This document shows, piece after piece, positions 1 to 64,000 of a stretch of DNA of 64,000 bases (within the stretch, counting starts at the first letter, position 1; every line of letters starts with the position of its first letter). This DNA is from Alphaproteobacteria bacterium (GTDB lineage: Bacteria; Pseudomonadota; Alphaproteobacteria; GCA-2731375): the NCBI GenBank assembly GCA_965225945.1, contig CBDDBZ010000024.1, positions 64,001 through 128,000 on the forward strand, written 5' to 3'. The position numbers and the translations under genes were made by a program. The notes beneath the pieces are model-generated. The model saw nothing but the letters and a program-made list of their open reading frames with translations. It had not been told where the DNA came from and made no database searches.

Positions 1-114
1 CTCCAACCGGCCCCGCAGATCTGCGACTTCATCCTCGCGGAGGATCGGGATCGGGAAGAAGATGCCCTCGCGCTGATATTGCGCAACGGCAGCTTCACTC
101 AGCACCTTCGCCAT
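1..114 (-). CDS. Phytanoyl-CoA dioxygenase (PhyH) family protein, N-terminus (runs off window)
   Basis: ATG at 114 with AAAGGAG RBS; MAKVLSEAAVAQYQREGIFFPIPIL resembles PhyH-family N-termini. Confidence 0.6.
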   Translation of the reverse strand, partial: MAKVLSEAAVAQYQREGIFFPIPILREDEVADLRGRLE

Positions 115-345
115 GGCGGCTCCTTTGGCGCGCGGGCGTGGTGAACGCGCGAGCAGATCTTAGTCCAAATCATGCCAGGCGTCATGGCCCGCGAGCAACA
201 TCGGCAATGTCGGGGTAGGGTCACGACGGCAGGGAACGTGAAGCCTGCCCACCCCGCCGGTGCCATGTTCGGCTATTATCGGTCCCGCTATTATCGGTCC
301 CGAGGGAGTCAGCTGGGGACTGTCGGTTCATGGGAGATCGAAGCA

Positions 346-1152
346 ATGAGTTCAGACAATATCGACGTGGTGGCCGACGCCCTGGCCGAGGCCTGGCGCT
401 CGGGCGGCAGCGTGGCGCCGCTGGACGAGGCGTCGTGGCCGACCACGCTCGCCGAGGCCTACCGGGTCCAGGATGAACTGGACGCGCGGCTCGGCTATGA
501 GCTGGCGGGCTGGAAGATCGGCATCACCAATCGCGCCGGCATGAAGACCCACGGCCTCGACCATCCGGTCATGGTCGGCCGGCTCTATCGGCAATTCAGC
601 CAAGACAGCCCCGGGCGGTTTCGCATGGCGGACTTTCGCAACGCGCCGATGGTCGAGGGGGAGTTCGCCTTCCGGCTGGGCCGCGACCTGCCGCCGCGCG
701 ACGCGCCTTACGGCGAGGCGGAGGTGCGCGAGGCGGTCGCGGCGGTGATCATGACCGTGGACGCGGTGGACACCCGCTGGGGCGTGCATCCCTTCGATCT
801 GACGATCTATCAGGGCAACGCCGACAATGCCTGCGCCGGCGCCTTCGTGATCGGCGAGGAACTCGACGGGTGGCGCGGTCTCGACCTGGCGAGCCTTCCG
901 GTCCATCTCTACCTGGACGGGCAGATCGCGAGCGGCGCCGCCTGGCAGGGCGAGCAACGCTGCACCTTGGACGAGCTCTACCGGGCGCTGCGTTGGGCGG
1001 CGAACGAGCTATCCCGGCGTGGCCTCGGCTTCCGGGCCGGCCAGGTGATTTCCACGGGCAGCCCGCACGAGCCGGTGGCGGCGCGACCGGGGGCCGAGAT
1101 CGTCATTCGCTACGGCGACATCGGGGAGATCCAGGTGCGCTTCGACGCATAG
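346..1152 (+). CDS. 2-keto-4-pentenoate hydratase-like (FAA hydrolase superfamily)
   Basis: EAYRVQ, GWKIGIT, EGEFAFRLGRDLP, ADNA, GQVISTGS motifs. Confidence 0.85.
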   Translation: MSSDNIDVVADALAEAWRSGGSVAPLDEASWPTTLAEAYRVQDELDARLGYELAGWKIGITNRAGMKTHGLDHPVMVGRLYRQFSQDSPGRFRMADFRNAPMVEGEFAFRLGRDLPPRDAPYGEAEVREAVAAVIMTVDAVDTRWGVHPFDLTIYQGNADNACAGAFVIGEELDGWRGLDLASLPVHLYLDGQIASGAAWQGEQRCTLDELYRALRWAANELSRRGLGFRAGQVISTGSPHEPVAARPGAEIVIRYGDIGEIQVRFDA

Positions 1153-1215
1153 GCGATGTCCGGATCCGGCACGGCGTCGCGCGCCGCCGGCGACATGATT
1201 TCGAGGGAGGATGGA

Positions 1216-2136
1216 ATGAAAGTCGGCTTTATCGGTCTGGGCGGCATGGGCAAATACATCGCCCTCAACATCGCCCGCGCCGGCTTCGACCTGACGGTCT
1301 GCGACCTGCGCGAGGACCCCGTGCGGGAGCTGGAGGGCCACGGCGCCACGTCGGCGGCGACCCCGAGGGAGGCGGCCGAGGGCGCGGACATCATCCTGGC
1401 CTCGCTGCCGAACGAGGCCGCGACAGAGCTCGTCGCCTTCGCCGAGACGGGCGTGCTGGCGGGCGCCGGGCACGGCGCCATCTACGTCGAGACCAGCACG
1501 ATCAGCCCCGGGCTGGTCAGGCGCATCGCCGAAAAGGCGGGGACGCGCGCCATCGCCGTCATCGACGCGCCGGTCAGCGGCAGCGTCCGGCAGCGGGAGG
1601 AGGGCACGCTCTCGATCATGGCCGGCGGCGAGGCCGACGCCATCGCCAAGGCCATGCCCGTGTTCCAGGCCTACGGCGAGAACATCTTCCACGTGGGCGG
1701 CGTCGGCGCGGGGGCGACGATCAAGATCGTCAACAACATGACCATGGCGACCAACATGGTCTCGGCCCTGGAGGCCATGGTGCTCGGCGTCAAGGCGGGG
1801 CTCGCGCTCGACACGATTCGCGATGTCATCAGCGTCAGCAGTGGCGGCAGCGCCGTCTTCGACACGATGATGCAGAAGATCCAGTCGCAAAGTTTCAGGC
1901 CCGAGCAGGGCGGAATCGCCAAGCAGTCGCTTCGCACCGTGCGCAAGGATTCGAGCCTGGCGATGGACCTCGCCTCGGAGCTGAACGTGCCCCTGCTCGC
2001 CAGTGCCGCCGCTGCCCAGGCCTGGATCGCGGCCGAGGCGCGAGGGCTGGGCGGCATGGAGATTCACGCGCTCCTCTCGGTCCTGGAAGAGCTCTCGGGC
2101 GTCCAGGTCCAGCCCGACGAGTTTTCGGACGACTGA
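1216..2136 (+). CDS. 3-hydroxyisobutyrate dehydrogenase family NAD(P)-dependent oxidoreductase
   Basis: KVGFIGLGGMG, DAPVSGS, KIVNN motifs; GGAGG RBS. Confidence 0.9.
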   Translation: MKVGFIGLGGMGKYIALNIARAGFDLTVCDLREDPVRELEGHGATSAATPREAAEGADIILASLPNEAATELVAFAETGVLAGAGHGAIYVETSTISPGLVRRIAEKAGTRAIAVIDAPVSGSVRQREEGTLSIMAGGEADAIAKAMPVFQAYGENIFHVGGVGAGATIKIVNNMTMATNMVSALEAMVLGVKAGLALDTIRDVISVSSGGSAVFDTMMQKIQSQSFRPEQGGIAKQSLRTVRKDSSLAMDLASELNVPLLASAAAAQAWIAAEARGLGGMEIHALLSVLEELSGVQVQPDEFSDD

Positions 2137-2351
2137 GGGTCCGACGCGAAAGCCCCCGATCAACGAATCGAGACGGACCGAGATGCCGGCAAGGTCGAGC
2201 AACGTGTTCTCGCCAGCCTTGGCCGGTTCTCGACACTCGACGACGCGCTGTCCACGCGCGATATCACCTCGAGTCGGCCCCTGGGCACGCGCATCGAAGT
2301 GCGCGTGATCGTCGGCGCCTGCGTCGTGTTTCGGAGCAGGAGAAGGCCGCT

Positions 2352-3305
2352 TCAGCCCGGCACGCCCTCCGCCGCGTCGTTGAAGCTGAAGCCCATGGTC
2401 CGGCAGTGGTAGTACAGCCCGCCGTCCTGGGCCACCAGGCGGATGGTCCTGTCGTTGCCCCGATTGTGATGGGAGTGGGTCGTCCCGGGCGGGGTCAGCA
2501 TCACCGCATCTTCCAGCCAGTCGACCCGCTCGCCGTCGAGTGTCGAGTAACAGTCGTCGCTCTTGACGATGAGCGTGACGGCAACCGAGTTGTGGTAATG
2601 CGGTCGCTGGTCCTCGCCGACCGCGAGCGAGGCGAGCGCCAGGGTGAGCGTCGGCGTGATCCGCCGCCATTCCTGCCCCTCGCTGGAGAACACCACCGCC
2701 TTGCCGGTCACATCCGGCCCGTTCAAGCTCTCGGCCGATTGCAGCCACTGCGCGAGCTCCTCGGCCGGATAGAGCAGCGCTTCGATGGGCGCGTTGCCGG
2801 GGAGCGGCGGTTCGGCGTTCTCCAAGGCGAGCTGCGGCTCGTTGGTCAGCAGGAAGAGCAACGAATCCGTCTCGCCGGCCACATGCCTGGTCTGGCCGCC
2901 ACCCGGCAGGCAGAACACGTCGCCCCGGCGCCACGGAATCCGATCGTCACCCTTCTCGGAATGCCCGGCGCCCCGCATGACGTAGTAGACCTCGGCACTG
3001 GCCTTGAGCTCCGTCGTCACCGAGTCGCCGGGGCGGATCCGGACATAGCGGACCAGCAGCAATGGCGTCGTCGCGGGAAAATCGAGTTCGAGGCGGTCGC
3101 TGATGTCGAGCGGAATAAGCCCCGTCTCCGTCGCCGGATCGAGGGCCTTGGCGCGCTCTTCGACGAAGACGTGGCGCGGCACCTCCGGGATCTTGACCTC
3201 GAAGGCGTTCTCCGGCGCCGAGTAACGGGCCCGCGCGGCATAAACGCCCCGCGCGGCGCTCTCGTCCAAACCAGCTGTCGGCGCTACCGTTTCCCGTTGC
3301 AACAT
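2352..3305 (-). CDS. Bicupin protein (gentisate 1,2-dioxygenase-like)
   Basis: Two cupin modules; QRPHYHNS and TPPGTTHSHHN metal-ligand motifs. Confidence 0.75.
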   Translation of the reverse strand: MLQRETVAPTAGLDESAARGVYAARARYSAPENAFEVKIPEVPRHVFVEERAKALDPATETGLIPLDISDRLELDFPATTPLLLVRYVRIRPGDSVTTELKASAEVYYVMRGAGHSEKGDDRIPWRRGDVFCLPGGGQTRHVAGETDSLLFLLTNEPQLALENAEPPLPGNAPIEALLYPAEELAQWLQSAESLNGPDVTGKAVVFSSEGQEWRRITPTLTLALASLAVGEDQRPHYHNSVAVTLIVKSDDCYSTLDGERVDWLEDAVMLTPPGTTHSHHNRGNDRTIRLVAQDGGLYYHCRTMGFSFNDAAEGVPG

Positions 3306-3877
3306 CGTCCTTTCCCCTTCGCTTTGGCCATGACCCGAAGCCATGTGGTCGGCACCGCCGCCATCTCCCGGCTGGCGCCCTCCGGTGGCCGACGAGGATA
3401 GCACGGAATGAACTCTCCGTGTGGCGCGTCGCGATGGAGCCGATCGATCGATTTGCGGTGATCGGAGGTGATCGAGTAACATTCGGGGTCTGTTCGTGCG
3501 AGTGAGTGCGTCGGGGGAGGGTCGATCACGCCGTGTTGGCGGCAAGTTCGGGTGCCCGAATGGCGACCCCTGGGTGGGAGGGCGGCCTTGTCGCGTCCGT
3601 TGGGCAAACCGATCGATCACCTCGACGTGGGTCACTCCATGGCCCGCGGCACCGTGTCATGGCGCCGTGACATTGCGCCCAGATGCCTCACCGCCTTACC
3701 AGCGATCGCGCCACCTCGCCCCACGTGGGTCGAACGAAGCTCGTTTACCCGAGCTTCAGCCGCTTCCAGCGCCGCTCGCGCCGAATATGACCAGGCGCCG
3801 CCCGCTCGGAAGCGATCCGAGACGACGACTGCCGGCCCGCCGGGCCGGAATTGAAGACGGGGGATCGGGGAAGACTG

Positions 3878-5565
3878 ATGCAAGAGCCCAAGCAAACTCT
3901 GGCGCACGTCATCGCCGATCAGATGGCCAAGTACGGGGGGTTCATCCTCGTCGGCCTGTTCCTGCTTCCGGTCATCATCGTGCCCATCTGGGTCGGCGAC
4001 CTCGCGCGGTTGCTGGAGATCCTCGAGGAATTCCTGCCGATCCTGATGTTGATGTCCCTCGCGATCCTGCTCTTCACGGGCTATCCGGTGGCCTTCATTC
4101 TGGGCGGGTTGGCGATTTGCTACGGCTTCGTGGGATGGTTCTTCGGAATTTTCGAGATCCAAGAGTTCTTCAATTTCGTGCCGCGCATCTGGATCGGCGC
4201 CGCCGAGAACCTGGTGCTCGTCGCGGTGCCCGCCTTCATCGTCATGGGCATCATGATGGAGCGGAGCGGCGTTGCCCACCGCATGCTTTATTCCTGCCAG
4301 GTCTTGCTGCGCCGGGTGCCGGGCGCGCTCTGCCTCTCCGTCACCGTGATGGGCACGATCCTCGCGGCGATGACCGGAATCATCGGCGCGTCGGTGACGA
4401 TGATGAATTAAACTCCGGTTCGGTTTTCAGAACAATCAAGAATTAGAGCGGCGTTGCCCACCGCATGCTTTATTCCTGCCAGGTCTTGCTGCGCCGGGTG
4501 CCGGGCGCGCTCTGCCTCTCCGTCACCGTGATGGGCACGATCCTCGCGGCGATGACCGGAATCATCGGCGCGTCGGTGACGATGATGACCGCCATGGCGC
4601 TGCCGACGATGCTCAAGCAGGGCTACGATCAGGGCCTGGCGACGGGCTCGATCTGCGCCTCCGGTTGTCTCGGCATCCTGATCCCGCCCTCGATCATGCT
4701 GATCATCATGGCGGATCTGCTCTCGATCTCGGTCGGCAGCCTGTTCATGGCGGCGCTCGGCCCGGGACTGATACTCGCCTCGCTGTATCTGATCTACATC
4801 TTCTTGATCTCCACATTTCGGCCCTCGGTCGCGCCGCCGCTACCCTCGGAGATGCTGAACTTGCCGCGCAAGGAAATGCCCCCGTTGATCCTGAAGGGCT
4901 TCCTTCCGCCGGTCTTCCTGATCGCGCTCATCAAATGCTCGATCCTGTTCGGCTGGGCCACCCCCAGCGAGGCGGGCGCGGTGGGCGCCTTCGGGGCGTT
5001 CGTTCTCGCTGCCTTCTACGGGACGTTGAAATGGCCGATGCTCAGGTCCGTTTGCCACACCTCGGCGAACACGATCGCGATGGTCTTCTTCATCATCATC
5101 ACCGCGACCTGCTTCGCCTACGTCTTCCGCTCGCTCGGCGGCGACGATGTGGTCGATGGTTTGATCCGCGAGGCGGGCCTCGACACCTGGGGCCTGCTGT
5201 TCCTGATCATGGGCATCGTCTTCGTGCTGGGCTTCTTCCTCGATTGGCTGGAGATCACGCTCATCATCCTGCCGATCTTCGCCCCGATGGTGGCGACCTT
5301 CGACTTCGGCGATCACGTGGCGAAGATGGACACGCTCTACTGGTTCACGGTGCTGCTGGCGATCAATTTGCAGACCTCGTTCCTGACCCCGCCGTTCGGC
5401 TATGCCCTGTTTTACCTGAAGGGGATCGCGCCGCCGGAGGTCACGCTTCTCAGCATCTATCGCGGGATCATTCCGTTCGTCATCCTGCAGCTCATCGGGC
5501 TGGGGATCGTGCTGAGGTTTCCGGAGATTGCCTTGTGGCTGCCTAGAGCGGTCTATGGCGGCTGA
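3878..5565 (+). pseudogene. dctM: TRAP transporter large permease, split into 3878-4411 and 4465-5565 by an insertion plus duplication
   Basis: GYPVAF, GILIPPS, ATPSEAG, LQTSFLTPPFG motifs; net 182-bp insertion gives TAA at 4409-4411. Confidence 0.9.
4264..4588 (+). repeat. 143-bp direct duplication (4264-4406 / 4446-4588) separated by a 39-bp foreign insert
   Basis: Identical copies offset by 182 bp; insert ATTAAACTCCGGTTCGGTTTTCAGAACAATCAAGAATTA. Confidence 0.95.
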
Positions 5566-6281
5566 TGGAGGACAGGAACATGGCTAGCACTGACAACGTC
5601 TCGGAAACTCGAGAATCCGGCCTGCTCCGTTTCACCCTTGCTCTCAGTCGATTTATCGACCTGTGCGGTCGTTGGGGCTCCTACTTCATCATACCGCTGG
5701 TGGCGATAACGATCTTCGACGTCTTTATTCGAAAGCTCATCTGGATTCAGCTTTGGCTCATAGACAATTTTGGCAGGCCGTTCCAGTCGACGACGCTGCA
5801 GGAGCTCGAATGGCATTTTCATACCGTCATTTTCGCCCTCGTCCTGGGCTATGGGTATGTGAATAACCGTCACGTGCGTGTCGATCTCATTCGCGAGACT
5901 CTCGCGTTCCGCAAGCAGGCCTGGATCGAGTTCCTCGGTTGTACCGTCTTCATGATCCCGTTCACCGCGTTCGTGTTGTTCTTCTCCGTCAAGTTTGCCT
6001 GGGACTCCTATGTTACGAACGAGATTTCCGGCTCGATGGTCGGGCTGGGATACCGTTGGATCATCAAGACGGTCTTCGTGCTCGGCTTGGTACTGGCGTT
6101 GCTGTCGGGTATCGCGGTCTGGCTCGAGACCGCCTTGATCCTCTTCAACTTGGAGAGGTCGAAGTTCCGGCTGATGACGCTCGAATGGCCGGGGCAGGAG
6201 GTCTCGAGACGGGTCCAGAGCGACGAGGAGGAGGGCGATCCACCGGGATCGCCAGGAGCGGAAACGCAGTCCGCGAATTAG
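5565..6281 (+). CDS. dctQ: TRAP transporter small permease
   Basis: ELEWH and HVRVDL motifs, four TM segments, adjacent to dctM. Confidence 0.9.
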   Translation: MEDRNMASTDNVSETRESGLLRFTLALSRFIDLCGRWGSYFIIPLVAITIFDVFIRKLIWIQLWLIDNFGRPFQSTTLQELEWHFHTVIFALVLGYGYVNNRHVRVDLIRETLAFRKQAWIEFLGCTVFMIPFTAFVLFFSVKFAWDSYVTNEISGSMVGLGYRWIIKTVFVLGLVLALLSGIAVWLETALILFNLERSKFRLMTLEWPGQEVSRRVQSDEEEGDPPGSPGAETQSAN

Positions 6282-6990
6282 CGCGCTTCAGGTGTGAAGC
6301 GCATCGCCGGGCCGCCCCAAGCCAGCCCGGGGCCGCATTCTCACCGATTCCTGAATGTGGGAAAGTACACGTGACGCGAAGCGAAGGACGTCTTCACGGG
6401 GGACGAAATCGGGTAGGCGGGTTCCTCGCGGTTCCCGCCTCCCACACCACCGGGCATACGTTCTACGTACCACGGCGGTTTCCGGTTAGTTGCAACGCTC
6501 GGAACCTGTCGGCTAGGGGGATGAGCCCCTGGCCGTCGAACCAAGCCAGGGTCATGGCCTCGGTGGCTTGGGGGCTGAGGGACTTGCGCCACCAGCCCTT
6601 GCCGGAGAGAGCCAAGATCCATGCCCGCCATTCGGGCACCCCAAGGCTTCGCAGAAAATCCGCTTGCGCCTTGGTGCGCTTGCATTGCTTGAGCCGGACA
6701 CAGCGCAGTTTTCGGCGGATCCATCCGTCGAGACGCCGTAGTTGTCTCCCGCAACGGGCATGGCGGAAATACGTCACCCAACCGGCGAGGAAGCTGTTCA
6801 GCTCGCCGACCATGCGCGCGAGGCTGACGCCCCGGTTGCGCCGGGTGATTTCGCGAACCCGTTGCTTCGCCCGCCGCAGGCTTTGGGGCGCAATGCCGAG
6901 CGATCCATCCGGCAAAAGTCGGTGGCCGAGGAACCTGCGTTCCCAGACCGGAGCGACGGCACTTTTCTCCTGGTTGATCTGAAGATGCAA

Positions 6991-7747
6991 CCTTGCCTAT
7001 CCGGTTATCACCCACACCCACTATATGTAGTGTGCACCCATTTTACTGAGTAAAGCTCGGTGCAGGTCGAAGCGGAGATATCTCCGGCGATGCCGAGCAG
7101 GGACTCGGACGGCATTGTAGCGCCTTTTAGGCGACACTTTAGCGTGGTGGAAATCCTAATCATTGAGTCGGATTTGGCAAAACGCCACGTTGCATAAAGG
7201 ACCGTCACTTCATTGAAATTTATCTGAAATCGGAGGTGAACGACACCGATGGAATATTCCAGGAAATCAGAGCTTCATTGAATTGTAGGATTCGAGTGCC
7301 GGATTATTCACAAATAGCTCTGTGAACTGGTTTTCAAGTTCGCTCAATACGTCATATGAAGTAAACGGATTGAGGATCACGTTCTTGCGTGTCGCTTCGT
7401 CTTCGCTGCGACTCAAAACGCGCAGGAGACTAACAGGCGCGGACGGGTTCTTCGCAACGATTCGTGCCAGCGCGTCGCTTTCTTCGACTAGTGCCGTCAA
7501 TCGCTCAGACGATGTCGTTTCATCAGCAGCTTCCCGTCTGGCCGTGGGTTTCTTCGTTTTTCCCTTGGTCGCCACCGTTCCGTCCCCCGATGTTAAGTAC
7601 GTGACGTGAATTAAACTCCGGTTCGGTTTTCAGAACAATCAAGAATTAGCCGGATCGCCTCCTCAATGCGCCTGCGCCGGCCCTTGCCTGCAGTCCAAGG
7701 AGACACACTACATATAGTGGGTGTGGGTGATAACCGGATAGGCAAGG
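6991..7747. mobile_element. 757-bp non-autonomous TIR element with cargo ORF
   Basis: 44-bp perfect TIRs (6991-7034 / 7704-7747); TSD ATGCAA (or GATGCAAC if the TIR is 1 bp shorter); no transposase. Confidence 0.92.
7267..7575 (-). CDS. Small leucine-rich-repeat-variant (LRV)-like protein, cargo of the TIR element
   Basis: Repeats VAKNPSAPVSLLRVLS / VILNPFTSYDVLSEL / VNNPAL resemble LRV units. Confidence 0.55.
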   Translation of the reverse strand: MATKGKTKKPTARREAADETTSSERLTALVEESDALARIVAKNPSAPVSLLRVLSRSEDEATRKNVILNPFTSYDVLSELENQFTELFVNNPALESYNSMKL

Positions 7748-8864
7748 ATGCAACCTGCCTTGGAGGAATTTGGCCACCGAGGCCATCACCCGTTCGCCTG
7801 CCGCCTGGCTGCGAACATAGATGTTCACATCGTCGGCGTAACGGCAGAAGCGATGGCCCCGCGCCTCCAGCATCTGGTCCAGGTCGTCCAGTAGAAGATT
7901 GGCCAGCAGCGGCGACAGCGGGCCGCCTTGCGGCGTACCCTCATGGCGCCGGATGCAGACGCCGGCTTGCATCATCCCCGCTTGCAGGAAACGCCGGATG
8001 ATGCGCAGCAGGCGCTTGTCGCCAATGCGCCCAGCCAGTCGGGACATCAGAATGTCGTGCTTGACCCGGTCGAAGAACGTCTCCAAATCCAGGTCGACCA
8101 CGATCCCGTGGCCTTCGGCGACGTATTTGCCTGCTTGGGCCAGAGCATCGTGGGCGCTCCGTCCCGGACGGAAGCCAAAACTCGAACCCGAGAAAGCCGG
8201 ATCGAGAATTGGCTGAAGGACTTGCAGGATGGCTTGCTGAACCAGACGGTCCAGCACCGTCGGGATGCCCAATTGCCGCATCCCGCCCCCCGGCTTGGGA
8301 ATCGAGACCCCCTTCACCGGTTGTGGCCGATAACCGCCTCGGGCCCACTGCGCCACCAGCGCATCCTTGTGATCGGCGAGCCAGGGCCGTAGGTCTAGGA
8401 TGGTCATCCCATCCACCCCCGCCGACCCCTTATTCGCCTTCACCCGCCTGTAGGCTTGGCTCATGTCGGTGGCGATGAAAAACCGCGCTTAGATGGTGAT
8501 TTCAGCGACATCGGGCATCGTGGCGCTGTAGCTGCGTGGTTTGCAGGCGGGAGTTGGCTCGGCGCAGCGGTGGGTAAGTAGCCCGCCGCGGCGACCGCCA
8601 AGAGTCTGGCGGCGGCGGGCTGCTTATCCACCGCGGGCGGGCGTCTCGATTCCTGTTTTGGCTGGCTGGCGGCGGCGGTTCCGCGGACCTGACAAGGGGA
8701 GCCGCGGGAGTACACTCGGGCCGCTGAGAACGATGCGGCGCCGGCCCCGTTTGCTTGCTGGCAACGACCGGCACCGCACCCCCCGAGCCATGCAAGGCAC
8801 GACCCATATGCGCAGTATCGTGCGGGTTTGGGCGTGGGTCCACCCCGTTCTCATCGGCTGCGCG

Positions 8865-9305
8865 ATGAAGAACACCGCCCGCCTGTTCAACTGCGCCTCG
8901 TGCCATCAACAGGTGGTTCTCTGCCGGCACTGCGACCACGGCAACATCTACTGTTCACGGAGCTGCAGCGATCGGGTGCGCCGGCGATCGCAGCGCCATG
9001 CCGGGCAGCGCTACCAGAACAGCCGGCGGGGCCGTCACAAGCATGCTGAGCGCCAGCGGCGCTATCGCGAACGCCGGCGGCGCCGGACGCCGGTGAATCG
9101 GCGCCGCGGGCAGGAAGTGACGCATCACCCTTTGACCGCCGCGCGGCGGCGTCCTGTTGTGGCGCGGACGCCGGCAGGGCGTCCCGGAACACGGCCCTTC
9201 GGGCACGAGCGGCCCGCCAGGGTCTTCCGCTGCGATCGCTGCGGCCGGTTCTGCGGGCAGGCGGTCTATCCGGGGCTGCGCCCGACGGGAAAGGGGGTGA
9301 GATGA
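8865..9305 (+). CDS. Cys-rich, Arg-rich putative Zn-ribbon protein
   Basis: CASC, CRHC, CSRSC and CDRC clusters; ATGA overlap with istA. Confidence 0.7.
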
Positions 9306-10807
9306 CCATCGACAAGGAGACCCGCGCGGAGATCCTGCGCCTGTATCACGTCGAGAAGTGGACGGTCGGCACGATCACACGCCAGCTCGGCGTGCATCGC
9401 TACACCGTCGAGCGCCTCCTCACCGCGGCCGGCGAGCCCCGGGACGCGAGGTCGCCCAGGCCGTCGATGATCGATCCATACGTGCCGTTCATCGCCGAGA
9501 CGCTGGCATCCTGGCCGACGCTGCCCGCCAGCCGGCTCTACCAGATGGTGCGCGAACGCGGCTATCCGGGCGGCGGCGACCACTTCCGTCATCTGCTCAG
9601 CCACTTCAGGCCCAGGCCCGTGGCCGAGGCCTATCTGCGCCTCAAGACCCTTCCCGGCGAGCAGGCCCAGGTCGACTGGGGACACTTCGGCAAGGTGACG
9701 ATCGGCCGCGCGGAGCGCCGCCTGATGGGCTTCGTGATGGTTCTCAGCTACTCGCGGCGGATCTTCCTGCGCTTCTACCTCGACGCCGGGATGAGCAACT
9801 TCCTGCGCGGCCATGTCGAAGCCTTCGAGGCGTGGCAGGGCGTGCCCCGCGAGCTCTGGTACGACAACCTGAAGAGCGTCGTGCTGGAGCGCCGCGGCGC
9901 CGCCATCCGGTTCAATCCCCGGATCCTCGACCTCGCCGGCCACTACCACTTCCTGCCCAAGCCCGTCGCGGTCGCGCGCGGCAACGAGAAGGGGCGCGTG
10001 GAGCGGGCGATTCGCTATGTCCGGACCAGCTTCTTCGCCGCCCGCCGGTGGCGCGATATCGACGATCTCAACGCCCAGGCCCTGGCCTGGTGCCACGGCA
10101 TCGCCGCCGACCGCCCCTGGCCCGAAGACCGCTCGATCACCGTGCGCGAGGCCTTCGAGCGGGAACGCGGCTCTCTCATCGCGCTGCCCGGCGATCCCTT
10201 CCCCGACCACGACCGGGTCGAGGTCGCCATCGGCAAGACCCCCTACGCCCGCTTCGATCTCAACGATTACAGCGTGCCGCACACCCATGTGCGGCGCACC
10301 CTCGTCGTGGTCGCGACGCTCGACGAGGTGCGCATCCTCGACGGTGTGGACGTCATCGCCAGCCATCCGCGCAGCTTCGACAAGGCGGCCCGCATCGAGA
10401 ACCCCGAGCACATCGCCGAGCTGGTCAGGCGCAAGAGCCATGCCCGCCGCCTTCGCGGCCAGGACCGGCTGGTCCAGGCCGCGCCCAACAGCGAGCGCCT
10501 GCTCGCCGAGGCCGCCCAGCGCGGCGGCTATATAGGCGCCACCGTCGCCGCCCTGTTGCGCCTCCTCGACGCCTACGGCGCCGCCGAGCTCGAGGCGGCC
10601 ATCGACGAGGCCCTGAAGCGGGACGTTCCCCATCCCAACGCCGTGCGCCTGAGCCTGACCCGGCGGCGCGAGCTGCGGCACCAACCCCCGCCCATCCCCG
10701 TCGAACTGCCCGGCGATCCGAGAGTGCGCGACATCACTGTCCGCGATCACGACCTCGTCGGATACGACGGGCTGGCCGGCGAACCCGAGGAGGACAGCGA
10801 GCAATGA
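9302..10807 (+). CDS. istA: IS21 transposase
   Basis: [25 protein letters not shown] motifs. Confidence 0.95.
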
Positions 10808-11592
10808 ACGATACCCTCATGGGCCGTGCCCGGGCGCTCGGCCTGCACGGCCTCGCCGCCCACTGGGGCGAGGTCGCCGGGCATGACTGGCCCGCTGCGC
10901 TGGTCGCCTGGGAAGAGGAGGAACGGCGAAGCCGCAGCCTCAAGCGCCGCCTCGGCGACGCCCGCCTCGGACAGTTCAAGCCGCTCGCCGACTTCGACTG
11001 GGCATGGCCGCGCCGCTGCGACCGCATGGCCGTCGAGGATCTCATGAGCCTCGAGTTCCTCAACGAGGCCGCCAACGTCGTCCTGGTCGGCCCAAACGGC
11101 GTCGGCAAGTCGACCATCGCCGCCAATATCGCCCACCGCGCCGTCCTCGAGGGCCACACCGTGCGCTTCGCCACCGCGGCCAGCATGCTCGGCGAGCTCG
11201 CCGCCCTCGACAGCGACACCCTGCTTCAGCGCAGGCTGCGCTTCTACGCCCGCCAGCACCTGCTGGTGATCGACGAGGTCGGATACCTGTCCTACAGCAA
11301 CCGCCATGCCGATCTGCTGTTCAACATCGTCTCCAGCCGCAGCCAGCAGAACTCCACCATAATCACCACCAACCGGCCCTTCGCCGAGTGGGGTGAGGCC
11401 TTCCCCAACGCCGCCTGCCTCGTCGCCCTGGTCGACCGCCTCGTCCACAACGCCGAGATCATCGCCATCGACGCCGAGTCCTGGCGCCGCAAGGAGGCCG
11501 AGGAACGCCAGAAGCAGCGCAGCGCCGAGCGCCGCCGGCGGCGAGCCGGCAAGGCCGGCGCGCAGGACCGCGGGGAACCGCCGCCGGCGTAG
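10804..11592 (+). CDS. istB: IS21 helper AAA+ ATPase
   Basis: GPNGVGKS Walker [10 protein letters not shown] Walker B, LVDRLVH. Confidence 0.95.
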
Positions 11593-11594
11593 CC

Positions 11595-12491
11595 ATGGAT
11601 GGTCCCCGCCTCTGGGACCGGCGGGTGCGGGCCGAGGCCCTGCGAGGCTATCCCCTCGAAGACGTCGTCCGCCGCCTCGGCTACCGCCGCGATCCCACCG
11701 ATGCCGCGCGCTGGAGGCGTCCCGGATCCGTCGTCAGCATCAACGGCTTTATGTTCTACGAACATCTGCGCGGCGAGGGCGGGGGCGGAGCGATCGACCT
11801 GGTAATCCATGCCTGCCGGTGCACCGTGCCCGAGGCCCTCGGCTTCTTCTCGAAACTGCCGTGCCGTGACCGGTTCCCGGCCGATCGCCACCCGAAGCCG
11901 CCGTGCCCGGACCGCCACTGGCCCGCCATCCAGAGCTACCTCGTCGAGCAGCGCGGCCTCGCGGATGTGCTCGTCGCCCTGTGCCGCGACCTCGGCTTGC
12001 TCTACGCCGACCGCCACGGCAACGCCGTGTTCGTCCGCCGAAACGCGGCCGGCGAGGCTCTCGGCGCCGAGAGCGTCCCTGCCGCGGCGCCACGCCGCCT
12101 CGCGCCGACCGGCGCCGCCGCGCGCGGCGGCTTCTGGATGTCGTGGGAACCCGACTGGCCGAACTCCGTCATCCTCGCCAAGAACGCAATCGACGCCCTG
12201 TCGGTCCTCTCCCTCCACCTCGTCCCGGCCGGGCGCAAGGGATGCGCCGTGGTCTCAACCGGCGGCGCCACCGCAAGCCTCCCCGAATGGATCGAGGCCT
12301 GGAACCCCGGCCGGATCTTCTGCGCCTACGACGCCACCCGCCAGGGCGATGACGCCGCGGCACGGCTCATCCGAAACGACAGCAGGGTCGTCCGCCTGCG
12401 CCCTGCCCTCGACGGCCTGGACTGGAACGACATGCTCATGCGCGACCGCGCCGGCGAACCGCTCCAGATCGATGACCGGCCCCTCGACTGA
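11595..12491 (+). CDS. Primase-like DUF3991/Toprim-domain protein
   Basis: GGGAIDLV, YLVEQRGL, AIDALS, CAYD, DWND motifs. Confidence 0.75.
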   Translation: MDGPRLWDRRVRAEALRGYPLEDVVRRLGYRRDPTDAARWRRPGSVVSINGFMFYEHLRGEGGGGAIDLVIHACRCTVPEALGFFSKLPCRDRFPADRHPKPPCPDRHWPAIQSYLVEQRGLADVLVALCRDLGLLYADRHGNAVFVRRNAAGEALGAESVPAAAPRRLAPTGAAARGGFWMSWEPDWPNSVILAKNAIDALSVLSLHLVPAGRKGCAVVSTGGATASLPEWIEAWNPGRIFCAYDATRQGDDAAARLIRNDSRVVRLRPALDGLDWNDMLMRDRAGEPLQIDDRPLD

Positions 12492-13223
12492 ATAGCCACA
12501 GCGCGAAACAAAATCAGCCAAGCCCAAAAGCATCCCGTCAGCCAACCGCCACCGACCGCTCAAAAAGAGCACCATATAAGCGCACCCTGGAACCACCGCT
12601 AACAGGCTCAGGTTGGCTGAACTCACCACCCGTTCCATCAGGTCTTGCGTCAAGGCTCGTTGCTGTTCCAACGCCGTGACCGCTTGTGGCTCCTCGCAGG
12701 GTCCAGTTCCGGTTCCGCCGTCACCGGAGGCCTCGGGGCGCAGCGTCTTCATCAGGGCCTCGTCAAAAAGGTCCAGTTGATAAACACCGCCTTGCCGCCG
12801 CTCCACGCTCATCGAGTTGATCCAGACTGCTCCTTGCTACTCGGATTCGGCCCTTCGGCGCCTCTCGGCCCCTACTATGGCCTCGGCTGACTTCTCCACC
12901 GCCATCGCTCCCCGTCGCCGGTTCGCTACTCGGATCGCCCGAGAGCGCTGGAGATCTCCCTGGGTAAGACGCTGATCTTTCCTCCGGTCGCGGCCGGATT
13001 TACCAATGCGACGTCCGAACGACTATCGGGCCTCGCCATCCATTGCTGGCTTACCCCATCGCACCGGCCTGATATCCGGTTTCTGTTCGTCCGCTCCAGA
13101 TTTTGCCTCCCGCTTCCTCCCCACCCCGCCTCGCGGCGACGCAGTTGCCTTCAGCTATCGGTTCCGGTCGTTACGGCCCGTAGAGAACTTCCATCTCCTA
13201 GATCAGCGCCATGCCAGGCACAC

Positions 13224-13257
13224 AAAAAAGAGCCGGGGGCCAGAGGCACCCCGGCTC
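13224..13257 (-). terminator. Rho-independent terminator of dctP; IIC intron target
   Basis: GAGCCGGGG / CCCCGGCTC stem followed by T6 on the minus strand. Confidence 0.9.
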
Positions 13258-13279
13258 GAATAAAGTGCTTCGATCGGGA

Positions 13280-14341
13280 TCAGTCGACGTAAGCCAAGTC
13301 ACCCCAAACCTTCCAGTCGGCGCGAAACTTGCTGTAGGAATCCCAGACCATGGCGAAGTCCTTGTCGTTCTTGTACTCTTCCGCGGCCAGTTCCTCCCAG
13401 GCCGCCCGCAACCGCCCGAGCGCTTTGTCGGACCAGCGATGCACCTTCACGCCCTTCGCCTGCATCCGTTTGATGGCCGGGAACTGGAACGCCTCGGACT
13501 CGGCGAGCGAGATGTAGTTGTTCAACTTGCAGGCCGCCTTAACTATCAGCTTGTGGTGGTCCGAAAGACCGTCCCAGGTCGGGCGATAGAACTCGATCGC
13601 CTGCAAGCTCGCCGGCTGGTGCCAGCCCGGGAAGTAATAGTGCTTGGCGATCTGATAGAAGCCGAAGTGCTCGTCCATCACCGGCATGGAGAACTCCGTG
13701 GCGTCGATCACGCCGCGCTCCAGGGCCGGATAGATGTCGCCGCCCGCCAAAAACTGCGGCGACACGCCGAACTTCGTCAGCACCTTGCCGCCATAGCCGA
13801 AGAAGCGGATCTTCATCCCATTGAGCTCGTCCAGGGTCTTGATCTCCTTCTTGAACCAGCCCGCCGTCTCCGGCGCCAGGGTCGCACAGGGCGTTATCGC
13901 CTTGAGGTTATGGCGTTTGTAGAGTTTGTCGAGCAGCTCCTGGCCGCCGCCGAACTCGAACCATGCATAGTACTCAGCGGCCCTTGGACCGAACGGCATC
14001 GAGGCGAAGAACGCCAGCGCCGGCAGCTTGCCGACGTGAATGCCGGGCGAGCCGAAGGCCACCTTTACCGAGCCGTTGGTGAGCGAGTCCCAGTAGTTGT
14101 AGGCGGGCACCAGCGCGCCGGGCTCGAAATGCTGCAGAACGAGCGTGCCCTGCGACAGCTCGGTCGTCCAATCGGCGATGCGTTTGGCGCTCTCGCCGAG
14201 GATCACCATCGATCCCGGCCAAGCCGCGTGCATCTTGAGCTTCACCTTCTTCTGCGCCCCGGCCGAAGTGGCGATCACACCCGTCATGGCGACCGCGACC
14301 GCGATCCCCAATGGTATTTTGAGCAAACGTGACAGGGTCAT
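13280..14341 (-). CDS. dctP: TRAP substrate-binding protein (TakP-like)
   Basis: Signal peptide, GWFKKEI, ALERGVIDATEF, YYFPGWHQP. Confidence 0.9.
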   Translation of the reverse strand: MTLSRLLKIPLGIAVAVAMTGVIATSAGAQKKVKLKMHAAWPGSMVILGESAKRIADWTTELSQGTLVLQHFEPGALVPAYNYWDSLTNGSVKVAFGSPGIHVGKLPALAFFASMPFGPRAAEYYAWFEFGGGQELLDKLYKRHNLKAITPCATLAPETAGWFKKEIKTLDELNGMKIRFFGYGGKVLTKFGVSPQFLAGGDIYPALERGVIDATEFSMPVMDEHFGFYQIAKHYYFPGWHQPASLQAIEFYRPTWDGLSDHHKLIVKAACKLNNYISLAESEAFQFPAIKRMQAKGVKVHRWSDKALGRLRAAWEELAAEEYKNDKDFAMVWDSYSKFRADWKVWGDLAYVD

Positions 14342-14445
14342 TTCTCCCCTCCCTCCCAATATAGGTCGAACTTTCAGGCTGACGAAAGCTCTGCTCGCGT
14401 CATCCAAAACAACGCTGCGAAGCAGGTATCGGTTGCAAAAATTTT

Positions 14446-15464
14446 GGCTCAATTCGTGAATTGTATGCATTAGTGATAGAGTGCCTGGAACGTCAGGAGG
14501 TTGGGTTATGGACGGCAAGGGTTTCCAGGTGTGGCTTTCGGCGGCGCGCGGGCTGACGCGCGCGCAGCGGCGCGAGGCGCTCGCGGTGCTGTCGGGCCGG
14601 AGCGAGGGCGAGGCATCGAAGGCCGCGATCGAGCTTGGTGTGGACGAGGCCCGGCGCTGTCCGCACTGCGCGAGCGAAGGGGCGGTTTCGCGCGGTATGG
14701 CGCGGGGTCTGCGGCGCTACCAGTGCAAGGGCTGCGGCAGGACCTTCAACGCGCTGAGCGGTACGCCGCTGTCGGGCTTGCACCACAAGGAACGCTGGCT
14801 GTCGTTCGGGGCGTCGCTGGCGAAGGGGGAGACGGTGAAGGCGTCGGCGGCGCGCTGCGACGTGGCGGTGAGCACGGCGTTCCGCTGGCGTCACCGGTTT
14901 CTGGCGGCGGCGCGGAGCGATTCGGAGGTGCTCAAGGGGATCGTGGAAGCGGACGAGACCTACGTCCTGGAGAGCCGGAAGGGCGCGCGCGGGCTGGGGC
15001 GCAAGGCACGGCGGCGGGGCGGCAAGGCGAAGAAGCGCGGCCTCTCGCGCGAGCAGGTACCGGTTCTCATGGCGGCGGACCAGAGCGGAACGACGGTCAG
15101 CGCGGTGCTGCCCAGGGTCGATGCGGCGGCGCTCACGGCTGCCCTCGACCCGGTGGTCGCGAAGGACGCCCTGCTGGTCTCCGACGGCGGCGCGAGCTAC
15201 CCACCGTGCGCCGCCGCGCTCGGGGTGAGCCACGAAGCACTCAACCGCTCGATGAACGTTCGGGGCGATCTGCATGTGCAGACGGTGAACAGCCGCCACA
15301 GCCGGTTGAAGGACTTCCTGCGTCCCCGCCGCGGCATCGCCACCCGCTATCTGGACAACTACCTGAGCTGGTTCCACCTCGTCGGCCTCGCCCCCGGCGC
15401 CAATGACCGAGCCTGCCTCGCCGCCGCCGTAACAAGGTGACGCATACAATTCACGAATTGAGCC
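14446..15464 (+). mobile_element. IS1595-family element
   Basis: 23-bp perfect TIR GGCTCAATTCGTGAATTGTATGC; 8-bp TSD AAAATTTT. Confidence 0.95.
14508..15440 (+). CDS. IS1595-family transposase
   Basis: CPHC/CKGC Zn ribbon, VEADETY, LVSDG, HVQTVNSRH. Confidence 0.92.
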   Translation: MDGKGFQVWLSAARGLTRAQRREALAVLSGRSEGEASKAAIELGVDEARRCPHCASEGAVSRGMARGLRRYQCKGCGRTFNALSGTPLSGLHHKERWLSFGASLAKGETVKASAARCDVAVSTAFRWRHRFLAAARSDSEVLKGIVEADETYVLESRKGARGLGRKARRRGGKAKKRGLSREQVPVLMAADQSGTTVSAVLPRVDAAALTAALDPVVAKDALLVSDGGASYPPCAAALGVSHEALNRSMNVRGDLHVQTVNSRHSRLKDFLRPRRGIATRYLDNYLSWFHLVGLAPGANDRACLAAAVTR

Positions 15465-15632
15465 AAAATTTTTCGCAGCGACGCCCATAGCAAAGTCGAT
15501 GAATTCCCCGGAGTCAAGCCCGCCTCTCCGAGCGCCCAAAGGGGACCAAAGCAAAAGCGGTAGCCATGGAGATTGCGGTGGGCCGCGGAAATCGGCGAGC
15601 GAATTCCGGATCGACCGGCCGGTGGAATGAAT

Positions 15633-16067
15633 TCAGCCCTCGACCTGCCGCTTGAGGCCCCGGTTCATCAAATGGAACGCCTCGGTCATGAGCTCGTGGT
15701 CGTCGTTGTATTTCTCTTCGGCCAGCGTCCCAGTGAATATCTCCCGGTGGATGAAGGTAGCTCCGCCATCCGACGCCGGTTCGATCTCGAATATGTGCTC
15801 GCCCTGCAGTTCCGAGCGGTTTTCGCCGCCCTTCCACGAGAGACGCTCGTTTGGCCGGACGATGTCGAGATCGGCGTCGAACTCCGCGTCCGTCCCATCC
15901 GGCATCTTCACGTTTACATGGAGCACCCGGCCCACCACGGGCGCGCCTTCGATACGCACGATGTAGGGGTTCCAGTCCCCCCAGCCGGCGACGTCCGAAA
16001 GCACGGCCCAGACCGCCTCCGGCGGGGCGGCGATCTGGATGGCGGTCCTGATCTCGTTGGCGGACAT
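15633..16067 (-). CDS. SRPBCC (START-like) family protein
   Basis: IQIAAPPEAVWAVLSD...WNP; GEHIFEIEP. Confidence 0.85.
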   Translation of the reverse strand: MSANEIRTAIQIAAPPEAVWAVLSDVAGWGDWNPYIVRIEGAPVVGRVLHVNVKMPDGTDAEFDADLDIVRPNERLSWKGGENRSELQGEHIFEIEPASDGGATFIHREIFTGTLAEEKYNDDHELMTEAFHLMNRGLKRQVEG

Positions 16068-16119
16068 TTCCACGACTCCCTCTCCCCGCAGCACTATCGG
16101 CACCTAACAGGCAGTTGAA

Positions 16120-16197
16120 CCGACATCCCCCCAGTGACTGTCGGTTCCGACCATCAAAGTAGCCATTCGGGCCCTCGATGGCAATTCCGAGGCCGAT
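16120..16197 (-). mobile_element. Orphan IS right-end fragment (IS1380-like)
   Basis: About 90% identical to 29635-29712; ends ...GGGGATGTCGG. Confidence 0.55.
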
Positions 16198-16283
16198 GAG
16201 CAGCTTGAAGACCATGGCGAGCGCCGTCTTGCGGCCGAGGCAGCCCTTGGTCTTTTCGGTCCTGAGTCGCAGCGTGGGAAAAG
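16198..16283 (-). pseudogene. IS256-family transposase C-terminal fragment
   Basis: TLRLRTEKTKGCLGRKTALAMVFKLL. Confidence 0.65.
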
Positions 16284-16332
16284 GCGCAGCGTGGGAAAAG
16301 ATCGCGGTAGGGACATGAGTTACCCCACGCCC

Positions 16333-16986
16333 TTCGCCGTAGGGACGCGGGTTACCCCGCGCCCCCGGCACAAAACCCGGCGTGCGGAACTACCGCACCG
16401 GGCTTCCACCTCGGATGTTTGACGGCAAAGCAACTTGCCGTACACGCTCCAGCCCCTGGGTCACGCTTACCCGGCTCGGTGTCCGGTACGTATCGGGTTG
16501 AACCATGTTCTCCTCGGCGCCTCCCCTTGGCTCCACCAACTCCGCCGTCGATTGTTCGACTTTGTTCGCCGGCTTCACGGCTACTATGGGAGGCTCAGAC
16601 TTCTGGCGGCCGTTCATCGCCGGCGACGCCCCCTTGGGGCTTCCCAGCACGACCCGAGCCCACCAAGCGGTCTCGGGTAGCCACCAGATCTCCCGGTTCC
16701 CTGACAAAGTGCGTATGCGCATGCCTGGGGTCTTGGACCACGCCGGGCCGGCAAACCGCTCGCGCTAACGCGGTGCGCCATGTTGTCTTCCCCATAACGG
16801 GAGAGGGTCGACACCCGGGACGACAGCTGTTTCACGGCTCGATATCCCAGCCTACGCACACCCCTACCGACGCTTCGCCGACACCCTCGCGGATGCCAAC
16901 GCACGGCTCGGAGGCCGATGTGGTTCGCTACTCCTTCATCGCAGAGGACTTGCACCTCCAACACCTTGCCGGTTTTTCCGGCGCAC
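16333..16986 (-). mobile_element. 654-nt ORF-less (internally deleted) group II intron
   Basis: GTGCG start, DI-DIII-like sequence, RT N-terminal codons fused to C-terminal codons, intact DV/DVI. Confidence 0.85.
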
Positions 16987-16992
16987 CCCGCA

Positions 16993-18911
16993 GTTACGGT
17001 AGGAATGCGCATTGCTGCGCACCCCCCGCGCAGATCCGGACGTGGTCGTTGAACCATCCGGCTCCTACCTCGGGTGCTTGACGGCAAACCGCTGGTCCGG
17101 CCATGGGTGGCGGATGGAGGCGCGTGGCCACAGGATTTCGGTCATGCGCTCCAGTCGCTTCCAACTAAATCGGGCTCGCTGGGACCGGCGGCGTAGCGCC
17201 CGCATCCACCGGCGTTGCAGCCTGCGGAGGAACGCACGGATGAACCGGCCTGACCCTGGGACGGCAAAGTAGTTGAGCCAGCCATTGCAGACTCGCCCCA
17301 GCCACCTACCAACTTCCCAGATGTCGTGGTGCCAGCGCTTGCGGAGCACCTCGTCGATGCGCGCCAGGGTCCTGTTGACCCGTTTGGCGACCGGTTTGCG
17401 ACCAAGCCGAAAGCGTCCTCTCAGGGTCGTCGTGCAATAGTGCGTGAGGCCCAGAAAGTCGAAAGTCTCCGGCTTGCCCACCCCGCGCTGGCGCCGGTTC
17501 AAATCCGCGAACCGGCCAAACTCCACGAGGCGGGTCTTGTCCTGGTGGAGGCTGAGACCGAACCGGGCCAGCCTCTCCCGAACGTCGCGGAGGTACCGCT
17601 CCGCATCCCGCTTGTGTTGGAACCCGACAACGATATCGTCAGCGTAACGGACGATGATCGCTTCGCCATCCGGGACGTTCGGGCGCCATTTCTTGTGGAA
17701 CCACAAGTCGAGCACGTAATGCAGGAACACGTTCGCCAAGACGGGGGAGACTATTGCCCCCTGCGGCGTGCCCATACCCGTATCTGCCCATGACCCACTC
17801 TCTATGACGCCGGCGTTCAGCCATTTCCGGATCAGACGGATGACCCGCCTGTCTCCGATGCGGTGCTCTAGGAACGTGATCAACCAATCCCGCGGGATCG
17901 TGTCGAAGTACGCCCGGAGGTCTGCATCGACTATCCAGCTGACCTTGCGCCGTTCTATCCCGAAGGCCAGGGCATCGAGCGCATCGTGCGCCCCCCGCCC
18001 CGGTCGGAACCCGTAGCTGAAGCCAAGAAACACCACCTCGTAGATCGGTGTCAGGATCACATCCACAACCGCCTTCTGGACGACCTTGTCCTCCAGCGCC
18101 GCGATCCCGAGCGGTCGTGTCCCCCCGTCCGGCTTGGGTATCTCTACCCGCCGAACCGGCGGCGCCCGGTACGCTCCCCCTCTGTGCAGGCGCCGGTGCA
18201 GGTCGAGCAGGCGCTCATCCAGACCCTCGCCGTACATGTCCCACGTAACGCCGTCGACACCGGCTGCTGCGTCCTTCTTCAATGCGAAGTAGGCCGCACC
18301 GAGCGCGTCCGGCGTAATGTGGTGGAAGAGCGCAGTGAGACGTTCCTTCGGGTTTCTCTCTGCAGCTTTCCGTATCCGGGCCGCCGCCTGTGGCACGCTT
18401 ACCCGACACTGTGTTCGGCGCGTGCTTTGGCAATCCGGATTCCCCTTGGTTGAGGCCCTTTCCTCCGGCGACTCCGCAGAAGCTCGCGCTCCCTTGTTCG
18501 CCGCCCTCACAGGTCGTACGGCCTCATCCGACTTCTTCAAACCGTTCATCATAGGCTTCGGTTTTCTCCATTCCCTACGCGGCCCCTTTACGACAACCGG
18601 GGCAGTTTGAAGACCTCCCAGGGTCCCAACAGAAGGCGTGCGAACGTGCATGGGTTCTCTGACACCGCGGGGCTCGCCGACATCTCACCAAAACGACGCC
18701 TGCGATATTGCCTTCGACCGATCTGAAAGCCTCGGCACCCCGGACCATCGCTTTTACGGTGCTCAATAGCCCTGCCCATCCATGCCGCTACCGACGCTTC
18801 GCCTGCCCCCTCACGGGAGCCAACGCACGGCTCGCGGAGAAACGTGGTTCGGTTACTCCTTCGTTCCGGGGGACTTGCACCCCCTACCTTCTGCCAGTTC
18901 GCCTGGCGCAC
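16993..18911 (-). mobile_element. Intact group II intron (1919 nt)
   Basis: GTGCG at 18911; DV/DVI ending CCTACCGTAAC at 16993. Confidence 0.92.
17065..18552 (-). CDS. ltrA: Group II intron RT/maturase (no En domain)
   Basis: GTPQGAIVSPVL, RYADD, FDFLG; probable start MMNGLKKSD. Confidence 0.92.
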   Translation of the reverse strand: MMNGLKKSDEAVRPVRAANKGARASAESPEERASTKGNPDCQSTRRTQCRVSVPQAAARIRKAAERNPKERLTALFHHITPDALGAAYFALKKDAAAGVDGVTWDMYGEGLDERLLDLHRRLHRGGAYRAPPVRRVEIPKPDGGTRPLGIAALEDKVVQKAVVDVILTPIYEVVFLGFSYGFRPGRGAHDALDALAFGIERRKVSWIVDADLRAYFDTIPRDWLITFLEHRIGDRRVIRLIRKWLNAGVIESGSWADTGMGTPQGAIVSPVLANVFLHYVLDLWFHKKWRPNVPDGEAIIVRYADDIVVGFQHKRDAERYLRDVRERLARFGLSLHQDKTRLVEFGRFADLNRRQRGVGKPETFDFLGLTHYCTTTLRGRFRLGRKPVAKRVNRTLARIDEVLRKRWHHDIWEVGRWLGRVCNGWLNYFAVPGSGRFIRAFLRRLQRRWMRALRRRSQRARFSWKRLERMTEILWPRASIRHPWPDQRFAVKHPR

Positions 18912-19214
18912 CAGATCCCGGCGTGCACTGCTAATGCACCGGGCTCCTGCCTCGGGTATTTGACGTAGAAGCGTTTCGACGGCCAGGGATGGAGGATCGT
19001 CACTGGCGGAAGCCAGCGCTCGACCAGCTTGGCAAAGACCTTCCAGGTCGTGCGGTCGTTCTGGCTGCGGCGCCGGAGCGCTTTCAGCCATAGAACGAAA
19101 CCGCTTTCAGCGGTAGTTCGTGGTGCCGGGCGGTGAGGTCGGTGGCGTAACGGATGGGTCGATCCTGTGTTGAGGTTTGGAGTTCCGAAGCTCACGCAAC
19201 ACGGGAGCAGACCC

Positions 19215-20120
19215 ATGACCGATAGTGACAAGACCATCAGCCCGCTGCGCCAGCGCATGATCGACGACATGGTGCTTCGCGGCTTCAGTGCCAACACGCA
19301 GCGCGGCTACATCAGTGCGGTGGCCGGCTTTTCCGACTTTCTCGCACGCTCTCCGGATCGGGCGGAGGCGGAGGATCTCAGGCGCTATCAAGTGCATATG
19401 CGCAAAGCAGGCGCATCGGCGACGACGATGAACGCGGCGGTCTCGGCATTGCGGTTCTTCTTCGGCGTCACGCTCGGCCGAGGCGACGCCGAGATCGGCA
19501 TGACGACGGTGGCAATGCCGCGCAAGCTGCCGGTGATCCTGAGCGTCGAGGAAATGGCGCGGCTTCTCGATGCCGCCCCCGGTCCCAAATACAAGGCGGC
19601 CTTTTCGCTGGCCTATGGCGCCGGCCTGCGCGCTTCGGAGGTGGTCCATCTCAAGGTCCCGGACATCGACAGCAACCGCAAGACGCTTCGCATCGAGCAA
19701 GGTAAGGGCCGCCGAGATCGCTACGCCATGCTCTCGGATCGCGCCGTCGAGCAGCTCAGGGTCTGGTGGTTGCTTGGCCGCGCCCGCGGCGTGATGCTGC
19801 CCGGCGGTTGGCTGTTTCCAGGCCAGAACCCGGTCAACCCGTTGACCACCCGCCAGCTCCGTCGCGCCCTCGATGGCGCCAAGGCGGGGGCGGGGATCGA
19901 GAAGCGGATCTCGCTTCACACGCTGCGCCACTGCTTCGCCACCCATCTCCTCGAACAGGGCGTCGACATCCGCGTGATCCAGGTTCTACTGGGGCACAAG
20001 AAGCTGGAGACCACGGCTCACTACACCCAGGTCGCCAGCACCACCTTGCGGCGCGCCAAGAGCCCACTGGACCTGCTCGAGCCGCCGACGCCCAAGACCA
20101 AGCGCAAGCCGCCGAAGTGA
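19215..20120 (+). CDS. Tyrosine recombinase (XerC/D-like)
   Basis: GLRASE, HTLRHCFATH, LLGH, HYT catalytic residues. Confidence 0.93.
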   Translation: MTDSDKTISPLRQRMIDDMVLRGFSANTQRGYISAVAGFSDFLARSPDRAEAEDLRRYQVHMRKAGASATTMNAAVSALRFFFGVTLGRGDAEIGMTTVAMPRKLPVILSVEEMARLLDAAPGPKYKAAFSLAYGAGLRASEVVHLKVPDIDSNRKTLRIEQGKGRRDRYAMLSDRAVEQLRVWWLLGRARGVMLPGGWLFPGQNPVNPLTTRQLRRALDGAKAGAGIEKRISLHTLRHCFATHLLEQGVDIRVIQVLLGHKKLETTAHYTQVASTTLRRAKSPLDLLEPPTPKTKRKPPK

Positions 20121-20133
20121 GCCGGCGGCCTCG

Positions 20134-21348
20134 GTGCCGCGTCCCGCGCTCGAGGTCCAGGACATCTTCCGCGACCACGGGCCCGGCTTCCGTCGGGCCC
20201 GGGCCGGTCGTCTGAGCCTCGGCCAACTGAAGGTCATGTCGGCGATCGAGTGTTGCCGCACCGCCGCGCTCGGCGGTCATGTCGCGGCCTGCGAGGACTG
20301 CGGGCAGAACCACATCGCCTACAATTCCTGTCGCAACCGCCATTGTCCCAAATGCCAAGGCCAGGTCGCGCGCGAATGGCTGGCGGCGCGAGAGGCCGAA
20401 CTGCTCTCCGTCCCCTACTACCATCTCGTCTTCACCCTGCCAGCGGCGATCGCCGACATCGCCTATCAGAACAAGTCGGTGATCTACGATATCCTGTTCA
20501 AGGCGAGCGCCGAGACCATGCTCACCATCGCCGCCGATCCCAAGCATCTCGGCGCCAAGATCGGCATCACCGCCGTGCTCCACACCTGGGGCTCGGCCAT
20601 GACCCACCATCCCCACATCCACATGATCGTGCCGGGTGGCGGAATCTCACCTGACGGTAGCAGTTGGATCTCTTGCCGGCCCGGCTTCTTCCTGCCCGTC
20701 CGCGTGCTCTCGCGCCTCTTCCGCCGCCTCTTCATCGAGAAGCTCCTCGCCGCCCACGAGGCAGGGCGCCTGAAGTTCTTCACCGACCACACCAGCCTCG
20801 CCGAGCCGGCGGCCTTCCGTGTCTTCCTCGCACCGATGCGCAAACAAGAATGGGTCGTCTACGCCAAGCCGCCCTTCGGCGGACCAGAGGCCGTGCTCGC
20901 CTATCTCTCCCGCTACACCCACCGTGTCGCCATCTCGAACAGCCGCCTGGTCAGCTGCGACAGCCAAGGCGTCATCTTCAAGTACAAGGACTACCGGCGC
21001 AAAGGACGCGAGCGCTACAAGACCTTGCCCCTGGCCGTGCCCGAGTTCATCCGCCGCTTCCTCCTCCATGTCCTGCCCTCGGGCTTTCACCGCATCCGCC
21101 ATTACGGCCTCTTCGCCAACGGCGGTCGCACCCGCAACATCTCCCTTGCCCGCGAACTGCTTGCCATGCCGGCACCGGAGAGTGAGGCCGACGATGCCGC
21201 GAGTGACGATGATACCGAACCGCCGTCCCTCTCAGAGCCCTGCCCGCAGTGCGGCGGCCGTATGATCGTCATCGAGCGCTTCGAGGCCGGCGCCCAACCA
21301 CGCGCCCCGCCCCGTGCACGGCCCCTGGCCAGGGCCACGGCAGCATGA
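20134..21348 (+). CDS. IS91-family transposase
   Basis: SCRNRHCPKC Zn domain, HTWG...HPHIH HUH motif, YLSRY. Confidence 0.93.
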   Translation: MPRPALEVQDIFRDHGPGFRRARAGRLSLGQLKVMSAIECCRTAALGGHVAACEDCGQNHIAYNSCRNRHCPKCQGQVAREWLAAREAELLSVPYYHLVFTLPAAIADIAYQNKSVIYDILFKASAETMLTIAADPKHLGAKIGITAVLHTWGSAMTHHPHIHMIVPGGGISPDGSSWISCRPGFFLPVRVLSRLFRRLFIEKLLAAHEAGRLKFFTDHTSLAEPAAFRVFLAPMRKQEWVVYAKPPFGGPEAVLAYLSRYTHRVAISNSRLVSCDSQGVIFKYKDYRRKGRERYKTLPLAVPEFIRRFLLHVLPSGFHRIRHYGLFANGGRTRNISLARELLAMPAPESEADDAASDDDTEPPSLSEPCPQCGGRMIVIERFEAGAQPRAPPRARPLARATAA

Positions 21349-22303
21349 CCGACACCGCTTCGAATAACGCTATTGCCGCCGCTCACCCGCGGCCACGATC
21401 CCGCTCGCCGCAACACCATCGAGCGCGCAGGGAACCACCTGCGAGACCCGCCGGCATCGACCCGAAGTCGCCATCAAACCACCCTGCCGGTGTCGTCGCC
21501 AATCAGATCCGAGCCATCCAGCAGCGCCGGCCACCCGAGAAAGCTGGCCCGCCGCTCGCAAATCCCCATAGACCGAGCGTGCCGCACCGCCGAGCCTAGT
21601 CCTGCCCGCGGTTTCCTCCCTTAAGCGTTGTCCGACACCTGCCGATCCAGTCCGCCGGATGCAACCCCTGCGCCTCGGCAGGTGTCCGACAACGCTTAAC
21701 AGAACCGGGCGACCTGATAGCGGAAGGCATTCAGGGCCGGAGCGTTGGTCGGCACGGCGAAGTACGCGAAGTAGCCTCGCACCACCGATGCCAGCCAGCG
21801 GCCCTGCTCGGCGATTGGCTGATGCCGTCGCCGGAGGAGTTCGCGCTTGATCTCCCCGAGCTTCGCCCCCATGCGCTTACGCCGCGTCTTGCGTCGCAGT
21901 TGGAACCGTCCCTTCCGGTCCTTCGCGCAGATGTGCGTGAAGCCCAGGAAGTCGAACGTCTCCGGCTTGCCGTCGCCTCGGCCCTTCCGACTTTTCGCGG
22001 CGTGCCGCCCAAACTCGATGAGCCGGGTTTTCTCCGCGAACAGCGCGAGGCCGAAAGCCCGCAAGCGTTCCTCCAATGCCGCCCGGAAGGCAAGCGCGTC
22101 TTCCCGGTACTCGAAGCCCACGACGAAGTCGTCCGCGTAGCGGACGATGACCATGTCGCAGTGGGTATGGCGCCGACGCCATTGGTGCGCCCACAAGTCC
22201 AGGACATAGTGCAGGTAGACGTTGGAGAGCAGCGGTGAGAGCACCGCGCCCTGTGGCGTCCCCTGCTCCGGGACCGTGAGTTTGCCATCTTGCATAATGC
22301 CGG

Positions 22304-23762
22304 CTTCTCTATCGCGTCCTCGGTCAAGCCCTTTCTGGTTACGTCATGCCATATTCCTTCTTCACGTCGTTCCGCACTGGCGGATGTTGCCGCACGGGGC
22401 TCTTGCTTCTCTTCGAGGTTGGCGCGTGGCCACCTCATGATGGGATCAGAGGATGAGGCGGTTCAATCTTTCGCGCGTCCTTGCCGCCGGTCAGCGGCAG
22501 GGTCTACCGACATTACGAACTCACCCCACCCGTCGTCCCCGTGAGGACATCTCTCTGCCTAAGCAGAACTCGTTGATCTCCTTGTCAGTACAGTCGAAGG
22601 TTCAATCCGCCTTGACGGCGTCAGCAGGGCCGTTGCTCCAGCGGAACTCGGTGCCGTCGACCCACATGCGGTGCAGAACTACGGCCAGGCGCCTCGCGAC
22701 GGCGACGATGGCACGGCGCATGCCACGTCGCTGGGCCACTCGCATGCCCCACGCCTTCAGCCAGGACCATTTCCGGCCGTGGGTGAGGAGGGACTGCGCG
22801 GCCTCGTACAGCATCGTGCGGAGCATGCTGTCGCCGCACTTGGACACGCAACCATCATAGTCGATCTCGCCGGACTGGAAGCGCTTCGGCGTCAGGCCGA
22901 CATGCGCGCCGACCGCCCTGGAGTGAACGAAGCGCTGCGGCTGATCGATGGTAGCCCGGTAGGTCAGCGCGACGACCACGCCGACGCCGGGTGCCGTCAT
23001 GAGCCGTCGGCAGACCGGGTCATGGCGGACCGTGTCGAGCACCATTTTGTGGAGGACCGCGAATTGCTGGCGCATCACTCGCCGGACGGTGAGCAGCGGT
23101 TCCACAATAGCGGCCAGCTTCGGAAAGTCTTCGACCAGCTCGCGGATCCGCGCCTCGTACCCGCGGGTGCTGACCGTGCCCACCTTGAGACCGAAGTTGC
23201 GCAGCGTCCCGCGTAGATCGTTCTCGACGTCGAGCAGTTTTCTCTGGAGCAGCTTGCGGCTGGTCAGCAGCATCCGCTGCTCCTGGGCAACCAGGGTCTT
23301 CACATGCACCGGCTTGAACAGCCCGACCCGCATCATCTGGGCGATGCCGCGCGCATCGTTGCGGTCGCTCTTGTTGATCTGCTGCCCCTTGAGCAGTGCT
23401 TTCATGTGCCGAGTCTCGACGCAGACAACCGGCAGCCCGGCGGCGGCAAGACCGTTGACCAGCCATTGCGAGAGCGGACCGGCTTCGATCCCGATCCGGC
23501 CATAGGCCACGCCGATCGAGGTCAGCAGCGTGACGATGTAGTCCGGCTCGGTCGGCACTTTCCGCTCCAACACCACCTCGCCAACCTCGTCGACGACGCA
23601 TACCGCCGTCTCCTTCACCGAAACATCCAGACCTACGAAATGTGCCATCGTCATCGCTCCTTCCTCGATGTTCGAGGTCAGGGCGACCCCGATTTATCGA
23701 TCATGCGTGAAGGGGCTGCCATCATCCTGATATCATCAGCCACAGCCGCCGCGATATACCAT
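22304..23762 (-). mobile_element. IS110-family (IS1111-type) element, copy 1
   Basis: 1459 bp, AAG core at both junctions, subterminal CGCGATA/TATCGCG inverted repeat. Confidence 0.9.
22602..23654 (-). CDS. IS110 DEDD recombinase
   Basis: VGLDVS, GIEAG, KSDRNDA, QSGE. Confidence 0.95.
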   Translation of the reverse strand: MTMAHFVGLDVSVKETAVCVVDEVGEVVLERKVPTEPDYIVTLLTSIGVAYGRIGIEAGPLSQWLVNGLAAAGLPVVCVETRHMKALLKGQQINKSDRNDARGIAQMMRVGLFKPVHVKTLVAQEQRMLLTSRKLLQRKLLDVENDLRGTLRNFGLKVGTVSTRGYEARIRELVEDFPKLAAIVEPLLTVRRVMRQQFAVLHKMVLDTVRHDPVCRRLMTAPGVGVVVALTYRATIDQPQRFVHSRAVGAHVGLTPKRFQSGEIDYDGCVSKCGDSMLRTMLYEAAQSLLTHGRKWSWLKAWGMRVAQRRGMRRAIVAVARRLAVVLHRMWVDGTEFRWSNGPADAVKAD

Positions 23763-24572
23763 CTTTCAGCCACTTGGCCGTAAGGCGGAGGAGACGCCGA
23801 TCTCCGATCCGGTGCTCTAGGAACCCTCTCAGCCAGTTTTGGTCGGATGAGTCGAAGAAGCCGGATATATCGGCGTCCAGGATCCAGTTCACCTCGCGCT
23901 CGGTGATCGCCACCGCGAGCGCGTCCAGCGCGTCGTGCTGGTTGCGCCCCGGACGGAAGCCGTAGCTGAACCCGAGGAAATCTTCCTCGTAAATCTGGTT
24001 CAGCACCGTGCTCACGGCCATATGGGCGATCTTGTCCTCCAGGGCCGCGATCCCCAATGCCCGCGCCGAGCCGTCCGACTTCGCGATGAATTGTCGCCGG
24101 CTCGGCAGAGCCCGGTAGCCGCCCCGATGGAGCCGCCCATGCAGGTTCGGGAGACGCTGCTCCAGATCCTGGCCGTACTCTTGCCACGTCATGTCGTCCA
24201 CTCCGGGCGCCGCGTCGCGCTTCAGCGCCAGGTAGGAGGCCCGAAGGAGTTCGACATCGACATGGTGCAGCAGCGCGGTGAACTTTAGTTTCCCATCTCG
24301 TCTCGCCGCTTCTCGTACGCGCTCCAGCCCCTGTGACAGGCTTTCCCGACTCCGCGTCCGGCGCCTGCGTGTCAATCGGCGTTGAACATTGACCCCCTAT
24401 CGGCGTGCAATGTTGACCCCTTTGGGGATGCACGGCGGAGGTCGTACAGGTAGTCCATAGGAGGGGCCCGCGCGCGGGCCGACGCGCCCACCACGCGGCT
24501 GGCGGCGGACCGCGCGTGGGAGGTTCCTGTGGGCCCACCTGGGCGACCGGGCGGCAGGTGGATCGGTTGCCT

Positions 24573-25301
24573 TTAGGACCGATTCTTGAAGCGCCAGGAG
24601 TCGTTTCCGGTCTCGATGATCTCGCAGTGGTGCGTCAGACGATCGAGGAGCGCGGTGGTCATCTTGGCGTCGCCGAAGACGGACGGCCATTCGCCGAAGG
24701 TCAGGTTGGTGGTGACGATGATCGAGGTGCGCTCGTAGAGCCGGCTGACGAGGTGGAACAGCAGCTGGCCTCCGGTTTGGGCGAAGGGCAGGTAGCCGAG
24801 CTCGTCGAGGATGACGAGGTCGCGCCGGGCCAGCTGATCGGCGAGCCGGCCCTGGCGGCCGGCGCGGGCTTCGGCCTCGAGCCGGTTGACCAGGTCGACG
24901 ACGTTGAAGAAGCGGCCCCGGGCGCCATCGCGGATGCAGGCCCGCGCGATGGCGACGGCGAGATGGCTCTTGCCGGTGCCGGTGCCGCCGATCAGCACGG
25001 CGTTGCGCTGGTTGGCCAGGAAGCCGCCGACCGCCAACTCGCGGACCAGCGGCTCGTTGACCGGGGTGTCGGTGAAGTCGAAGTCGGCCAGCTCCTTGGC
25101 CAGCGGCAGCTTGGCGCCACTCATCTGGTACTTGATGGATCGCGCCTGCTTGTCGGCGATCTCGGCCTTCAACAGCTCGCCGATGATTCGCTGCATCGGA
25201 TGCTGGCGCTTGAGGCCGTCGGCGAGCACCTCGTCGAACGCGTCGCGCATGCCGGCGAGCTTGAGTGCGGCCATCATCTCCAGGACCTCATGGCGCTCCA
25301 T
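24573..25301 (-). CDS. istB: IS21 helper ATPase
   Basis: [22 protein letters not shown]. Confidence 0.95.
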
Positions 25302-26799
25302 GGCCGACCCCCCTCAAGCGGTCGTAGCGGGTGCAATCGGCCACCGGCTCAAAGCGAAGACGCAGGTTCGCGGGCGTCGGGATCGGCGCCGTCTCGGACG
25401 GCTGGCGCCGACGATTGAGGATGTTGAGCACGACGTCGGCGCTGCACACGCCGCCAGCGAGCGCCTCGGCACAGGCGGCCTCCACCGCCGCCAGCCCATC
25501 CGCCAGCACGGCGGTGAGGATCTCGACCATCTGCCTGTCGCCGTCGTCGTGGCCGGCGAGCCGGACGCGCACGCGACCCAGGGCGCCGGGCAGCGCCCAG
25601 TCCTTGAACGGCGCGCCGTTACGAAGCGCACCGGGCTTCCTCGCCAGCACGGGCACGTAGTGCCACGGGTCATAGACGGTCTGGTCGCGGCCGAAGCGCC
25701 GGGCATGCTCGGCGACGATCTCGCCGTCCTGGCGGATGACGATGCGATCGGCGTAGGCATGGACCTCGACCGGACGGCCGACGGCGCGCGCCGCCACGCT
25801 GTACTTGTTGCTGTCGAAGCGCACCAGGCAGGTCTTCGACACCGACGCCGGGACCGCGTGGAAGCCGTCGAACGGCCCGCGATAGCCGACCAGGGACGGA
25901 CGCTCGTCCTCGAACACCTGCCAGACAGTCCTGTCCTTGAACACCGGGTGGGGATGACGCCGGGCGTAGGCGACGCACTGGTCCAAGAGCCAGGCGTTGA
26001 GTTCGTCGTAGGTCTTGAAGCGCAGCCGCGGGGTGAAGAACCGACCGCGGATGATCCCGACCTGGTTCTCGACCTGCCCCTTCTCCCATCCCGCTCCCGG
26101 CGTGCATGCTGTCGGTTCGACCAGGTAGTGGCCACACATCTGCACGAAGCGCCGGTTGAACGCGCGCTCCTTGCCGATGAGGACGGTCTGCACCGCCGTC
26201 TTCATGTTGTCGTAGATGCCTCGCCGGCAGGCACCCTGGAACAGCCGGAATGCCCGGTCGTGGGCGTCGAACACCATCTCCTGGCTCTCGCGCGGATAAG
26301 CGCGGACGAAGAACATTCGGCTGTGGCACAGCCGGACGTGCGCGACCTTGACCTTGGTCGTCACCCCCGCCAGCACCACGTACTCGTGGCTCCAGTCGAA
26401 CTGATAGGCCTCGCCCGGCGAGAACACCAACGGCACATAGGTCTGCGCCGTCGATGCCGAACGGCGCCACCGCCACGCCTTGGCGTAGCGCCGCACCGCG
26501 TCGTAGCCGCCGCCATAGCCCAGACCCTCGAGGGCTTCGGAGATCCGTAGCAGCGTCAGCCGCTCCCGCTTCGACTTGGTCTCGTTGGCCTCCAGCATCC
26601 GCTCCAGCTCGGCCGTCCACGGCCCCAGCTTCGGCATCGGCTGGACCCGCCGGTCGTAGGTGAACGCCGTCGCCTGCGAACGGATCACCTTGCGCACCGT
26701 GTTGCCCGAGACCTTCACGTCCCGCACGATCTCCTTGATCGGCTTCCCCTTGACGAAATACTCCCGCCGGATCCGCGCTATCGTCTCCACGACCAACAT
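25288..26799 (-). CDS. istA: IS21 transposase
   Basis: [21 protein letters not shown]. Confidence 0.95.
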
Positions 26800-27420
26800 C
26801 CCCCACCACCTCGTCCGCCCAAAAACGAGGTGACTTGGACTAGCCAGGCTCAGGGGGTCAAATTTGGACGCCGATCACCCCTCAACAGGGGTCAACTTTG
26901 CACGCCGTTCCACACCTGCGTTGCTGACCCACGTTCCCCTTGGCTCCGCCCCTTCCCTCCACCGGCTCCGCCGCCTCGCACAAGGCTTTGTTCGTCGGCT
27001 TCCCAGGTACTATGGGCGAATCTGACTTCTCTCGAGCGTGCGTCATCGGCTACGGCCCTTCGGGCCTTCCCGATGCGGACCGCGCAAACGCAAGGACGGC
27101 CACTCGAGAGATCTCCCGGTTTCCGCTCAGGCGATTTCCATGCGTGCGTGGGCTCTACGACCGCGCAAGGCCCTCCGAGCGCTCGCCAATGCGCGCTCGT
27201 CGGTGTGGCCTTCCCCATAGACCCACAGGGTCGGCGCCTCGAATGCGCATTTTTTGCGGCTCAATACCCAGCCCACATGTACCCCTGTCAACGCTTCGCC
27301 TCGCCCTCGCGGACCGCAGGCGCATGACTCGGGGCCGGTGTGGATGGCTAACCCTTCACCGTACGGCTCTCTCATCCGCTACTCCTCGCCGGCGATACCG
27401 GCGCACGGGTCATTCTACTT

Positions 27421-28450
27421 CCTGATTACGCACTTCACTCAGCCGGGTTGATGTGGTACAAATCATGAACAAATGGCGGTTTTTCTGGAGGTTCACAATG
27501 CCACGCAACAACGTTCAGTTCCAGAAGGGGCTCAGCGAAGCGCGTTTTCGTGAGTTGTACGGTAGCGAGGAGCAGTGTCGCGAGGCCCTGTTCCGCTGGC
27601 GCTGGCCGGAGGGCTTCTCCTGCCCCCGATGCGGCGCCACGCGCCATTGCGAGATCGCCGGCCGCAAGCTCTACCAATGCGCCGCCTGCCGTCATCAAGT
27701 CTCGCTGACCGCCGGCACGCTCTTCCACGCGACCAAGCTGGCGCTGACCCTGTGGTTTTCGGCGATCTATCACATGACCCAATCGAAGAAGGGGATCTCC
27801 TCCATCGAACTCGGCCGCCGGCTCGGCGTCACCCAGACCACGGCCTGGAAGATCAAGCAGAAACTGATGCAGTCCATGCTCGAGCGCGATGCCAAATTGC
27901 CGCTCACCGGGCGGGTGGAGATGGACGATGCCTACCTCGGCGGCCGGCGTTCCGGGGCCAAGCGCGGCCGAGGCGCGCCGGGCAAGACGCCGTTCGTCGC
28001 CGCCGTCCAGACCACGGCGGAGGGCCAGCCCGTGCGCATCAAGCTCCGCCGCGTCAAGGGCTTCCGCAAGAGCGAGATCGCCAAGATGGCCAAGCGCGAC
28101 CTGAGCCCGCTGGCGACGGTTGTCAGCGATGGGCTCGGCTGCTTCACCGCGGTCACCGCGCAAGGCTGTGCGCACCATCCGATACCCACTGGCTCCGGAC
28201 CCGGGGCCGTCGCCGTGCCCGCCTTCAAATGGGTCAACACCACCCTCGGCAACCTCAAAAACACCCTGCGCGGTACCTACCATGCGATCCGACCCAAGCA
28301 TGTGCCGCGCTAACTGGCGGCGTTCCAGTACCGATACAACCGCCGCTACCGGCTCGCCGACATGATCGAAGCCCTCGGCCGCGATGCCCTGCGCACGCCG
28401 CCCATGCCATATCGGCTCCTGAAATTGGCTGAGGTTAGTGCGTAATCAGG
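27421..28450 (+). mobile_element. IS1595-family element
   Basis: TIR CCTGATTACGCACT...; 8-bp TSD TTCTACTT. Confidence 0.93.
27498..28445 (+). pseudogene. IS1595 transposase with premature stop at 28311-28313
   Basis: VEMDDAY, VSDG; homologous frame continues (LAAFQYRYNRR) after TAA. Confidence 0.85.
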
Positions 28451-28664
28451 TTCTACTTTATCGACCGCTGCGGCGGGCCTCTTCGTGGCTGGTGTCGCCA
28501 GTGCCAGCGGAGGCGGAAAAGTACAATGACCCCTTTTTCTGACGTGTTCGCGCCGCCCGCCCTCATCCACATGGGTGGCACACGGCAGTTGGTGCTTTGC
28601 CGCGCCGATCCCGACGGCTTCGCCGTCGAATTCACGGCGTCTTCGCAGCGCGTAGGACGGCGCC

Positions 28665-29528
28665 TCAAAACGGCCGGTCGCCGTCGAGGCAGACGCGGCG
28701 GAGGACGCGGCGCTCGCTCGCGCTGTCGAACGGCGTCGACTTGTGCAGGACGCAGCGGTTGTCCCACATCACCAGCTCGCACGGCCGCCAGTGGTGGCGG
28801 TAGACGAACTCGGGCCGGGTGGCGAGTGCGTTGATCTCGTTGCGCAAGCGGTGACCTTCCTCGAACGGCAGACCCGAAACTTGCGATGTATGCTCGCCCA
28901 AATAGATGCCCTTGCGACCTGTCTCGGGATGTGTCCGCACCACCGGGTGGTCCGGCGGATTGGAGACATTTCGGATCTGTTCCTCGCTCATGTGCCATTT
29001 GTGCCTTGCGAAGGCCCAGTCCTGCGCCGCCGTCAGTCCGCGGAGACGGGCTTTCATATCGTCGTCCAGCGCCTCGTAGGCGGCGTGCATGTCGGCGAAC
29101 AGCGTGTCGCCGCCTTCGCTGGGCAGCTCGAGCGCATAGAGGAACGTCGCCATCGCCGGCGCCTCCTTCCAGGCGGCATCCGTGTGCCAGACCAGCGAGC
29201 TCTCGTCGGTATGGCGCCCGGTCGTGCCGCCGGCCTCCTCGACGTTCGTCAGCAGGTAGATTTCGGGGTGTTCGTCGGCGTGCAGATGGTCCATCACCTG
29301 GTACTGGACCGGGCCGAAGCGACGGCAAAAGGCGACCTGCTGGGCTTCCGTCATGTCCTGGTCGGGGAAGACGAGGACGAGATGCTCGAGAAACACGGCC
29401 CAGATCGCCGCGACGTCACCCTCGTCGAGCGGTTGCGAGAGGTCTAGCCCCGTGACCTCGGCCCCCAAGGCGGTGGAGAAGGGCCGTATCTCGAGCGCGC
29501 TCGCCGTATGGGTCGACCGGGTCCGCAT
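28665..29528 (-). CDS. TauD/TfdA 2-oxoglutarate dioxygenase
   Basis: WHTD, HPVVRTHPETG, WDNRCVLH. Confidence 0.92.
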   Translation of the reverse strand: MRTRSTHTASALEIRPFSTALGAEVTGLDLSQPLDEGDVAAIWAVFLEHLVLVFPDQDMTEAQQVAFCRRFGPVQYQVMDHLHADEHPEIYLLTNVEEAGGTTGRHTDESSLVWHTDAAWKEAPAMATFLYALELPSEGGDTLFADMHAAYEALDDDMKARLRGLTAAQDWAFARHKWHMSEEQIRNVSNPPDHPVVRTHPETGRKGIYLGEHTSQVSGLPFEEGHRLRNEINALATRPEFVYRHHWRPCELVMWDNRCVLHKSTPFDSASERRVLRRVCLDGDRPF

Positions 29529-29634
29529 GATTTCGCTCCCTCGCTCGCGTGCTGGCAACACCGCTAGACGCCGCCGCCCGGCCGCTGACGTCGGAGGCCG
29601 ACATGGTTGATCGGCTGGGCGTTACAACTATGAG

Positions 29635-29850
29635 CCGACATCCCCCAGACGACTGTCGGTTCCGACCATCAGAGTAGCCATTCGGGCTCTCGACGGCAAT
29701 TCCGAGGCCGATCGGCGTGAGCAGAGCACTCCGCCTGCCTCCGGGTCCGGCCCCGACGGCGGCGGCACGCAGCCGGGCGATCCGCGCCAGGATCCGCGCG
29801 AACACATCCGTCCCGATACAGCGACCCCGGCCATCTGGCATGTCGCCCTT
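29635..29850 (-). mobile_element. IS1380-like remnant (transposase C-terminus plus right end)
   Basis: ATCQMAGVAV / FARILARIARLR resembles the IS1380 transposase tail; end ...CTGGGGGATGTCGG. Confidence 0.6.
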
Positions 29851-29953
29851 GGCTCACATGACTCGCCTGTTAACGCCCGCAAATGTTACGGAGAGACTTG
29901 GCGATGAACGATCCATCGACTTGACCACACGCCGATCCGGAGGAAGACAGCCG

Positions 29954-30793
29954 ATGACTAAAGAAGATGTCTATGAGGTCTACGCGATCCAATACGCTTA
30001 CCGGGCGGATCGCAAACGCCACGAGACTTTCATCACCAATGCCTGGACCGATCCGCTGCACGATACGGACCAGCCGATCTCCTATTACGTGTGGGCGATC
30101 GTCAATGCCGAGCGCACCATCGTTGTCGACACCGGCTTCGATGCCGACGAAGCGGCACGTCGGCGCCAGGAATCGGGAGAGCTGTGGCGACCGGAACTAA
30201 AATTTACGCCCGCCGAGGGTCTGCGCATGATCGGGGTCGACGCCGCGCGAGTGGCCGATGTGATCATCACCCATCTGCACTTCGACCACGCCGGCACGCT
30301 CGATCACTTCCCGGAAGCGCGCTTCCACTTGCAAGAGCAAGAGATGCAGTTCGCGACGGGGCCTTGCATGGCGCACGACTACTTCAAGGGCGCCTACACG
30401 GTGGACCAGGTCGTCGCGATGGTACGCAACGTCTACCGGGGGCGAGTCGCGTTTCAGGCGGGCGACGCGGAAATCGCTCCCGGCGTGAGCGTTCATCACA
30501 TCGGCGGGCACACGATGGGGATCCAATCCGTGCGGGTGCGCACGCGTCGCGGTTGGGTGGTGCTCGCGAGCGATGCGAGTCACATGTACGACAATTTCGA
30601 AAGCATGGCGCCAAATCCCATCGTCTTCAATGTGGGGACGATGCTCAGCGGTTTCGAGCGACTGAAGACTTTGGCGGACGGTCCGGGGCACGTCATTCCG
30701 GGTCATGATCCCCTCGTCATGGCCAGATATCCCGCCGCGACGCCTGCAACCGAAGGTATCGTGGCACGCCTCGACGCGGACCCACGGAGCTGA
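29954..30793 (+). CDS. N-acyl homoserine lactonase-family metallo-beta-lactamase fold hydrolase
   Basis: HLHFDHAG, GGHTMG, ASDASH, PGHD. Confidence 0.88.
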   Translation: MTKEDVYEVYAIQYAYRADRKRHETFITNAWTDPLHDTDQPISYYVWAIVNAERTIVVDTGFDADEAARRRQESGELWRPELKFTPAEGLRMIGVDAARVADVIITHLHFDHAGTLDHFPEARFHLQEQEMQFATGPCMAHDYFKGAYTVDQVVAMVRNVYRGRVAFQAGDAEIAPGVSVHHIGGHTMGIQSVRVRTRRGWVVLASDASHMYDNFESMAPNPIVFNVGTMLSGFERLKTLADGPGHVIPGHDPLVMARYPAATPATEGIVARLDADPRS

Positions 30794-30952
30794 GGAGCAA
30801 TCGAGGATCGACCGTCCTCCCAGCAACCCCGTAAACCAGCCGTAGACGGGGACGAGGGACCTCGAGGAGGCGCCGAGGGCCGAACGGGCTGGCCCGGTGC
30901 TCCGTCCTCGACTAGGCTAGCTCCGATGTGCTTTCGGGCTGATCGCTTGGCA

Positions 30953-31189
30953 ATGAGGCTTTCCGGCACGCTGGTCGGGGTCGGATTTCTGCTATTCGGC
31001 AGCTTGGCGATCATCGGACCGGTCGTCCCCACGATCGAGGAGAGTCAGGACAAAGCGTTCTGGTTTGGAATGCTTCTGATCGTTGCGGGCACCGTGGCTG
31101 TTTTCGCCTCCTGGACCGCGCGAGACCTGGATGGCATCTGGTGTCGCTATCCGCGCCGCTGGGGATCGAGCGGGGGCGAAGATCGCTAA
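30953..31189 (+). CDS. Small two-TM hypothetical membrane protein
   Basis: Two hydrophobic segments; start uncertain. Confidence 0.4.
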   Translation: MRLSGTLVGVGFLLFGSLAIIGPVVPTIEESQDKAFWFGMLLIVAGTVAVFASWTARDLDGIWCRYPRRWGSSGGEDR

Positions 31190-31827
31190 ACGACCTCTTG
31201 CACTGCTGCGGTGCGGCTCGGGACACCACGCGCCGCGCGGCAAGGTCGGGAGCAATTTTTGATGCGGGATCGCAGCGCCGGACCCGGGAAGGTGGATGAT
31301 GGAGGGGCGGGCGATCTGGCTAGGGATCATCACCGTCATCGAGCTAGGGGAGGCGCAAAAGCCCGAGGGCATGGTCCACTAATGGCAAGCGGCGCCGTCA
31401 CACTGCAACAGGTGCGGCCGGTCGCGGCGGTATCGGGTGGCGAGGCTGGTTGAGACCTACGGCCAGGACGCTGGGCTACCGGCGATCACGTCGGCGCTGG
31501 AAGAGGGGTGCCCGAGGAAGGGCAAGTACGGCGGGTGTTTCGTGATCTTCCCTGGGCGGGCGATGGGATGATGCGCACGATCAGGTCATATGTCGGAAAT
31601 CAGGGGTGGAGTCCCCGTCGAGCCTGGGCGGCCGTCTACGGCATTGATAGCCATTTTCGGAATTGGCGCGTTTCTGGCGACTCTACCTATCTCAAGCTCG
31701 GTGATTAGTCGAGTAGTCACAGCAAGCGGCCAAAAAATCGTTGGTTTTCGGCCCGGGCCAAAGCCCATTTGTGACCGCCTTGGCATGGCCACTATAGTCT
31801 CATTAGAAAACCGAATGGACGGAAGCA

Positions 31828-32670
31828 ATGACCGAACCTGGAACCCGCGTGGCGCTCATCACCGGCTGCGGCAAGGAGAACGGCATCGGCGCGGCGATAG
31901 CCCAGCGTTTGGCAAGGGACGGTTTCATCGTTGCCACATCCGACGTGGCGGCGGCGGGCGTCGACAATGACAACACCGTCCAGCGCGTCAGCTCCGGTTG
32001 GCAGGGACTGGACACGCTAGTTGCGCGGATCGAGGCGGCCGGTGGGAAGGCGCTCAGCCTGACCGGCGACGTATCAACTGAGGACGGTGCTGCCCATCTC
32101 GTCGCCAGGACAATCGACGAGTACGGACGCCTGGACGTTCTCGTGAACAACGCCGGCGCTCCGCATGGCCAGGACCGCGGTCAGATCGAGGACGTGCCGC
32201 TTGCCGCGTGGGAAGCCGTAATGGGCATCAACGTCCGTGGAGTCTTCCTGATGACCCGCGCCGTGGTGCCCCACATGAAGGCGCGGGGCTACGGCCGGAT
32301 CGTGTCGATGTCGTCCGTAGCAGGCTTGGTGGCGCTGCCGGAACGGGCGGCCTACTGCGCCTCCAAGGCGGCCGTAATCGGCATGACACGTTCGCTCGCC
32401 TATGACCTCGCGCCGCACGGGATTACCGTGAACTGCATCTGCCCGGGATCGATCCGCACCGACCGCGCGATCAGTTCGACTCTCCGGGCCGGCTGGACTG
32501 ACGTGGACGCCGGTCTCGCGGAGCGCGCCAAGGTCATCCCGATCGGCAGGCACGGCCATCCGGAGGAGATCGCCGCGACCGTTGCCCACCTGGTCTCGGA
32601 TGAAGCAGGCTACATCATCGGACAAGCGATCCCAGTCGACGGCGGAGGCCTCCCGCCGAGCGCCTTCTGA
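31828..32670 (+). CDS. Short-chain dehydrogenase/reductase
   Basis: ITGCGKENGIG, NNAG, YCASK. Confidence 0.93.
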   Translation: MTEPGTRVALITGCGKENGIGAAIAQRLARDGFIVATSDVAAAGVDNDNTVQRVSSGWQGLDTLVARIEAAGGKALSLTGDVSTEDGAAHLVARTIDEYGRLDVLVNNAGAPHGQDRGQIEDVPLAAWEAVMGINVRGVFLMTRAVVPHMKARGYGRIVSMSSVAGLVALPERAAYCASKAAVIGMTRSLAYDLAPHGITVNCICPGSIRTDRAISSTLRAGWTDVDAGLAERAKVIPIGRHGHPEEIAATVAHLVSDEAGYIIGQAIPVDGGGLPPSAF

Positions 32671-32886
32671 TTCGGCCGGAAGAATCTGCTGGCCCGGCTA
32701 TGGGGCATGTTTCCCCGCTTAGCACCTTTTAAGGGAACGCCCGATCCTGGGGTACTCCGGACGTGGCCGGAGTGAAAGATGGTGTATCGCGGCGGCTGTG
32801 GCTGATGATATCAGGATGATGGCAGCCCCTTCACGCATGATCGTTCAATCGGGGTCGCCCTGACCTCGAACATCGAGGAAGGAGCG

Positions 32887-33939
32887 ATGACGATGGCACA
32901 TTTCGTAGGTCTGGATGTTTCGGTGAAGGAGACGGCGGTATGCGTCGTCGACGAGGTTGGCGAGGTGGTGTTGGAGCGGAAAGTACCGACCGAGCCGGAC
33001 GACATCGTCACGCTGCTGACCTCGATCGGCGTGGCCTATGGCCGGATCGGGATCGAAGCCGGTCCGCTCTCGCAATGGCTGGTCAACGGTCTTGCCGCCG
33101 CCGGGCTGCCGGTTGTCTGCGTCGAGACTCGGCACATGAAAGCACTGCTCAAGGGGCAGCAGGTCAACAAGAGCGACCGCAACGATGCGCGCGGCATCGC
33201 CCAGATGATGCGGGTCGGGCTGTTCAAGCCGGTGCATGTGAAGACCCTGGTTGCCCAGGAGCAGCGGATGCTGCTGACCAGCCGCAAGCTGCTCCAGAGA
33301 AAACTGCTCGACGTCGAGAACGATCTACGCGGGACGCTGCGCAACTTCGGTCTCAAGGTGGGCATGGTCAGCACCCGCGGGTACGAGGCGCGGATCCGCG
33401 AGCTGGTCGAAGACTTTCCGAAGCTGGCCGCTATTGTGGAACCGCTGCTCACCGTCCGGCGAGTGATGCGCCGGCAGTTCGCGGTCCTCCACAAAATGGT
33501 GCTCGACACGGTCCGCCATGACCCGGTCTGCCGACGGCTCGTGACGGCACCCGGCGTCGGCGTGGTCGTCGCGCTGACCTACCGGGCTACCATTGATCAG
33601 CCGCAGCGCTTCGTTCACTCCAGGGCGGTCGGCGCGCATGTCGGCCTGACGCCGAAGCGCTTCCAGTCCGGCGAGATCGACTATGATGGTCGCGTGTCCA
33701 AGTGCGGCGACAGCATGCTCCGCACGATGCTGTACGAGGCCGCGCAGTCCCTCCTCGCCCACGGCCGGAAATGGTCCTGGCTGAAGGCGTGGGGCATGCG
33801 AGTGGCCCAGCGACGTGGCATGCGCCGTGCCATCGTCGCCGTCGCGAGGCGCCTGGCCGTAGTTCTGCACCGCATGTGGGTCGACGGCACCGAGTTCCGC
33901 TGGAGCAACGGCCCTGCTGACGCCGTCAAGGCGGATTGA
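32887..33939 (+). CDS. IS110 DEDD recombinase
   Basis: Same motifs as copy 1. Confidence 0.95.
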   Translation: MTMAHFVGLDVSVKETAVCVVDEVGEVVLERKVPTEPDDIVTLLTSIGVAYGRIGIEAGPLSQWLVNGLAAAGLPVVCVETRHMKALLKGQQVNKSDRNDARGIAQMMRVGLFKPVHVKTLVAQEQRMLLTSRKLLQRKLLDVENDLRGTLRNFGLKVGMVSTRGYEARIRELVEDFPKLAAIVEPLLTVRRVMRRQFAVLHKMVLDTVRHDPVCRRLVTAPGVGVVVALTYRATIDQPQRFVHSRAVGAHVGLTPKRFQSGEIDYDGRVSKCGDSMLRTMLYEAAQSLLAHGRKWSWLKAWGMRVAQRRGMRRAIVAVARRLAVVLHRMWVDGTEFRWSNGPADAVKAD

Positions 33940-33999
33940 ACCTTCGACTGTACTGACAAGGAGATCAACGAGTTCTGCTTAGGCAGAGAGATGTCCTCA

Positions 34000-34215
34000 C
34001 GGGGACGACGGGTGGGGTGAGTTCGTAATGTCGGTAGACCCTGCCGCTGACCGGCGGCAAGGACGCGCGAAAGATTGAACCGCCTCATCCTCTGATCCCA
34101 TCATGAGGTGGTCACGCGCCAACCTCGAAGAGAAGCAAGAGCCCCGTGCGGCAACATCAGCCAGTGCGGAACGACGTGAAGAAGGAATATGGCATGATGT
34201 AACCAGAAAGGGCTT
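34000..34215 (+). ncRNA. Putative bridge/seek RNA in the IS110 right non-coding end (also in copy 1, ~22325-22540 minus)
   Basis: Stem-enclosed internal loop carrying AATGTCGG (34027-34034), complementary to the target flank; boundaries approximate. Confidence 0.65.
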
Positions 34216-34299
34216 GACCAAGGCCGCGATAGAGAAGCCGACATTCGGCCGATCAGCGCCATCGCATCAGGCCATTGCCGCTCTCTTCCACTCCCCACC

Positions 34300-34625
34300 A
34301 TGCTCCGCCTGGCCCTGCTGCTCACGCTCCTCACCACCCTCACCCTGGCCGACGTCACCGGCTCGGCCCGCGTTATAGACGGCGACACGATCGAGGTGGC
34401 CGGTGAGCGCATCCGCCTGCATGGCATCGACGCGCCGGAGAGCCACCAGGCCAGCCGACGACGCGGCGTGACATGGCTCTGTGGCGCCGAGGCGAGCAGG
34501 GCCCTCCGGGGCCTGGTAGGCGACGAGCCGGTGCGCTGCGACGAGCGGGGCCGCGATCGTTATGGCCGACTCATTTCCGTCTGTTGGGCCAACGGGATGG
34601 ACGTCAACGCGAGAATGGTGGCCAC
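34300..34625 (+). pseudogene. Thermonuclease (SNase-like), C-terminally truncated
   Basis: VIDGDTI, IRLHGIDAPE, DRYGRL; similarity ends at NARMV. Confidence 0.75.
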
Positions 34626-36516
34626 CGCCGTTATCTCACCGAGGGGCAGAAGGGGCTTGCCATTGGTGCGACTGGTCACTTTCCCGAGGGGGTTGCGCGC
34701 GGACCTAACCCCAAAATCGGCAGAAAACGGCCAATCATTGGAAGGTGGGCCAGCTGGCCCATCTTCAGAACACTCAATAGACGAATTCGGCGATGACGAA
34801 GATCACGATGACGAGGATCGCCGGCGGGACCACGGCGTATTTGATCACCGCCCGTCCGATCGCCTTCAGCTCGGCGTCGTTTGAGATCTACGTCATCAAC
34901 AGCGGCAGGACCGCCCCCAGCAACGGTATCGCGACGATCAGCACTTGATCGATCCTACCAGAGGCTGGTCGCAACCAGATCCCTTGAGAACCAGATCGCC
35001 AAGGCGAGCGATATCAGCACGACCTGTAGGGAAAACATCTGGGTGACGCGAAGGGAGTTCATCATGAGTCCGCTCCTGAAAGTGTTTCAATGGGCCCGAT
35101 ATGGGGTCGGCCGTCGCCACCCACATCACCCAAATGGATATCAATTTTTTCTGGAATTGGTATCCCCTTCATTGCCCCGATCCGGCCCGGGCAGGGGCAT
35201 GGGGCGGCCGACCCCCGCCCCCCTCGGCGTCACGGCGATCGGGCGGGACTCCAGTAGCCAAAAATACTCCCGCTACTCGAATCCTCGGAACCACGTCCGT
35301 TGCCGTGCTTGTAGGGTGGCAGCGACCGCTGGCCCGGTCGGGTTGTCGAGACAATGCAAGGCGAGCGTGTCTCGCCGGGCATACTTGCCCACGCTACGCG
35401 CGCGACGAGGTTTTCGGGCGTGTCCCGTGCTGGGCCGAGCGGTCGCCTCGCTTGAGCGCCAAAAGGCGCCGATCGGCAGCGGCTTTTTTGTATAATTTCC
35501 GTACGAGGGCTTTTCGGGGAGGCCGATCCCGTAAGAGGGGCAAAACCCCGGGCATTTTTTGAGCCGGGGGGATTCTCAGCGGACTCGAAGTATGAATCAA
35601 TGGGGCGATGGCCGAATCGCTCCCGGATATTGAGGCCCTGAGCCTGGACGACCTCAAGCGGTTGGTGCTCCGGCAATTGGAGGAGGTCGCGCGTCTGCGA
35701 GTGGAGAACGCGGCCTTGCGCGAGGAGATCGCGCGGCTGAAAGGGCTCAAGGGGCGGCCCAAGATCAAGCCGAGCGGCATGGAGAAGAAGGCGGCCGAAC
35801 GACGCAAGACCAAGGAACGGCGCCAACAGGCCTGCCGGGGCAAGAAGAACGCGCGGCTGCGTATCGACGAGGAGCGCATCCTTGTGGCCGAGGTTCCGCC
35901 GGGCTCGCGCTTCAAGGGCACCGAGCCCTACGTGGTCCAAGATCTCTTGGTGCGCCCATATACCCTGCGCTACCACCGGCAACGCTGGGTGACGCCGTCG
36001 GGAGAGACGGTGATAGCGGCCTTGCCAGCGGGGGTGAAGGGCCACTTCGGGTCGGAGTTGCGCCGCTTCGTGGTGGACCTCTACCACCAGGGCCAGACCA
36101 CGGTGGCGCGTCTGGTGGCCTTGCTCAGCGATATCGGGGTGGCGATCTCCAAGCGCCAGGTGATGCGGCTCCTGAACGAGGACCAGGCGTGCTTCACCGG
36201 CGAGGCGGGCGCGGTTCTGCGCGCCGGCCTGGAGACCGCGGCCTGGGTCAGCGTGGACGACACCGGCGCCCGCCATCGGGCGCGCAACGGCGTGTGCACG
36301 CAGATCGGCAACGACCATTTCGCCTGGTTCGCCACCGGCTTTTCCAAGAGCCGGCGGAACTTCCTGGAACTGCTGCGGGCCGGTCACGAAGACTACCTGG
36401 TTGTGGAACGGCGTGCAAAGTTGACCCCTGTTGAGGGGTGATCGGCGTCCAAATTTGACCCCCTGAGCCTGGCTAGTCCAAGTCACCTCGTTTTTGGGCG
36501 GACGAGGTGGTGGGGG

Positions 36517-38028
36517 ATGTTGGTCGTGGAGACGATAGCGCGGATCCGGCGGGAGTATTTCGTCAAGGGGAAGCCGATCAAGGAGATCGTGCGGGACGTG
36601 AAGGTCTCGGGCAACACGGTGCGCAAGGTGATCCGTTCGCAGGCGACGGCGTTCACCTACGACCGGCGGGTCCAGCCGATGCCGAAGCTGGGGCCGTGGA
36701 CGGCCGAGCTGGAGCGGATGCTGGAGGCCAACGAGACCAAGTCGAAGCGGGAGCGGCTGACGCTGCTACGGATCTCCGAAGCCCTCGAGGGTCTGGGCTA
36801 TGGCGGCGGCTACGACGCGGTGCGGCGCTACGCCAAGGCGTGGCGGTGGCGCCGTTCGGCATCGACGGCGCAGACCTATGTGCCGTTGGTGTTCTCGCCG
36901 GGCGAGGCCTATCAGTTCGACTGGAGCCACGAGTACGTGGTGCTGGCGGGGGTGACGACCAAGGTCAAGGTCGCGCACGTCCGGCTGTGCCACAGCCGAA
37001 TGTTCTTCGTCCGCGCTTATCCGCGCGAGAGCCAGGAGATGGTGTTCGACGCCCACGACCGGGCATTCCGGCTGTTCCAGGGTGCCTGCCGGCGAGGCAT
37101 CTACGACAACATGAAGACGGCGGTGCAGACCGTCCTCATCGGCAAGGAGCGCGCGTTCAACCGGCGCTTCGTGCAGATGTGTGGCCACTACCTGGTCGAA
37201 CCGACAGCATGCACGCCGGGAGCGGGATGGGAGAAGGGGCAGGTCGAGAACCAGGTCGGGATCATCCGCGGTCGGTTCTTCACCCCGCGGCTGCGCTTCA
37301 AGACCTACGACGAACTCAACGCCTGGCTCTTGGACCAGTGCGTCGCCTACGCCCGGCGTCATCCCCACCCGGTGTTCAAGGACAGGACTGTCTGGCAGGT
37401 GTTCGAGGACGAGCGTCCGTCCCTGGTCGGCTATCGCGGGCCGTTCGACGGCTTCCACGCGGTCCCGGCGTCGGTGTCGAAGACCTGCCTGGTGCGCTTC
37501 GACAGCAACAAGTACAGCGTGGCGGCGCGCGCCGTCGGCCGTCCGGTCGAGGTCCATGCCTACGCCGATCGCATCGTCATCCGCCAGGACGGCGAGATCG
37601 TCGCCGAGCATGCCCGGCGCTTCGGCCGCGACCAGACCGTCTATGACCCGTGGCACTACGTGCCCGTGCTGGCGAGGAAGCCCGGTGCGCTTCGTAACGG
37701 CGCGCCGTTCAAGGACTGGGCGCTGCCCGGCGCCCTGGGTCGCGTGCGCGTCCGGCTCGCCGGCCACGACGACGGCGACAGGCAGATGGTCGAGATCCTC
37801 ACCGCCGTGCTGGCGGATGGGCTGGCGGCGGTGGAGGCCGCCTGTGCCGAGGCGCTCGCTGGCGGCGTGTGCAGCGCCGACGTCGTGCTCAACATCCTCA
37901 ATCGTCGGCGCCAGCCGTCCGAGACGGCGCCGATCCCGACGCCCGCGAACCTGCGTCTTCGCTTTGAGCCGGTGGCCGATTGCACCCGCTACGACCGCTT
38001 GAGGGGGGTCGGCCATGGAGCGCCATGA
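36517..38028 (+). CDS. istA: IS21 transposase
   Basis: Protein identical to 25288-26799. Confidence 0.95.
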
Positions 38029-38743
38029 GGTCCTGGAGATGATGGCCGCACTCAAGCTCGCCGGCATGCGCGACGCGTTCGACGAGGTGCTCGCCGACGG
38101 CCTCAAGCGCCAGCATCCGATGCAGCGAATCATCGGCGAGCTGTTGAAGGCCGAGATCGCCGACAAGCAGGCGCGATCCATCAAGTACCAGATGAGTGGC
38201 GCCAAGCTGCCGCTGGCCAAGGAGCTGGCCGACTTCGACTTCACCGACACCCCGGTCAACGAGCCGCTGGTCCGCGAGTTGGCGGTCGGCGGCTTCCTGG
38301 CCAACCAGCGCAACGCCGTGCTGATCGGCGGCACCGGCACCGGCAAGAGCCATCTCGCCGTCGCCATCGCGCGGGCCTGCATCCGCGATGGCGCCCGGGG
38401 CCGCTTCTTCAACGTCGTCGACCTGGTCAACCGGCTCGAGGCCGAAGCCCGCGCCGGCCGCCAGGGCCGGCTCGCCGATCAGCTGGCCCGGCGCGACCTC
38501 GTCATCCTCGACGAGCTCGGCTACCTGCCCTTCGCCCAAACCGGAGGCCAGCTGCTGTTCCACCTCGTCAGCCGGCTCTACGAGCGCACCTCGATCATCG
38601 TCACCACCAACCTGACCTTCGGCGAATGGCCGTCCGTCTTCGGCGACGCCAAGATGACCACCGCGCTCCTCGATCGTCTGACGCACCACTGCGAGATCAT
38701 CGAGACCGGAAACGACTCCTGGCGCTTCAAGAATCGGTCCTAA
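38015..38743 (+). CDS. istB: IS21 helper ATPase
   Basis: Protein identical to 24573-25301. Confidence 0.95.
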
Positions 38744-40041
38744 AGGCAACCGATCCACCTGCCGCCCGGTCGCCCAGGTGGGCCCACAGGAACCTCCCAC
38801 GCGCGGTCCGCCGCCAGCCGCGTGGTGGGCGCGTCGGCCCGCGCGCGGGCCCCTCCTATGGACTACCTGTACGACCTCCGCCGTGCATCCCCAAAGGGGT
38901 CAACATTGCACGCCGATAGGGGGTCAATGTTCAACGCCGATTGACAACCTGGTCAATGACGCGGCCTTGGCCTACATGCGCGAACGCCGTCTCGCCGGCC
39001 CCCTCGTCGCCCGTTTGGAAACGGCCCGGGTGCGCCGCTTTGCCGACGAGAGGATCTGGATGAGCCACCTGAAGGCCTTGGGGATCACGGACCTCGAGGT
39101 CCAGCCCGATCCGGTCAAGATCGCCACCGAGGGCGCGCTCTGGGGCTCCCTTACTGACCACGGCCTGCTCAAAGACAGCGTCATCCTCAGCGACGACGCC
39201 GGCCAGTTCAACGTCGGCCATCACGCGCTCTGCTGGGTCCACGCCGAGCGCTTGGTCCATAAGCTGGATTGTTTCACTCAGGCGCAGGCGCAAGCGAAAG
39301 AACGGATCCGGACCCGGATCTGGTGGCTCTACGCGGACCTCAAGGCCTACCGCGAAGACCCGCGCCGGCGACGAAGACGCGAGCTTCGCCGGCGCTTCGA
39401 CGATATCTTCACCAGGCGCACCGGCTTCGCCACCCTCGATCGCCTGCTCGCCCGGCTCCATGGCAACAAGGAAGAGTTGCTGCTGGTGCTCGAGCGCCCC
39501 GAGGTGCCGCTCAACACCAACGGCTCGGAGAACGACATCCGCTGCCAGGTGACCCGCCGCAAGATCTCCGGCGGCACCCGATCCGAGGCCGGCCGCGAGG
39601 CCCGCGACGCCTTCCTCGGCCTCATGAAGACCTGCGCCAAACAGGGCATCTCCTTCTGGGACTACCTCGGCGACCGCCTCGGGGTCCCCGATGCCCCGCC
39701 TATCGCCTACCTCCCCGATCTGATCAGGCAGCGCGCCGCCTCAGCCTGAGTGCCCGGGGTTCTGCCCCTATTACGAAACGGCTAGGCCTTTGGGTTTTCT
39801 AGTAGGCCTATAGTAGGCAAGAAGTCGAAGCATCCGGCCAAGGTTGCTGGTGGCCTTCGTAGGGGCGGGAATCGCGCCGAGAGCATGGTCCCCGCCGGAG
39901 TCCTGGCGCCCTTTACACGAAAACGGCTCATACAGCGTCATTCGGGTTGCCTCAGGTAGGTGGGGTGCAGAAGGGCCCGGGATGCCTCTTTGCAGCTCCT
40001 GAAGTGGGGTATAGGCCCCTTGGATGGAGAGGGGGCCGTGT

Positions 40042-40094
40042 TGACGCGCTCGGCAGGACTCGAACCTGCGACACCGTGATTAGAAATCCCGTGC
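40042..40094 (-). other. 3' half of a tRNA-Arg(TCT)-like gene (probable att remnant)
   Basis: TTCTAA anticodon loop and GCAGGTTCGAGTCCTGC T-arm; no matching 5' half. Confidence 0.6.
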
Positions 40095-40218
40095 AGTCGA
40101 ATCACTCTAAACGGCGGAGCAATACTGGGCCACTGAGGCGGCGTGGATGGTCCGGGCTGCGGGCGGAGCAAATTCCGCCACTGGGTAGCCTTTCATCGAG
40201 TTGATGGAAGGCGCGGAG

Positions 40219-41718
40219 ATGTACTCAGTGGAGCTTTATCGGAGGATCAGGCTTGCCTGTCGGCATGAAGGCCTGAGCGGGCGTGAGGCGGCCCGCCGTT
40301 TTGGGGTTGATCGGAAGACGGTAGCGAAGATCCTGGCGCACTCGGTTCCGCCGGGATACCGGCGCAGCCAGCCGGCGAAGCGGCCGAAGCTGGACCCGTT
40401 CACGGGGGTCATCGACCGCATTCTCGAGGAGGACCGGGCAGCCCACAGGAAGCAGCGGCACACCTCGAAGCGCATATTCGAGCGTCTTCGCGACGAACAT
40501 GGCTTCGAGGGCGGGCAGACCATCGTCAAGGATTACGTGCGCGAACGCCGTCGCCGTCTGCGGGAGATGTTCGTCCCTCTGGCACATCCTCCCGGGCATG
40601 CGCAGGCGGACTTTGGGGAGGCCAGGGTGGTCATCGCCGGCGTGGAGGGGAAGGCCCACTTCTTCGCCATGGATCTTCCCCACAGCGACAAGTGCTTCGT
40701 GAAGGCCTATCCGGCGGCGACGGCGGAGGCCTGGTTGGACGGCCACAACTCAGCCTTTGCCTTCTTTGGTGGGGTGCCCCAGTCGATTCTCTACGACAAC
40801 GACAAGCGCCTGGTGTCGCGCATTTTGCCAGACGGCACGCGGCAACGGACGCAGGCGTTCAGCGGGCTTCAATCGCATTATCTGTTCGAGGACCGCTATG
40901 GCCGCCCCGGCAAGGGGAATGACAAGGGCAAGGTCGAGGGTCTGGTCGGCTATGCGCGGCGTAACTTCATGGTCCCTGTTCCTCGCTTCGAGAGCTGGGA
41001 GGCCTTCAACGCCGATCTGGCGGAGCACTGCCATAAACGCGGAGAGGATGTCCTGCGCGGCCACCGCGAGAGCATCGGCGAGCGGTTTGGTCGCGACCGG
41101 GAGGTCCTGATGGCGTCGCCGCCGGCGCCGTTTGATGCTTGCGACAAGCAGGGCACACGGGTCAGCTCGCTCTCCCTGGTGCGTTATCGAAGCAACGACT
41201 ACTCGGTGCCTGTCGCCTACGGGCACCAAGAGGTCTGGGTCCGTGGCTACGTGCACGAGGTGGTCATCGGTTGCGGCGGCGAGATCATCGCCCGCCACCG
41301 CCGCTCTTACGAGCGAGAAGATCTGATCTACGATCCGCTCCACTATCTGGCTTTGTTGGAGAAGAAGATTGGCGCTTTGGACCAAGCGGCGCCGCTGCAG
41401 GGCTGGGACCTTCCCGAGGCGTTTGCCACCCTGCGACGCTTGCTCGAGGCCCGCATGGGCAAGAACGGCAAGCGGGAATACGTGCAGGTCTTGCGGCTTC
41501 TGGAGACCTTCGACCTCGAAAACCTCCATGGCGCCATCCGCGATGCCCTGCGGCTCGGCGCCATCGGATACGATGCCGTCAAACATCTGGTTCTCTGTCG
41601 CATCGAACGCAGACCGCCACGGCTGGACCTGGACGTCTATCCCTATCTGCCTCGCGCCCGTGTCGCGACCGCCGCCGCCGCCACTTACATGAGCCTGCTG
41701 GGTGGCGCCGGATCATGA
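40219..41718 (+). CDS. istA: IS21 transposase (third IS21 type; left end ~40106)
   Basis: PGHAQADF, YDND, DKGKVEG. Confidence 0.92.
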   Translation: MYSVELYRRIRLACRHEGLSGREAARRFGVDRKTVAKILAHSVPPGYRRSQPAKRPKLDPFTGVIDRILEEDRAAHRKQRHTSKRIFERLRDEHGFEGGQTIVKDYVRERRRRLREMFVPLAHPPGHAQADFGEARVVIAGVEGKAHFFAMDLPHSDKCFVKAYPAATAEAWLDGHNSAFAFFGGVPQSILYDNDKRLVSRILPDGTRQRTQAFSGLQSHYLFEDRYGRPGKGNDKGKVEGLVGYARRNFMVPVPRFESWEAFNADLAEHCHKRGEDVLRGHRESIGERFGRDREVLMASPPAPFDACDKQGTRVSSLSLVRYRSNDYSVPVAYGHQEVWVRGYVHEVVIGCGGEIIARHRRSYEREDLIYDPLHYLALLEKKIGALDQAAPLQGWDLPEAFATLRRLLEARMGKNGKREYVQVLRLLETFDLENLHGAIRDALRLGAIGYDAVKHLVLCRIERRPPRLDLDVYPYLPRARVATAAAATYMSLLGGAGS

Positions 41719-43360
41719 CCGACACGCCCCAGCTCTTGCTGGCCCATCACCTGAAGTCCCTCGAGCTGCCGACCTTCCAGCGCGAGTATGACAAGCTCGC
41801 CCGCCCGGCGGCCAACGGCCGCCCATCATATGATCGGCGCGCATTCGCGCGCGGGGCGCCGCCGAGGGCGTCGACCATGTGCGCTATCTGTTGCGCCTGG
41901 CCGAGCTGGAACTGATCGACCGCGAGCGCCGCATGGTCGAGCGGCGGATCCGGCAGGCCAGGTTCCCCGCCGCCAAAAGCCTCGACAGCTTCGACTTCAA
42001 GGCACTCCCGTCGCTCAATAAGATGCTCACCCTGGAACTGGCCCGATGCGAGTATATCGAGCGTCGTGAAAACGTCATTGCGCTCGGCAACAGCGGCAGC
42101 GGCAAAACCCATGTCGCGCTCGGTCTCGGCCTCGCGGCCTGTCAGAAGGGGCTTTCCGTCGGCTTCACCACGGCCGCCGCCCTGGTTCATGGGCTGATGG
42201 AGGCCCGGGACGAGAAGCGTCTGCTACGCCTCCAGAGCCAGTTGGCAAAATACCGCCTCTCGTCGGATGGCTTACGCGGCGCCACCGGCGCCACGGTCCA
42301 TCCTCCGCGTCGACGAACTCGGCTTCGTGCCGCTCTCCAAGACCGGCGCCGAACTCCTCTTCGAGGTCTTCTCCCAAAGATACGAGCGCGGCTCGATCCT
42401 GGTTACCTCGAACCTTGCCTATCCGGTTATCACCCACGGCTCACCCACTATATGTAGTGTGCACCCATTTTGCCTGAGTAAAGCTCGCCTGCAGGTCGAA
42501 GCGGAGATATCTCACGCCCCGATGCCGAGCAGGGACTCGGACGGCATTGTCAGCGCGCTTTTAGGCGACACTTTAGCGTGGTGGAAATCCTAATCATTGA
42601 GTCGGATTTGGCAAACTGGCCCCTTTTTGCACCGCCACGTTGCATAAAGGACCGTCACTTCATTGAAATTTATCTGAAATCGGAGGTGAACGACACCGAT
42701 GGAATATTCCAGGAAATCAGAGCTTCATTGAATTGTAGGATTGCTTGAGTGCCGGATTATTCACAAATAGCTCTGCGCGAACTGGGCGATTTTAGCACCA
42801 AGCCGCCGCTCAGTACGTCCCTGATATCGATCCAGGGCCACGGCCTTTTCCGCCCAGGATCGCAGGCGCGTTCTTGCGTCGTCGCTTCGATCTTCGCAGC
42901 GACTCAAAACGCGCAGGAGACATGAACATGGCGCGAGATTGTCGGGTTCTTCGCAAGCGATTCGTGCCAGCGCGTCGCATTTCTTCCGACTAGTGCCGTC
43001 AATCGCTCAGACGATGTCGTTTCATCAGCATTGGCTTCGAAGTGTCCTGGCCGGTGGGTTTCTTCGTTGCTTTCCCTGTGGTCGAGGGCCACCGCTCGTC
43101 CGTCCCCCGCCATGTTAAGCTGGGACGTGGAGCGTGAATTAAACTCCGGTTCGGTTTTGCAGAACAATCAAGAATTAGCCGGATCGCCTCCTCAATGCGC
43201 CTGCGCCGGCCCTTGCCTGCAGTCCAAGGAGACACACTACATATAGTGGGTGTGGGTGATAACCGGATAGGCAAGGATTGAACAAGCCGTTCGATGAATG
43301 GACCGAGGTCTTCGGCTCCGAGCGGCTCACCGGCGCGCTCCTGGACCGGCTCACCCACCG
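41715..43360 (+). pseudogene. istB: IS21 helper ATPase, frameshifted and interrupted by the TIR element
   Basis: GNSGSGKT, VDELGF, VTSN | PFDEW...LLDRLTH. Confidence 0.85.
42413..43276. mobile_element. Second, indel-rich copy of the 757-bp TIR element
   Basis: Same TIRs and internal order as 6991-7747; many small insertions; TSD not clean. Confidence 0.85.
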
Positions 43361-43361
43361 G

Positions 43362-44505
43362 TGGAACTTTTGTCCGGCAGTTGGGCGTCGAGTGCTCGAG
43401 CAGTGGCGTGAGAAGGCGATCGCCGGGATCGATGCCTCCTCAACGCAAGGGCGATCCGGTAAAGGCGGAACTGGACATCGCCATGAAGCGGATCGGGGAG
43501 TTGATCATGCAGGTGGAACTGCTGGAGGCCGGACGGAGACGTCCGGCCCTTTGGGGCGGCGGACGCGGCGATGAGTGCCGCCACCTCTCCCGCACGGGTT
43601 TGGCCTACGGCCTCCAGCGGGTCTGTGCGGCCTGGGGTTTTGCCCGTTCCTCGGGAAATCCCGGCAGCAGGCCACCGTGAGCGCCCTCCAGCACGCCGGG
43701 GACCGAAGGATCTCGGACGAGGCTCTGCGCCATCGAGGCCGACCTGGAGGCATCCCCCTGAGGGCGAGGGGCAAGGTCTGGGCTCGGCTTCGGGTCTGTC
43801 GTGGCATCCGTGTTTCCCGCGCGCGGGTGCCCTCCGTGTGACTACGCGAGAACAACCTGCTCTCGCCAACCATCGCTGGCCGCTCGTGGCGGAAATCCGC
43901 CGATGTCGGTGAGATCATCACCTTTTTGCACCGCCGTTGACACTCATGTGGGGCACAGACGGCGTTCGGGTGTTCATCGGTTAACGACGGCTGGGGCTGG
44001 ATATTCACCGCTATCGAGCTTTATTTTGGAGATCGCCGAGTTCTTCACGCTGACCATGTGCGCAAGCAGGCGACCGCTTCGGCCCTTCAGCGATCTCCAT
44101 GGGGCTTGCGAGGCTGTATGCCTCGACCTCCGCCGGTGCGGCGCGGGGGCTGGCCTTGCGGATGGATCACGGCTCCCAGTATCTGTCGGACCACTTCACC
44201 AACCAGATCAAGTTCTGGGGCATCCAGCCGTCCTACGCCTTCGTCGAACAGCCCCAGACCAACGGCGTCGCCGAGAGGTTCAATCGCACGCTCAAGGAAC
44301 AGATCATCCATGGCCGCATCTACCGCAACATCGCGGAGCTGCGGAACGCCGTCCGCGGGTTCGTCGAACAGTACAATGCCCAGTGGATCGTGGAGAAGAA
44401 CGGCTACCTGAGCCCCGCTCAAGCTCGTCAGGCGTGGCACACCGCGATGTCACTCAGGCCCGCCGCATGAGACAAACTTGTGTCCAAGGAACCGGGTGCG
44501 ATACA
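43362..44505 (+). mobile_element. Degenerate or partial copy of the IS3-like element at 48925-50338
   Basis: orfB C-terminus 44099-44470 and right TIR intact; 5' part scrambled. Confidence 0.8.
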
Positions 44506-45708
44506 TTCCGACGTAGTCTTCCCGTACGCGACGTTCGCCTTCTCCCCAAGCTCATACAGGCTCAGGTCTTCTGACCGCTTCGCATGAATGCGCTGGTGTT
44601 CCGCGACCAAGATCTCGCCGCGCCGTCCCAGCAACTCGACCGATATCGCGCCGATCACATCGTCCTGGACCGTGAAGAAATCCGGTGCCGGGCGGTCATA
44701 GGCTTTCGACCAGGCATGAAAGCCCTTTATCGCGTCGATGAGTTGTACGTTGATGCGAATCCGTCCCGCGGCCTGTTGCAAGCTCCCCTCGATGACGTAG
44801 CGGACGCCAAGCTCTTCCGCGATTTGCCGGATTGGCACATTCTTGCCGCGATAGCTGAAGCTGGAGCCGCGTGAGATCACCAATATGTCCGGGTGGCGGG
44901 ACAAGGCGGTTGTGAGCTGTTCAACGAAACCATCGATGAGGAATTGTCGGTCGGGAACCCCGGTCAGGTTGTCGAACGGCAGCACCGCAATCGACGGTTT
45001 GTCGGAAAGCGTGAAGGTCATTTTGGCAGGATCGGCGGGTTCGACTCGCTTGATCCATGGCTTCCACCACCAGGCCCCGCCGCCCACGACGGCGATCAGC
45101 AGGGCGATGGCGGCCGCCGAAGCTAGCAATGGAAATCGGCGTCTTTGCCCGAGGCCAACGACCTTGCCGGCGTCCTCGGGGTCGAGCAGAGCGCGATAGA
45201 CACGCACCGGCTCGACGATGTTCTTGACCTGCCGCTCGCCGAGGAATTGGTAACCGACCTCCACCTTCTGCTTGAGTTGGTCGTAAGCGGTGCCGGAGAT
45301 ACAAATGCCCCCGGGCTCGGCCAACTCTTGCAGACGGGCGGCTATATTGACCCCGTCGCCAAATATGTCCTCGTCCTCGATGACGATATCGCCGAGGTTG
45401 ACGCCGACACGGTATTGGATGCGACGATCGTCCGGCACCTCGGCTTCGCGTTCCGCCATCGCCCGCTGGAGCGCCACGGCACATTCGACGGCGTCGACGA
45501 CGCTGGCGAACTCCACCAGCATGCCGTCGCCCATGAGCTTGACGATGCGTCCATGGTGCTTGGTGATCGCGGGGTCGATCAGCTCGGCTCGGTATGCCTT
45601 TTGCCGCGCGATCGTGCCGCGCTCGTCCGCCTCCATGAGCCGGGAATAGCCGACCATGTCGGCGGCAAAGATCGCGGCAAGTCTGCGCTGTTCGCCCGGG
45701 TCGGCCAT
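44506..45708 (-). pseudogene. Class III adenylate/guanylate cyclase with TolB-like domain, truncated by IS
   Basis: AADMVGYS, KLMGDG, GDGVNIAARL, SIAVLPF; frame runs into the IS end. Confidence 0.88.
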
Positions 45709-46239
45709 GTTCCCGTCCGGCGCCAAGTCGAAAAGCCTAGCAGAGCCGGCAGGTCCCTTCCACCAAGGCGTCGAAACTCGCCGAGCCTTGGAAAGCGGGA
45801 CGCCGAGCCCTAGCGAAAATGGTCGCAATGTCGCCTTCGGCGCAGCAATGCTCTGTTAGCGCCCTCCAAAGAAATGACCGGCCTGGAGGAGGCGCCGAGC
45901 GGCCGAGGGACGGGCCGGTCGCGGAACTCCCGGTCTCGGTACCGGCGACCTCGACCCCCGATCGACTCCGTTGGCCGACGGCGAGGGGCGATATGGCGGG
46001 ACGGGGGTAGTGCCCGTACGGCGCCAGCCTGGCCAATTCCGTCGTTCCCAACCACTATGTCACGTTCCCGATGGTCGAGGTCGCGGTGTCGGGAGGGATG
46101 TTCGGGCGGAACCCGGCACGGATCGCTCGGCTACGTGCGCCGCCGGTGCCGGCGTGATCCTTGCCGGAGCCGGCGGGGTGAGGATAGCCACGGGGGGCGT
46201 GTGCCTTGATGACAAGAAAGCTGGCCTTGAGCACCATGA

Positions 46240-46370
46240 GACCGCCGTTGGAGCCGGTCCCGGAGGTAGGCGGAGTGCTCTACCTACACGCACCGACCAC
46301 CAAATTGCCATGGCAAGCCGAATAAGCTAACTCAGATACCCAAAATCGACGTTCATCTGGGGAATGTCGG
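46240..46370 (+). mobile_element. Orphan IS1380-like right-end fragment
   Basis: CCCGGAGGTAGGCGGAGTGCTCT shared with ~29723-29750 (minus); ends CATCTGGGGAATGTCGG. Confidence 0.5.
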
Positions 46371-46372
46371 CT

Positions 46373-46615
46373 TCAACGGCCAAAGGCGCCGCAGATGCTG
46401 ATCCAGATTTCGTTGTCGATCAATTGGCGCTCGACGGCCCGCACGTAGAAGGGTGCCGCCAGTATCGCCACGGCGAAGAGACCCAGGGCGATTGAGGTCA
46501 GGGGATGGGTGATGAACTCCCGGAAGGAGCCCACGGCCGCCTCCGGATCGGACGCGCTGGTCTCGGCGGGCGGCGGTGCCTCGGATAGATCCAGGCTGTC
46601 CAGGTCTTGTGTCAT
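46373..46615 (-). CDS. Small single-TM hypothetical protein
   Basis: GAGG RBS, one hydrophobic helix. Confidence 0.5.
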   Translation of the reverse strand: MTQDLDSLDLSEAPPPAETSASDPEAAVGSFREFITHPLTSIALGLFAVAILAAPFYVRAVERQLIDNEIWISICGAFGR

Positions 46616-46941
46616 GTCGGATCCTCAGCCCCATGGATACCCGATTTCGCCGCCGTCTCCAAACGACCATGACACGGTCTCCCTCTCTCGTTCGCCCGGG
46701 AGCCCGGCTTCCACGGCGAGAGCTTACATGATGGCGCGCCGCGCGGCCTCGCCGACATAGGTGTTTCGCGTGATGGCGCCATGGGCGATCATCGCTCCGC
46801 GTATCATCATTGGGCCACGCGCTCCCTCGATCCCGGAGTGGTAGCGCGGGCGCCCGGCATCGACAAGGGTTGGTGAGGGAAACGTGGTCGGTGTGGCGCG
46901 ACGGCTCGGCGTCCGCTATATGGAGAAGTGGGAGAAATTTG

Positions 46942-47532
46942 ATGGACGCTCGCCGCCTGACCTTGGCCGTCGCCTGCCTCGCGGTGATCGCCGCGATCGC
47001 GATCAGCACGCTCTCCTTCATAGATCGGGGCGAGGGGGGCGGATCCGGCCAGGCGGCCATCGGAGGCGAGTTCACGCTCACCGATCACGCCGGCCGCCGG
47101 GTCCGCGCCAGCGATTTTCGCGGCCGCCATGTCCTGCTTTACTTCGGCTACACCCACTGCACCGACATCTGCCCGGCCGAGTTGCAGTCCATGAGCCTCG
47201 CCCTCGACGCCTTGGGCGAGCAAGCCGCGCGGGTCAAGCCGGTCTTCATCACCGTCGACCCCGAACGCGACACCGTGGAGGTGCTGGATGCCTATCGCCG
47301 GCACTTCCATCCCGATTTCGCGGCGTTCACCGGATCGCCGGCGGAAATTTCCGCCGCCGCCAAGGCTTACGGGGTCTATTTCGCCAAGGGGGAGGACGAC
47401 GGCGAGGGCAACTATCCGATGGACCATAGCTCCATCGTCTTTCTGATGGGACCGGACGGGCGATATGTCCGCCATTTCTCCGCCAATACCCCACCCGAGA
47501 CGATGGCCGCCGCGATCCGCGAGGCGCTCTAA
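46942..47532 (+). CDS. SCO1/SenC copper chaperone
   Basis: FGYTHCTDICP, ITVDPERD, MDHS. Confidence 0.93.
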   Translation: MDARRLTLAVACLAVIAAIAISTLSFIDRGEGGGSGQAAIGGEFTLTDHAGRRVRASDFRGRHVLLYFGYTHCTDICPAELQSMSLALDALGEQAARVKPVFITVDPERDTVEVLDAYRRHFHPDFAAFTGSPAEISAAAKAYGVYFAKGEDDGEGNYPMDHSSIVFLMGPDGRYVRHFSANTPPETMAAAIREAL

Positions 47533-47930
47533 GGCGAAGTTACCCCAATGTTTGGCGGCTATCGTTTTGACATCGTGGTGAAAGTATCGTTCAGGCTCGG
47601 CTTGGTACTGGGAACGCCTCGATCAGCTGGTGCGCGCACCCGCCCTTCGTTGCGCTGGCGGATCGGGCGGATGCGGATCTCCACGCCCTCGAGGCCGCGA
47701 AACAGCCGCTCGACCTGGGCCAGGCCCGGGTATAGCCATAAACGGATGTCAGGGCACTGCACCTGTTTCGTTCTCGATCGCCCCTTGTGCTAACGTCGTC
47801 ACGGAGACAATCCATTGGGCGAGCCCGGTTACGGGGATTTCGGCGTTGCGATGCCCGATCTGCAAGTTTGCAATCGGGGAGCGACGATCCTAGTTTCGGG
47901 GTTGGAGTTCAAAGGGAGGTGATCATCAAA

Positions 47931-48275
47931 GTGAAACGATTGTTGCTGGCGTCTACCGCGACGCTGATATTCCTGCTGCCTTGGGGAGCTGCCCAGGCGT
48001 TTGAATGCCCGAAGCACTTCACCGCGGCCCAGGCCGCTATCGACAAGGTGAGCGGGGATATGAAGGGCGATATGTCGAAGAAGATGCGCAAGGAAGACAT
48101 GGCACTCGTGCATGCTCTGCTCGACGACGCCAAATCACGACTCGCCTCGGCCAAGCACAATCACGAAAAGCCCCAAGGGGGCTTTGATCACGCCCGTTCC
48201 ATCGCCAAGGCCGACGCGGCGCGAGGCTACGCCGTCGCCGCCGATATATTCCATTTCAAGCTGATGTCGATGTAG
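47931..48275 (+). CDS. Secreted His/Met-rich small helical protein (putative metal binding)
   Basis: GGAGG RBS, signal peptide AQA, many His and Met residues. Confidence 0.65.
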   Translation: MKRLLLASTATLIFLLPWGAAQAFECPKHFTAAQAAIDKVSGDMKGDMSKKMRKEDMALVHALLDDAKSRLASAKHNHEKPQGGFDHARSIAKADAARGYAVAADIFHFKLMSM

Positions 48276-48339
48276 CGCAAGCCCCTCGGCGCTCGCCGGG
48301 GAGGCACGGCGATCCGTGCCTTGACCACGGGAGCGGGAG

Positions 48340-51111
48340 ATGTCGGCACTGAAATGCTATATCACGGCGGCTCTCGGTTTCGCGTCGGTGATCGCGGCGT
48401 CTTCGTTTGTTGCGAATGCGGACACGCACTGGGCGGAGCCCCGTATTCCGGGCACGTCCGAGCAGGCCCTGGTTCTGGGCCGAGACCTCGACGGCGACGG
48501 CGATCCCGATGAAATTACGATCCGCCTGGAGGTGATCGAGGTCGCGGAAGAGGTTTATCCCGGGGAGTTCGTGAAGTTCTGGGTATTCGCCCCCGAGGGC
48601 CGGGGCATGACTCCGGTTGCCCGCGCGCCGAGTCCCACCATCCGCGTCGAACAGGGCGACCGGGTGCGCATCATCCTCCAGAACACGCACTACTTTCCGC
48701 ACACCATTCACCCCCACGGGACGATCCACCCGAATGCCATGGACGGGGTGCCCGACATCACTCAGGCGGCGGTCAAGCCCGGTGAGTCCTTTAGCTACGA
48801 GTTCACCGCGAAAAACCCCGGCACGTTCTTCTATCACTGCCACGTCCAGCCCGATGTGCACGTGCTCATGGGCCTGGTCGGAATGCTGATCATCGAGCCC
48901 AACCGGGCGAACAACATATTCACGTGAGTCGGACCCGATTTCCTTGGACACAGAATTGGCTTAATCGAAGTGTCCAAGGAGGACCGGAACATGACCGATA
49001 ATTTTGAGAAGAAAGTTGCTGTTGATGGGCCTGTGGTAAATGCGGGCGAGCTTGGCTCGTCCACGTTTTCCCCAGGCCAGGCTTTGCCGGCAGGCCCGCT
49101 GGGACTTGGCCAGCGATGGACGGTGGCGCGCAAGCGTGAGGTCGTTCTGCGGCTTTTGCGTGACGAGCCGGTGCAACTTCTGTCGCGCCAGTTGGGCGTA
49201 GAGATCTTCCGGCTCGAGCAGTGGCGTGAGAAAGCGATCGGCGGGATCGACGCCTCGCTCAAGCAACGCAAGGGCGATCCGGTGCAGGCGGAACTGGATA
49301 GCGCCATGAAGCGGATCGGAGAGTTGACCATGCAGGTGGAACTGCTGGAGGCCAAGACGGAGACCTTCGGCCCTTTGGGGCGGCGGAGGTCGCGGCGATG
49401 AGTGCCGCCACCTCGCCCGGCACGGGTCTGGCCTACGGCCTGCGGCGGGTCTGCGCCGCCTGGGGCATGGCCCGCTCCTCGTTCTACGCCATGACCTCCG
49501 GCCAGCACGCCGAGCAGCCGCCGGCAAAGCGTCGGGGACCGAAGCCCGCGATCTCGGACCAGGCGCTGCTGGTGGCGATCGAAGCCGACCTGGAGGCATC
49601 GCCCTGGGAGGGCGAGGGCTACCGCAAGGTCTGGGCTCGGCTTCGGGTCTGTCGCGACATCCGGGTTGCCCGCAAACGGGTGCTCCGCCTGATGCGCGAG
49701 AACAATCTGCTCTCGCCCCATCGCTGCCGCCGCCGTGGCGGCAATCCCCATGACGGTGAGATCATCACTCATGCCCCGAACCTCATGTGGGGCACCGATG
49801 GCGTTCGGGTGTTCACGGTGGACGACGGCTGGGGCTGGATCTTCACCGCCGTCGAGCATTGGAACGCCGAGTGTGTCGGCTGGCATGTCTGCAAGCGCGG
49901 CGACCGCTTCGCCGCCCTGCAGCCGATCTCCATGGGGCTTGCCGGGCTGTATGGCTCGACCGCGGCCGGCGCGGCTCGGGGGCTGGCCTTGCGGATGGAT
50001 CACGGCTCCCAGTATCTGTCGGACCACTTCACCAACCAGATCAAGTTCTGGGGCGTCCAGCCGTCCTACGCCTTCGTCGCCGAGCCCCAGACCAACGGCG
50101 TCGCCGAGCGGTTCAATCGCACGCTGAAGGAACAGATCATCCATGGTCGCATCTACCGCAACATCGCGGAGCTGCGGGACGCCGTCCGCGACTTCGTCGA
50201 ACTCTACAATGCCCAGTGGATCGTCGAAAAGAACGGCTACCTGAGCCCCGCTCAAGCTCGTCAGGCGTGGCACGCCGCGATCTCAATCAGGCCCGCCGCG
50301 TGAGACAAACTTGTGTCCAAGGAACCGGGTGCGCTACAATAACATATTCACGCATCTCGTGCTCGGTGCGGGGCGCATGCCGGAGCTCGCCAAGGCCACC
50401 GTGGAGGAGGGGTACGGTCGCGAGTATTCGCTGGTGTACATGGATATCGATGCGCGGTTGAACCGCATTCCCGCCGCCTACAAGGACCCGCGCGAGATCG
50501 AGAAACGCATGCACCGGGAGTATGATTCGACCCAGCGTCGGCCGAATATCTTCCTGCTCAACGGCCGCTCGTTCCCCTTCACCCTGCGTGACACGCCGAT
50601 CGAGGTGAAATCGGGCGAGCGGGTCAAGCTACGGATCCTGAATGCCGGCACCCGGCCGATCAAACTGCACACTCACGGCCATCATCCGACGCTGACCCAC
50701 CTCGACGGCTATCCGGTGCCCGCCGGCATGCGCTACACCCGCGATGTCTTCGATCTCGGCGCCGCCCAGCGGATCGACCTGGAGCTCAGGCCGGGAAGCG
50801 ACGACCGCTACGCCTCGGGGCCCGGGGTGTGGATCATGCACGACCATACCGAGCATACCGTCACCAACAAGGGGATCAGCCCCGGTGGAGACATCACCGC
50901 GATCGTCTATGAGGGGTTCATGGGTGACGACGGGCTGCCAAAGGTCGCCACCAGCCTCGATCGTTTCTTCGATCCCGAGTACTACCTCGGTCACGTCCCG
51001 GTCTTTGATCCGGCCATTTTCAACACCACGCGCGAGGACTATGAATACGGCTGGCCGGAGGAAGAGCCCCTGGGCGGCAGATTCAGCTATCCGATCCGCG
51101 CGGCCGAGTAG
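48340..51111 (+). pseudogene. Two-domain multicopper oxidase split by IS (48340-48924 + 50353-51111)
   Basis: HTIHPHG, YHCHV..H..M, LHTHGH, MHDH; rejoins in frame NNIFT|HLVLG. Confidence 0.9.
48925..50338 (+). mobile_element. IS3-like two-ORF element (orfA 48991-49401, orfB 49398-50303)
   Basis: TG...CA TIRs sharing TTCCTTGGACACA; WGTD, MDHGSQY, NGVAERF; 14-bp flanking duplication. Confidence 0.92.
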
Positions 51112-51133
51112 GAAGCGGCCGGAGGGTCTCGTC

Positions 51134-51868
51134 ATGAAGAGAAGGCTTCTCGTTGCCATCTCGGCCGTTGCTCTCGCCATGGCCGCGTCGGGCTCTGCCC
51201 GGGCGTTCACCGAGCTCGAGGCCGCCTTCGTCCCAGAGGATCCCCTCGAGCAGCACCGGATCGTGGCGAGGTCGTGCGAGCAACCGCGCGGCTTTCGCCG
51301 AATTGAAATGAAAGGAGGAACCAGGTTTGCGCGCGAAGGCGAAGTGTTCGCTTTCGAGCCCCGGGAGATTCGGGCGGGACGCTGCGAAGAGGTGGAGATC
51401 GTTCTGGAAAATACCGACACGGTGCGGCACGCCCTCATGCTGCCCGGCCTCAACCCCATGTTTGCGCTGGAGTTCACCGGGCGTGGGGTCGAGCGCCTTC
51501 GTTTCGTGACCCCCGACGAAGACGTCACCCTGAAGTTCCACTGCCATGTCCCAACCCATGAACAGTTTGGGATGGTGGGCGAACTGATCGTGGGCAAGGG
51601 CGGCAAAGCGCCGGCGCGCGAGACAACGCCACCGGGGACCGCGCGCCTTTTCGAAGGCCTCGGCAGCGTCGTCGCCGTCGAGCGGCGCGAGAACCGCCTG
51701 GTCCTCAGCCATGGGGAGATCAAGGGCTTCATGGCGGCGATGGCGGAAATGAGCTTCATGGTCACTCCCGCCACGCTGCTTAAAGGAATCGAACCGGGCG
51801 ACAAGGTGCGCTTCACCATCGACGCCGACAAACGCGCGATCGTCGACGTGGTTCCCCTCGACAGGTAA
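51134..51868 (+). CDS. Cupredoxin plus CusF-like copper-binding fusion protein
   Basis: Signal peptide, FHCHVPTHEQFGM T1 site, LSHGEIKGFMAAMAEMSF. Confidence 0.8.
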   Translation: MKRRLLVAISAVALAMAASGSARAFTELEAAFVPEDPLEQHRIVARSCEQPRGFRRIEMKGGTRFAREGEVFAFEPREIRAGRCEEVEIVLENTDTVRHALMLPGLNPMFALEFTGRGVERLRFVTPDEDVTLKFHCHVPTHEQFGMVGELIVGKGGKAPARETTPPGTARLFEGLGSVVAVERRENRLVLSHGEIKGFMAAMAEMSFMVTPATLLKGIEPGDKVRFTIDADKRAIVDVVPLDR

Positions 51869-52048
51869 CTGGCCGGCGCGACTTCCGCTCGGAGTCGGCA
51901 ATGATGCATTAGCATCTCATAATGGAGCGCCCCGTCCCTAGGCTAGATCCGACGTCGATGGAGGGATTACCGAATTTCGGTCCACGACGGCACAAAACGG
52001 GGGTAGACTCCCCGTCATGGCGAGACGGCGGGATCGGGTGGGGGTAAG

Positions 52049-52951
52049 ATGCGGGAAACAATTCCAAGCGGTTGGATGCTGGGCGCGGAGGTTCGGGGCA
52101 TCGATCTGGCCGCGCCGCTAGCGGGCGACGACGTAGCCTACATCGAGTCGGCTTGGCACGATCATCTCGTTGTGTTGTTTCGTGAGCAGAAAATCGGCGA
52201 CGAAGACTTGTTGGCAATGGCCGAAGCCTTTGGCGGCGCGCAGGCTACCGAGTCACGATCTTATTACCTCGAGGCCGGCTATACGGAAAAGTCCGCGCGT
52301 CTATCGGCGCTTCCCGGCATTTCAATCGTTTCCAATCTGGACGAAAACGGCCAGCCCGTCGCGCTCCACGCCGGTAGCGGCAGTCAACCGCTCAAATGGC
52401 ACAGCGACAATTCCTATGTGGACAATCCGCCAAAAGGCAGCATTCTGCACGCGCTTCGGGTTCCGCTGAACGGTGGCGGCCGGACCTCGTTCGCCAACCA
52501 ATATGCGGCCTACAATTCGCTTCCCGAAGCGACCAAGGCGCGCCTTTCCGGCCTGCATGTCAAACACGATACCAGCCGCAACACGGCCGGCGGCCAGCGC
52601 CCTTCGCGCACGCTTCCGACGACGCGCGAGGAGGTGATCGGGCCAATCCATCCCCTGCTCCGCATCCATCCCGTGACGGGCAAGACCGCGCTCTACCTCG
52701 GCCGCCGCTATGCGCCGCCATCGAGTCATATCGTCGAACTCGGGGAGGCGGAAAGCGAAGCCCTGCTGGACGAGCTTTGGGCATTGGCCTCGGCAGAAGC
52801 GCTCACCTGGACGCACGGGGATTGGCGGGCGGGCGATGTGTTGATGTGGGATAATCGCTGCACGCTCCATGCCCGCGGTCCCATCGACCCGACCCAGGCG
52901 CGCGAAATGCATCGCACGCTCGTCAAGGGCGAGCCGGTAATCGCTGGTTAG
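52049..52951 (+). CDS. TauD/TfdA dioxygenase
   Basis: WHSD, HPLLRIHPVTG, WDNRCTLH. Confidence 0.92.
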   Translation: MRETIPSGWMLGAEVRGIDLAAPLAGDDVAYIESAWHDHLVVLFREQKIGDEDLLAMAEAFGGAQATESRSYYLEAGYTEKSARLSALPGISIVSNLDENGQPVALHAGSGSQPLKWHSDNSYVDNPPKGSILHALRVPLNGGGRTSFANQYAAYNSLPEATKARLSGLHVKHDTSRNTAGGQRPSRTLPTTREEVIGPIHPLLRIHPVTGKTALYLGRRYAPPSSHIVELGEAESEALLDELWALASAEALTWTHGDWRAGDVLMWDNRCTLHARGPIDPTQAREMHRTLVKGEPVIAG

Positions 52952-53015
52952 ACGATCGTGAAAATGTCCCTCGACTTCGCCTCGGATCACTTTTCGGGGT
53001 CGGGAAAAAGCCCCT

Positions 53016-53096
53016 CGGCTTCGCCTCTGTATCCTTTTTCCGGCTTCGCCTCTGTATCCTTTTTCCGGCTTCGCCTCTGTATCCTTTTTCCGGCTT
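53016..53096. repeat. Tandem 25-bp repeat x3.2
   Basis: CGGCTTCGCCTCTGTATCCTTTTTC at 53016, 53041 and 53066. Confidence 0.95.
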
Positions 53097-53328
53097 TGAT
53101 TCGGCCAATTCCGCCCTCGGGGCGATACGGCGAGCGGATTTTTCGTTTTTGACAAAGAGATGAAAATGCGGCGCCGGGCCGCCTCTAGCACGCCCTGCTC
53201 GCCGCTGCGTGCCGCCCAGAATGACGGATCAGATCAATTCATCTCAATTGCCATGGTACACGACGGCATTTACGTAGGACGTTGAAAAAAATTCCCGATT
53301 CACTCCACGACGAGTCAAGAGGGAAATC

Positions 53329-54183
53329 ATGCGAGACAACCCGATCAACGCCCTGCGTGAGACGCTACGATGCGGCTTCGCCTTTCGCAAGAGCCGTCTG
53401 GAGAGCCTTTGCGTCTTGGTCTTCGGCGTGTTCGTCGCCCGGACGGTGAACCTCTCTCACTTGGCCTGCCACTTTCCGGGGCGCGCGCGATCCAGCTCCA
53501 ACTATCGGCGCCTGCAACGGTTTTTCGAGCAAGTCGATTTCGATTACGATCGCCTCGCCGAGTTCCTGGTCGCGATGATGGGGCTCCAGGCGGGGCCGTG
53601 GCGGCTGACCATGGACCGGACCAACTGGCGGCTGGGTCGCCGCGACGTCAACATCTTGATGATCGGCATCGTCAACCGCGCCATCGCCATTCCCGTGTGC
53701 TGGCGGGTGCTCGACAAGGCGGGCAATTCCAATACCAAGGAGCGGATCGCGATCCTCGAACACGTCCTCCGGCTCTTCGGGGTCGACAAGATCGCCAGCC
53801 TCCTGGCCGACCGGGAATTCATCGGCGACGCCTGGCTGGCATGGTTGCAGGAAAAGGCCATCCCCTTTCACATCCGCATCCGATCCAACATCAAGATCGC
53901 CAACACGCGTGGTCGCATGGTCAAGGCGAGGGAGCTGTTTCGCGACCTCAAACCCGGGGAAAGCCGCATCCTCTCCAACGCCAGGCGCCTCTCGGAGGCC
54001 AGAAAACCCAAGGCCAGGCCCGTCTTCGTCGCCGCGCTCCATCTCAAGACCGGCGAACTGTTGATCGTCGTGACCAACGACGCGCCCGAGGAGGCCTTGG
54101 CCATCTACGCCCAGCGCTGGCAAATCGAGACCCTCTTCGCCGCCTTGAAAACCCGTGGCTTCAACCTCGAAGACACCCACATC
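53329..54183 (+). pseudogene. IS4-family transposase, 3'-truncated
   Basis: MDRTNW, LADREF, YAQRWQIETLF..LKTRGFNLEDTH. Confidence 0.88.
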
Positions 54184-54627
54184 AATTGCACTATTTTTTG
54201 TCTTTCGGCTCGTCCGCGTCTTCCGCAACGTCGGCGGCCTCCGTGTCATCCGCCTATTTTTTGTTTTCGCTTCGCCCGCCTCATCCTCCTCGGCCTTCTC
54301 CGACTCGTCGCTCAGCTGTTTGCTCTCTCCTTCCGCCGTCGCTTTTTCGTGCGGCTCGTCGGGCCATGGCGCAAAGGGGAACGGCTTTTCTTCCGTGGCG
54401 AAGGTCAAATAGATTATGATCTGCTGGAGGTAGCGGGCCAGATTGCGGCCGAAGCGGGCCAACCGGTCGTTCGGGTGGCCGGAAAACAGGCTGGCGAAAA
54501 ACTGGAACACGACGACAGCGAAGGTGACGACCCCCGCCACATCGAGAGCCACGGTCAAAACGATCATGAAGAACAGGCGGAGCCAGATTTCGCGGCGTCT
54601 GATGTTTTCCTTTGTGGTCCCACTCAT
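54184..54627 (-). CDS. DUF4389-like membrane protein (stop codon lost at junction)
   Basis: WLRLFFM...YLTFATEEKPFPFAPWP. Confidence 0.75.
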
Positions 54628-54949
54628 TCCGCTTCCCCCATCGTCCTTTTCATCCGCGACCGCGTTCATCGGCGTCGACTCCATGTTAGCTGACATTCCA
54701 CGCCACGCCATCCCAACGCCATCTTTTGGTCGCATGCGCAAGCGGCGATGGCGTTCCACGAACTCGCTCGCCCGGCCGAGGCCGAGTCTGGGCTCGAGGC
54801 AGCGCCAGAAATGCAACCTGATCTGTCGCCGAGCACGGTCACGACGATGCTGCCTCCGGCGCAGGGCGATTTCCGTGATTGCCCGGTCACGGCGCTGCGT
54901 CGGCTTCGTCACCGACATCTAACCGATCCGGGCAGCCGGTCCCCTCGGG

Positions 54950-56044
54950 TCACGCCTTGAAAGCGGCGAGCGCGGTTTCGTCGAATTTCAGGCCTAGCCC
55001 CGGCTTGTCGGGCAATACCAGCTCGCCGTTCTCGATTCTGGGCGTCTCCTCATAGAGCGCGAGCATCCACGGCATGTATTCCACCGTCAGTCCATTCGGG
55101 CACGCGGCGACGACATGGACCAGTATTTCCGGCATCACATGGCTCACCACCGGCAGGTTGAATGCCTCCGCCATGGCGGCGACCTTCATCCATTGGCTGA
55201 CACCGCCCACCCGAACGATGTCGATCATGACGATATCGACCGAGCGCGCCTCGATCATGTGACGGAAGGGCACGATGCCCCAGAGATACTCGCCGCCGGC
55301 GATGGGAGTCTTCAGCGCGGCGGTGACGCGGGCGAGGCCGGGGTAATCGTCCGCCGCGGTCACGTCCTCCAGCCAAAACAGGCCGACATCCTCGACACGG
55401 TGGCCGATATCGATCGCCTGTTCCGGGCGCCAGCGCTGGTTGATGTCGCACATCAGCTTGATATCCGGGCCGATGGCGTCCCTGACCGTGCGCACGCGGC
55501 GTATTTCGTCGCCGGGCGTCGGCGTGCCGGGCAGCGCCATCTGGGTCTTCATTTCCCTGAAGCCCTTCCCCACCAGGGTAAGCGCTGCCTGGCGTACCTG
55601 GTCGTCCGTCAGCCCGCGACGGAGCGAGCCGGAGGCGTAGGTCGCGACGCGGTCGCGATGGCCGCCCAGCAGTTTCCACAAGGGCTGGTCGAGCGCCTTG
55701 CCCTTGATGTCCCAAAGCGCGATGTCGATCGCCGAGAGCGCCAAGGTGAAGATACCGCCCGGCCCGCAAGCATCCCCGGTGCCGTCACGCAGCTTCGCGA
55801 CGACGTTCTCGATCCTGAGCGGATCCTCGCCCACCGTGATCTGGGCGAGTTCCTCGAGCGCGACGCGCAGGCTGCCGGTCATCGCGCCGCCGTAAAGGGT
55901 CACGGCAATGCCCTCGATGCCGTCATCGGTCCGAAGGCGCAGGATGACGACGGGGCGCGTGCGGCCCGCCTCCTCGGGCATGTCCGCCAGGGGATCGTCT
56001 TCTGGGATTTTCAGCGTGGTCGCTTCATAGCCGGTGATCTTCAT
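54950..56044 (-). CDS. Mandelate racemase/muconate lactonizing enzyme family
   Basis: DIALWDIKGK, MCDINQ, WLED, AGGE, PGLG. Confidence 0.92.
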   Translation of the reverse strand: MKITGYEATTLKIPEDDPLADMPEEAGRTRPVVILRLRTDDGIEGIAVTLYGGAMTGSLRVALEELAQITVGEDPLRIENVVAKLRDGTGDACGPGGIFTLALSAIDIALWDIKGKALDQPLWKLLGGHRDRVATYASGSLRRGLTDDQVRQAALTLVGKGFREMKTQMALPGTPTPGDEIRRVRTVRDAIGPDIKLMCDINQRWRPEQAIDIGHRVEDVGLFWLEDVTAADDYPGLARVTAALKTPIAGGEYLWGIVPFRHMIEARSVDIVMIDIVRVGGVSQWMKVAAMAEAFNLPVVSHVMPEILVHVVAACPNGLTVEYMPWMLALYEETPRIENGELVLPDKPGLGLKFDETALAAFKA

Positions 56045-56078
56045 GGCGTTCGCCCTCCGATGCTCCGCGAGGCCGCCG

Positions 56079-57047
56079 TCAGCCGCCCGCAACCCCCTGC
56101 GTATTGACGTAAAGCGCATAGAGCGACTGGCTTGCGGCCATGAACAGCCGGTTGCGCTTCGGCCCTCCGAAACAGACGTTGGAGCAGCGCTCGGGCAAGG
56201 CGATGCGACCGATCTTGGTCCCATCCGGGGCAAAGACCAGAACGCCGTCGAGCGCCTCGGACCCCATGCCCCAGCCACACCAGAGATTGCCGTCGACGTC
56301 GACGCGCATGCCATCGGGGGTTCCCCCCGGACCGGCGTCGATGAACACCCGCTTGTTCACGATCTCGCGGCCGTTCTGGGCGACATCGTAGGCGAGGATC
56401 TTGCGATTCGGGAGGCCGCGCGATTCGACGATGTAGAGGAGACTTTCATCGGGCGAGAAGCAGAGGCCGTTCGGGCCCAGGACATCCGTTGTCACGAGCG
56501 AGACCTCGCCGCTCTCGCCGTCGATCCGGTAGACGCCGTGGGCGACTTCGGGCTCGGCCCTGTGGCCCTCGTAATTACCCAGGATGCCGAACGGCGGGTC
56601 GGTGAACCAGATCGAGGCATCCGATTTCACCACCACGTCGTTCGGCGAGTTGAGCCGTTTGCCCTCCCAGCCGTCGACCAGCACGGTGAGCGAGCCATCG
56701 TATTCGGTCCGCGTGACCCGTCGTCCGCCGTGCTCGCAGGTGACGAGACGACCCGACCGGTCGCGGGTATTGCCGTTGGCGAAATCGGAGGGCTTGCGAA
56801 AGACGCCGACCGCGCCGGTCTCCTCCTCCCACTTGAGGATCCGGTTGTTGGGGATGTCGCTCCACAGAAGATAGCGCCCGTCGCCGAACCACACCGGGCC
56901 CTCCGACCACCTGCAACCGGTGTGGAGGCGTTCCACCGCCGCGCTGAAAATGCGGTACGGCTCGAACCTCTCGTCCAGGGTTTCGATCAGGGGATCGGGG
57001 TATCTCGGATGGTCGCGCCAACCGGCGGATAAGGGATGGTCTGTCAT
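56079..57047 (-). CDS. SMP-30/gluconolactonase family
   Basis: SEGPVW, NSPND, PNGLCFSPD, PDGMRVD. Confidence 0.93.
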   Translation of the reverse strand: MTDHPLSAGWRDHPRYPDPLIETLDERFEPYRIFSAAVERLHTGCRWSEGPVWFGDGRYLLWSDIPNNRILKWEEETGAVGVFRKPSDFANGNTRDRSGRLVTCEHGGRRVTRTEYDGSLTVLVDGWEGKRLNSPNDVVVKSDASIWFTDPPFGILGNYEGHRAEPEVAHGVYRIDGESGEVSLVTTDVLGPNGLCFSPDESLLYIVESRGLPNRKILAYDVAQNGREIVNKRVFIDAGPGGTPDGMRVDVDGNLWCGWGMGSEALDGVLVFAPDGTKIGRIALPERCSNVCFGGPKRNRLFMAASQSLYALYVNTQGVAGG

Positions 57048-57257
57048 GGCGCTCGATCGGTTCTCGATTGTCGGGCACTCAGCCTAGGCCGACAGGTCGG
57101 CGCTGGGCAACACGGCCGCGGCGGAGGATCGTCCTGCTCCACGCGACGTCGACGCGCGGCTTCCCGCGCCAGGGCGGCCAGGACGGCGAGGTGCAGCCGA
57201 CCGCAGACCTTTAGAGGTCTCTAATGCTCAGAGGGAATTGCCCCACTGCTCGACGTC

Positions 57258-58079
57258 TCAGCTCCCGGTGCGCACGGCTTTCCAGTAGTCGTGGTTCAGC
57301 TCACGCATCAGGAAATCGTGCCATCTGCGCAGGCAGTGTCGCAGCGGCGCGGCCCAGGGCTTGGCCGCGCAGCCCTCGATCATCTGGTTGGCCCACGATT
57401 GTCCGCCGCCGGCGGGAGCCCGCCAGGCGGTGGCCTTGCGCCAGGCGCCGACCGGGGGGCCCGAGGACGCGGTCTGGCCGGGGGCCGGAAGCGAGTTGAC
57501 CAGCAGATTGGTCGCCCGCGCCGCCTCGATCCGGCCGCCGCCGTCATCGACCAGGCGGGCCCCCAACGCGCGCAACGTCGCTGTCGCGAACGCCACATCC
57601 TGGTCCATTTGCGGCTCGACGTCGCCCGGCTCCGGCGCCGGCACTAGCGAGGCCCGCTCGCCGACCATGACCGACAGCTCGACGGCGCCCAGCCGGGCGA
57701 CCTGGGTCGTATCCAGGCTCGCATAGACGCTGGTGTTGCCGCGCGCCGAGGTCAGCGCCAGCAGATCGCCGGCAGGCACTTGGCGCATCGTCCCGTCCGC
57801 GCGCTCGACGATCAAAGTCAGATCGCTCGGGCTGATCGCGTGGTAAACGGTTCCGGCCGCCGGCATGGACCGCGACTGTTGCAGGCAGAAACTGGTGAGC
57901 TCCGCCCGGCATTCGCCGTCCACGCACGTCATCGGCGTGGCGTCACCCTTCGAGGCGACGAGGGCAAGGATTTGCGGGGCCGCGACGGCTGTATGAGCGA
58001 GCACGCCGAAGACCATCGAGAGCACGGCCATCGGGAGCACGGCCAGCGACAGCGATCGGCGAGGCTGCGAGCAAGACAT
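57258..58079 (-). CDS. Secreted Cys-containing hypothetical protein
   Basis: GGAGG RBS, signal peptide AVA, CVDGEC...FCLQ. Confidence 0.65.
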   Translation of the reverse strand: MSCSQPRRSLSLAVLPMAVLSMVFGVLAHTAVAAPQILALVASKGDATPMTCVDGECRAELTSFCLQQSRSMPAAGTVYHAISPSDLTLIVERADGTMRQVPAGDLLALTSARGNTSVYASLDTTQVARLGAVELSVMVGERASLVPAPEPGDVEPQMDQDVAFATATLRALGARLVDDGGGRIEAARATNLLVNSLPAPGQTASSGPPVGAWRKATAWRAPAGGGQSWANQMIEGCAAKPWAAPLRHCLRRWHDFLMRELNHDYWKAVRTGS

Positions 58080-58154
58080 GGCATTACCTCCAGTCCGGTA
58101 TTGCAATCATTTTAAGGACCGTTATCCAACTCGGTCAATACTCGGTTCCCTGTA

Positions 58155-58189
58155 AAAAAGTACTTCGCTTCGCGTCACGGGTACTTTTT
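58155..58189. promoter_or_regulatory. AT-rich inverted repeat, possible operator
   Basis: AAAAAGTAC-N17-GTACTTTTT upstream of the gene starting at 58079. Confidence 0.35.
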
Positions 58190-58300
58190 AATAACCACTA
58201 AACTGCAAGATGCGGCGCCGCGCCGGTGAAACCCCGCCTCGAGTCGATGTCCAGGGATACAGGTGGGATCGAGAGCCGCCGCTTCGCTCGGATCGCGCTC

Positions 58301-59341
58301 TCACAGCACCGCCTCGGCCAGCAGGCGGATGGACTCCCTCGTCGGCCCGACGTTGATCAGGGTGTCGATCCGCCGTGTCGCCGCGGCCTCCTTCCAGGCG
58401 CCGAGGCGATCCCTGATCCGCGCCGCCGGGCCGACCAGCGCCACCTCGTCGATCAGCGCGTCGGGCACCGCGGCGGCCGCCTCGCGCCGTCGCCCGGCGA
58501 GGAAGTGATCCTGGATCTCGCCCGCCGCGTCGGCGAAACCCAGCGCCACGGCGTGGTCGTTATAAAAGTTCTTGTCCCGCGCCCCCATGCCGCCGATGTA
58601 GAGGGCGAAATGGTCGCGGAGCGAATCCCGCGCCGCCGCCAAGTCGTCATCCACCACCACGCGGCAGAACGGCGCCACGGCGAAATCGTCGAGCCCCTTG
58701 CGGCCGCCCGCCTTGGCGAAGCCGGATTGCAGCGGCTCGGCGAAGAGCTCGGCGCGCTCCGGGTTCATGAAGATCGGGATCACGCCGTCGGCGATTTCGG
58801 CGGCCAGCCGCACGCCCGCCGGCGTGAAGGCGCCGGTGTAGATCGAAAGCTTCGGATCGGGATGCAGGATGGTCTTGAGCGGCTTGCCGAGACCGCTGGT
58901 GCCGGGTCCCCGGTTGGGGATCTGGTAGTGCTCGCCCGCATGCTCCAGCGGGGCCTCGCGGGCCAGGATCTGGCGCACGATCGAGATGTATTCCCGCGTC
59001 CGGGCGAGCGGCTTGCCGAAGGGGACGCCGTGCCAGCCCTCGATCACCTGGGGCCCGGAAGGGCCGATCCCCATCTGGAAGCGGCCGCCCGACATCTCCT
59101 GCAGGCTCATCGCCGTCATCGCCGCCAGCGCCGGCGTGCGCGCGGGCATCTGCATGATCGCCGTGCCGACCCGGATGCGGGAGGTCTGCGCGAGATACCA
59201 GGTGGCGGGCGTCACCGCGTCGCCGCCCCAGGCCTCCGAGGTCCAGACCGAATCGAAGCCCAGCCGCTCCGCCTCCTGGACCAGGGCCACCTTGTCTTGG
59301 AAGGTCCCGGGCCCGTGGCTCATCATAATGCCGAGCTTCAT
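58301..59341 (-). CDS. LLM-class (F420-dependent-like) oxidoreductase
   Basis: GFDSVWTSEAWG, GPSGPQVIEGWHG, ALYIGGMG. Confidence 0.9.
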   Translation of the reverse strand: MKLGIMMSHGPGTFQDKVALVQEAERLGFDSVWTSEAWGGDAVTPATWYLAQTSRIRVGTAIMQMPARTPALAAMTAMSLQEMSGGRFQMGIGPSGPQVIEGWHGVPFGKPLARTREYISIVRQILAREAPLEHAGEHYQIPNRGPGTSGLGKPLKTILHPDPKLSIYTGAFTPAGVRLAAEIADGVIPIFMNPERAELFAEPLQSGFAKAGGRKGLDDFAVAPFCRVVVDDDLAAARDSLRDHFALYIGGMGARDKNFYNDHAVALGFADAAGEIQDHFLAGRRREAAAAVPDALIDEVALVGPAARIRDRLGAWKEAAATRRIDTLINVGPTRESIRLLAEAVL

Positions 59342-59513
59342 GCGTCCTCTCCCGCGCTTCGACGTCGCGAGCGCGGTTTTACGCCGCGGGCGGGCCGTTC
59401 ACAACGTCGCTATCGAGCCCCCGAGGAGGTTAGACGATCTATCGAGCCGGGTGTATCTTGGCGCCGCGTTGCACGCACGCCCCTCGGGCGTACGCGATGG
59501 AATCGGATTGGCC

Positions 59514-60716
59514 ATGGACGGCGCGGGCACGACGGATCGAGATCGGCCTGGCGGAGGAAAGCGCCTCGGCGCTTGCCTCGCGGTTTTGCTCGTCCTCGTC
59601 GGCGCCGGCCAGACGCTCGCCCAGGCCAAGAGGGCGGCGCCCGTCGGCGTCGACGCGGTGCGCGAGGAGGTGATCGATCAGCGCTTCCCGGTGATCGGCC
59701 GGATGGTGGCGCGGCGCGCGGGCGCGGTGGCGGCCCGGGTCGCCGGCCCCGTCGCCGAGGTCCGGGTGGAGGTCGGCGACCGGGTCGAGGCGGGGCAGAT
59801 CTTGGCGGTTCTGGTCCGCGAGCGGCTCGGGGCGGAGCGGGCCCGGCGCGCCGCGGACGTCGCGGAACGGGCCGCGGCGTTGACCACCGCGAGCGCCGAG
59901 GAGACCATGACCGCCCATGAGATGGCCCGGCTCGCGCGGCTCAAGAAGTCGCGCTCGGCCGCCTTCCCGCAGGCCCGCCACGACGACATGCGCAACCGGT
60001 TGGCGATGTTGAAAAGCGAGGTGGCTGAGGCCAAGGCGCGGCTCGCGCGCGCCAAGGCGGTCCTGCGGTTGGCCGACATCGCGCTGAAATACGCCGAGAT
60101 CCGCGCGCCCTACGCCGGCGTGGTGACCATCCGTCACGTCGAGATCGGCGCCTGGCTCAAGGTCGGCGAGCCGGTGGTCGACCTGGTCGACGACGACACC
60201 CTGGAGCTGGAAGCCGACGTGCCGGCGGCCCGCATTCCCGACCTGCCGCCCGGCGCGCCGGTGTGGGTGCTGATCGCCGGCGAGCGGTACGCCGCCAAGG
60301 CCCGCGCAGTGGTGCCCGAGGAGAACCCGCTGACCCGCACCCGCGCGGTTCGCTTCACGCCCGCCTTCGAGACCCGCGAGGCCGGCTTCGCCGCCAACCA
60401 GAGCGTCACCGTCGAAATTCCGATCGGCAAGGGCCGGCGCGCCGTCACGGTACACAAGGATGGCGTGATCAAGCGCGGCGGCGGGAGCGTCGTCTTCCTC
60501 GCCGTCGACGGCAAGGCGCGCTCGCGGCCGGTCGAGCTCGGGGTGGCGATCGGGATCCGCTTCGAAGTCTTGAGCGGCCTCGCCGCCGGTGACCTGGTGG
60601 TGGTGCGCGGCAACGAGCGGCTCCGCCCCGGCCAGGCGATCCGCCACGAGGGCTCGGGCGTGGCGAAACCGGGGGCCACGGGCAAGGCGCCGGCCGGCGG
60701 AAAGGCCGACGGTTGA
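59514..60716 (+). CDS. RND efflux membrane fusion protein
   Basis: VEVGDRVEAGQ, IRAPYAG, LRPGQ. Confidence 0.88.
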   Translation: MDGAGTTDRDRPGGGKRLGACLAVLLVLVGAGQTLAQAKRAAPVGVDAVREEVIDQRFPVIGRMVARRAGAVAARVAGPVAEVRVEVGDRVEAGQILAVLVRERLGAERARRAADVAERAAALTTASAEETMTAHEMARLARLKKSRSAAFPQARHDDMRNRLAMLKSEVAEAKARLARAKAVLRLADIALKYAEIRAPYAGVVTIRHVEIGAWLKVGEPVVDLVDDDTLELEADVPAARIPDLPPGAPVWVLIAGERYAAKARAVVPEENPLTRTRAVRFTPAFETREAGFAANQSVTVEIPIGKGRRAVTVHKDGVIKRGGGSVVFLAVDGKARSRPVELGVAIGIRFEVLSGLAAGDLVVVRGNERLRPGQAIRHEGSGVAKPGATGKAPAGGKADG

Positions 60717-63700
60717 ACCTGATCCGCGCCGCGATCGAGCGGCCCATCGCCGTCATGGCGGCGGTCCTGATGGTCTTGATGTTCGGCCTCCTGGCGTTGG
60801 AGACGATTCCGATCCAGTTGACACCCGACGTCCGCCGCCCGGTGCTGCAGATCACCACGAATTGGGCCGGTGCCGCCCCGGCCGAGGTCGAGCGGGAGAT
60901 CACCAACCGCCAGGAGGAGGTGCTGAAGGGTCTCGAGGGCGTGGCCCAGATGACCAGCACGTCGCAGGACGGCCGGTCCCGAATCACGCTCGAGTTCGCC
61001 GTCTCGGTAAACATGGACCGGGCCCTGCTGCTGCTCGCCAACCGGCTGGACCGGGTGAACGGTTATCCCGAAGAGGCGGACGAGCCGGTCATTTCCACCT
61101 CCGGCACCGAGGACAATCCGATCGCCTGGTTCATTTTGAAGCAGGTGCCGGGGAACGAGCGGGCGGTGTATACCTATCGCGACTTCATCGACGACGTGGT
61201 GCGCGACCGGATCGAGCGGGTGCCCGGCGTCTCCCGCTCCAACTTCTATGGCGGGGGCGAGCGGGAGATGCGGGTGACCGTGGATCCCGAACGCTTGGCC
61301 CGCTACGGCCTGACGGTGCCCAGGGTGGTGCGCGCGCTCCGCGCGGCCAACGCCTCGATCAGCGGCGGCGACATCGCCGAGGGCAAACGGCGCTACGTGG
61401 TGCGCACCGACGGCGAGTTCCAGACCGTGGCGCAAGTCGCGGCGGTCGTGCTCAGAAGCGAGAGCAGCACCGCCTCGGGCCGCATCGGCCGGGTCACCGT
61501 CGCCGACGTCGCCGATGTCGGGTTCGGCTACAAGGACGCGGTGGCCCATATCCGCAGCCTCGGCGAATACGCGCTGGCGGTGAACGCGGTCCGCGAAGCC
61601 GATGCCAACGTGATCGAGGTGATGGCGGGGCTGCGCGAGGCGATCGCGGAGCTCGCGCGCGATCATCTGCCGCGCCAGGGGCTCACCATCAAGCAGGTCT
61701 ACGACGAGACCATCTACATCGAGTCCTCGATCGATTTGGTGCAGCAGAACATCGTCGTCGGCGGCATCCTGGCGGCGCTGATCCTGCTGCTGTTCCTGCG
61801 CTCGGGCCGGGCGACGCTGGTGATTTCGCTGGCTATTCCGGTCTCCGTCGTCGGCTCCTTCGTCGCGATGGCGGTGCTGGGGCGCTCGCTTAACGTGATC
61901 TCGCTCGCCGGCATCGCGTTTTCCATCGGCATGGTGGTCGACGCGGCGATCGTGGTGCTGGAAAATATCTATCGCCTGCGCCAGCAGGGCCTCGCGCCCA
62001 AGGAGGCGGCCTACCGGGGCGCCAAGGAGGTCTGGGGCGCGGTGCTGGTCTCGGCGCTGACCACGGTCATGGTGTTCATCCCGATCCTGGTGATGGAGCT
62101 CGAGGTCGGTCAGCTCTTCCGCGACATCGCGGTGGCGATCTCGGTCTCGGTGATGCTGTCGCTGCTGGTCTCCGTGACGGTGATCCCGGCGCTCTCGCGC
62201 CGCCTGCTCAAGGGCGCCGGCGCGGCGCCGGCGCGGCCCATTCGCCTGCCCGTGGTCGATCGCTTCGCCGCCGGCTTCGTCGCCACCGTCATGTTCTTTG
62301 CCCGCCGGGTGATCCGCTCCAAGCTCCTGGCGGTCACGGTCGTCGCCCTGATCTGTGGTGCGGCCGGCTTCGCGACTTGGGCTTTCCTGCCGAAGCTGGA
62401 TTATCTGCCGACCGGCAATCGCAACCTGATCATCGGCTATATCGTGCCGCCGCCCGGCTACAACCTGGAGACCATGTCCGGCATCGCGGAATCGGTCGAG
62501 GCCGAAGTCAGCCATCTCTGGGCTTCCAAGACCGGGCGAGAATCGATGCCCGGCGAACCCCCCAAGATCGAGAATTTCTTCTTCGTCGCCTTCCGGGGCC
62601 TGACCATCGTCGGCGCCACCAGCGTCGAGCCGGACAGGGTCGGCGAGTTGATACCGGTCTTGAGCAAGCCGGTGTTCCGCGAGCCGGGCACCTTCGGCGT
62701 GATCAGCAAGCGCTCGCTGTTCGGCCGCAACTTCTCCGGCTCCCGCACCATCGAGTTCGACATCTCCGGTCCCGACCTCGAAACCATCCTCGGCGTCGCC
62801 GCCGAGGCGACGGGCATGGTCCTGGCCGTACTGCCGCGCAAGGAGGGGACGTCGTTTCGCCCGATTCCCGGGCTGGAGCTCGGCGCGCCGGAGATTCGGG
62901 TCATTCCCGACGCGATCCGGCTCGCCGACAACGGGGTCACCGCCCGCGATCTCGGCATGACGGTCGATGCCTTCAACGATGGGCTTCGCGTCGCCGAGAT
63001 TACCGTCGGCGGCAAGCGCATCGACCTGACGCTGCTCGGTAGCACGGACAAGATCGCCCAGACCCAGGGCATCGACTATCTGCCGGTGGTGACGGAATCG
63101 GGCCAGATCCTGCCCGTCGCCTCCCTCGCCGACATCGTGCTGACGGCGGGGCCGACCGAGATCCGACACGTCGAGCGGGAGCGGACGGTGACGCTGCAGA
63201 TCGGCCCGCCGGAACACATTCCCCTCGAGGCCGCGCTCGACACGCTGCGCGAGGAGGTGATCGCCAAGCTGATGGCCGGCGGCCTGCCGGACGGCGTGAC
63301 GCTCTCGCTCAAGGGGACGGCGGAGAAGCTGCAGCTCACCTGGGACGCCATGGTGCTGGATCTCGTGGTGGCGATCATCATCGTCTACCTGGTGATGGCG
63401 GTGTTGTTCGAGAGCTTCGTTTACCCGCTGATCATCATGCTCTCGGTGCCGCTGGCCACGGCGGGCGGTGTCGGCGGTCTGGCCTTGCTCAACCTCAAGA
63501 CGTTCCAGGCGCTCGACATGCTGACCCTCCTGGGCTTCGTCATCCTGATCGGCATCGTCGTCAACAACGCGATCCTGCTGGTGCATCAGACCCTGTTCCT
63601 GATCCGCGAGCATGGCCGGGCGGCGGAGGCGGCGATCCTGGAGGCGACCCGCAATCGCATCCGGCCGATCTTCATGTCGACGCTGACCAGCGTCTTCGGG

Positions 63701-63895
63701 ATGATGCCGCTGGTGCTGTTCCCGGGCGCCGGCTCGGAGCTCTATCGCGGTCTCGGCTCGGTGGTGCTGGGCGGCCTCTCGCTTTCGGCGGTGCTGACGC
63801 TGGCCATCATTCCGGCGTTGTTGAGCCTCACGACCAGGCTATTGGAGCGGCGTCGCGAGCCGACGGTGGTTCCGGTCCGCGAGGCGGCCGAGTGA
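60713..63895 (+). CDS. RND efflux permease (AcrB family)
   Basis: GMVVDAAIVVLEN, GIVVNNAIL, RIRPIFMST. Confidence 0.95.
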   Translation: MNLIRAAIERPIAVMAAVLMVLMFGLLALETIPIQLTPDVRRPVLQITTNWAGAAPAEVEREITNRQEEVLKGLEGVAQMTSTSQDGRSRITLEFAVSVNMDRALLLLANRLDRVNGYPEEADEPVISTSGTEDNPIAWFILKQVPGNERAVYTYRDFIDDVVRDRIERVPGVSRSNFYGGGEREMRVTVDPERLARYGLTVPRVVRALRAANASISGGDIAEGKRRYVVRTDGEFQTVAQVAAVVLRSESSTASGRIGRVTVADVADVGFGYKDAVAHIRSLGEYALAVNAVREADANVIEVMAGLREAIAELARDHLPRQGLTIKQVYDETIYIESSIDLVQQNIVVGGILAALILLLFLRSGRATLVISLAIPVSVVGSFVAMAVLGRSLNVISLAGIAFSIGMVVDAAIVVLENIYRLRQQGLAPKEAAYRGAKEVWGAVLVSALTTVMVFIPILVMELEVGQLFRDIAVAISVSVMLSLLVSVTVIPALSRRLLKGAGAAPARPIRLPVVDRFAAGFVATVMFFARRVIRSKLLAVTVVALICGAAGFATWAFLPKLDYLPTGNRNLIIGYIVPPPGYNLETMSGIAESVEAEVSHLWASKTGRESMPGEPPKIENFFFVAFRGLTIVGATSVEPDRVGELIPVLSKPVFREPGTFGVISKRSLFGRNFSGSRTIEFDISGPDLETILGVAAEATGMVLAVLPRKEGTSFRPIPGLELGAPEIRVIPDAIRLADNGVTARDLGMTVDAFNDGLRVAEITVGGKRIDLTLLGSTDKIAQTQGIDYLPVVTESGQILPVASLADIVLTAGPTEIRHVERERTVTLQIGPPEHIPLEAALDTLREEVIAKLMAGGLPDGVTLSLKGTAEKLQLTWDAMVLDLVVAIIIVYLVMAVLFESFVYPLIIMLSVPLATAGGVGGLALLNLKTFQALDMLTLLGFVILIGIVVNNAILLVHQTLFLIREHGRAAEAAILEATRNRIRPIFMSTLTSVFGMMPLVLFPGAGSELYRGLGSVVLGGLSLSAVLTLAIIPALLSLTTRLLERRREPTVVPVREAAE

Positions 63896-63923
63896 GGCCG
63901 AAGTCCAGCGAAGGAGAATCGAC

Positions 63924-64000
63924 ATGAGCCGCATGCGTCGCGTGATAAGTCCCGAGGTGGCCGAGCCGCAACCCGAAACCTGGTCCAACTGCAAGGTGAT
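63924..64000 (+). CDS. Probable RidA-family protein, N-terminus (runs off window)
   Basis: AAGGAG RBS; MSRMRRVISPEVAEPQPETWSNC. Confidence 0.45.
   Translation, partial: MSRMRRVISPEVAEPQPETWSNCKV

Follow-up and report, generated by a model that had tools for sequence, protein, structure and literature searches.

The locus described here, a short segment with long and perfect terminal inverted repeats (TIRs) enclosing a gene that is not a transposase gene, raises the questions of what kind of mobile element it represents, from which insertion sequence (IS) it descends, how it could be moved from place to place, and what its single gene is for. It lies in a 64,000-nt stretch of alphaproteobacterial DNA (GenBank assembly GCA_965225945.1, contig CBDDBZ010000024.1, positions 64,001 to 128,000), which we call the window and to which all coordinates below refer. 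The element, copy 1, occupies 6991-7747 and measures 757 nt when bounded by its 44-nt ends, or 755 bp when bounded by CTTGCC...GGCAAG ends; its boundaries read ...GAAGATGCAA / CCTTGCC...GGCAAGG / ATGCAACCTG.... The 44-nt repeat occurs in the window three times without a mismatch, at 6991-7034 (plus strand, the left TIR), at 7704-7747 (minus strand, the right TIR and an exact inverted copy of the left one) and at 43233-43276 (minus strand); no further match with up to three mismatches was found in the window, and 100 shuffles gave an expectation of zero. The G+C content of copy 1 is 51.0%, as compared to 60.3% and 67.2% in the 2-kb flanks and 65.0% in the window, and its only sizeable ORF with homologues runs on the minus strand at 7267-7575. 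A preliminary description of this DNA, made from its letters alone, had noted the perfect 44-nt TIRs, a clean target-site duplication (TSD; ATGCAA directly abuts both 44-nt ends), a G+C content below that of the flanks and a 102-aa LRV-like ORF, all of which were found again, the ORF being intact and its product scoring above the Pfam LRV_2 cut-off. It had also spoken of a transposase-less, cargo-carrying element that behaves like a mobile insertion cassette (MIC), and the TIRs, the ORF and the lack of a DDE domain in Pfam searches of every ORF of copy 1 bear this out. We consider it probable that the feature is a MIC derived from an ISAcr1-like element of the IS1595 family, which is moved in trans and produces 8-bp duplications in AT-rich targets.

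When the 757 nt were compared by blastn with 72,556 plasmid records, 11 records were matched, none of them at a query coverage of at least 80%. The match in eight of these (seven from Acidiphilium and one from Acidithiobacillus) covers nt 1-69 of the element at 82.4-82.6% identity, in regions annotated as "IS1595-like element ISAcr1 family transposase", and the other three are sphingomonad plasmids matched over nt 4-127 at 71.8%. ISAcr1 (e.g., NC_009469.1 71260-72341; plasmids of Acidiphilium cryptum and A. multivorum) is 1,082 bp long and encodes a 338-aa transposase with the domains Zn_ribbon_IS1595 (PF12760, 53.4 bits) and DDE_Tnp_IS1595 (PF12762, 137.4 bits), which also matches the NCBIfam model NF033547 at 201.3 bits; its gene runs from the right end towards the left, and the stop codon falls within the left repeat. 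Compared with ISAcr1, the TIR of the window element has 40 of 44 positions in common with the transposase-3' end and 36 of 44 with the transposase-5' end. The ends of the window element and both ends of ISAcr1 share the same 16 terminal bases, and the two ISAcr1 ends agree with one another at 35 of 44 positions. The preliminary description had been unable to recognize the family of the TIR; it matches a catalogued IS, and we assign the ends, as homologues of those of ISAcr1, to the IS1595 family. Since both ends of copy 1 resemble the ISAcr1 3' end slightly more than the 5' end, the right end may conceivably be a copy of the left one.

The left TIR, which is of the transposase-3' type, overlaps the last codons and the stop of a transposase remnant (7008-7103, minus strand). 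The final 31 codons of this remnant (7103-7011) encode SLLGIAGDISASTCTELYSVKWVHTTYSGCG, followed by a stop at 7008-7010; by tblastn the peptide is identical to residues 308-338 of the ISAcr1 transposase at 20 of 31 positions, in frame, and it terminates within the left TIR exactly as the ISAcr1 transposase does. No other transposase-like stretch was detected in copy 1 by tblastn with the ISAcr1 protein; the similarity is confined to the remnant, and the loss therefore amounts to some 300 codons, among them those for the zinc ribbon and the complete DDE domain. Copy 1 thus lacks the DDE_Tnp_IS1595 transposase that an autonomous member of the family would encode. A short open tail running into the right TIR had been proposed earlier as the vestige of the transposase gene, but the real remnant is at the left end. 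Another proposed vestige, a GGAGG sequence (7232-7236) followed by an ATG (7249-7251), is indeed present, but as a transposase start (7232-7281, plus strand) it is on the wrong strand, extends for only 10 codons and shows no similarity to any transposase. It belongs to an element-specific spacer (7104-7266, 46% G+C) that is without transposase similarity.

The length of the target duplication depends on where the ends are placed: with 44-nt ends it is ATGCAA (6 bp), and with CTTGCC...GGCAAG ends it is GATGCAAC (8 bp), a reading that is possible because a G precedes the left ATGCAA and a C follows the right one. In the 8-bp reading the left TSD is at 6984-6991, its last base doubling as the first base of the 44-nt repeat, and the right TSD is at 7747-7754. 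Members of the IS1595 family are usually bordered by 8-bp TSDs, according to PMC8101967, and copy 1 can be read in the same way. Two ISAcr1 copies have matching flanks, GCTGATTC (L011) and GAACGTTC (L013), and both fit the 8-bp reading; a third (L001) showed no matching duplication when its flanks were compared. Matching flanks were found in three of seven insertions (five ISAcr1 copies and the two window copies; the comparison leaves out ISAcr1 copies L010 and L012, whose right end was not located), and all three conform to G-N6-C with 8 bp. From these sequences, 8 bp appears to be the likelier TSD length for copy 1, and the alternative may be a 6-bp duplication combined with a G...C target preference. 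By the standard of these genomes, the sequences adjoining the ends are rich in A+T (gaagaaa, gtttctt, gattaaa, aacaaa). The second window copy is flanked by CCTCGAAC and GATTGAAC, which are equal at five of eight positions, and this we count against the explanation that we favor.

Because the ends match those of ISAcr1, the left end encodes a transposase C-terminus and the duplication fits 8 bp, we read the element as a non-autonomous derivative of an ISAcr1-like IS. Such a cassette would retain both TIRs recognized by the transposase as well as the last 31 transposase codons, the rest of the transposase gene having presumably given way to the spacer, the LRV_2 gene (in the same orientation) and the upstream region of that gene. 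It would be immobile on its own and would be cut and pasted by a DDE transposase from elsewhere in the cell, presumably an ISAcr1-like one, each insertion duplicating 8 bp of a rather AT-rich target.

With IS-type inverted repeats, a passenger ORF and no transposase, copy 1 has the structure of a MIC. Both the activation of MICs by a cognate transposase and the occurrence of passenger genes in IS1595 elements are established concepts according to PMC3129680, which refers to De Palmenaer 2004. The likeness of the window element to ISAcr1 lies in the 16-nt tips, the 40/44 TIR agreement, the stop codon inside the end, the 31 homologous codons and the G-N6-C duplication; unlike ISAcr1, it is only 757 bp long, has no transposase, has perfect ends (35/44 in ISAcr1) and carries an unrelated gene. 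One example of a MIC is MIC231 of Bacillus cereus, which reportedly derives from IS231, a member of the IS4 family. The window element shares with such MICs the IS-type repeats around passenger gene(s), the lack of a transposase and the expected mobilization in trans; it differs in that its parent is an IS1595 element and not an IS4 element, and in that its cargo is one small protein kept with the ends over deep divergence. The miniature elements known as MITEs are non-coding by definition; the window element is like them in being small, non-autonomous and multi-copy, with IS-type ends and target duplication, and in residing on very short contigs, but the intact, conserved 102-aa ORF in its interior sets it apart from them. 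IS1595-family elements with passenger genes between their ends are termed "transporter IS" (Siguier et al. 2009, as cited in PMC3129680); these keep their transposase, whereas the window element has none. A literature search of limited scope returned no paper naming ISAcr1 or PF25591 and none whose title joined IS1595 with MICs, MITEs or passenger genes. The element is real, widespread and of a kind already known, and what is unusual about it is that one small gene has long been kept, under selection, within an element that is not autonomous.

The cargo gene (7267-7575, minus strand) encodes a 102-aa, all-helical protein with a basic N-terminal tail. Residues 12-64 belong to the Pfam family LRV_2 (PF25591; 34.1 bits against a cut-off of 27, E 2.6e-8), and the older LRV model (PF01816) is matched at 19.4 bits, which is below its cut-off of 21.6 and leaves the protein outside the classical LRV family; the Atlas cluster nearest to the protein is 97% LRV_2. 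A structure prediction, as the preliminary description had suggested, was made with AF2 and gave seven helices after a disordered N-terminal tail (pLDDT 74.0, pTM 0.55). The search for similar folds returned no confident match: Foldseek of the model against PDB produced 26 matches at E <= 10, with 0/26 at E <= 0.001, and a profile search of PDB sequences produced two matches only (E 0.58 and 0.67), so that no resemblance to a solved LRV structure, such as the one from Azotobacter, was seen. NCBIfam, PADLOC and PHROGs each yielded zero families for the protein, and it is called "hypothetical protein" across the sources consulted, with no other name. Homologues number 234 at E <= 0.001 among 251 candidates; among the 120 that were listed, 85 are exactly 102 aa long and 98 fall between 99 and 104 aa. 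The exact window protein is encoded on 44 contigs, and sister variants on 54, 28, 21 and 15 contigs. The preliminary description had held that its reading would fall if the TIR matched a catalogued IS and the interior were simply a deletion remnant of that IS; the first is the case, but the second is not, the ORF being foreign, intact and provided with these 234 homologues.

Further from the window protein, a tblastn search of plasmids gave three cyanobacterial records at 39-42% identity, and in both of those inspected (H27 and H29) it forms the N-terminal part of a longer hypothetical protein. Among 1.84 billion representatives, a profile search retrieved 4,997 matches at E <= 0.001 and 151 at E <= 1e-30; of 146 newly listed representatives, 139 reach a length of 400 aa or more and hold the LRV_2 unit many times over (up to 20 stretches), and stand-alone forms of ~102-104 aa persist to 52-65% identity (P0228, P0241, P0285). 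The cargo accordingly amounts to a single LRV_2 unit. Twelve longer homologues were considered as real fusions and rejected, as they are read-throughs into interrupted genes. A MAFFT alignment of the window protein with 54 homologues is gapless, at 74-99% identity to the window protein, the equal length being partly due to selection since the 54 were picked for being 102 aa long; 11 of its columns are invariant (R25, L26, L29, D59, N69, D75, L77, L80, L94, N98 and K101).

Several of the more distant homologues carry traces of the element around the gene. In P0132 (71% identical) the reading continues, about six codons past the end of the ORF, into TLHIVGVCINRIGT, a translated ISAcr1-type end, and in P0133 (72%) an other-frame translation of such an end, LAYPVNAYTYYILSV, is located ~50 codons upstream. 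Since ISAcr1-type ends are still present at 71-72% identity, the association between gene and ends appears to be old, and together with the constant 102-aa length this argues that the cargo gene is a long-standing, selected part of the element. A search for longer proteins containing the 66-aa ORF of the remnant found eight matches among 25 candidates, seven of them chimeric read-throughs and one a partial transposase (P0128), in which the spacer peptide FAKSDSMIRISATLKCRLKAAT is joined to a 114-residue stretch 74% identical (86/117) to residues 220-336 of the ISAcr1 transposase; P0128 accordingly represents a form with a longer transposase remnant. Other relatives seem to be without spacer and remnant altogether, with which it agrees that many homologues of 74-88% identity are found on very short contigs (e.g., 448, 569 and 575 bp). 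A deletion series, presumably from long remnant to short remnant to none, is the simplest reading of these sequences.

It is conceivable, if rather improbable, that the LRV_2 protein serves the element itself, for example as a regulator of transposition or as a factor that binds, recruits or modulates the helper transposase or a host protein, in which case the cassette would be a gene-bearing hyperparasite of ISAcr1-like elements and not a passive deletion derivative whose cargo is accidental. Such a role would suit a gene that stays with ISAcr1-type ends down to 71-72% identity, that has 102 codons in 85 of the 120 homologues listed and in 55 gapless sequences with 11 invariant positions (several of them leucines), that lies where the transposase gene used to be and is oriented in the same way, and that is multi-copy and nested in junk DNA, where host selection on each copy should be weak. 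However, none of the searches described above found similarity to transposases, regulators or DNA-binding folds, the equal length in the 55-sequence alignment is partly a matter of selection, and the conservation could equally reflect a benefit to the host or a young, fast-spreading family. Were the cargo to serve the element, it would offer a straightforward, testable example of an accessory factor encoded by a non-autonomous element itself. On the preferred reading, as a MIC of ISAcr1-like descent, an orphan TIR gains a family and a likely helper (an ISAcr1-like IS1595 transposase), and a 102-aa "hypothetical protein" encoded on dozens of often very short contigs becomes part of a small mobile cassette, which is useful for annotation and accounts for breaks in assemblies; the point of wider interest is that a cargo gene has been kept with its ends, at constant length, over substantial divergence.

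Both copies in the window were described beforehand as lying within other mobile elements, and this is the case. The host of copy 1 is a group II intron (6408-8464, minus strand), which consists of the N-terminal part of a reverse transcriptase (RT) at 7748-8464, a maturase part at 6463-6990 and domain V-VI RNA at 6408-6480; Pfam assigns RVT_1 (121.2 bits) to 7646-8464 and GIIM (66.6 bits) to 6463-6990, and the Rfam family Intron_gpII is matched at 6408-6480 with 32.3 bits, which is below its gathering score of 40 (E 6.5e-4). The RT frame reads ...KFLQGRLH before the insertion and LHLQINQEKS after it, Leu-His being doubled on the two sides as a result of the target duplication. An intact RT is found at 17068-18684 and is too divergent to be used as an empty-site control for the C-terminal part.

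Copy 2 (42413-43276, plus strand) is inserted in the istB gene of an IS21 element (IstB_IS21 in Pfam, 41834-42454), between ...ILVTSN and NKPFDEW. The preliminary description was right about its existence and its host, but the two copies are not equivalent: copy 2 is 864 nt long and decayed, with a perfect right end, a 5-nt insertion in the left end, an imperfect TSD, and a cargo ORF and transposase-remnant frames that are broken. The istB gene is itself frameshifted upstream, and on its downstream side it is truncated by a decayed repeat (~43358-44400), of which a better-preserved copy with IS3-type integrase domains is present at 49168-50233. Alignment of copy 2 with copy 1 by blastn gave 84.5% identity over 864 columns, with 27 mismatches and 36 gap openings (107 gap columns), and the net excess length of copy 2 is 107 nt. 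A gap-friendly alignment recovers 743 of the 757 bases of copy 1 in order, with only 2 mismatches, 49 insertions in copy 2 (119 nt) and 8 small gaps (12 nt), as compared to an average of 489 and a maximum of 498 matched bases in 20 shuffles of copy 2; the inserted bases are 74% G+C. Between the IS3-type remnant and its better-preserved copy there are 101 mismatches and 30 gap openings in 1,097 columns, i.e., far more substitutions than in copy 2. Ordinary decay does not produce such a pattern, in which small GC-rich insertions abound and substitutions are nearly lacking, and one possible cause is an assembly artefact in the repeat. Copy 1 is the canonical form, because the insertions of copy 2 break both the ORF and the remnant and because the copies in other metagenome-assembled genomes (MAGs) agree with copy 1; it is a recent, intact insertion, and copy 2 is an older, dead one.

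A helper transposase was sought in the window by a Pfam scan of 143 of its 152 stop-to-stop frames of at least 170 aa, the remainder being two frames that were scanned separately and seven in an inverted copy of the IS21 element. That inverted copy, at 36402-38964, is 100% identical. Only two IS1595-type transposases were found, at 14460-15437 and 27426-28310 (the latter 28.6% identical to the ISAcr1 transposase), and both were rejected as helpers, the ends being unrelated to those of the cassette. The preliminary description had also proposed a genome search with the TIR for an autonomous partner and other cargos. In a scan of 185,579 species-representative genomes with the 24-nt tip, five loci were found in three alphaproteobacterial MAGs, and neither among these genomes (the source genome seemingly not being one of them) nor in the window was an autonomous partner detected. 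The remnant search likewise showed no full-length transposase with the C-terminus of the remnant among its 25 candidates, which is weak evidence. ISAcr1 itself belongs to another lineage (Acidiphilium) and reaches no more than 82.6% identity in the end region, which again counts against our explanation. Four of the five MAG loci represent parts of the same cassette at 98.6-100% identity, each with different flanks: one copy (L007, 371 nt, 98.9%) is truncated within the ORF, and three run off contig ends (L004, 249 nt, 99.2%; L006, 137 nt, 100%; L003, 141 nt, 98.6%). In the fifth locus (L005) the end is interrupted after 27 nt by what we take to be an IS21-type element, which begins with TGT and whose ORF starts MRRTEQVQGLRLMKFEEIY.

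The lack of a helper in the window, the genome scan and the remnant search, the heavy decay of copy 2 and the truncation of L007 are what one would expect of a dead relic, an immobile deletion remnant of an extinct IS whose copies reflect old events or segmental duplication, but we regard this as very unlikely, since in copy 1 the 44-nt ends are perfect, the ORF is intact and the duplication is exact, copies 98.6-100% identical have different flanks in three MAGs, identical proteins are encoded on 44, 54 and 28 contigs, and one copy has been inserted into another (P0071). Such insertion of the element into other copies of itself is seen in P0168 as well, and read-through proteins place further insertions beside IS3, IS4/5-like and IS1595 transposase genes and a phage gene. 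The frequent location of the cassette inside other mobile elements would probably reflect survival in dispensable DNA and not targeting. That the element is instead autonomous, with the only intact ORF with homologues that it has encoding a new kind of recombinase, is scarcely credible for an LRV_2-type helical repeat protein of 102 aa, in which Pfam detects no catalytic domain (only LRV_2 and the sub-threshold LRV match) and whose unit recurs as many as 20 times in long proteins (at least 400 aa in 139 of the 146 newly listed), and for an element whose ends and duplication are typical of a DDE IS1595 element.

There remains the region between the cargo gene and the right TIR (7576-7703, minus strand), which presumably serves as promoter and leader of the gene. 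Between the start of the ORF and the right end there are 172 nt, and the ORF has the orientation expected of a transposase gene; an AT-rich 43-nt stretch (7607-7649) is located ~30 nt upstream of its start codon. Within this stretch TTGTTC-N17-TTTAAT can be picked out by eye on the coding strand; the promoter and terminator scan called no promoter there or anywhere else upstream of the ORF, and it found one promoter-like site in the spacer (7180-7153, minus strand) as compared to 0.5 expected. Rfam, on 6400-8900, found the host group II intron only. P0007, which is from another assembly, runs from the right repeat across the upstream region and on into the cargo ORF. The peptide encoded by this region in another frame is recognizable in P0027, P0052 and P0060, the last two of which have 82-83% protein identity. 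Since the upstream region can be recognized in such relatives, the 43-nt stretch is an integral part of the element. The preliminary description had considered it a separately acquired motif, which its place in the conserved upstream region contradicts, and for the same reasons it was rejected as an independent mobile motif. An identical 43 nt at 4404-4446 (plus strand) is found in dctM, at the point where the two units of a perfect 143-nt tandem duplication meet; it is templated filler and not a copy of the element.

Cassette insertions nested in one another can be discerned among the homologues of the 102-aa LRV_2 cargo protein, three of which (P0071, P0168 and P0156) are read-throughs in which the outward-facing frame of the cassette's right repeat (…TLHIVGVGDNRIGK) is fused to the cargo protein at about residue 19. 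This junction, as read from the protein sequences, shows that one copy of the cassette has inserted into the ORF of another. The truncated form, 77 aa in length, is encoded on 40 contigs. The cassette end is itself a site of interruption at L005, a locus in an alphaproteobacterial MAG (JAKZRK010000017.1) that matches the 24-nt tip of the cassette; at positions 2001-2165 of this locus, another element cuts the end after 27 nt. The interrupting element, which starts TGTCGGTAACATG and has an ORF that opens MRRTEQVQGLRLMKFEEIY, is presumably an IS21 element, in that its ORF looks to us like istA.

Within the window, the decayed cassette inside the IS21 istB gene (copy 2, 42413-43276) differs from the intact cassette inside the group II intron RT gene (copy 1, 6991-7747) almost entirely by small GC-rich insertions. 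When gap-friendly scoring is used, there are 49 such insertions relative to copy 1, totaling 119 nt (74% G+C), and 2 mismatches, as compared to 27 mismatches and 36 gap openings when the two copies are aligned by blastn. This is an odd mutation spectrum, and it may have originated as an artefact of assembly.

Sequence from the cassette also occurs in the TRAP transporter gene dctM, which is interrupted at 4264-4588 by a perfect tandem duplication of 143 nt. The junction of its two units (4264-4406 and 4446-4588) contains a 43-nt stretch that recurs without change upstream of the cargo ORF of copy 1, at 7607-7649, a distance of 3.2 kb. This stretch shares 3 nt (TGA) with the left unit and 1 nt (G) with the right unit. 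The event looks like a template-switch duplication with a templated filler, and the first half of dctM acquires a stop codon from the filler.

Two other IS1595-family elements reside in the window. The one at 14437-15473 belongs to a different group and appears intact, with perfect 32-nt inverted repeats (14437-14468 and 15442-15473) that enclose a 326-aa frame bearing HTH_23 and DDE_Tnp_IS1595 domains. The third element of this family, at 27420-28452, has ends that start CCTGATTACGCAC and encodes Zn_ribbon_IS1595 and DDE_Tnp_IS1595 domains; it may be broken, because its frame stops at ~28311, before the similarity to the 338-aa ISAcr1 transposase ends at 28346.

Two pairs of long inverted repeats span 22296-38964: IS21 copies of 2,563 nt that are 100% identical (24352-26914 and 36402-38964) and IS110-type copies that are 99% identical (22296-23768 and 32773-34245). 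These pairs bracket TauD, metallo-beta-lactamase-fold and SDR genes, and together they may form an invertible or a composite segment. At 53016-53096, a 25-nt unit is repeated in three perfect tandem copies, detected as 31-nt windows (CGGCTTCGCCTCTGTATCCTTTTTCCGGCTT) spaced 25 nt apart.

Follow-up and report, generated by a model that had tools for sequence, protein, structure and literature searches.

In this study, we found that the 3' end of a group II intron on the minus strand of a 64,000-nt stretch of alphaproteobacterial DNA (the window) is interrupted by two further group II introns, an intact 1919-nt intron (intron 1, 18911-16993) and a 654-nt ORF-less intron (intron 2, 16986-16333). 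Intron 1 is likely a live-looking member of a lineage whose home site is the junction of domains V and VI (DV/DVI) of other introns, and intron 2 a non-autonomous element from a different sub-lineage. The first-pass annotation had proposed two introns 6 nt apart in the DV/DVI junction of a third, with dual targeting of DV. The coordinates of both nested introns were confirmed, and the outer intron was placed at 27406-16301. However, DV is not itself the site of either insertion: one is at the boundary of the linker with DVI, the other in the DVI stem.

When introns 1 and 2 were taken out, a colinear DV, 2-nt linker and DVI of the host remained. The host DV (33 nt) and the 2-nt J5/6 linker occupy 18946-18912 and stop in GATCTG, whose six nucleotides are the IBS1 for intron 1. 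Intron 1 opens with GTGCGCC at 18911 and closes with CCGTAAC at 16993, and its insertion point is exactly at the border of linker and DVI. Six host nucleotides, TGCGGG (16992-16987), follow; they start the 5' strand of the host DVI and are the IBS1 for intron 2. Intron 2 begins with GTGCGCC at 16986, ends with GGCGAA at 16333 and is inserted past DVI nucleotide 6. The rest of the host DVI, with its bulged A, extends over 16332-16301 to the host 3' splice site. The rebuilt 3' end folded into DV (nt 1-33), linker (nt 34-35) and DVI (nt 36-71) at -39.5 kcal/mol, compared to -27.1 +/- 3.2 kcal/mol for shuffled versions, and it aligned colinearly over both junctions with the uninterrupted 3' ends of many relatives. 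The nest is a twintron in the sense of an intron within an intron whose removal restores the outer one.

All three elements gave full-length matches to the group II domain I model RF02005 (cut-off 49 bits): intron 1 at 18877-18653 with 163.7 bits, intron 2 at 16952-16728 with 168.9 bits, and the host at 27372-27151 with 168.3 bits. The conserved 5' end (GUGYG) was present in each, the host also starting with GTGCGCC, at 27406. The general DV/DVI model RF00029 scored 35.4 and 32.5 bits, under its cut-off of 40, and a profile built on the family's own 3' ends scored 61-64 bits. The folds showed a DV hairpin bulged by 2 nt and, after it, a DVI whose bulged A is close to the 3' end, and EBS1-IBS1 and EBS3-IBS3 pairings with the flanking exons were found for all three introns. 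An intact RT/maturase, as expected of an autonomous intron, was present in intron 1 only; intron 2 has a remnant and the host four fragments.

Endonuclease-less, IIB-like introns of the RF02005 type may correspond to bacterial class E. Class C (IIC) introns have a short IBS1 but no EBS2 and insert just downstream of a stem-loop in the DNA. Hairpin-guided targeting of this kind was ruled out for intron 1 by its 6-nt EBS1 and its covarying EBS2. A strong upstream hairpin was missing at four of the five ectopic sites of close intron 1 copies (-5.1 to -7.7 kcal/mol, versus -15.6 to -18.1 kcal/mol at DV sites). According to a review's account, IIC introns choose their targets differently (PMC4424553). 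Class D (RmInt1-like) was also rejected, as the C-terminal motif given for that class, LX3AX3PXLF[V/A]HW (PMC4615759), was unmatched in the intron 1 protein when searched as a regular expression.

The outer intron is present, as had been proposed, but it is not intact, being an 11.1-kb relic (27406-16301) with IS21, IS110 and IS91 elements in its protein gene. Its identification is supported by the RF02005 match, the colinear IEP fragments and the DV/DVI restored without the inner introns. The host EBS1, GGGUCU (27224-27219), forms five of six pairs with a 5' exon ending in TGACCC, and its EBS3 is G at 27158, facing C at +1. The IS21-type insertion (26799-24573; Pfam rve, Mu-transpos_C_2 and IstB_IS21) carries istA (26799-25288) and istB (25301-24573). 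An IS110-family transposase gene lies at 23654-22602 (DEDD_Tnp_IS110, Transposase_20), and an IS91-family transposase gene at 20134-21348 on the plus strand (Y2_Tnp, Zn_Tnp_IS91). Using tblastn with the intron 1 protein, host IEP fragments were located at 24333-23755 (residues 88-282, 58% identity), 22307-21723 (residues 279-474, 50% identity) and, at the C-terminus, 19090-18950 (residues 482-528, 51% identity). With an IEP broken into four pieces, the host cannot move, and because these insertions split its protein gene, ordered splicing is moot in the window. The outer intron is probably inactive.

The intron 1 IEP has 496 aa from its MMNG start (18555-17065), or 528 aa if counted from an upstream ATG at 18651, and its relatives are 495 aa long. 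It has RT (Pfam RVT_1, 1.7e-36) and maturase (GIIM, 2e-4) domains and the YADD motif, and it is without an endonuclease domain. EBS1, CAGAUC, is in a terminal loop (18725-18720) and forms six of six Watson-Crick pairs with GATCTG. EBS2, AGCG, is in an internal loop (18752-18749), and EBS3 is the A at 18660, whose partner is the T at +1 with which the host DVI begins. In the window, EBS2 forms only three pairs with the host DV, namely with CGC at positions -10 to -12, at and after the DV bulge.

The positions of the exon-binding sites were fixed by covariation among related intron copies, the survey having covered the 80 best of at least 454 confirmed relatives. The EBS1 loop paired with exon positions -1 to -6 in 53-61 of 63 distinct copies (expected, 26-36), EBS2 with positions -9 to -12 in 34-48 of 63 (expected, 22-26), and EBS3 in 59 of 66 (expected, 29.7). 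The EBS2 sequence followed the host DV: L006 combines AGCG with CGCT, whereas L022, L024 and L026 combine GACG with CGTC. The hexamers reported by the first-pass annotation were found as placed (CAGATC at 18725-18720, CCCGTT at 16801-16796, GGGTC at 27224-27220 and GATCTG at 17036-17031). When mapped onto the Rfam consensus structure of domain I, the EBS1 hexamers fall within a hairpin's terminal loop, and all three EBS1 assignments hold, with covariation above expectation.

Among the same best 80 of 454, relatives with at least 78% protein identity held the same junction in five of seven other genomes (L006, L011, L022/24/26/33, L034 and L059). When empty sites were rebuilt and searched with a DV-DVI profile, 7 of 70 paired copies matched across the junction at E<1e-3, and the junction was at model position 38-39 in the intron-1-type rows (window, L006, L011, L024, L026 and L033). 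The window host is one of the profile's three seeds, so the match of the two window rows is circular. A DV 5' flank was present in L022 (E 3.6e-3); L034 and L059 had DVI-like 3' flanks, their 5' flank being missing. In an IEP tree of 62 distinct rows out of 76, a clade with support 99/97 contained the window copy, L006, L010, L022/24/26/33 and L004/L005, which stand in for all of L001-L005 once duplicates were removed, and L011 was not within it. The row L024_1329 is the protein of a host and not of a DV-site intron, and L034 and L059, with matches shorter than 400 aa, were for that reason omitted. None of the loci examined carries a twintron whose host is intact, the host protein at L024 being broken by an in-frame stop. 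The reuse of the junction in five of seven other genomes, together with an EBS2 that tracks the host DV, suggests that the intron 1 lineage homes into the cores of introns. The expectation that homologues would be flanked by DV/DVI sequence was thus borne out for intron 1 relatives, but not for those of intron 2, which occupy unrelated targets.

The earlier idea of introns specialised in invading introns applies to intron 1 insofar as its lineage homes to the junction, but this habit is not exclusive. L001-L005, five copies that share 99.3-99.5% identity with intron 1, were found at ordinary non-intron sites having in common only GATCTG (GAGCTG in L003) and one to four EBS2 pairs. The lineage thus also enters DNA other than introns, and its specificity is loose. 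L007-L010 (86% identity) use a different site. These copies could mean that the nest reflects chance ectopic hits, with intron 1 entering any GATCTG, a hexamer common in the class, intron 2 being a one-off, and specialisation being absent from both. We consider this unlikely. Five of the six near-identical copies sit outside introns with a weak IBS2, as such hits would predict, and, of the 60 distinct uninterrupted 3' ends examined, 53 had GATCTG at the equivalent place (followed by T in 33). Intron 2 is also a single instance, with neither an EBS2 match nor relatives at DV/DVI sites. However, chance hits do not account for the reuse of the junction by relatives down to 78% identity in that set, nor for an EBS2 altered to fit the host DV strand. 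In addition, the window copy was like L006, that is, ancestral, at eight sites where L001-L005 are derived, L003 having the window state at three. These ancestral states fit an older DV/DVI site, with the ectopic copies as a later burst.

We also considered whether inner and outer introns move as one twintron, so that repeated DV/DVI junctions are copies of one old insertion. Several loci in OZ220465 do have identical host flank sequence, and co-movement of twintrons has been raised as a possibility in a study of Thermosynechococcus (PMC2882425). However, at least two host architectures, ORF-less and ORF-bearing, occur in one genome. There, the inner copies are 98.3-99.95% alike and the host upstream sequences 96-97% alike inside one host type, but between the architectures the host upstream sequences are only about 50-81% alike. 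An upstream similarity of about 50% beside inner copies at least 98.3% alike is difficult to reconcile with joint movement. Hosts also vary among genomes, with three DVI types, and the host in the window is immobile. Joint movement is thus very improbable. Still less credible is that the nesting is only apparent, produced by mis-joined metagenome repeats or by recombination within the conserved DV. Every related record is a metagenome-assembled genome and introns are repeats, but the junctions coincide exactly with intron ends (GTGCG and AAC) and adjoin the pairing partners of EBS1, EBS2 and EBS3, an arrangement that DV recombination would not generate. The junction also recurs in the chromosome-level records OZ253470 and OZ220465 as well as in the window. 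These results favor separate homing of intron-1-type introns into different hosts.

Intron 2 (16986-16333) retains a remnant of an IEP N-terminus at 16626-16429. Its EBS1, CCCGUU (16801-16796), forms four Watson-Crick pairs and one G:U pair with GCGGG, and its EBS3 is C at 16735, facing G at +1. A second copy was found neither in the window nor at any locus examined, the nearest relatives being about 71% identical. Since its relatives (L062, L065, L071, L076 and L080-L082) occupy unrelated targets, specialisation of intron 2 is unproven. Three of these (L080-L082) are plasmid records, with the relatives in non-intron targets. With the whole region as query, a plasmid collection yielded 12 records with partial matches of 72-88% and no close copy. 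The duplex of intron 2 EBS2 with the 5' exon was calculated at -0.6 kcal/mol with intron 1 in place and at -3.1 kcal/mol in its absence, and neither value surpassed those of random 12-mers (fractions 0.97 and 0.60). The order of insertion of the inner introns therefore cannot be inferred from these energies, and the pairings impose no order between introns 1 and 2.

We propose that the intron 1 lineage consists of endonuclease-less, IIB-like introns of the RF02005 type, mainly from alphaproteobacteria, whose home site would be the DV/DVI boundary of other introns with the same structural type. The target would be read by RNA-DNA base pairing between EBS1, EBS2 and EBS3 and the host intron. EBS1 (CAGAUC) pairs with the final four DV nucleotides and the two linker nucleotides, EBS2 (AGCG; GACG or GGCG in relatives) with the two-nucleotide bulge and what follows it on the 3' strand of DV, and EBS3 (A) with DVI nucleotide 1. 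Because this stretch is near-invariant in the class, many different host introns provide the site. The window host is an old, probably inactive intron in an IS-rich region, and intron 2 probably reverse-spliced six nucleotides downstream, into the equally conserved DVI base, by means of EBS1 and EBS3 only. Reverse splicing presumably uses single-stranded DNA at replication forks, as described for other endonuclease-less introns (PMC4424553, PMC4615759). Intron 1 may be active at present, and splicing of a host would need prior excision of the inner intron.

A broader reading is that a bacterial clade parasitises group II introns at a near-unchangeable site that spans the linker together with the flanking 3' strand of DV and DVI base 1, with intron 2 representing a second lineage. 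We put this forward tentatively, as possible and no more probable than that. Under it, intron 2 would belong to an independent lineage exploiting the neighbouring invariant DVI base (TGCGGG, then G). The presence of GATCTG followed by T in 33 of the 60 distinct 3' ends would offer a perpetual target pool across lineages, and since insertion parts the catalytic hairpin of the host from its branch point, the host would splice only after the parasite.

Intron-into-intron homing and twintrons are already known, and the bacterial and archaeal cases described in the literature consulted use domain IV, which holds the protein gene, or domain I. In the Euglena psbF twintron, the inner intron is in domain V. 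The nests of Methanosarcina acetivorans (Dai and Zimmerly 2003, as summarised in PMC4424553) resemble the present case in their repeated site-specific homing into group II introns, in having ORF-less and ORF-bearing members with no host gene at stake, and in forming a perpetual homing site. By the title and that review, however, homing there is into ORFs (domain IV), whereas the introns described here, which are bacterial, target ribozyme core sequence at the DV/DVI junction and in the DVI stem. In Thermosynechococcus elongatus, as described in PMC2882425, ORF-less introns (TeI3 in TeI4) likewise occupy one conserved site of related introns. The inner copies, as here, are closer to each other than the outer ones, which was read as independent homing, and have good EBS/IBS pairing. 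That site is between two IEP start codons in domain IV, while the DV/DVI site splits the core, and those introns are of class IIB1/CL with an endonuclease, unlike intron 1.

Twintrons of Trichodesmium (PMC4649490) and Euglena chloroplasts (PMC4424553) are similar in having an inner intron within one of the outer intron's ribozyme domains, and sequential splicing is required there. The accounts given in these sources place the Trichodesmium inner intron in domain I rather than DV/DVI, present the Euglena introns as degenerate and organellar, unlike those here, and describe neither as a lineage reusing the DV/DVI junction across genomes. The Sinorhizobium class D introns RmInt1 and RmInt2, as characterized in PMC4615759, share with intron 1 an endonuclease-less IEP, recognition through EBS1, EBS2 and EBS3, homing into other mobile elements and tolerance of partial EBS2 pairing; RmInt2 also has the 2-nt spacer between IBS1 and IBS2 seen here. 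Their targets are insertion sequences instead of introns, and their IEPs are 419 aa long, compared to 495 aa here, where the class D motif is missing. Head-to-tail double insertions of these introns were attributed to a pairing between EBS3 and the G that begins the intron (PMC4615759).

In the literature consulted, a bacterial intron lineage homing to DV/DVI was unreported, although Dai and Zimmerly (2003) and Simon et al. (2008) could mention one. A lineage reusing this junction across genomes would be new, its guide pairing partly with the strand of the catalytic bulge. If true, the most constrained part of the ribozyme would be a homing site that the host cannot easily mutate away. It would provide a natural system for selfish-element conflict, inner-intron-dependent splicing and the growth of mobile-DNA nests. 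Such introns also matter for annotation, because pipelines discard nested introns (PMC4028801; PMC8919778).

Intron 1 itself carries the target hexamer. In its own DV, linker and DVI (17066-16993), the GATCTG at 17036-17031 is followed by C and not T, a mismatch to its own EBS3. The same was observed in L001-L006 and in the partial L034, and L011, from outside the supported clade, also has C at this position. The C may confer self-immunity on the copies that carry it.

The window was described in the first-pass annotation as holding two introns inserted 6 nt apart at the junction of domains V and VI (DV/DVI) of a third. Three full-length matches to the Rfam group II domain I model RF02005 were found there (27372-27151, 18877-18653, and 16952-16728; 164-169 bits, cut-off 49). 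Sequence reading placed canonical 5' ends, GTGCGCC, at 27406, 18911, and 16986, and 3' ends of DV/DVI type with last nucleotides at 16993, 16333, and 16301, all on the minus strand. On this strand, the 3' part of the host intron (27406-16301) consists of the host DV and a two-nucleotide linker ending in GATCTG (to 18912), intron 1 (18911-16993, 1919 nt), six host nucleotides, TGCGGG (16992-16987), intron 2 (16986-16333, 654 nt), and the remaining host DVI (16332-16301). This agrees with the layout given in the first-pass annotation. When both inner introns were taken out, the rebuilt host 3' end folded at -39.5 kcal/mol, against -27.1 +/- 3.2 for shuffles. Nucleotides 1-33 formed a DV hairpin with a two-nucleotide bulge, followed by a two-nucleotide linker and, at 36-71, a DVI hairpin with a bulged A. 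This fold places the intron 1 site exactly at the linker/DVI boundary and the intron 2 site after nucleotide 6 of the DVI stem. For many related introns whose 3' end is uninterrupted, the alignment to the 217-nt rebuilt end was also colinear over both junctions; the loci L062 and L071 aligned over positions 1-217 (70.5%) and L037 over 134-217 (83%). The general DV/DVI model RF00029 gave a sub-threshold match (32.5 bits) at 16301-16407, spanning 107 nt for a 77-nt model. As this match reaches from the intron 2 DV to the host 3' end, an automatic pipeline would place the 3' boundary wrongly here.

The ORF of intron 1 is open (496 aa, or 528 aa from an upstream ATG) and encodes reverse transcriptase (RT) and maturase domains with a YADD motif. 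An endonuclease domain was not found in this protein, and its length is matched by relatives. Intron 2 is ORF-less, and its sole protein trace is a remnant of an N-terminal segment at 16626-16429. The host intron is a relic. Its protein gene remains as colinear fragments at 24333-23755, 22307-21723, and 19090-18950, with 50-58% identity to the intron 1 protein, and between them lie an IS21 element and two transposase genes, one of the IS110 and one of the IS91 family.

The exon-binding sites (EBS) were then located by covariation. A genome collection was scanned with an alignment of 34 proteins, giving at least 79 loci, and the best 80 of at least 454 confirmed relatives were kept. In these, 89 intron 5' ends were located via family 5'- and 3'-end profiles and aligned; 69 with an unambiguous 5' boundary were kept, 20 were dropped, and 63 remained after duplicates were collapsed. 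For each exon position, we searched for an intron column complementary more often than expected. Exon positions -1 to -6 matched intron 1 positions 187-192 (EBS1; paired in 53-61 of 63, expected 26-36), and positions -9 to -12 matched 160-163 (EBS2; window 18752-18749, AGCG; 34-48 of 63, expected 22-26). The first 3' exon nucleotide matched position 252 (EBS3; window 18660, A; 59 of 66, expected 29.7). The EBS1 positions are window 18725-18720, CAGATC, and the Rfam hairpin carries them in its terminal loop. Both the covariation and this loop position support the hexamer that had been proposed as EBS1 of intron 1. In the window, intron 1 pairs with its exons at 6/6 EBS1 and 3/4 EBS2 positions and through an A:T EBS3 pair, and the host at 5/6 EBS1 positions with a G:C EBS3 pair. 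EBS1 of intron 2 forms four Watson-Crick pairs and one G:U, with position -6 unpaired, and its EBS3 pair is C:G; no meaningful EBS2 pairing was found against either version of its 5' exon.

Empty sites were rebuilt for 70 paired intron copies and scored with a DV-DVI profile. Seven of the 70 matched across the junction (E<1e-3), namely the two window introns, which are circular because the window host was a profile seed, and L006, L011, L024, L026, and L033. The junction fell at model position 38-39 in every intron-1-type case. L022, with three copies in tandem, had the same DV 5' flank (E 3.6e-3), and L034 and L059, without the 5' flank, had DVI-like hairpins with a bulged A downstream. Homologues of intron 1 do share its target: among the best 80 of 454 relatives, those with at least 78% protein identity lie at the same junction in five of seven other genomes (OZ253470, CAZTOF01, OZ220465, CAZNYE01, and VXSG01). 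The relatives in CBDHDN01 (L001-L005) and in OZ219747 (L007-L010, with a changed EBS1 and a different site) lie off it. None of the 50 paired copies in this set from loci at or below 73% protein identity matched the profile across the junction.

The hosts of the intron 1 relatives are of RF02005 type yet divergent (105-122 bits). Some are ORF-less; in one, the encoded protein is 42% identical and interrupted by an in-frame stop, and at least three different DVI sequences occur among them. EBS2 tracks the host, with AGCG facing CGCT in L006 and GACG facing CGTC in L022, L024, and L026. Inner copies within OZ220465 are 98.3-99.95% alike, whereas for the host upstream sequence the figure is 96-97% among hosts of one type and about 50-81% between architectures. 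Since the inner copies are more alike than the hosts across architectures, the sequences point to separate homing events rather than copies of one composite element. The same logic was applied to T. elongatus (PMC2882425). In a tree of the intron-encoded proteins, one clade (support 99/97) held the window copy, L004 and L005 (the rows left of L001-L005 once duplicates were removed), L006, L010, L022, L024, L026, and L033; L011 fell outside it, in an unresolved part. One host copy in L026 (4434) reads GATCGG, not GATCTG, ahead of the inner intron. A perfect match to GATCGG would be given by CCGAUC, the EBS1 variant of the L022 tandem copies; variant and site were not found together in the loci examined among the best 80 of 454 relatives.

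The target motif is almost class-wide. GATCTG stood at the target place in 53 of the 60 distinct uninterrupted 3' ends collected, followed by T (33), C (16), or A (4), and many such ends go on with TGCGGG and then G, the site of intron 2. In intron 1 and the relatives closest to it, the intron's own GATCTG is followed by C, mismatching its EBS3; that this C acts as self-immunity is speculation. L001-L005 are 99.3-99.5% identical to intron 1 and lie in ordinary DNA, at sites that have GATCTG in common (L003 has GAGCTG) and offer no more than 1-4 EBS2 pairs. At eight sites with a derived base common to L001-L005, the window copy has the state of the outgroup L006, and at three of these L003 retains the window state. 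On this pattern, the copy in the window seems to be the older one, and the ectopic copies seem to stem from a later burst. Intron 2 is represented by a single instance at its DVI site; its nearest relatives among the matches listed (L062, L065, L071, L076, and L080-L082) are at unrelated sites.

The data show that the target is defined by pairing, that it recurs, and that the insertions are independent. Once excised and protein-bound, the intron RNA would reverse-splice into transiently single-stranded DNA at the replication fork, and the inserted intron would be copied with the nascent strand as primer. We infer both steps from published work on other endonuclease-less introns, as given in PMC4424553 and PMC4615759. 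Insertion between DV and DVI separates the host branch point from the catalytic hairpin by about 1.9 kb (here 2.6 kb), so that a living host could splice only after the inner intron was excised. In the window the splicing order is moot, as the host is broken, and no mutual dependence of introns 1 and 2 was detected there.

Twintrons are common in Euglena, and one of them has its inner intron in domain V. Introns home into intron ORFs in M. acetivorans, according to the review PMC4424553, and into domain IV in T. elongatus (PMC2882425), and the inner intron of Trichodesmium lies in domain I and is spliced sequentially (PMC4649490); the site here, in contrast, is the DV/DVI junction. Full-text literature searches, with two key papers outside their reach, turned up no bacterial lineage described as homing to this junction. 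The present case is thus best taken as a further form of the known homing of introns into introns.

Head-to-tail tandem introns, in which a complete 3' end is immediately followed by a new 5' end, were seen in L022 (2646-4563, 4564-5293, and 5294-), L037 (7028/7029), and L038 (2648). No EBS1 match to the intron ahead was found at these three loci. EBS3 is C in all three L022 copies, complementary to the G that opens the next intron. This arrangement agrees with a second insertion at the 5' junction of a site already occupied, a route proposed for RmInt2 (PMC4615759); unequal recombination is a possible alternative origin. L037, from a Rhodothermales genome, is a dense nest in which ORF-less RF02005 introns of roughly 600-670 nt account for six 5' ends and several 3' ends. 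It also has one full intron inserted in DV/DVI-like sequence that belongs to a different element, as well as a domain I of RF02003 type at 1862-2002.

Insertion sequences crowd the window around the introns at 7.6-42 kb. Four IS21-type, two IS110, one IS91, two IS1595, and one IS66 were counted at 7600-42500, and for the IS21 and the IS110 that lie within the host, twins of identical Pfam score occur at 36517-38743 and 32887-33939. A second, unrelated group II intron of another structural type lies at 7646-13140 on the minus strand; RF02001 and RF01998 match it at 13140-12850, and its RT fragment occupies 8464-7646. It appears to be split by a plus-strand IS21 element (9302-11592), which lies between domain I and that fragment. 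The host 3' exon starts with a 17-nt unit in tandem (16267-16300; 16/17 identical), and an IS1595-family transposase ORF on the opposite strand (27453-28313) starts 47 nt from the host 5' splice site. The outer intron may therefore be embedded in a mobile element or adjoin one.
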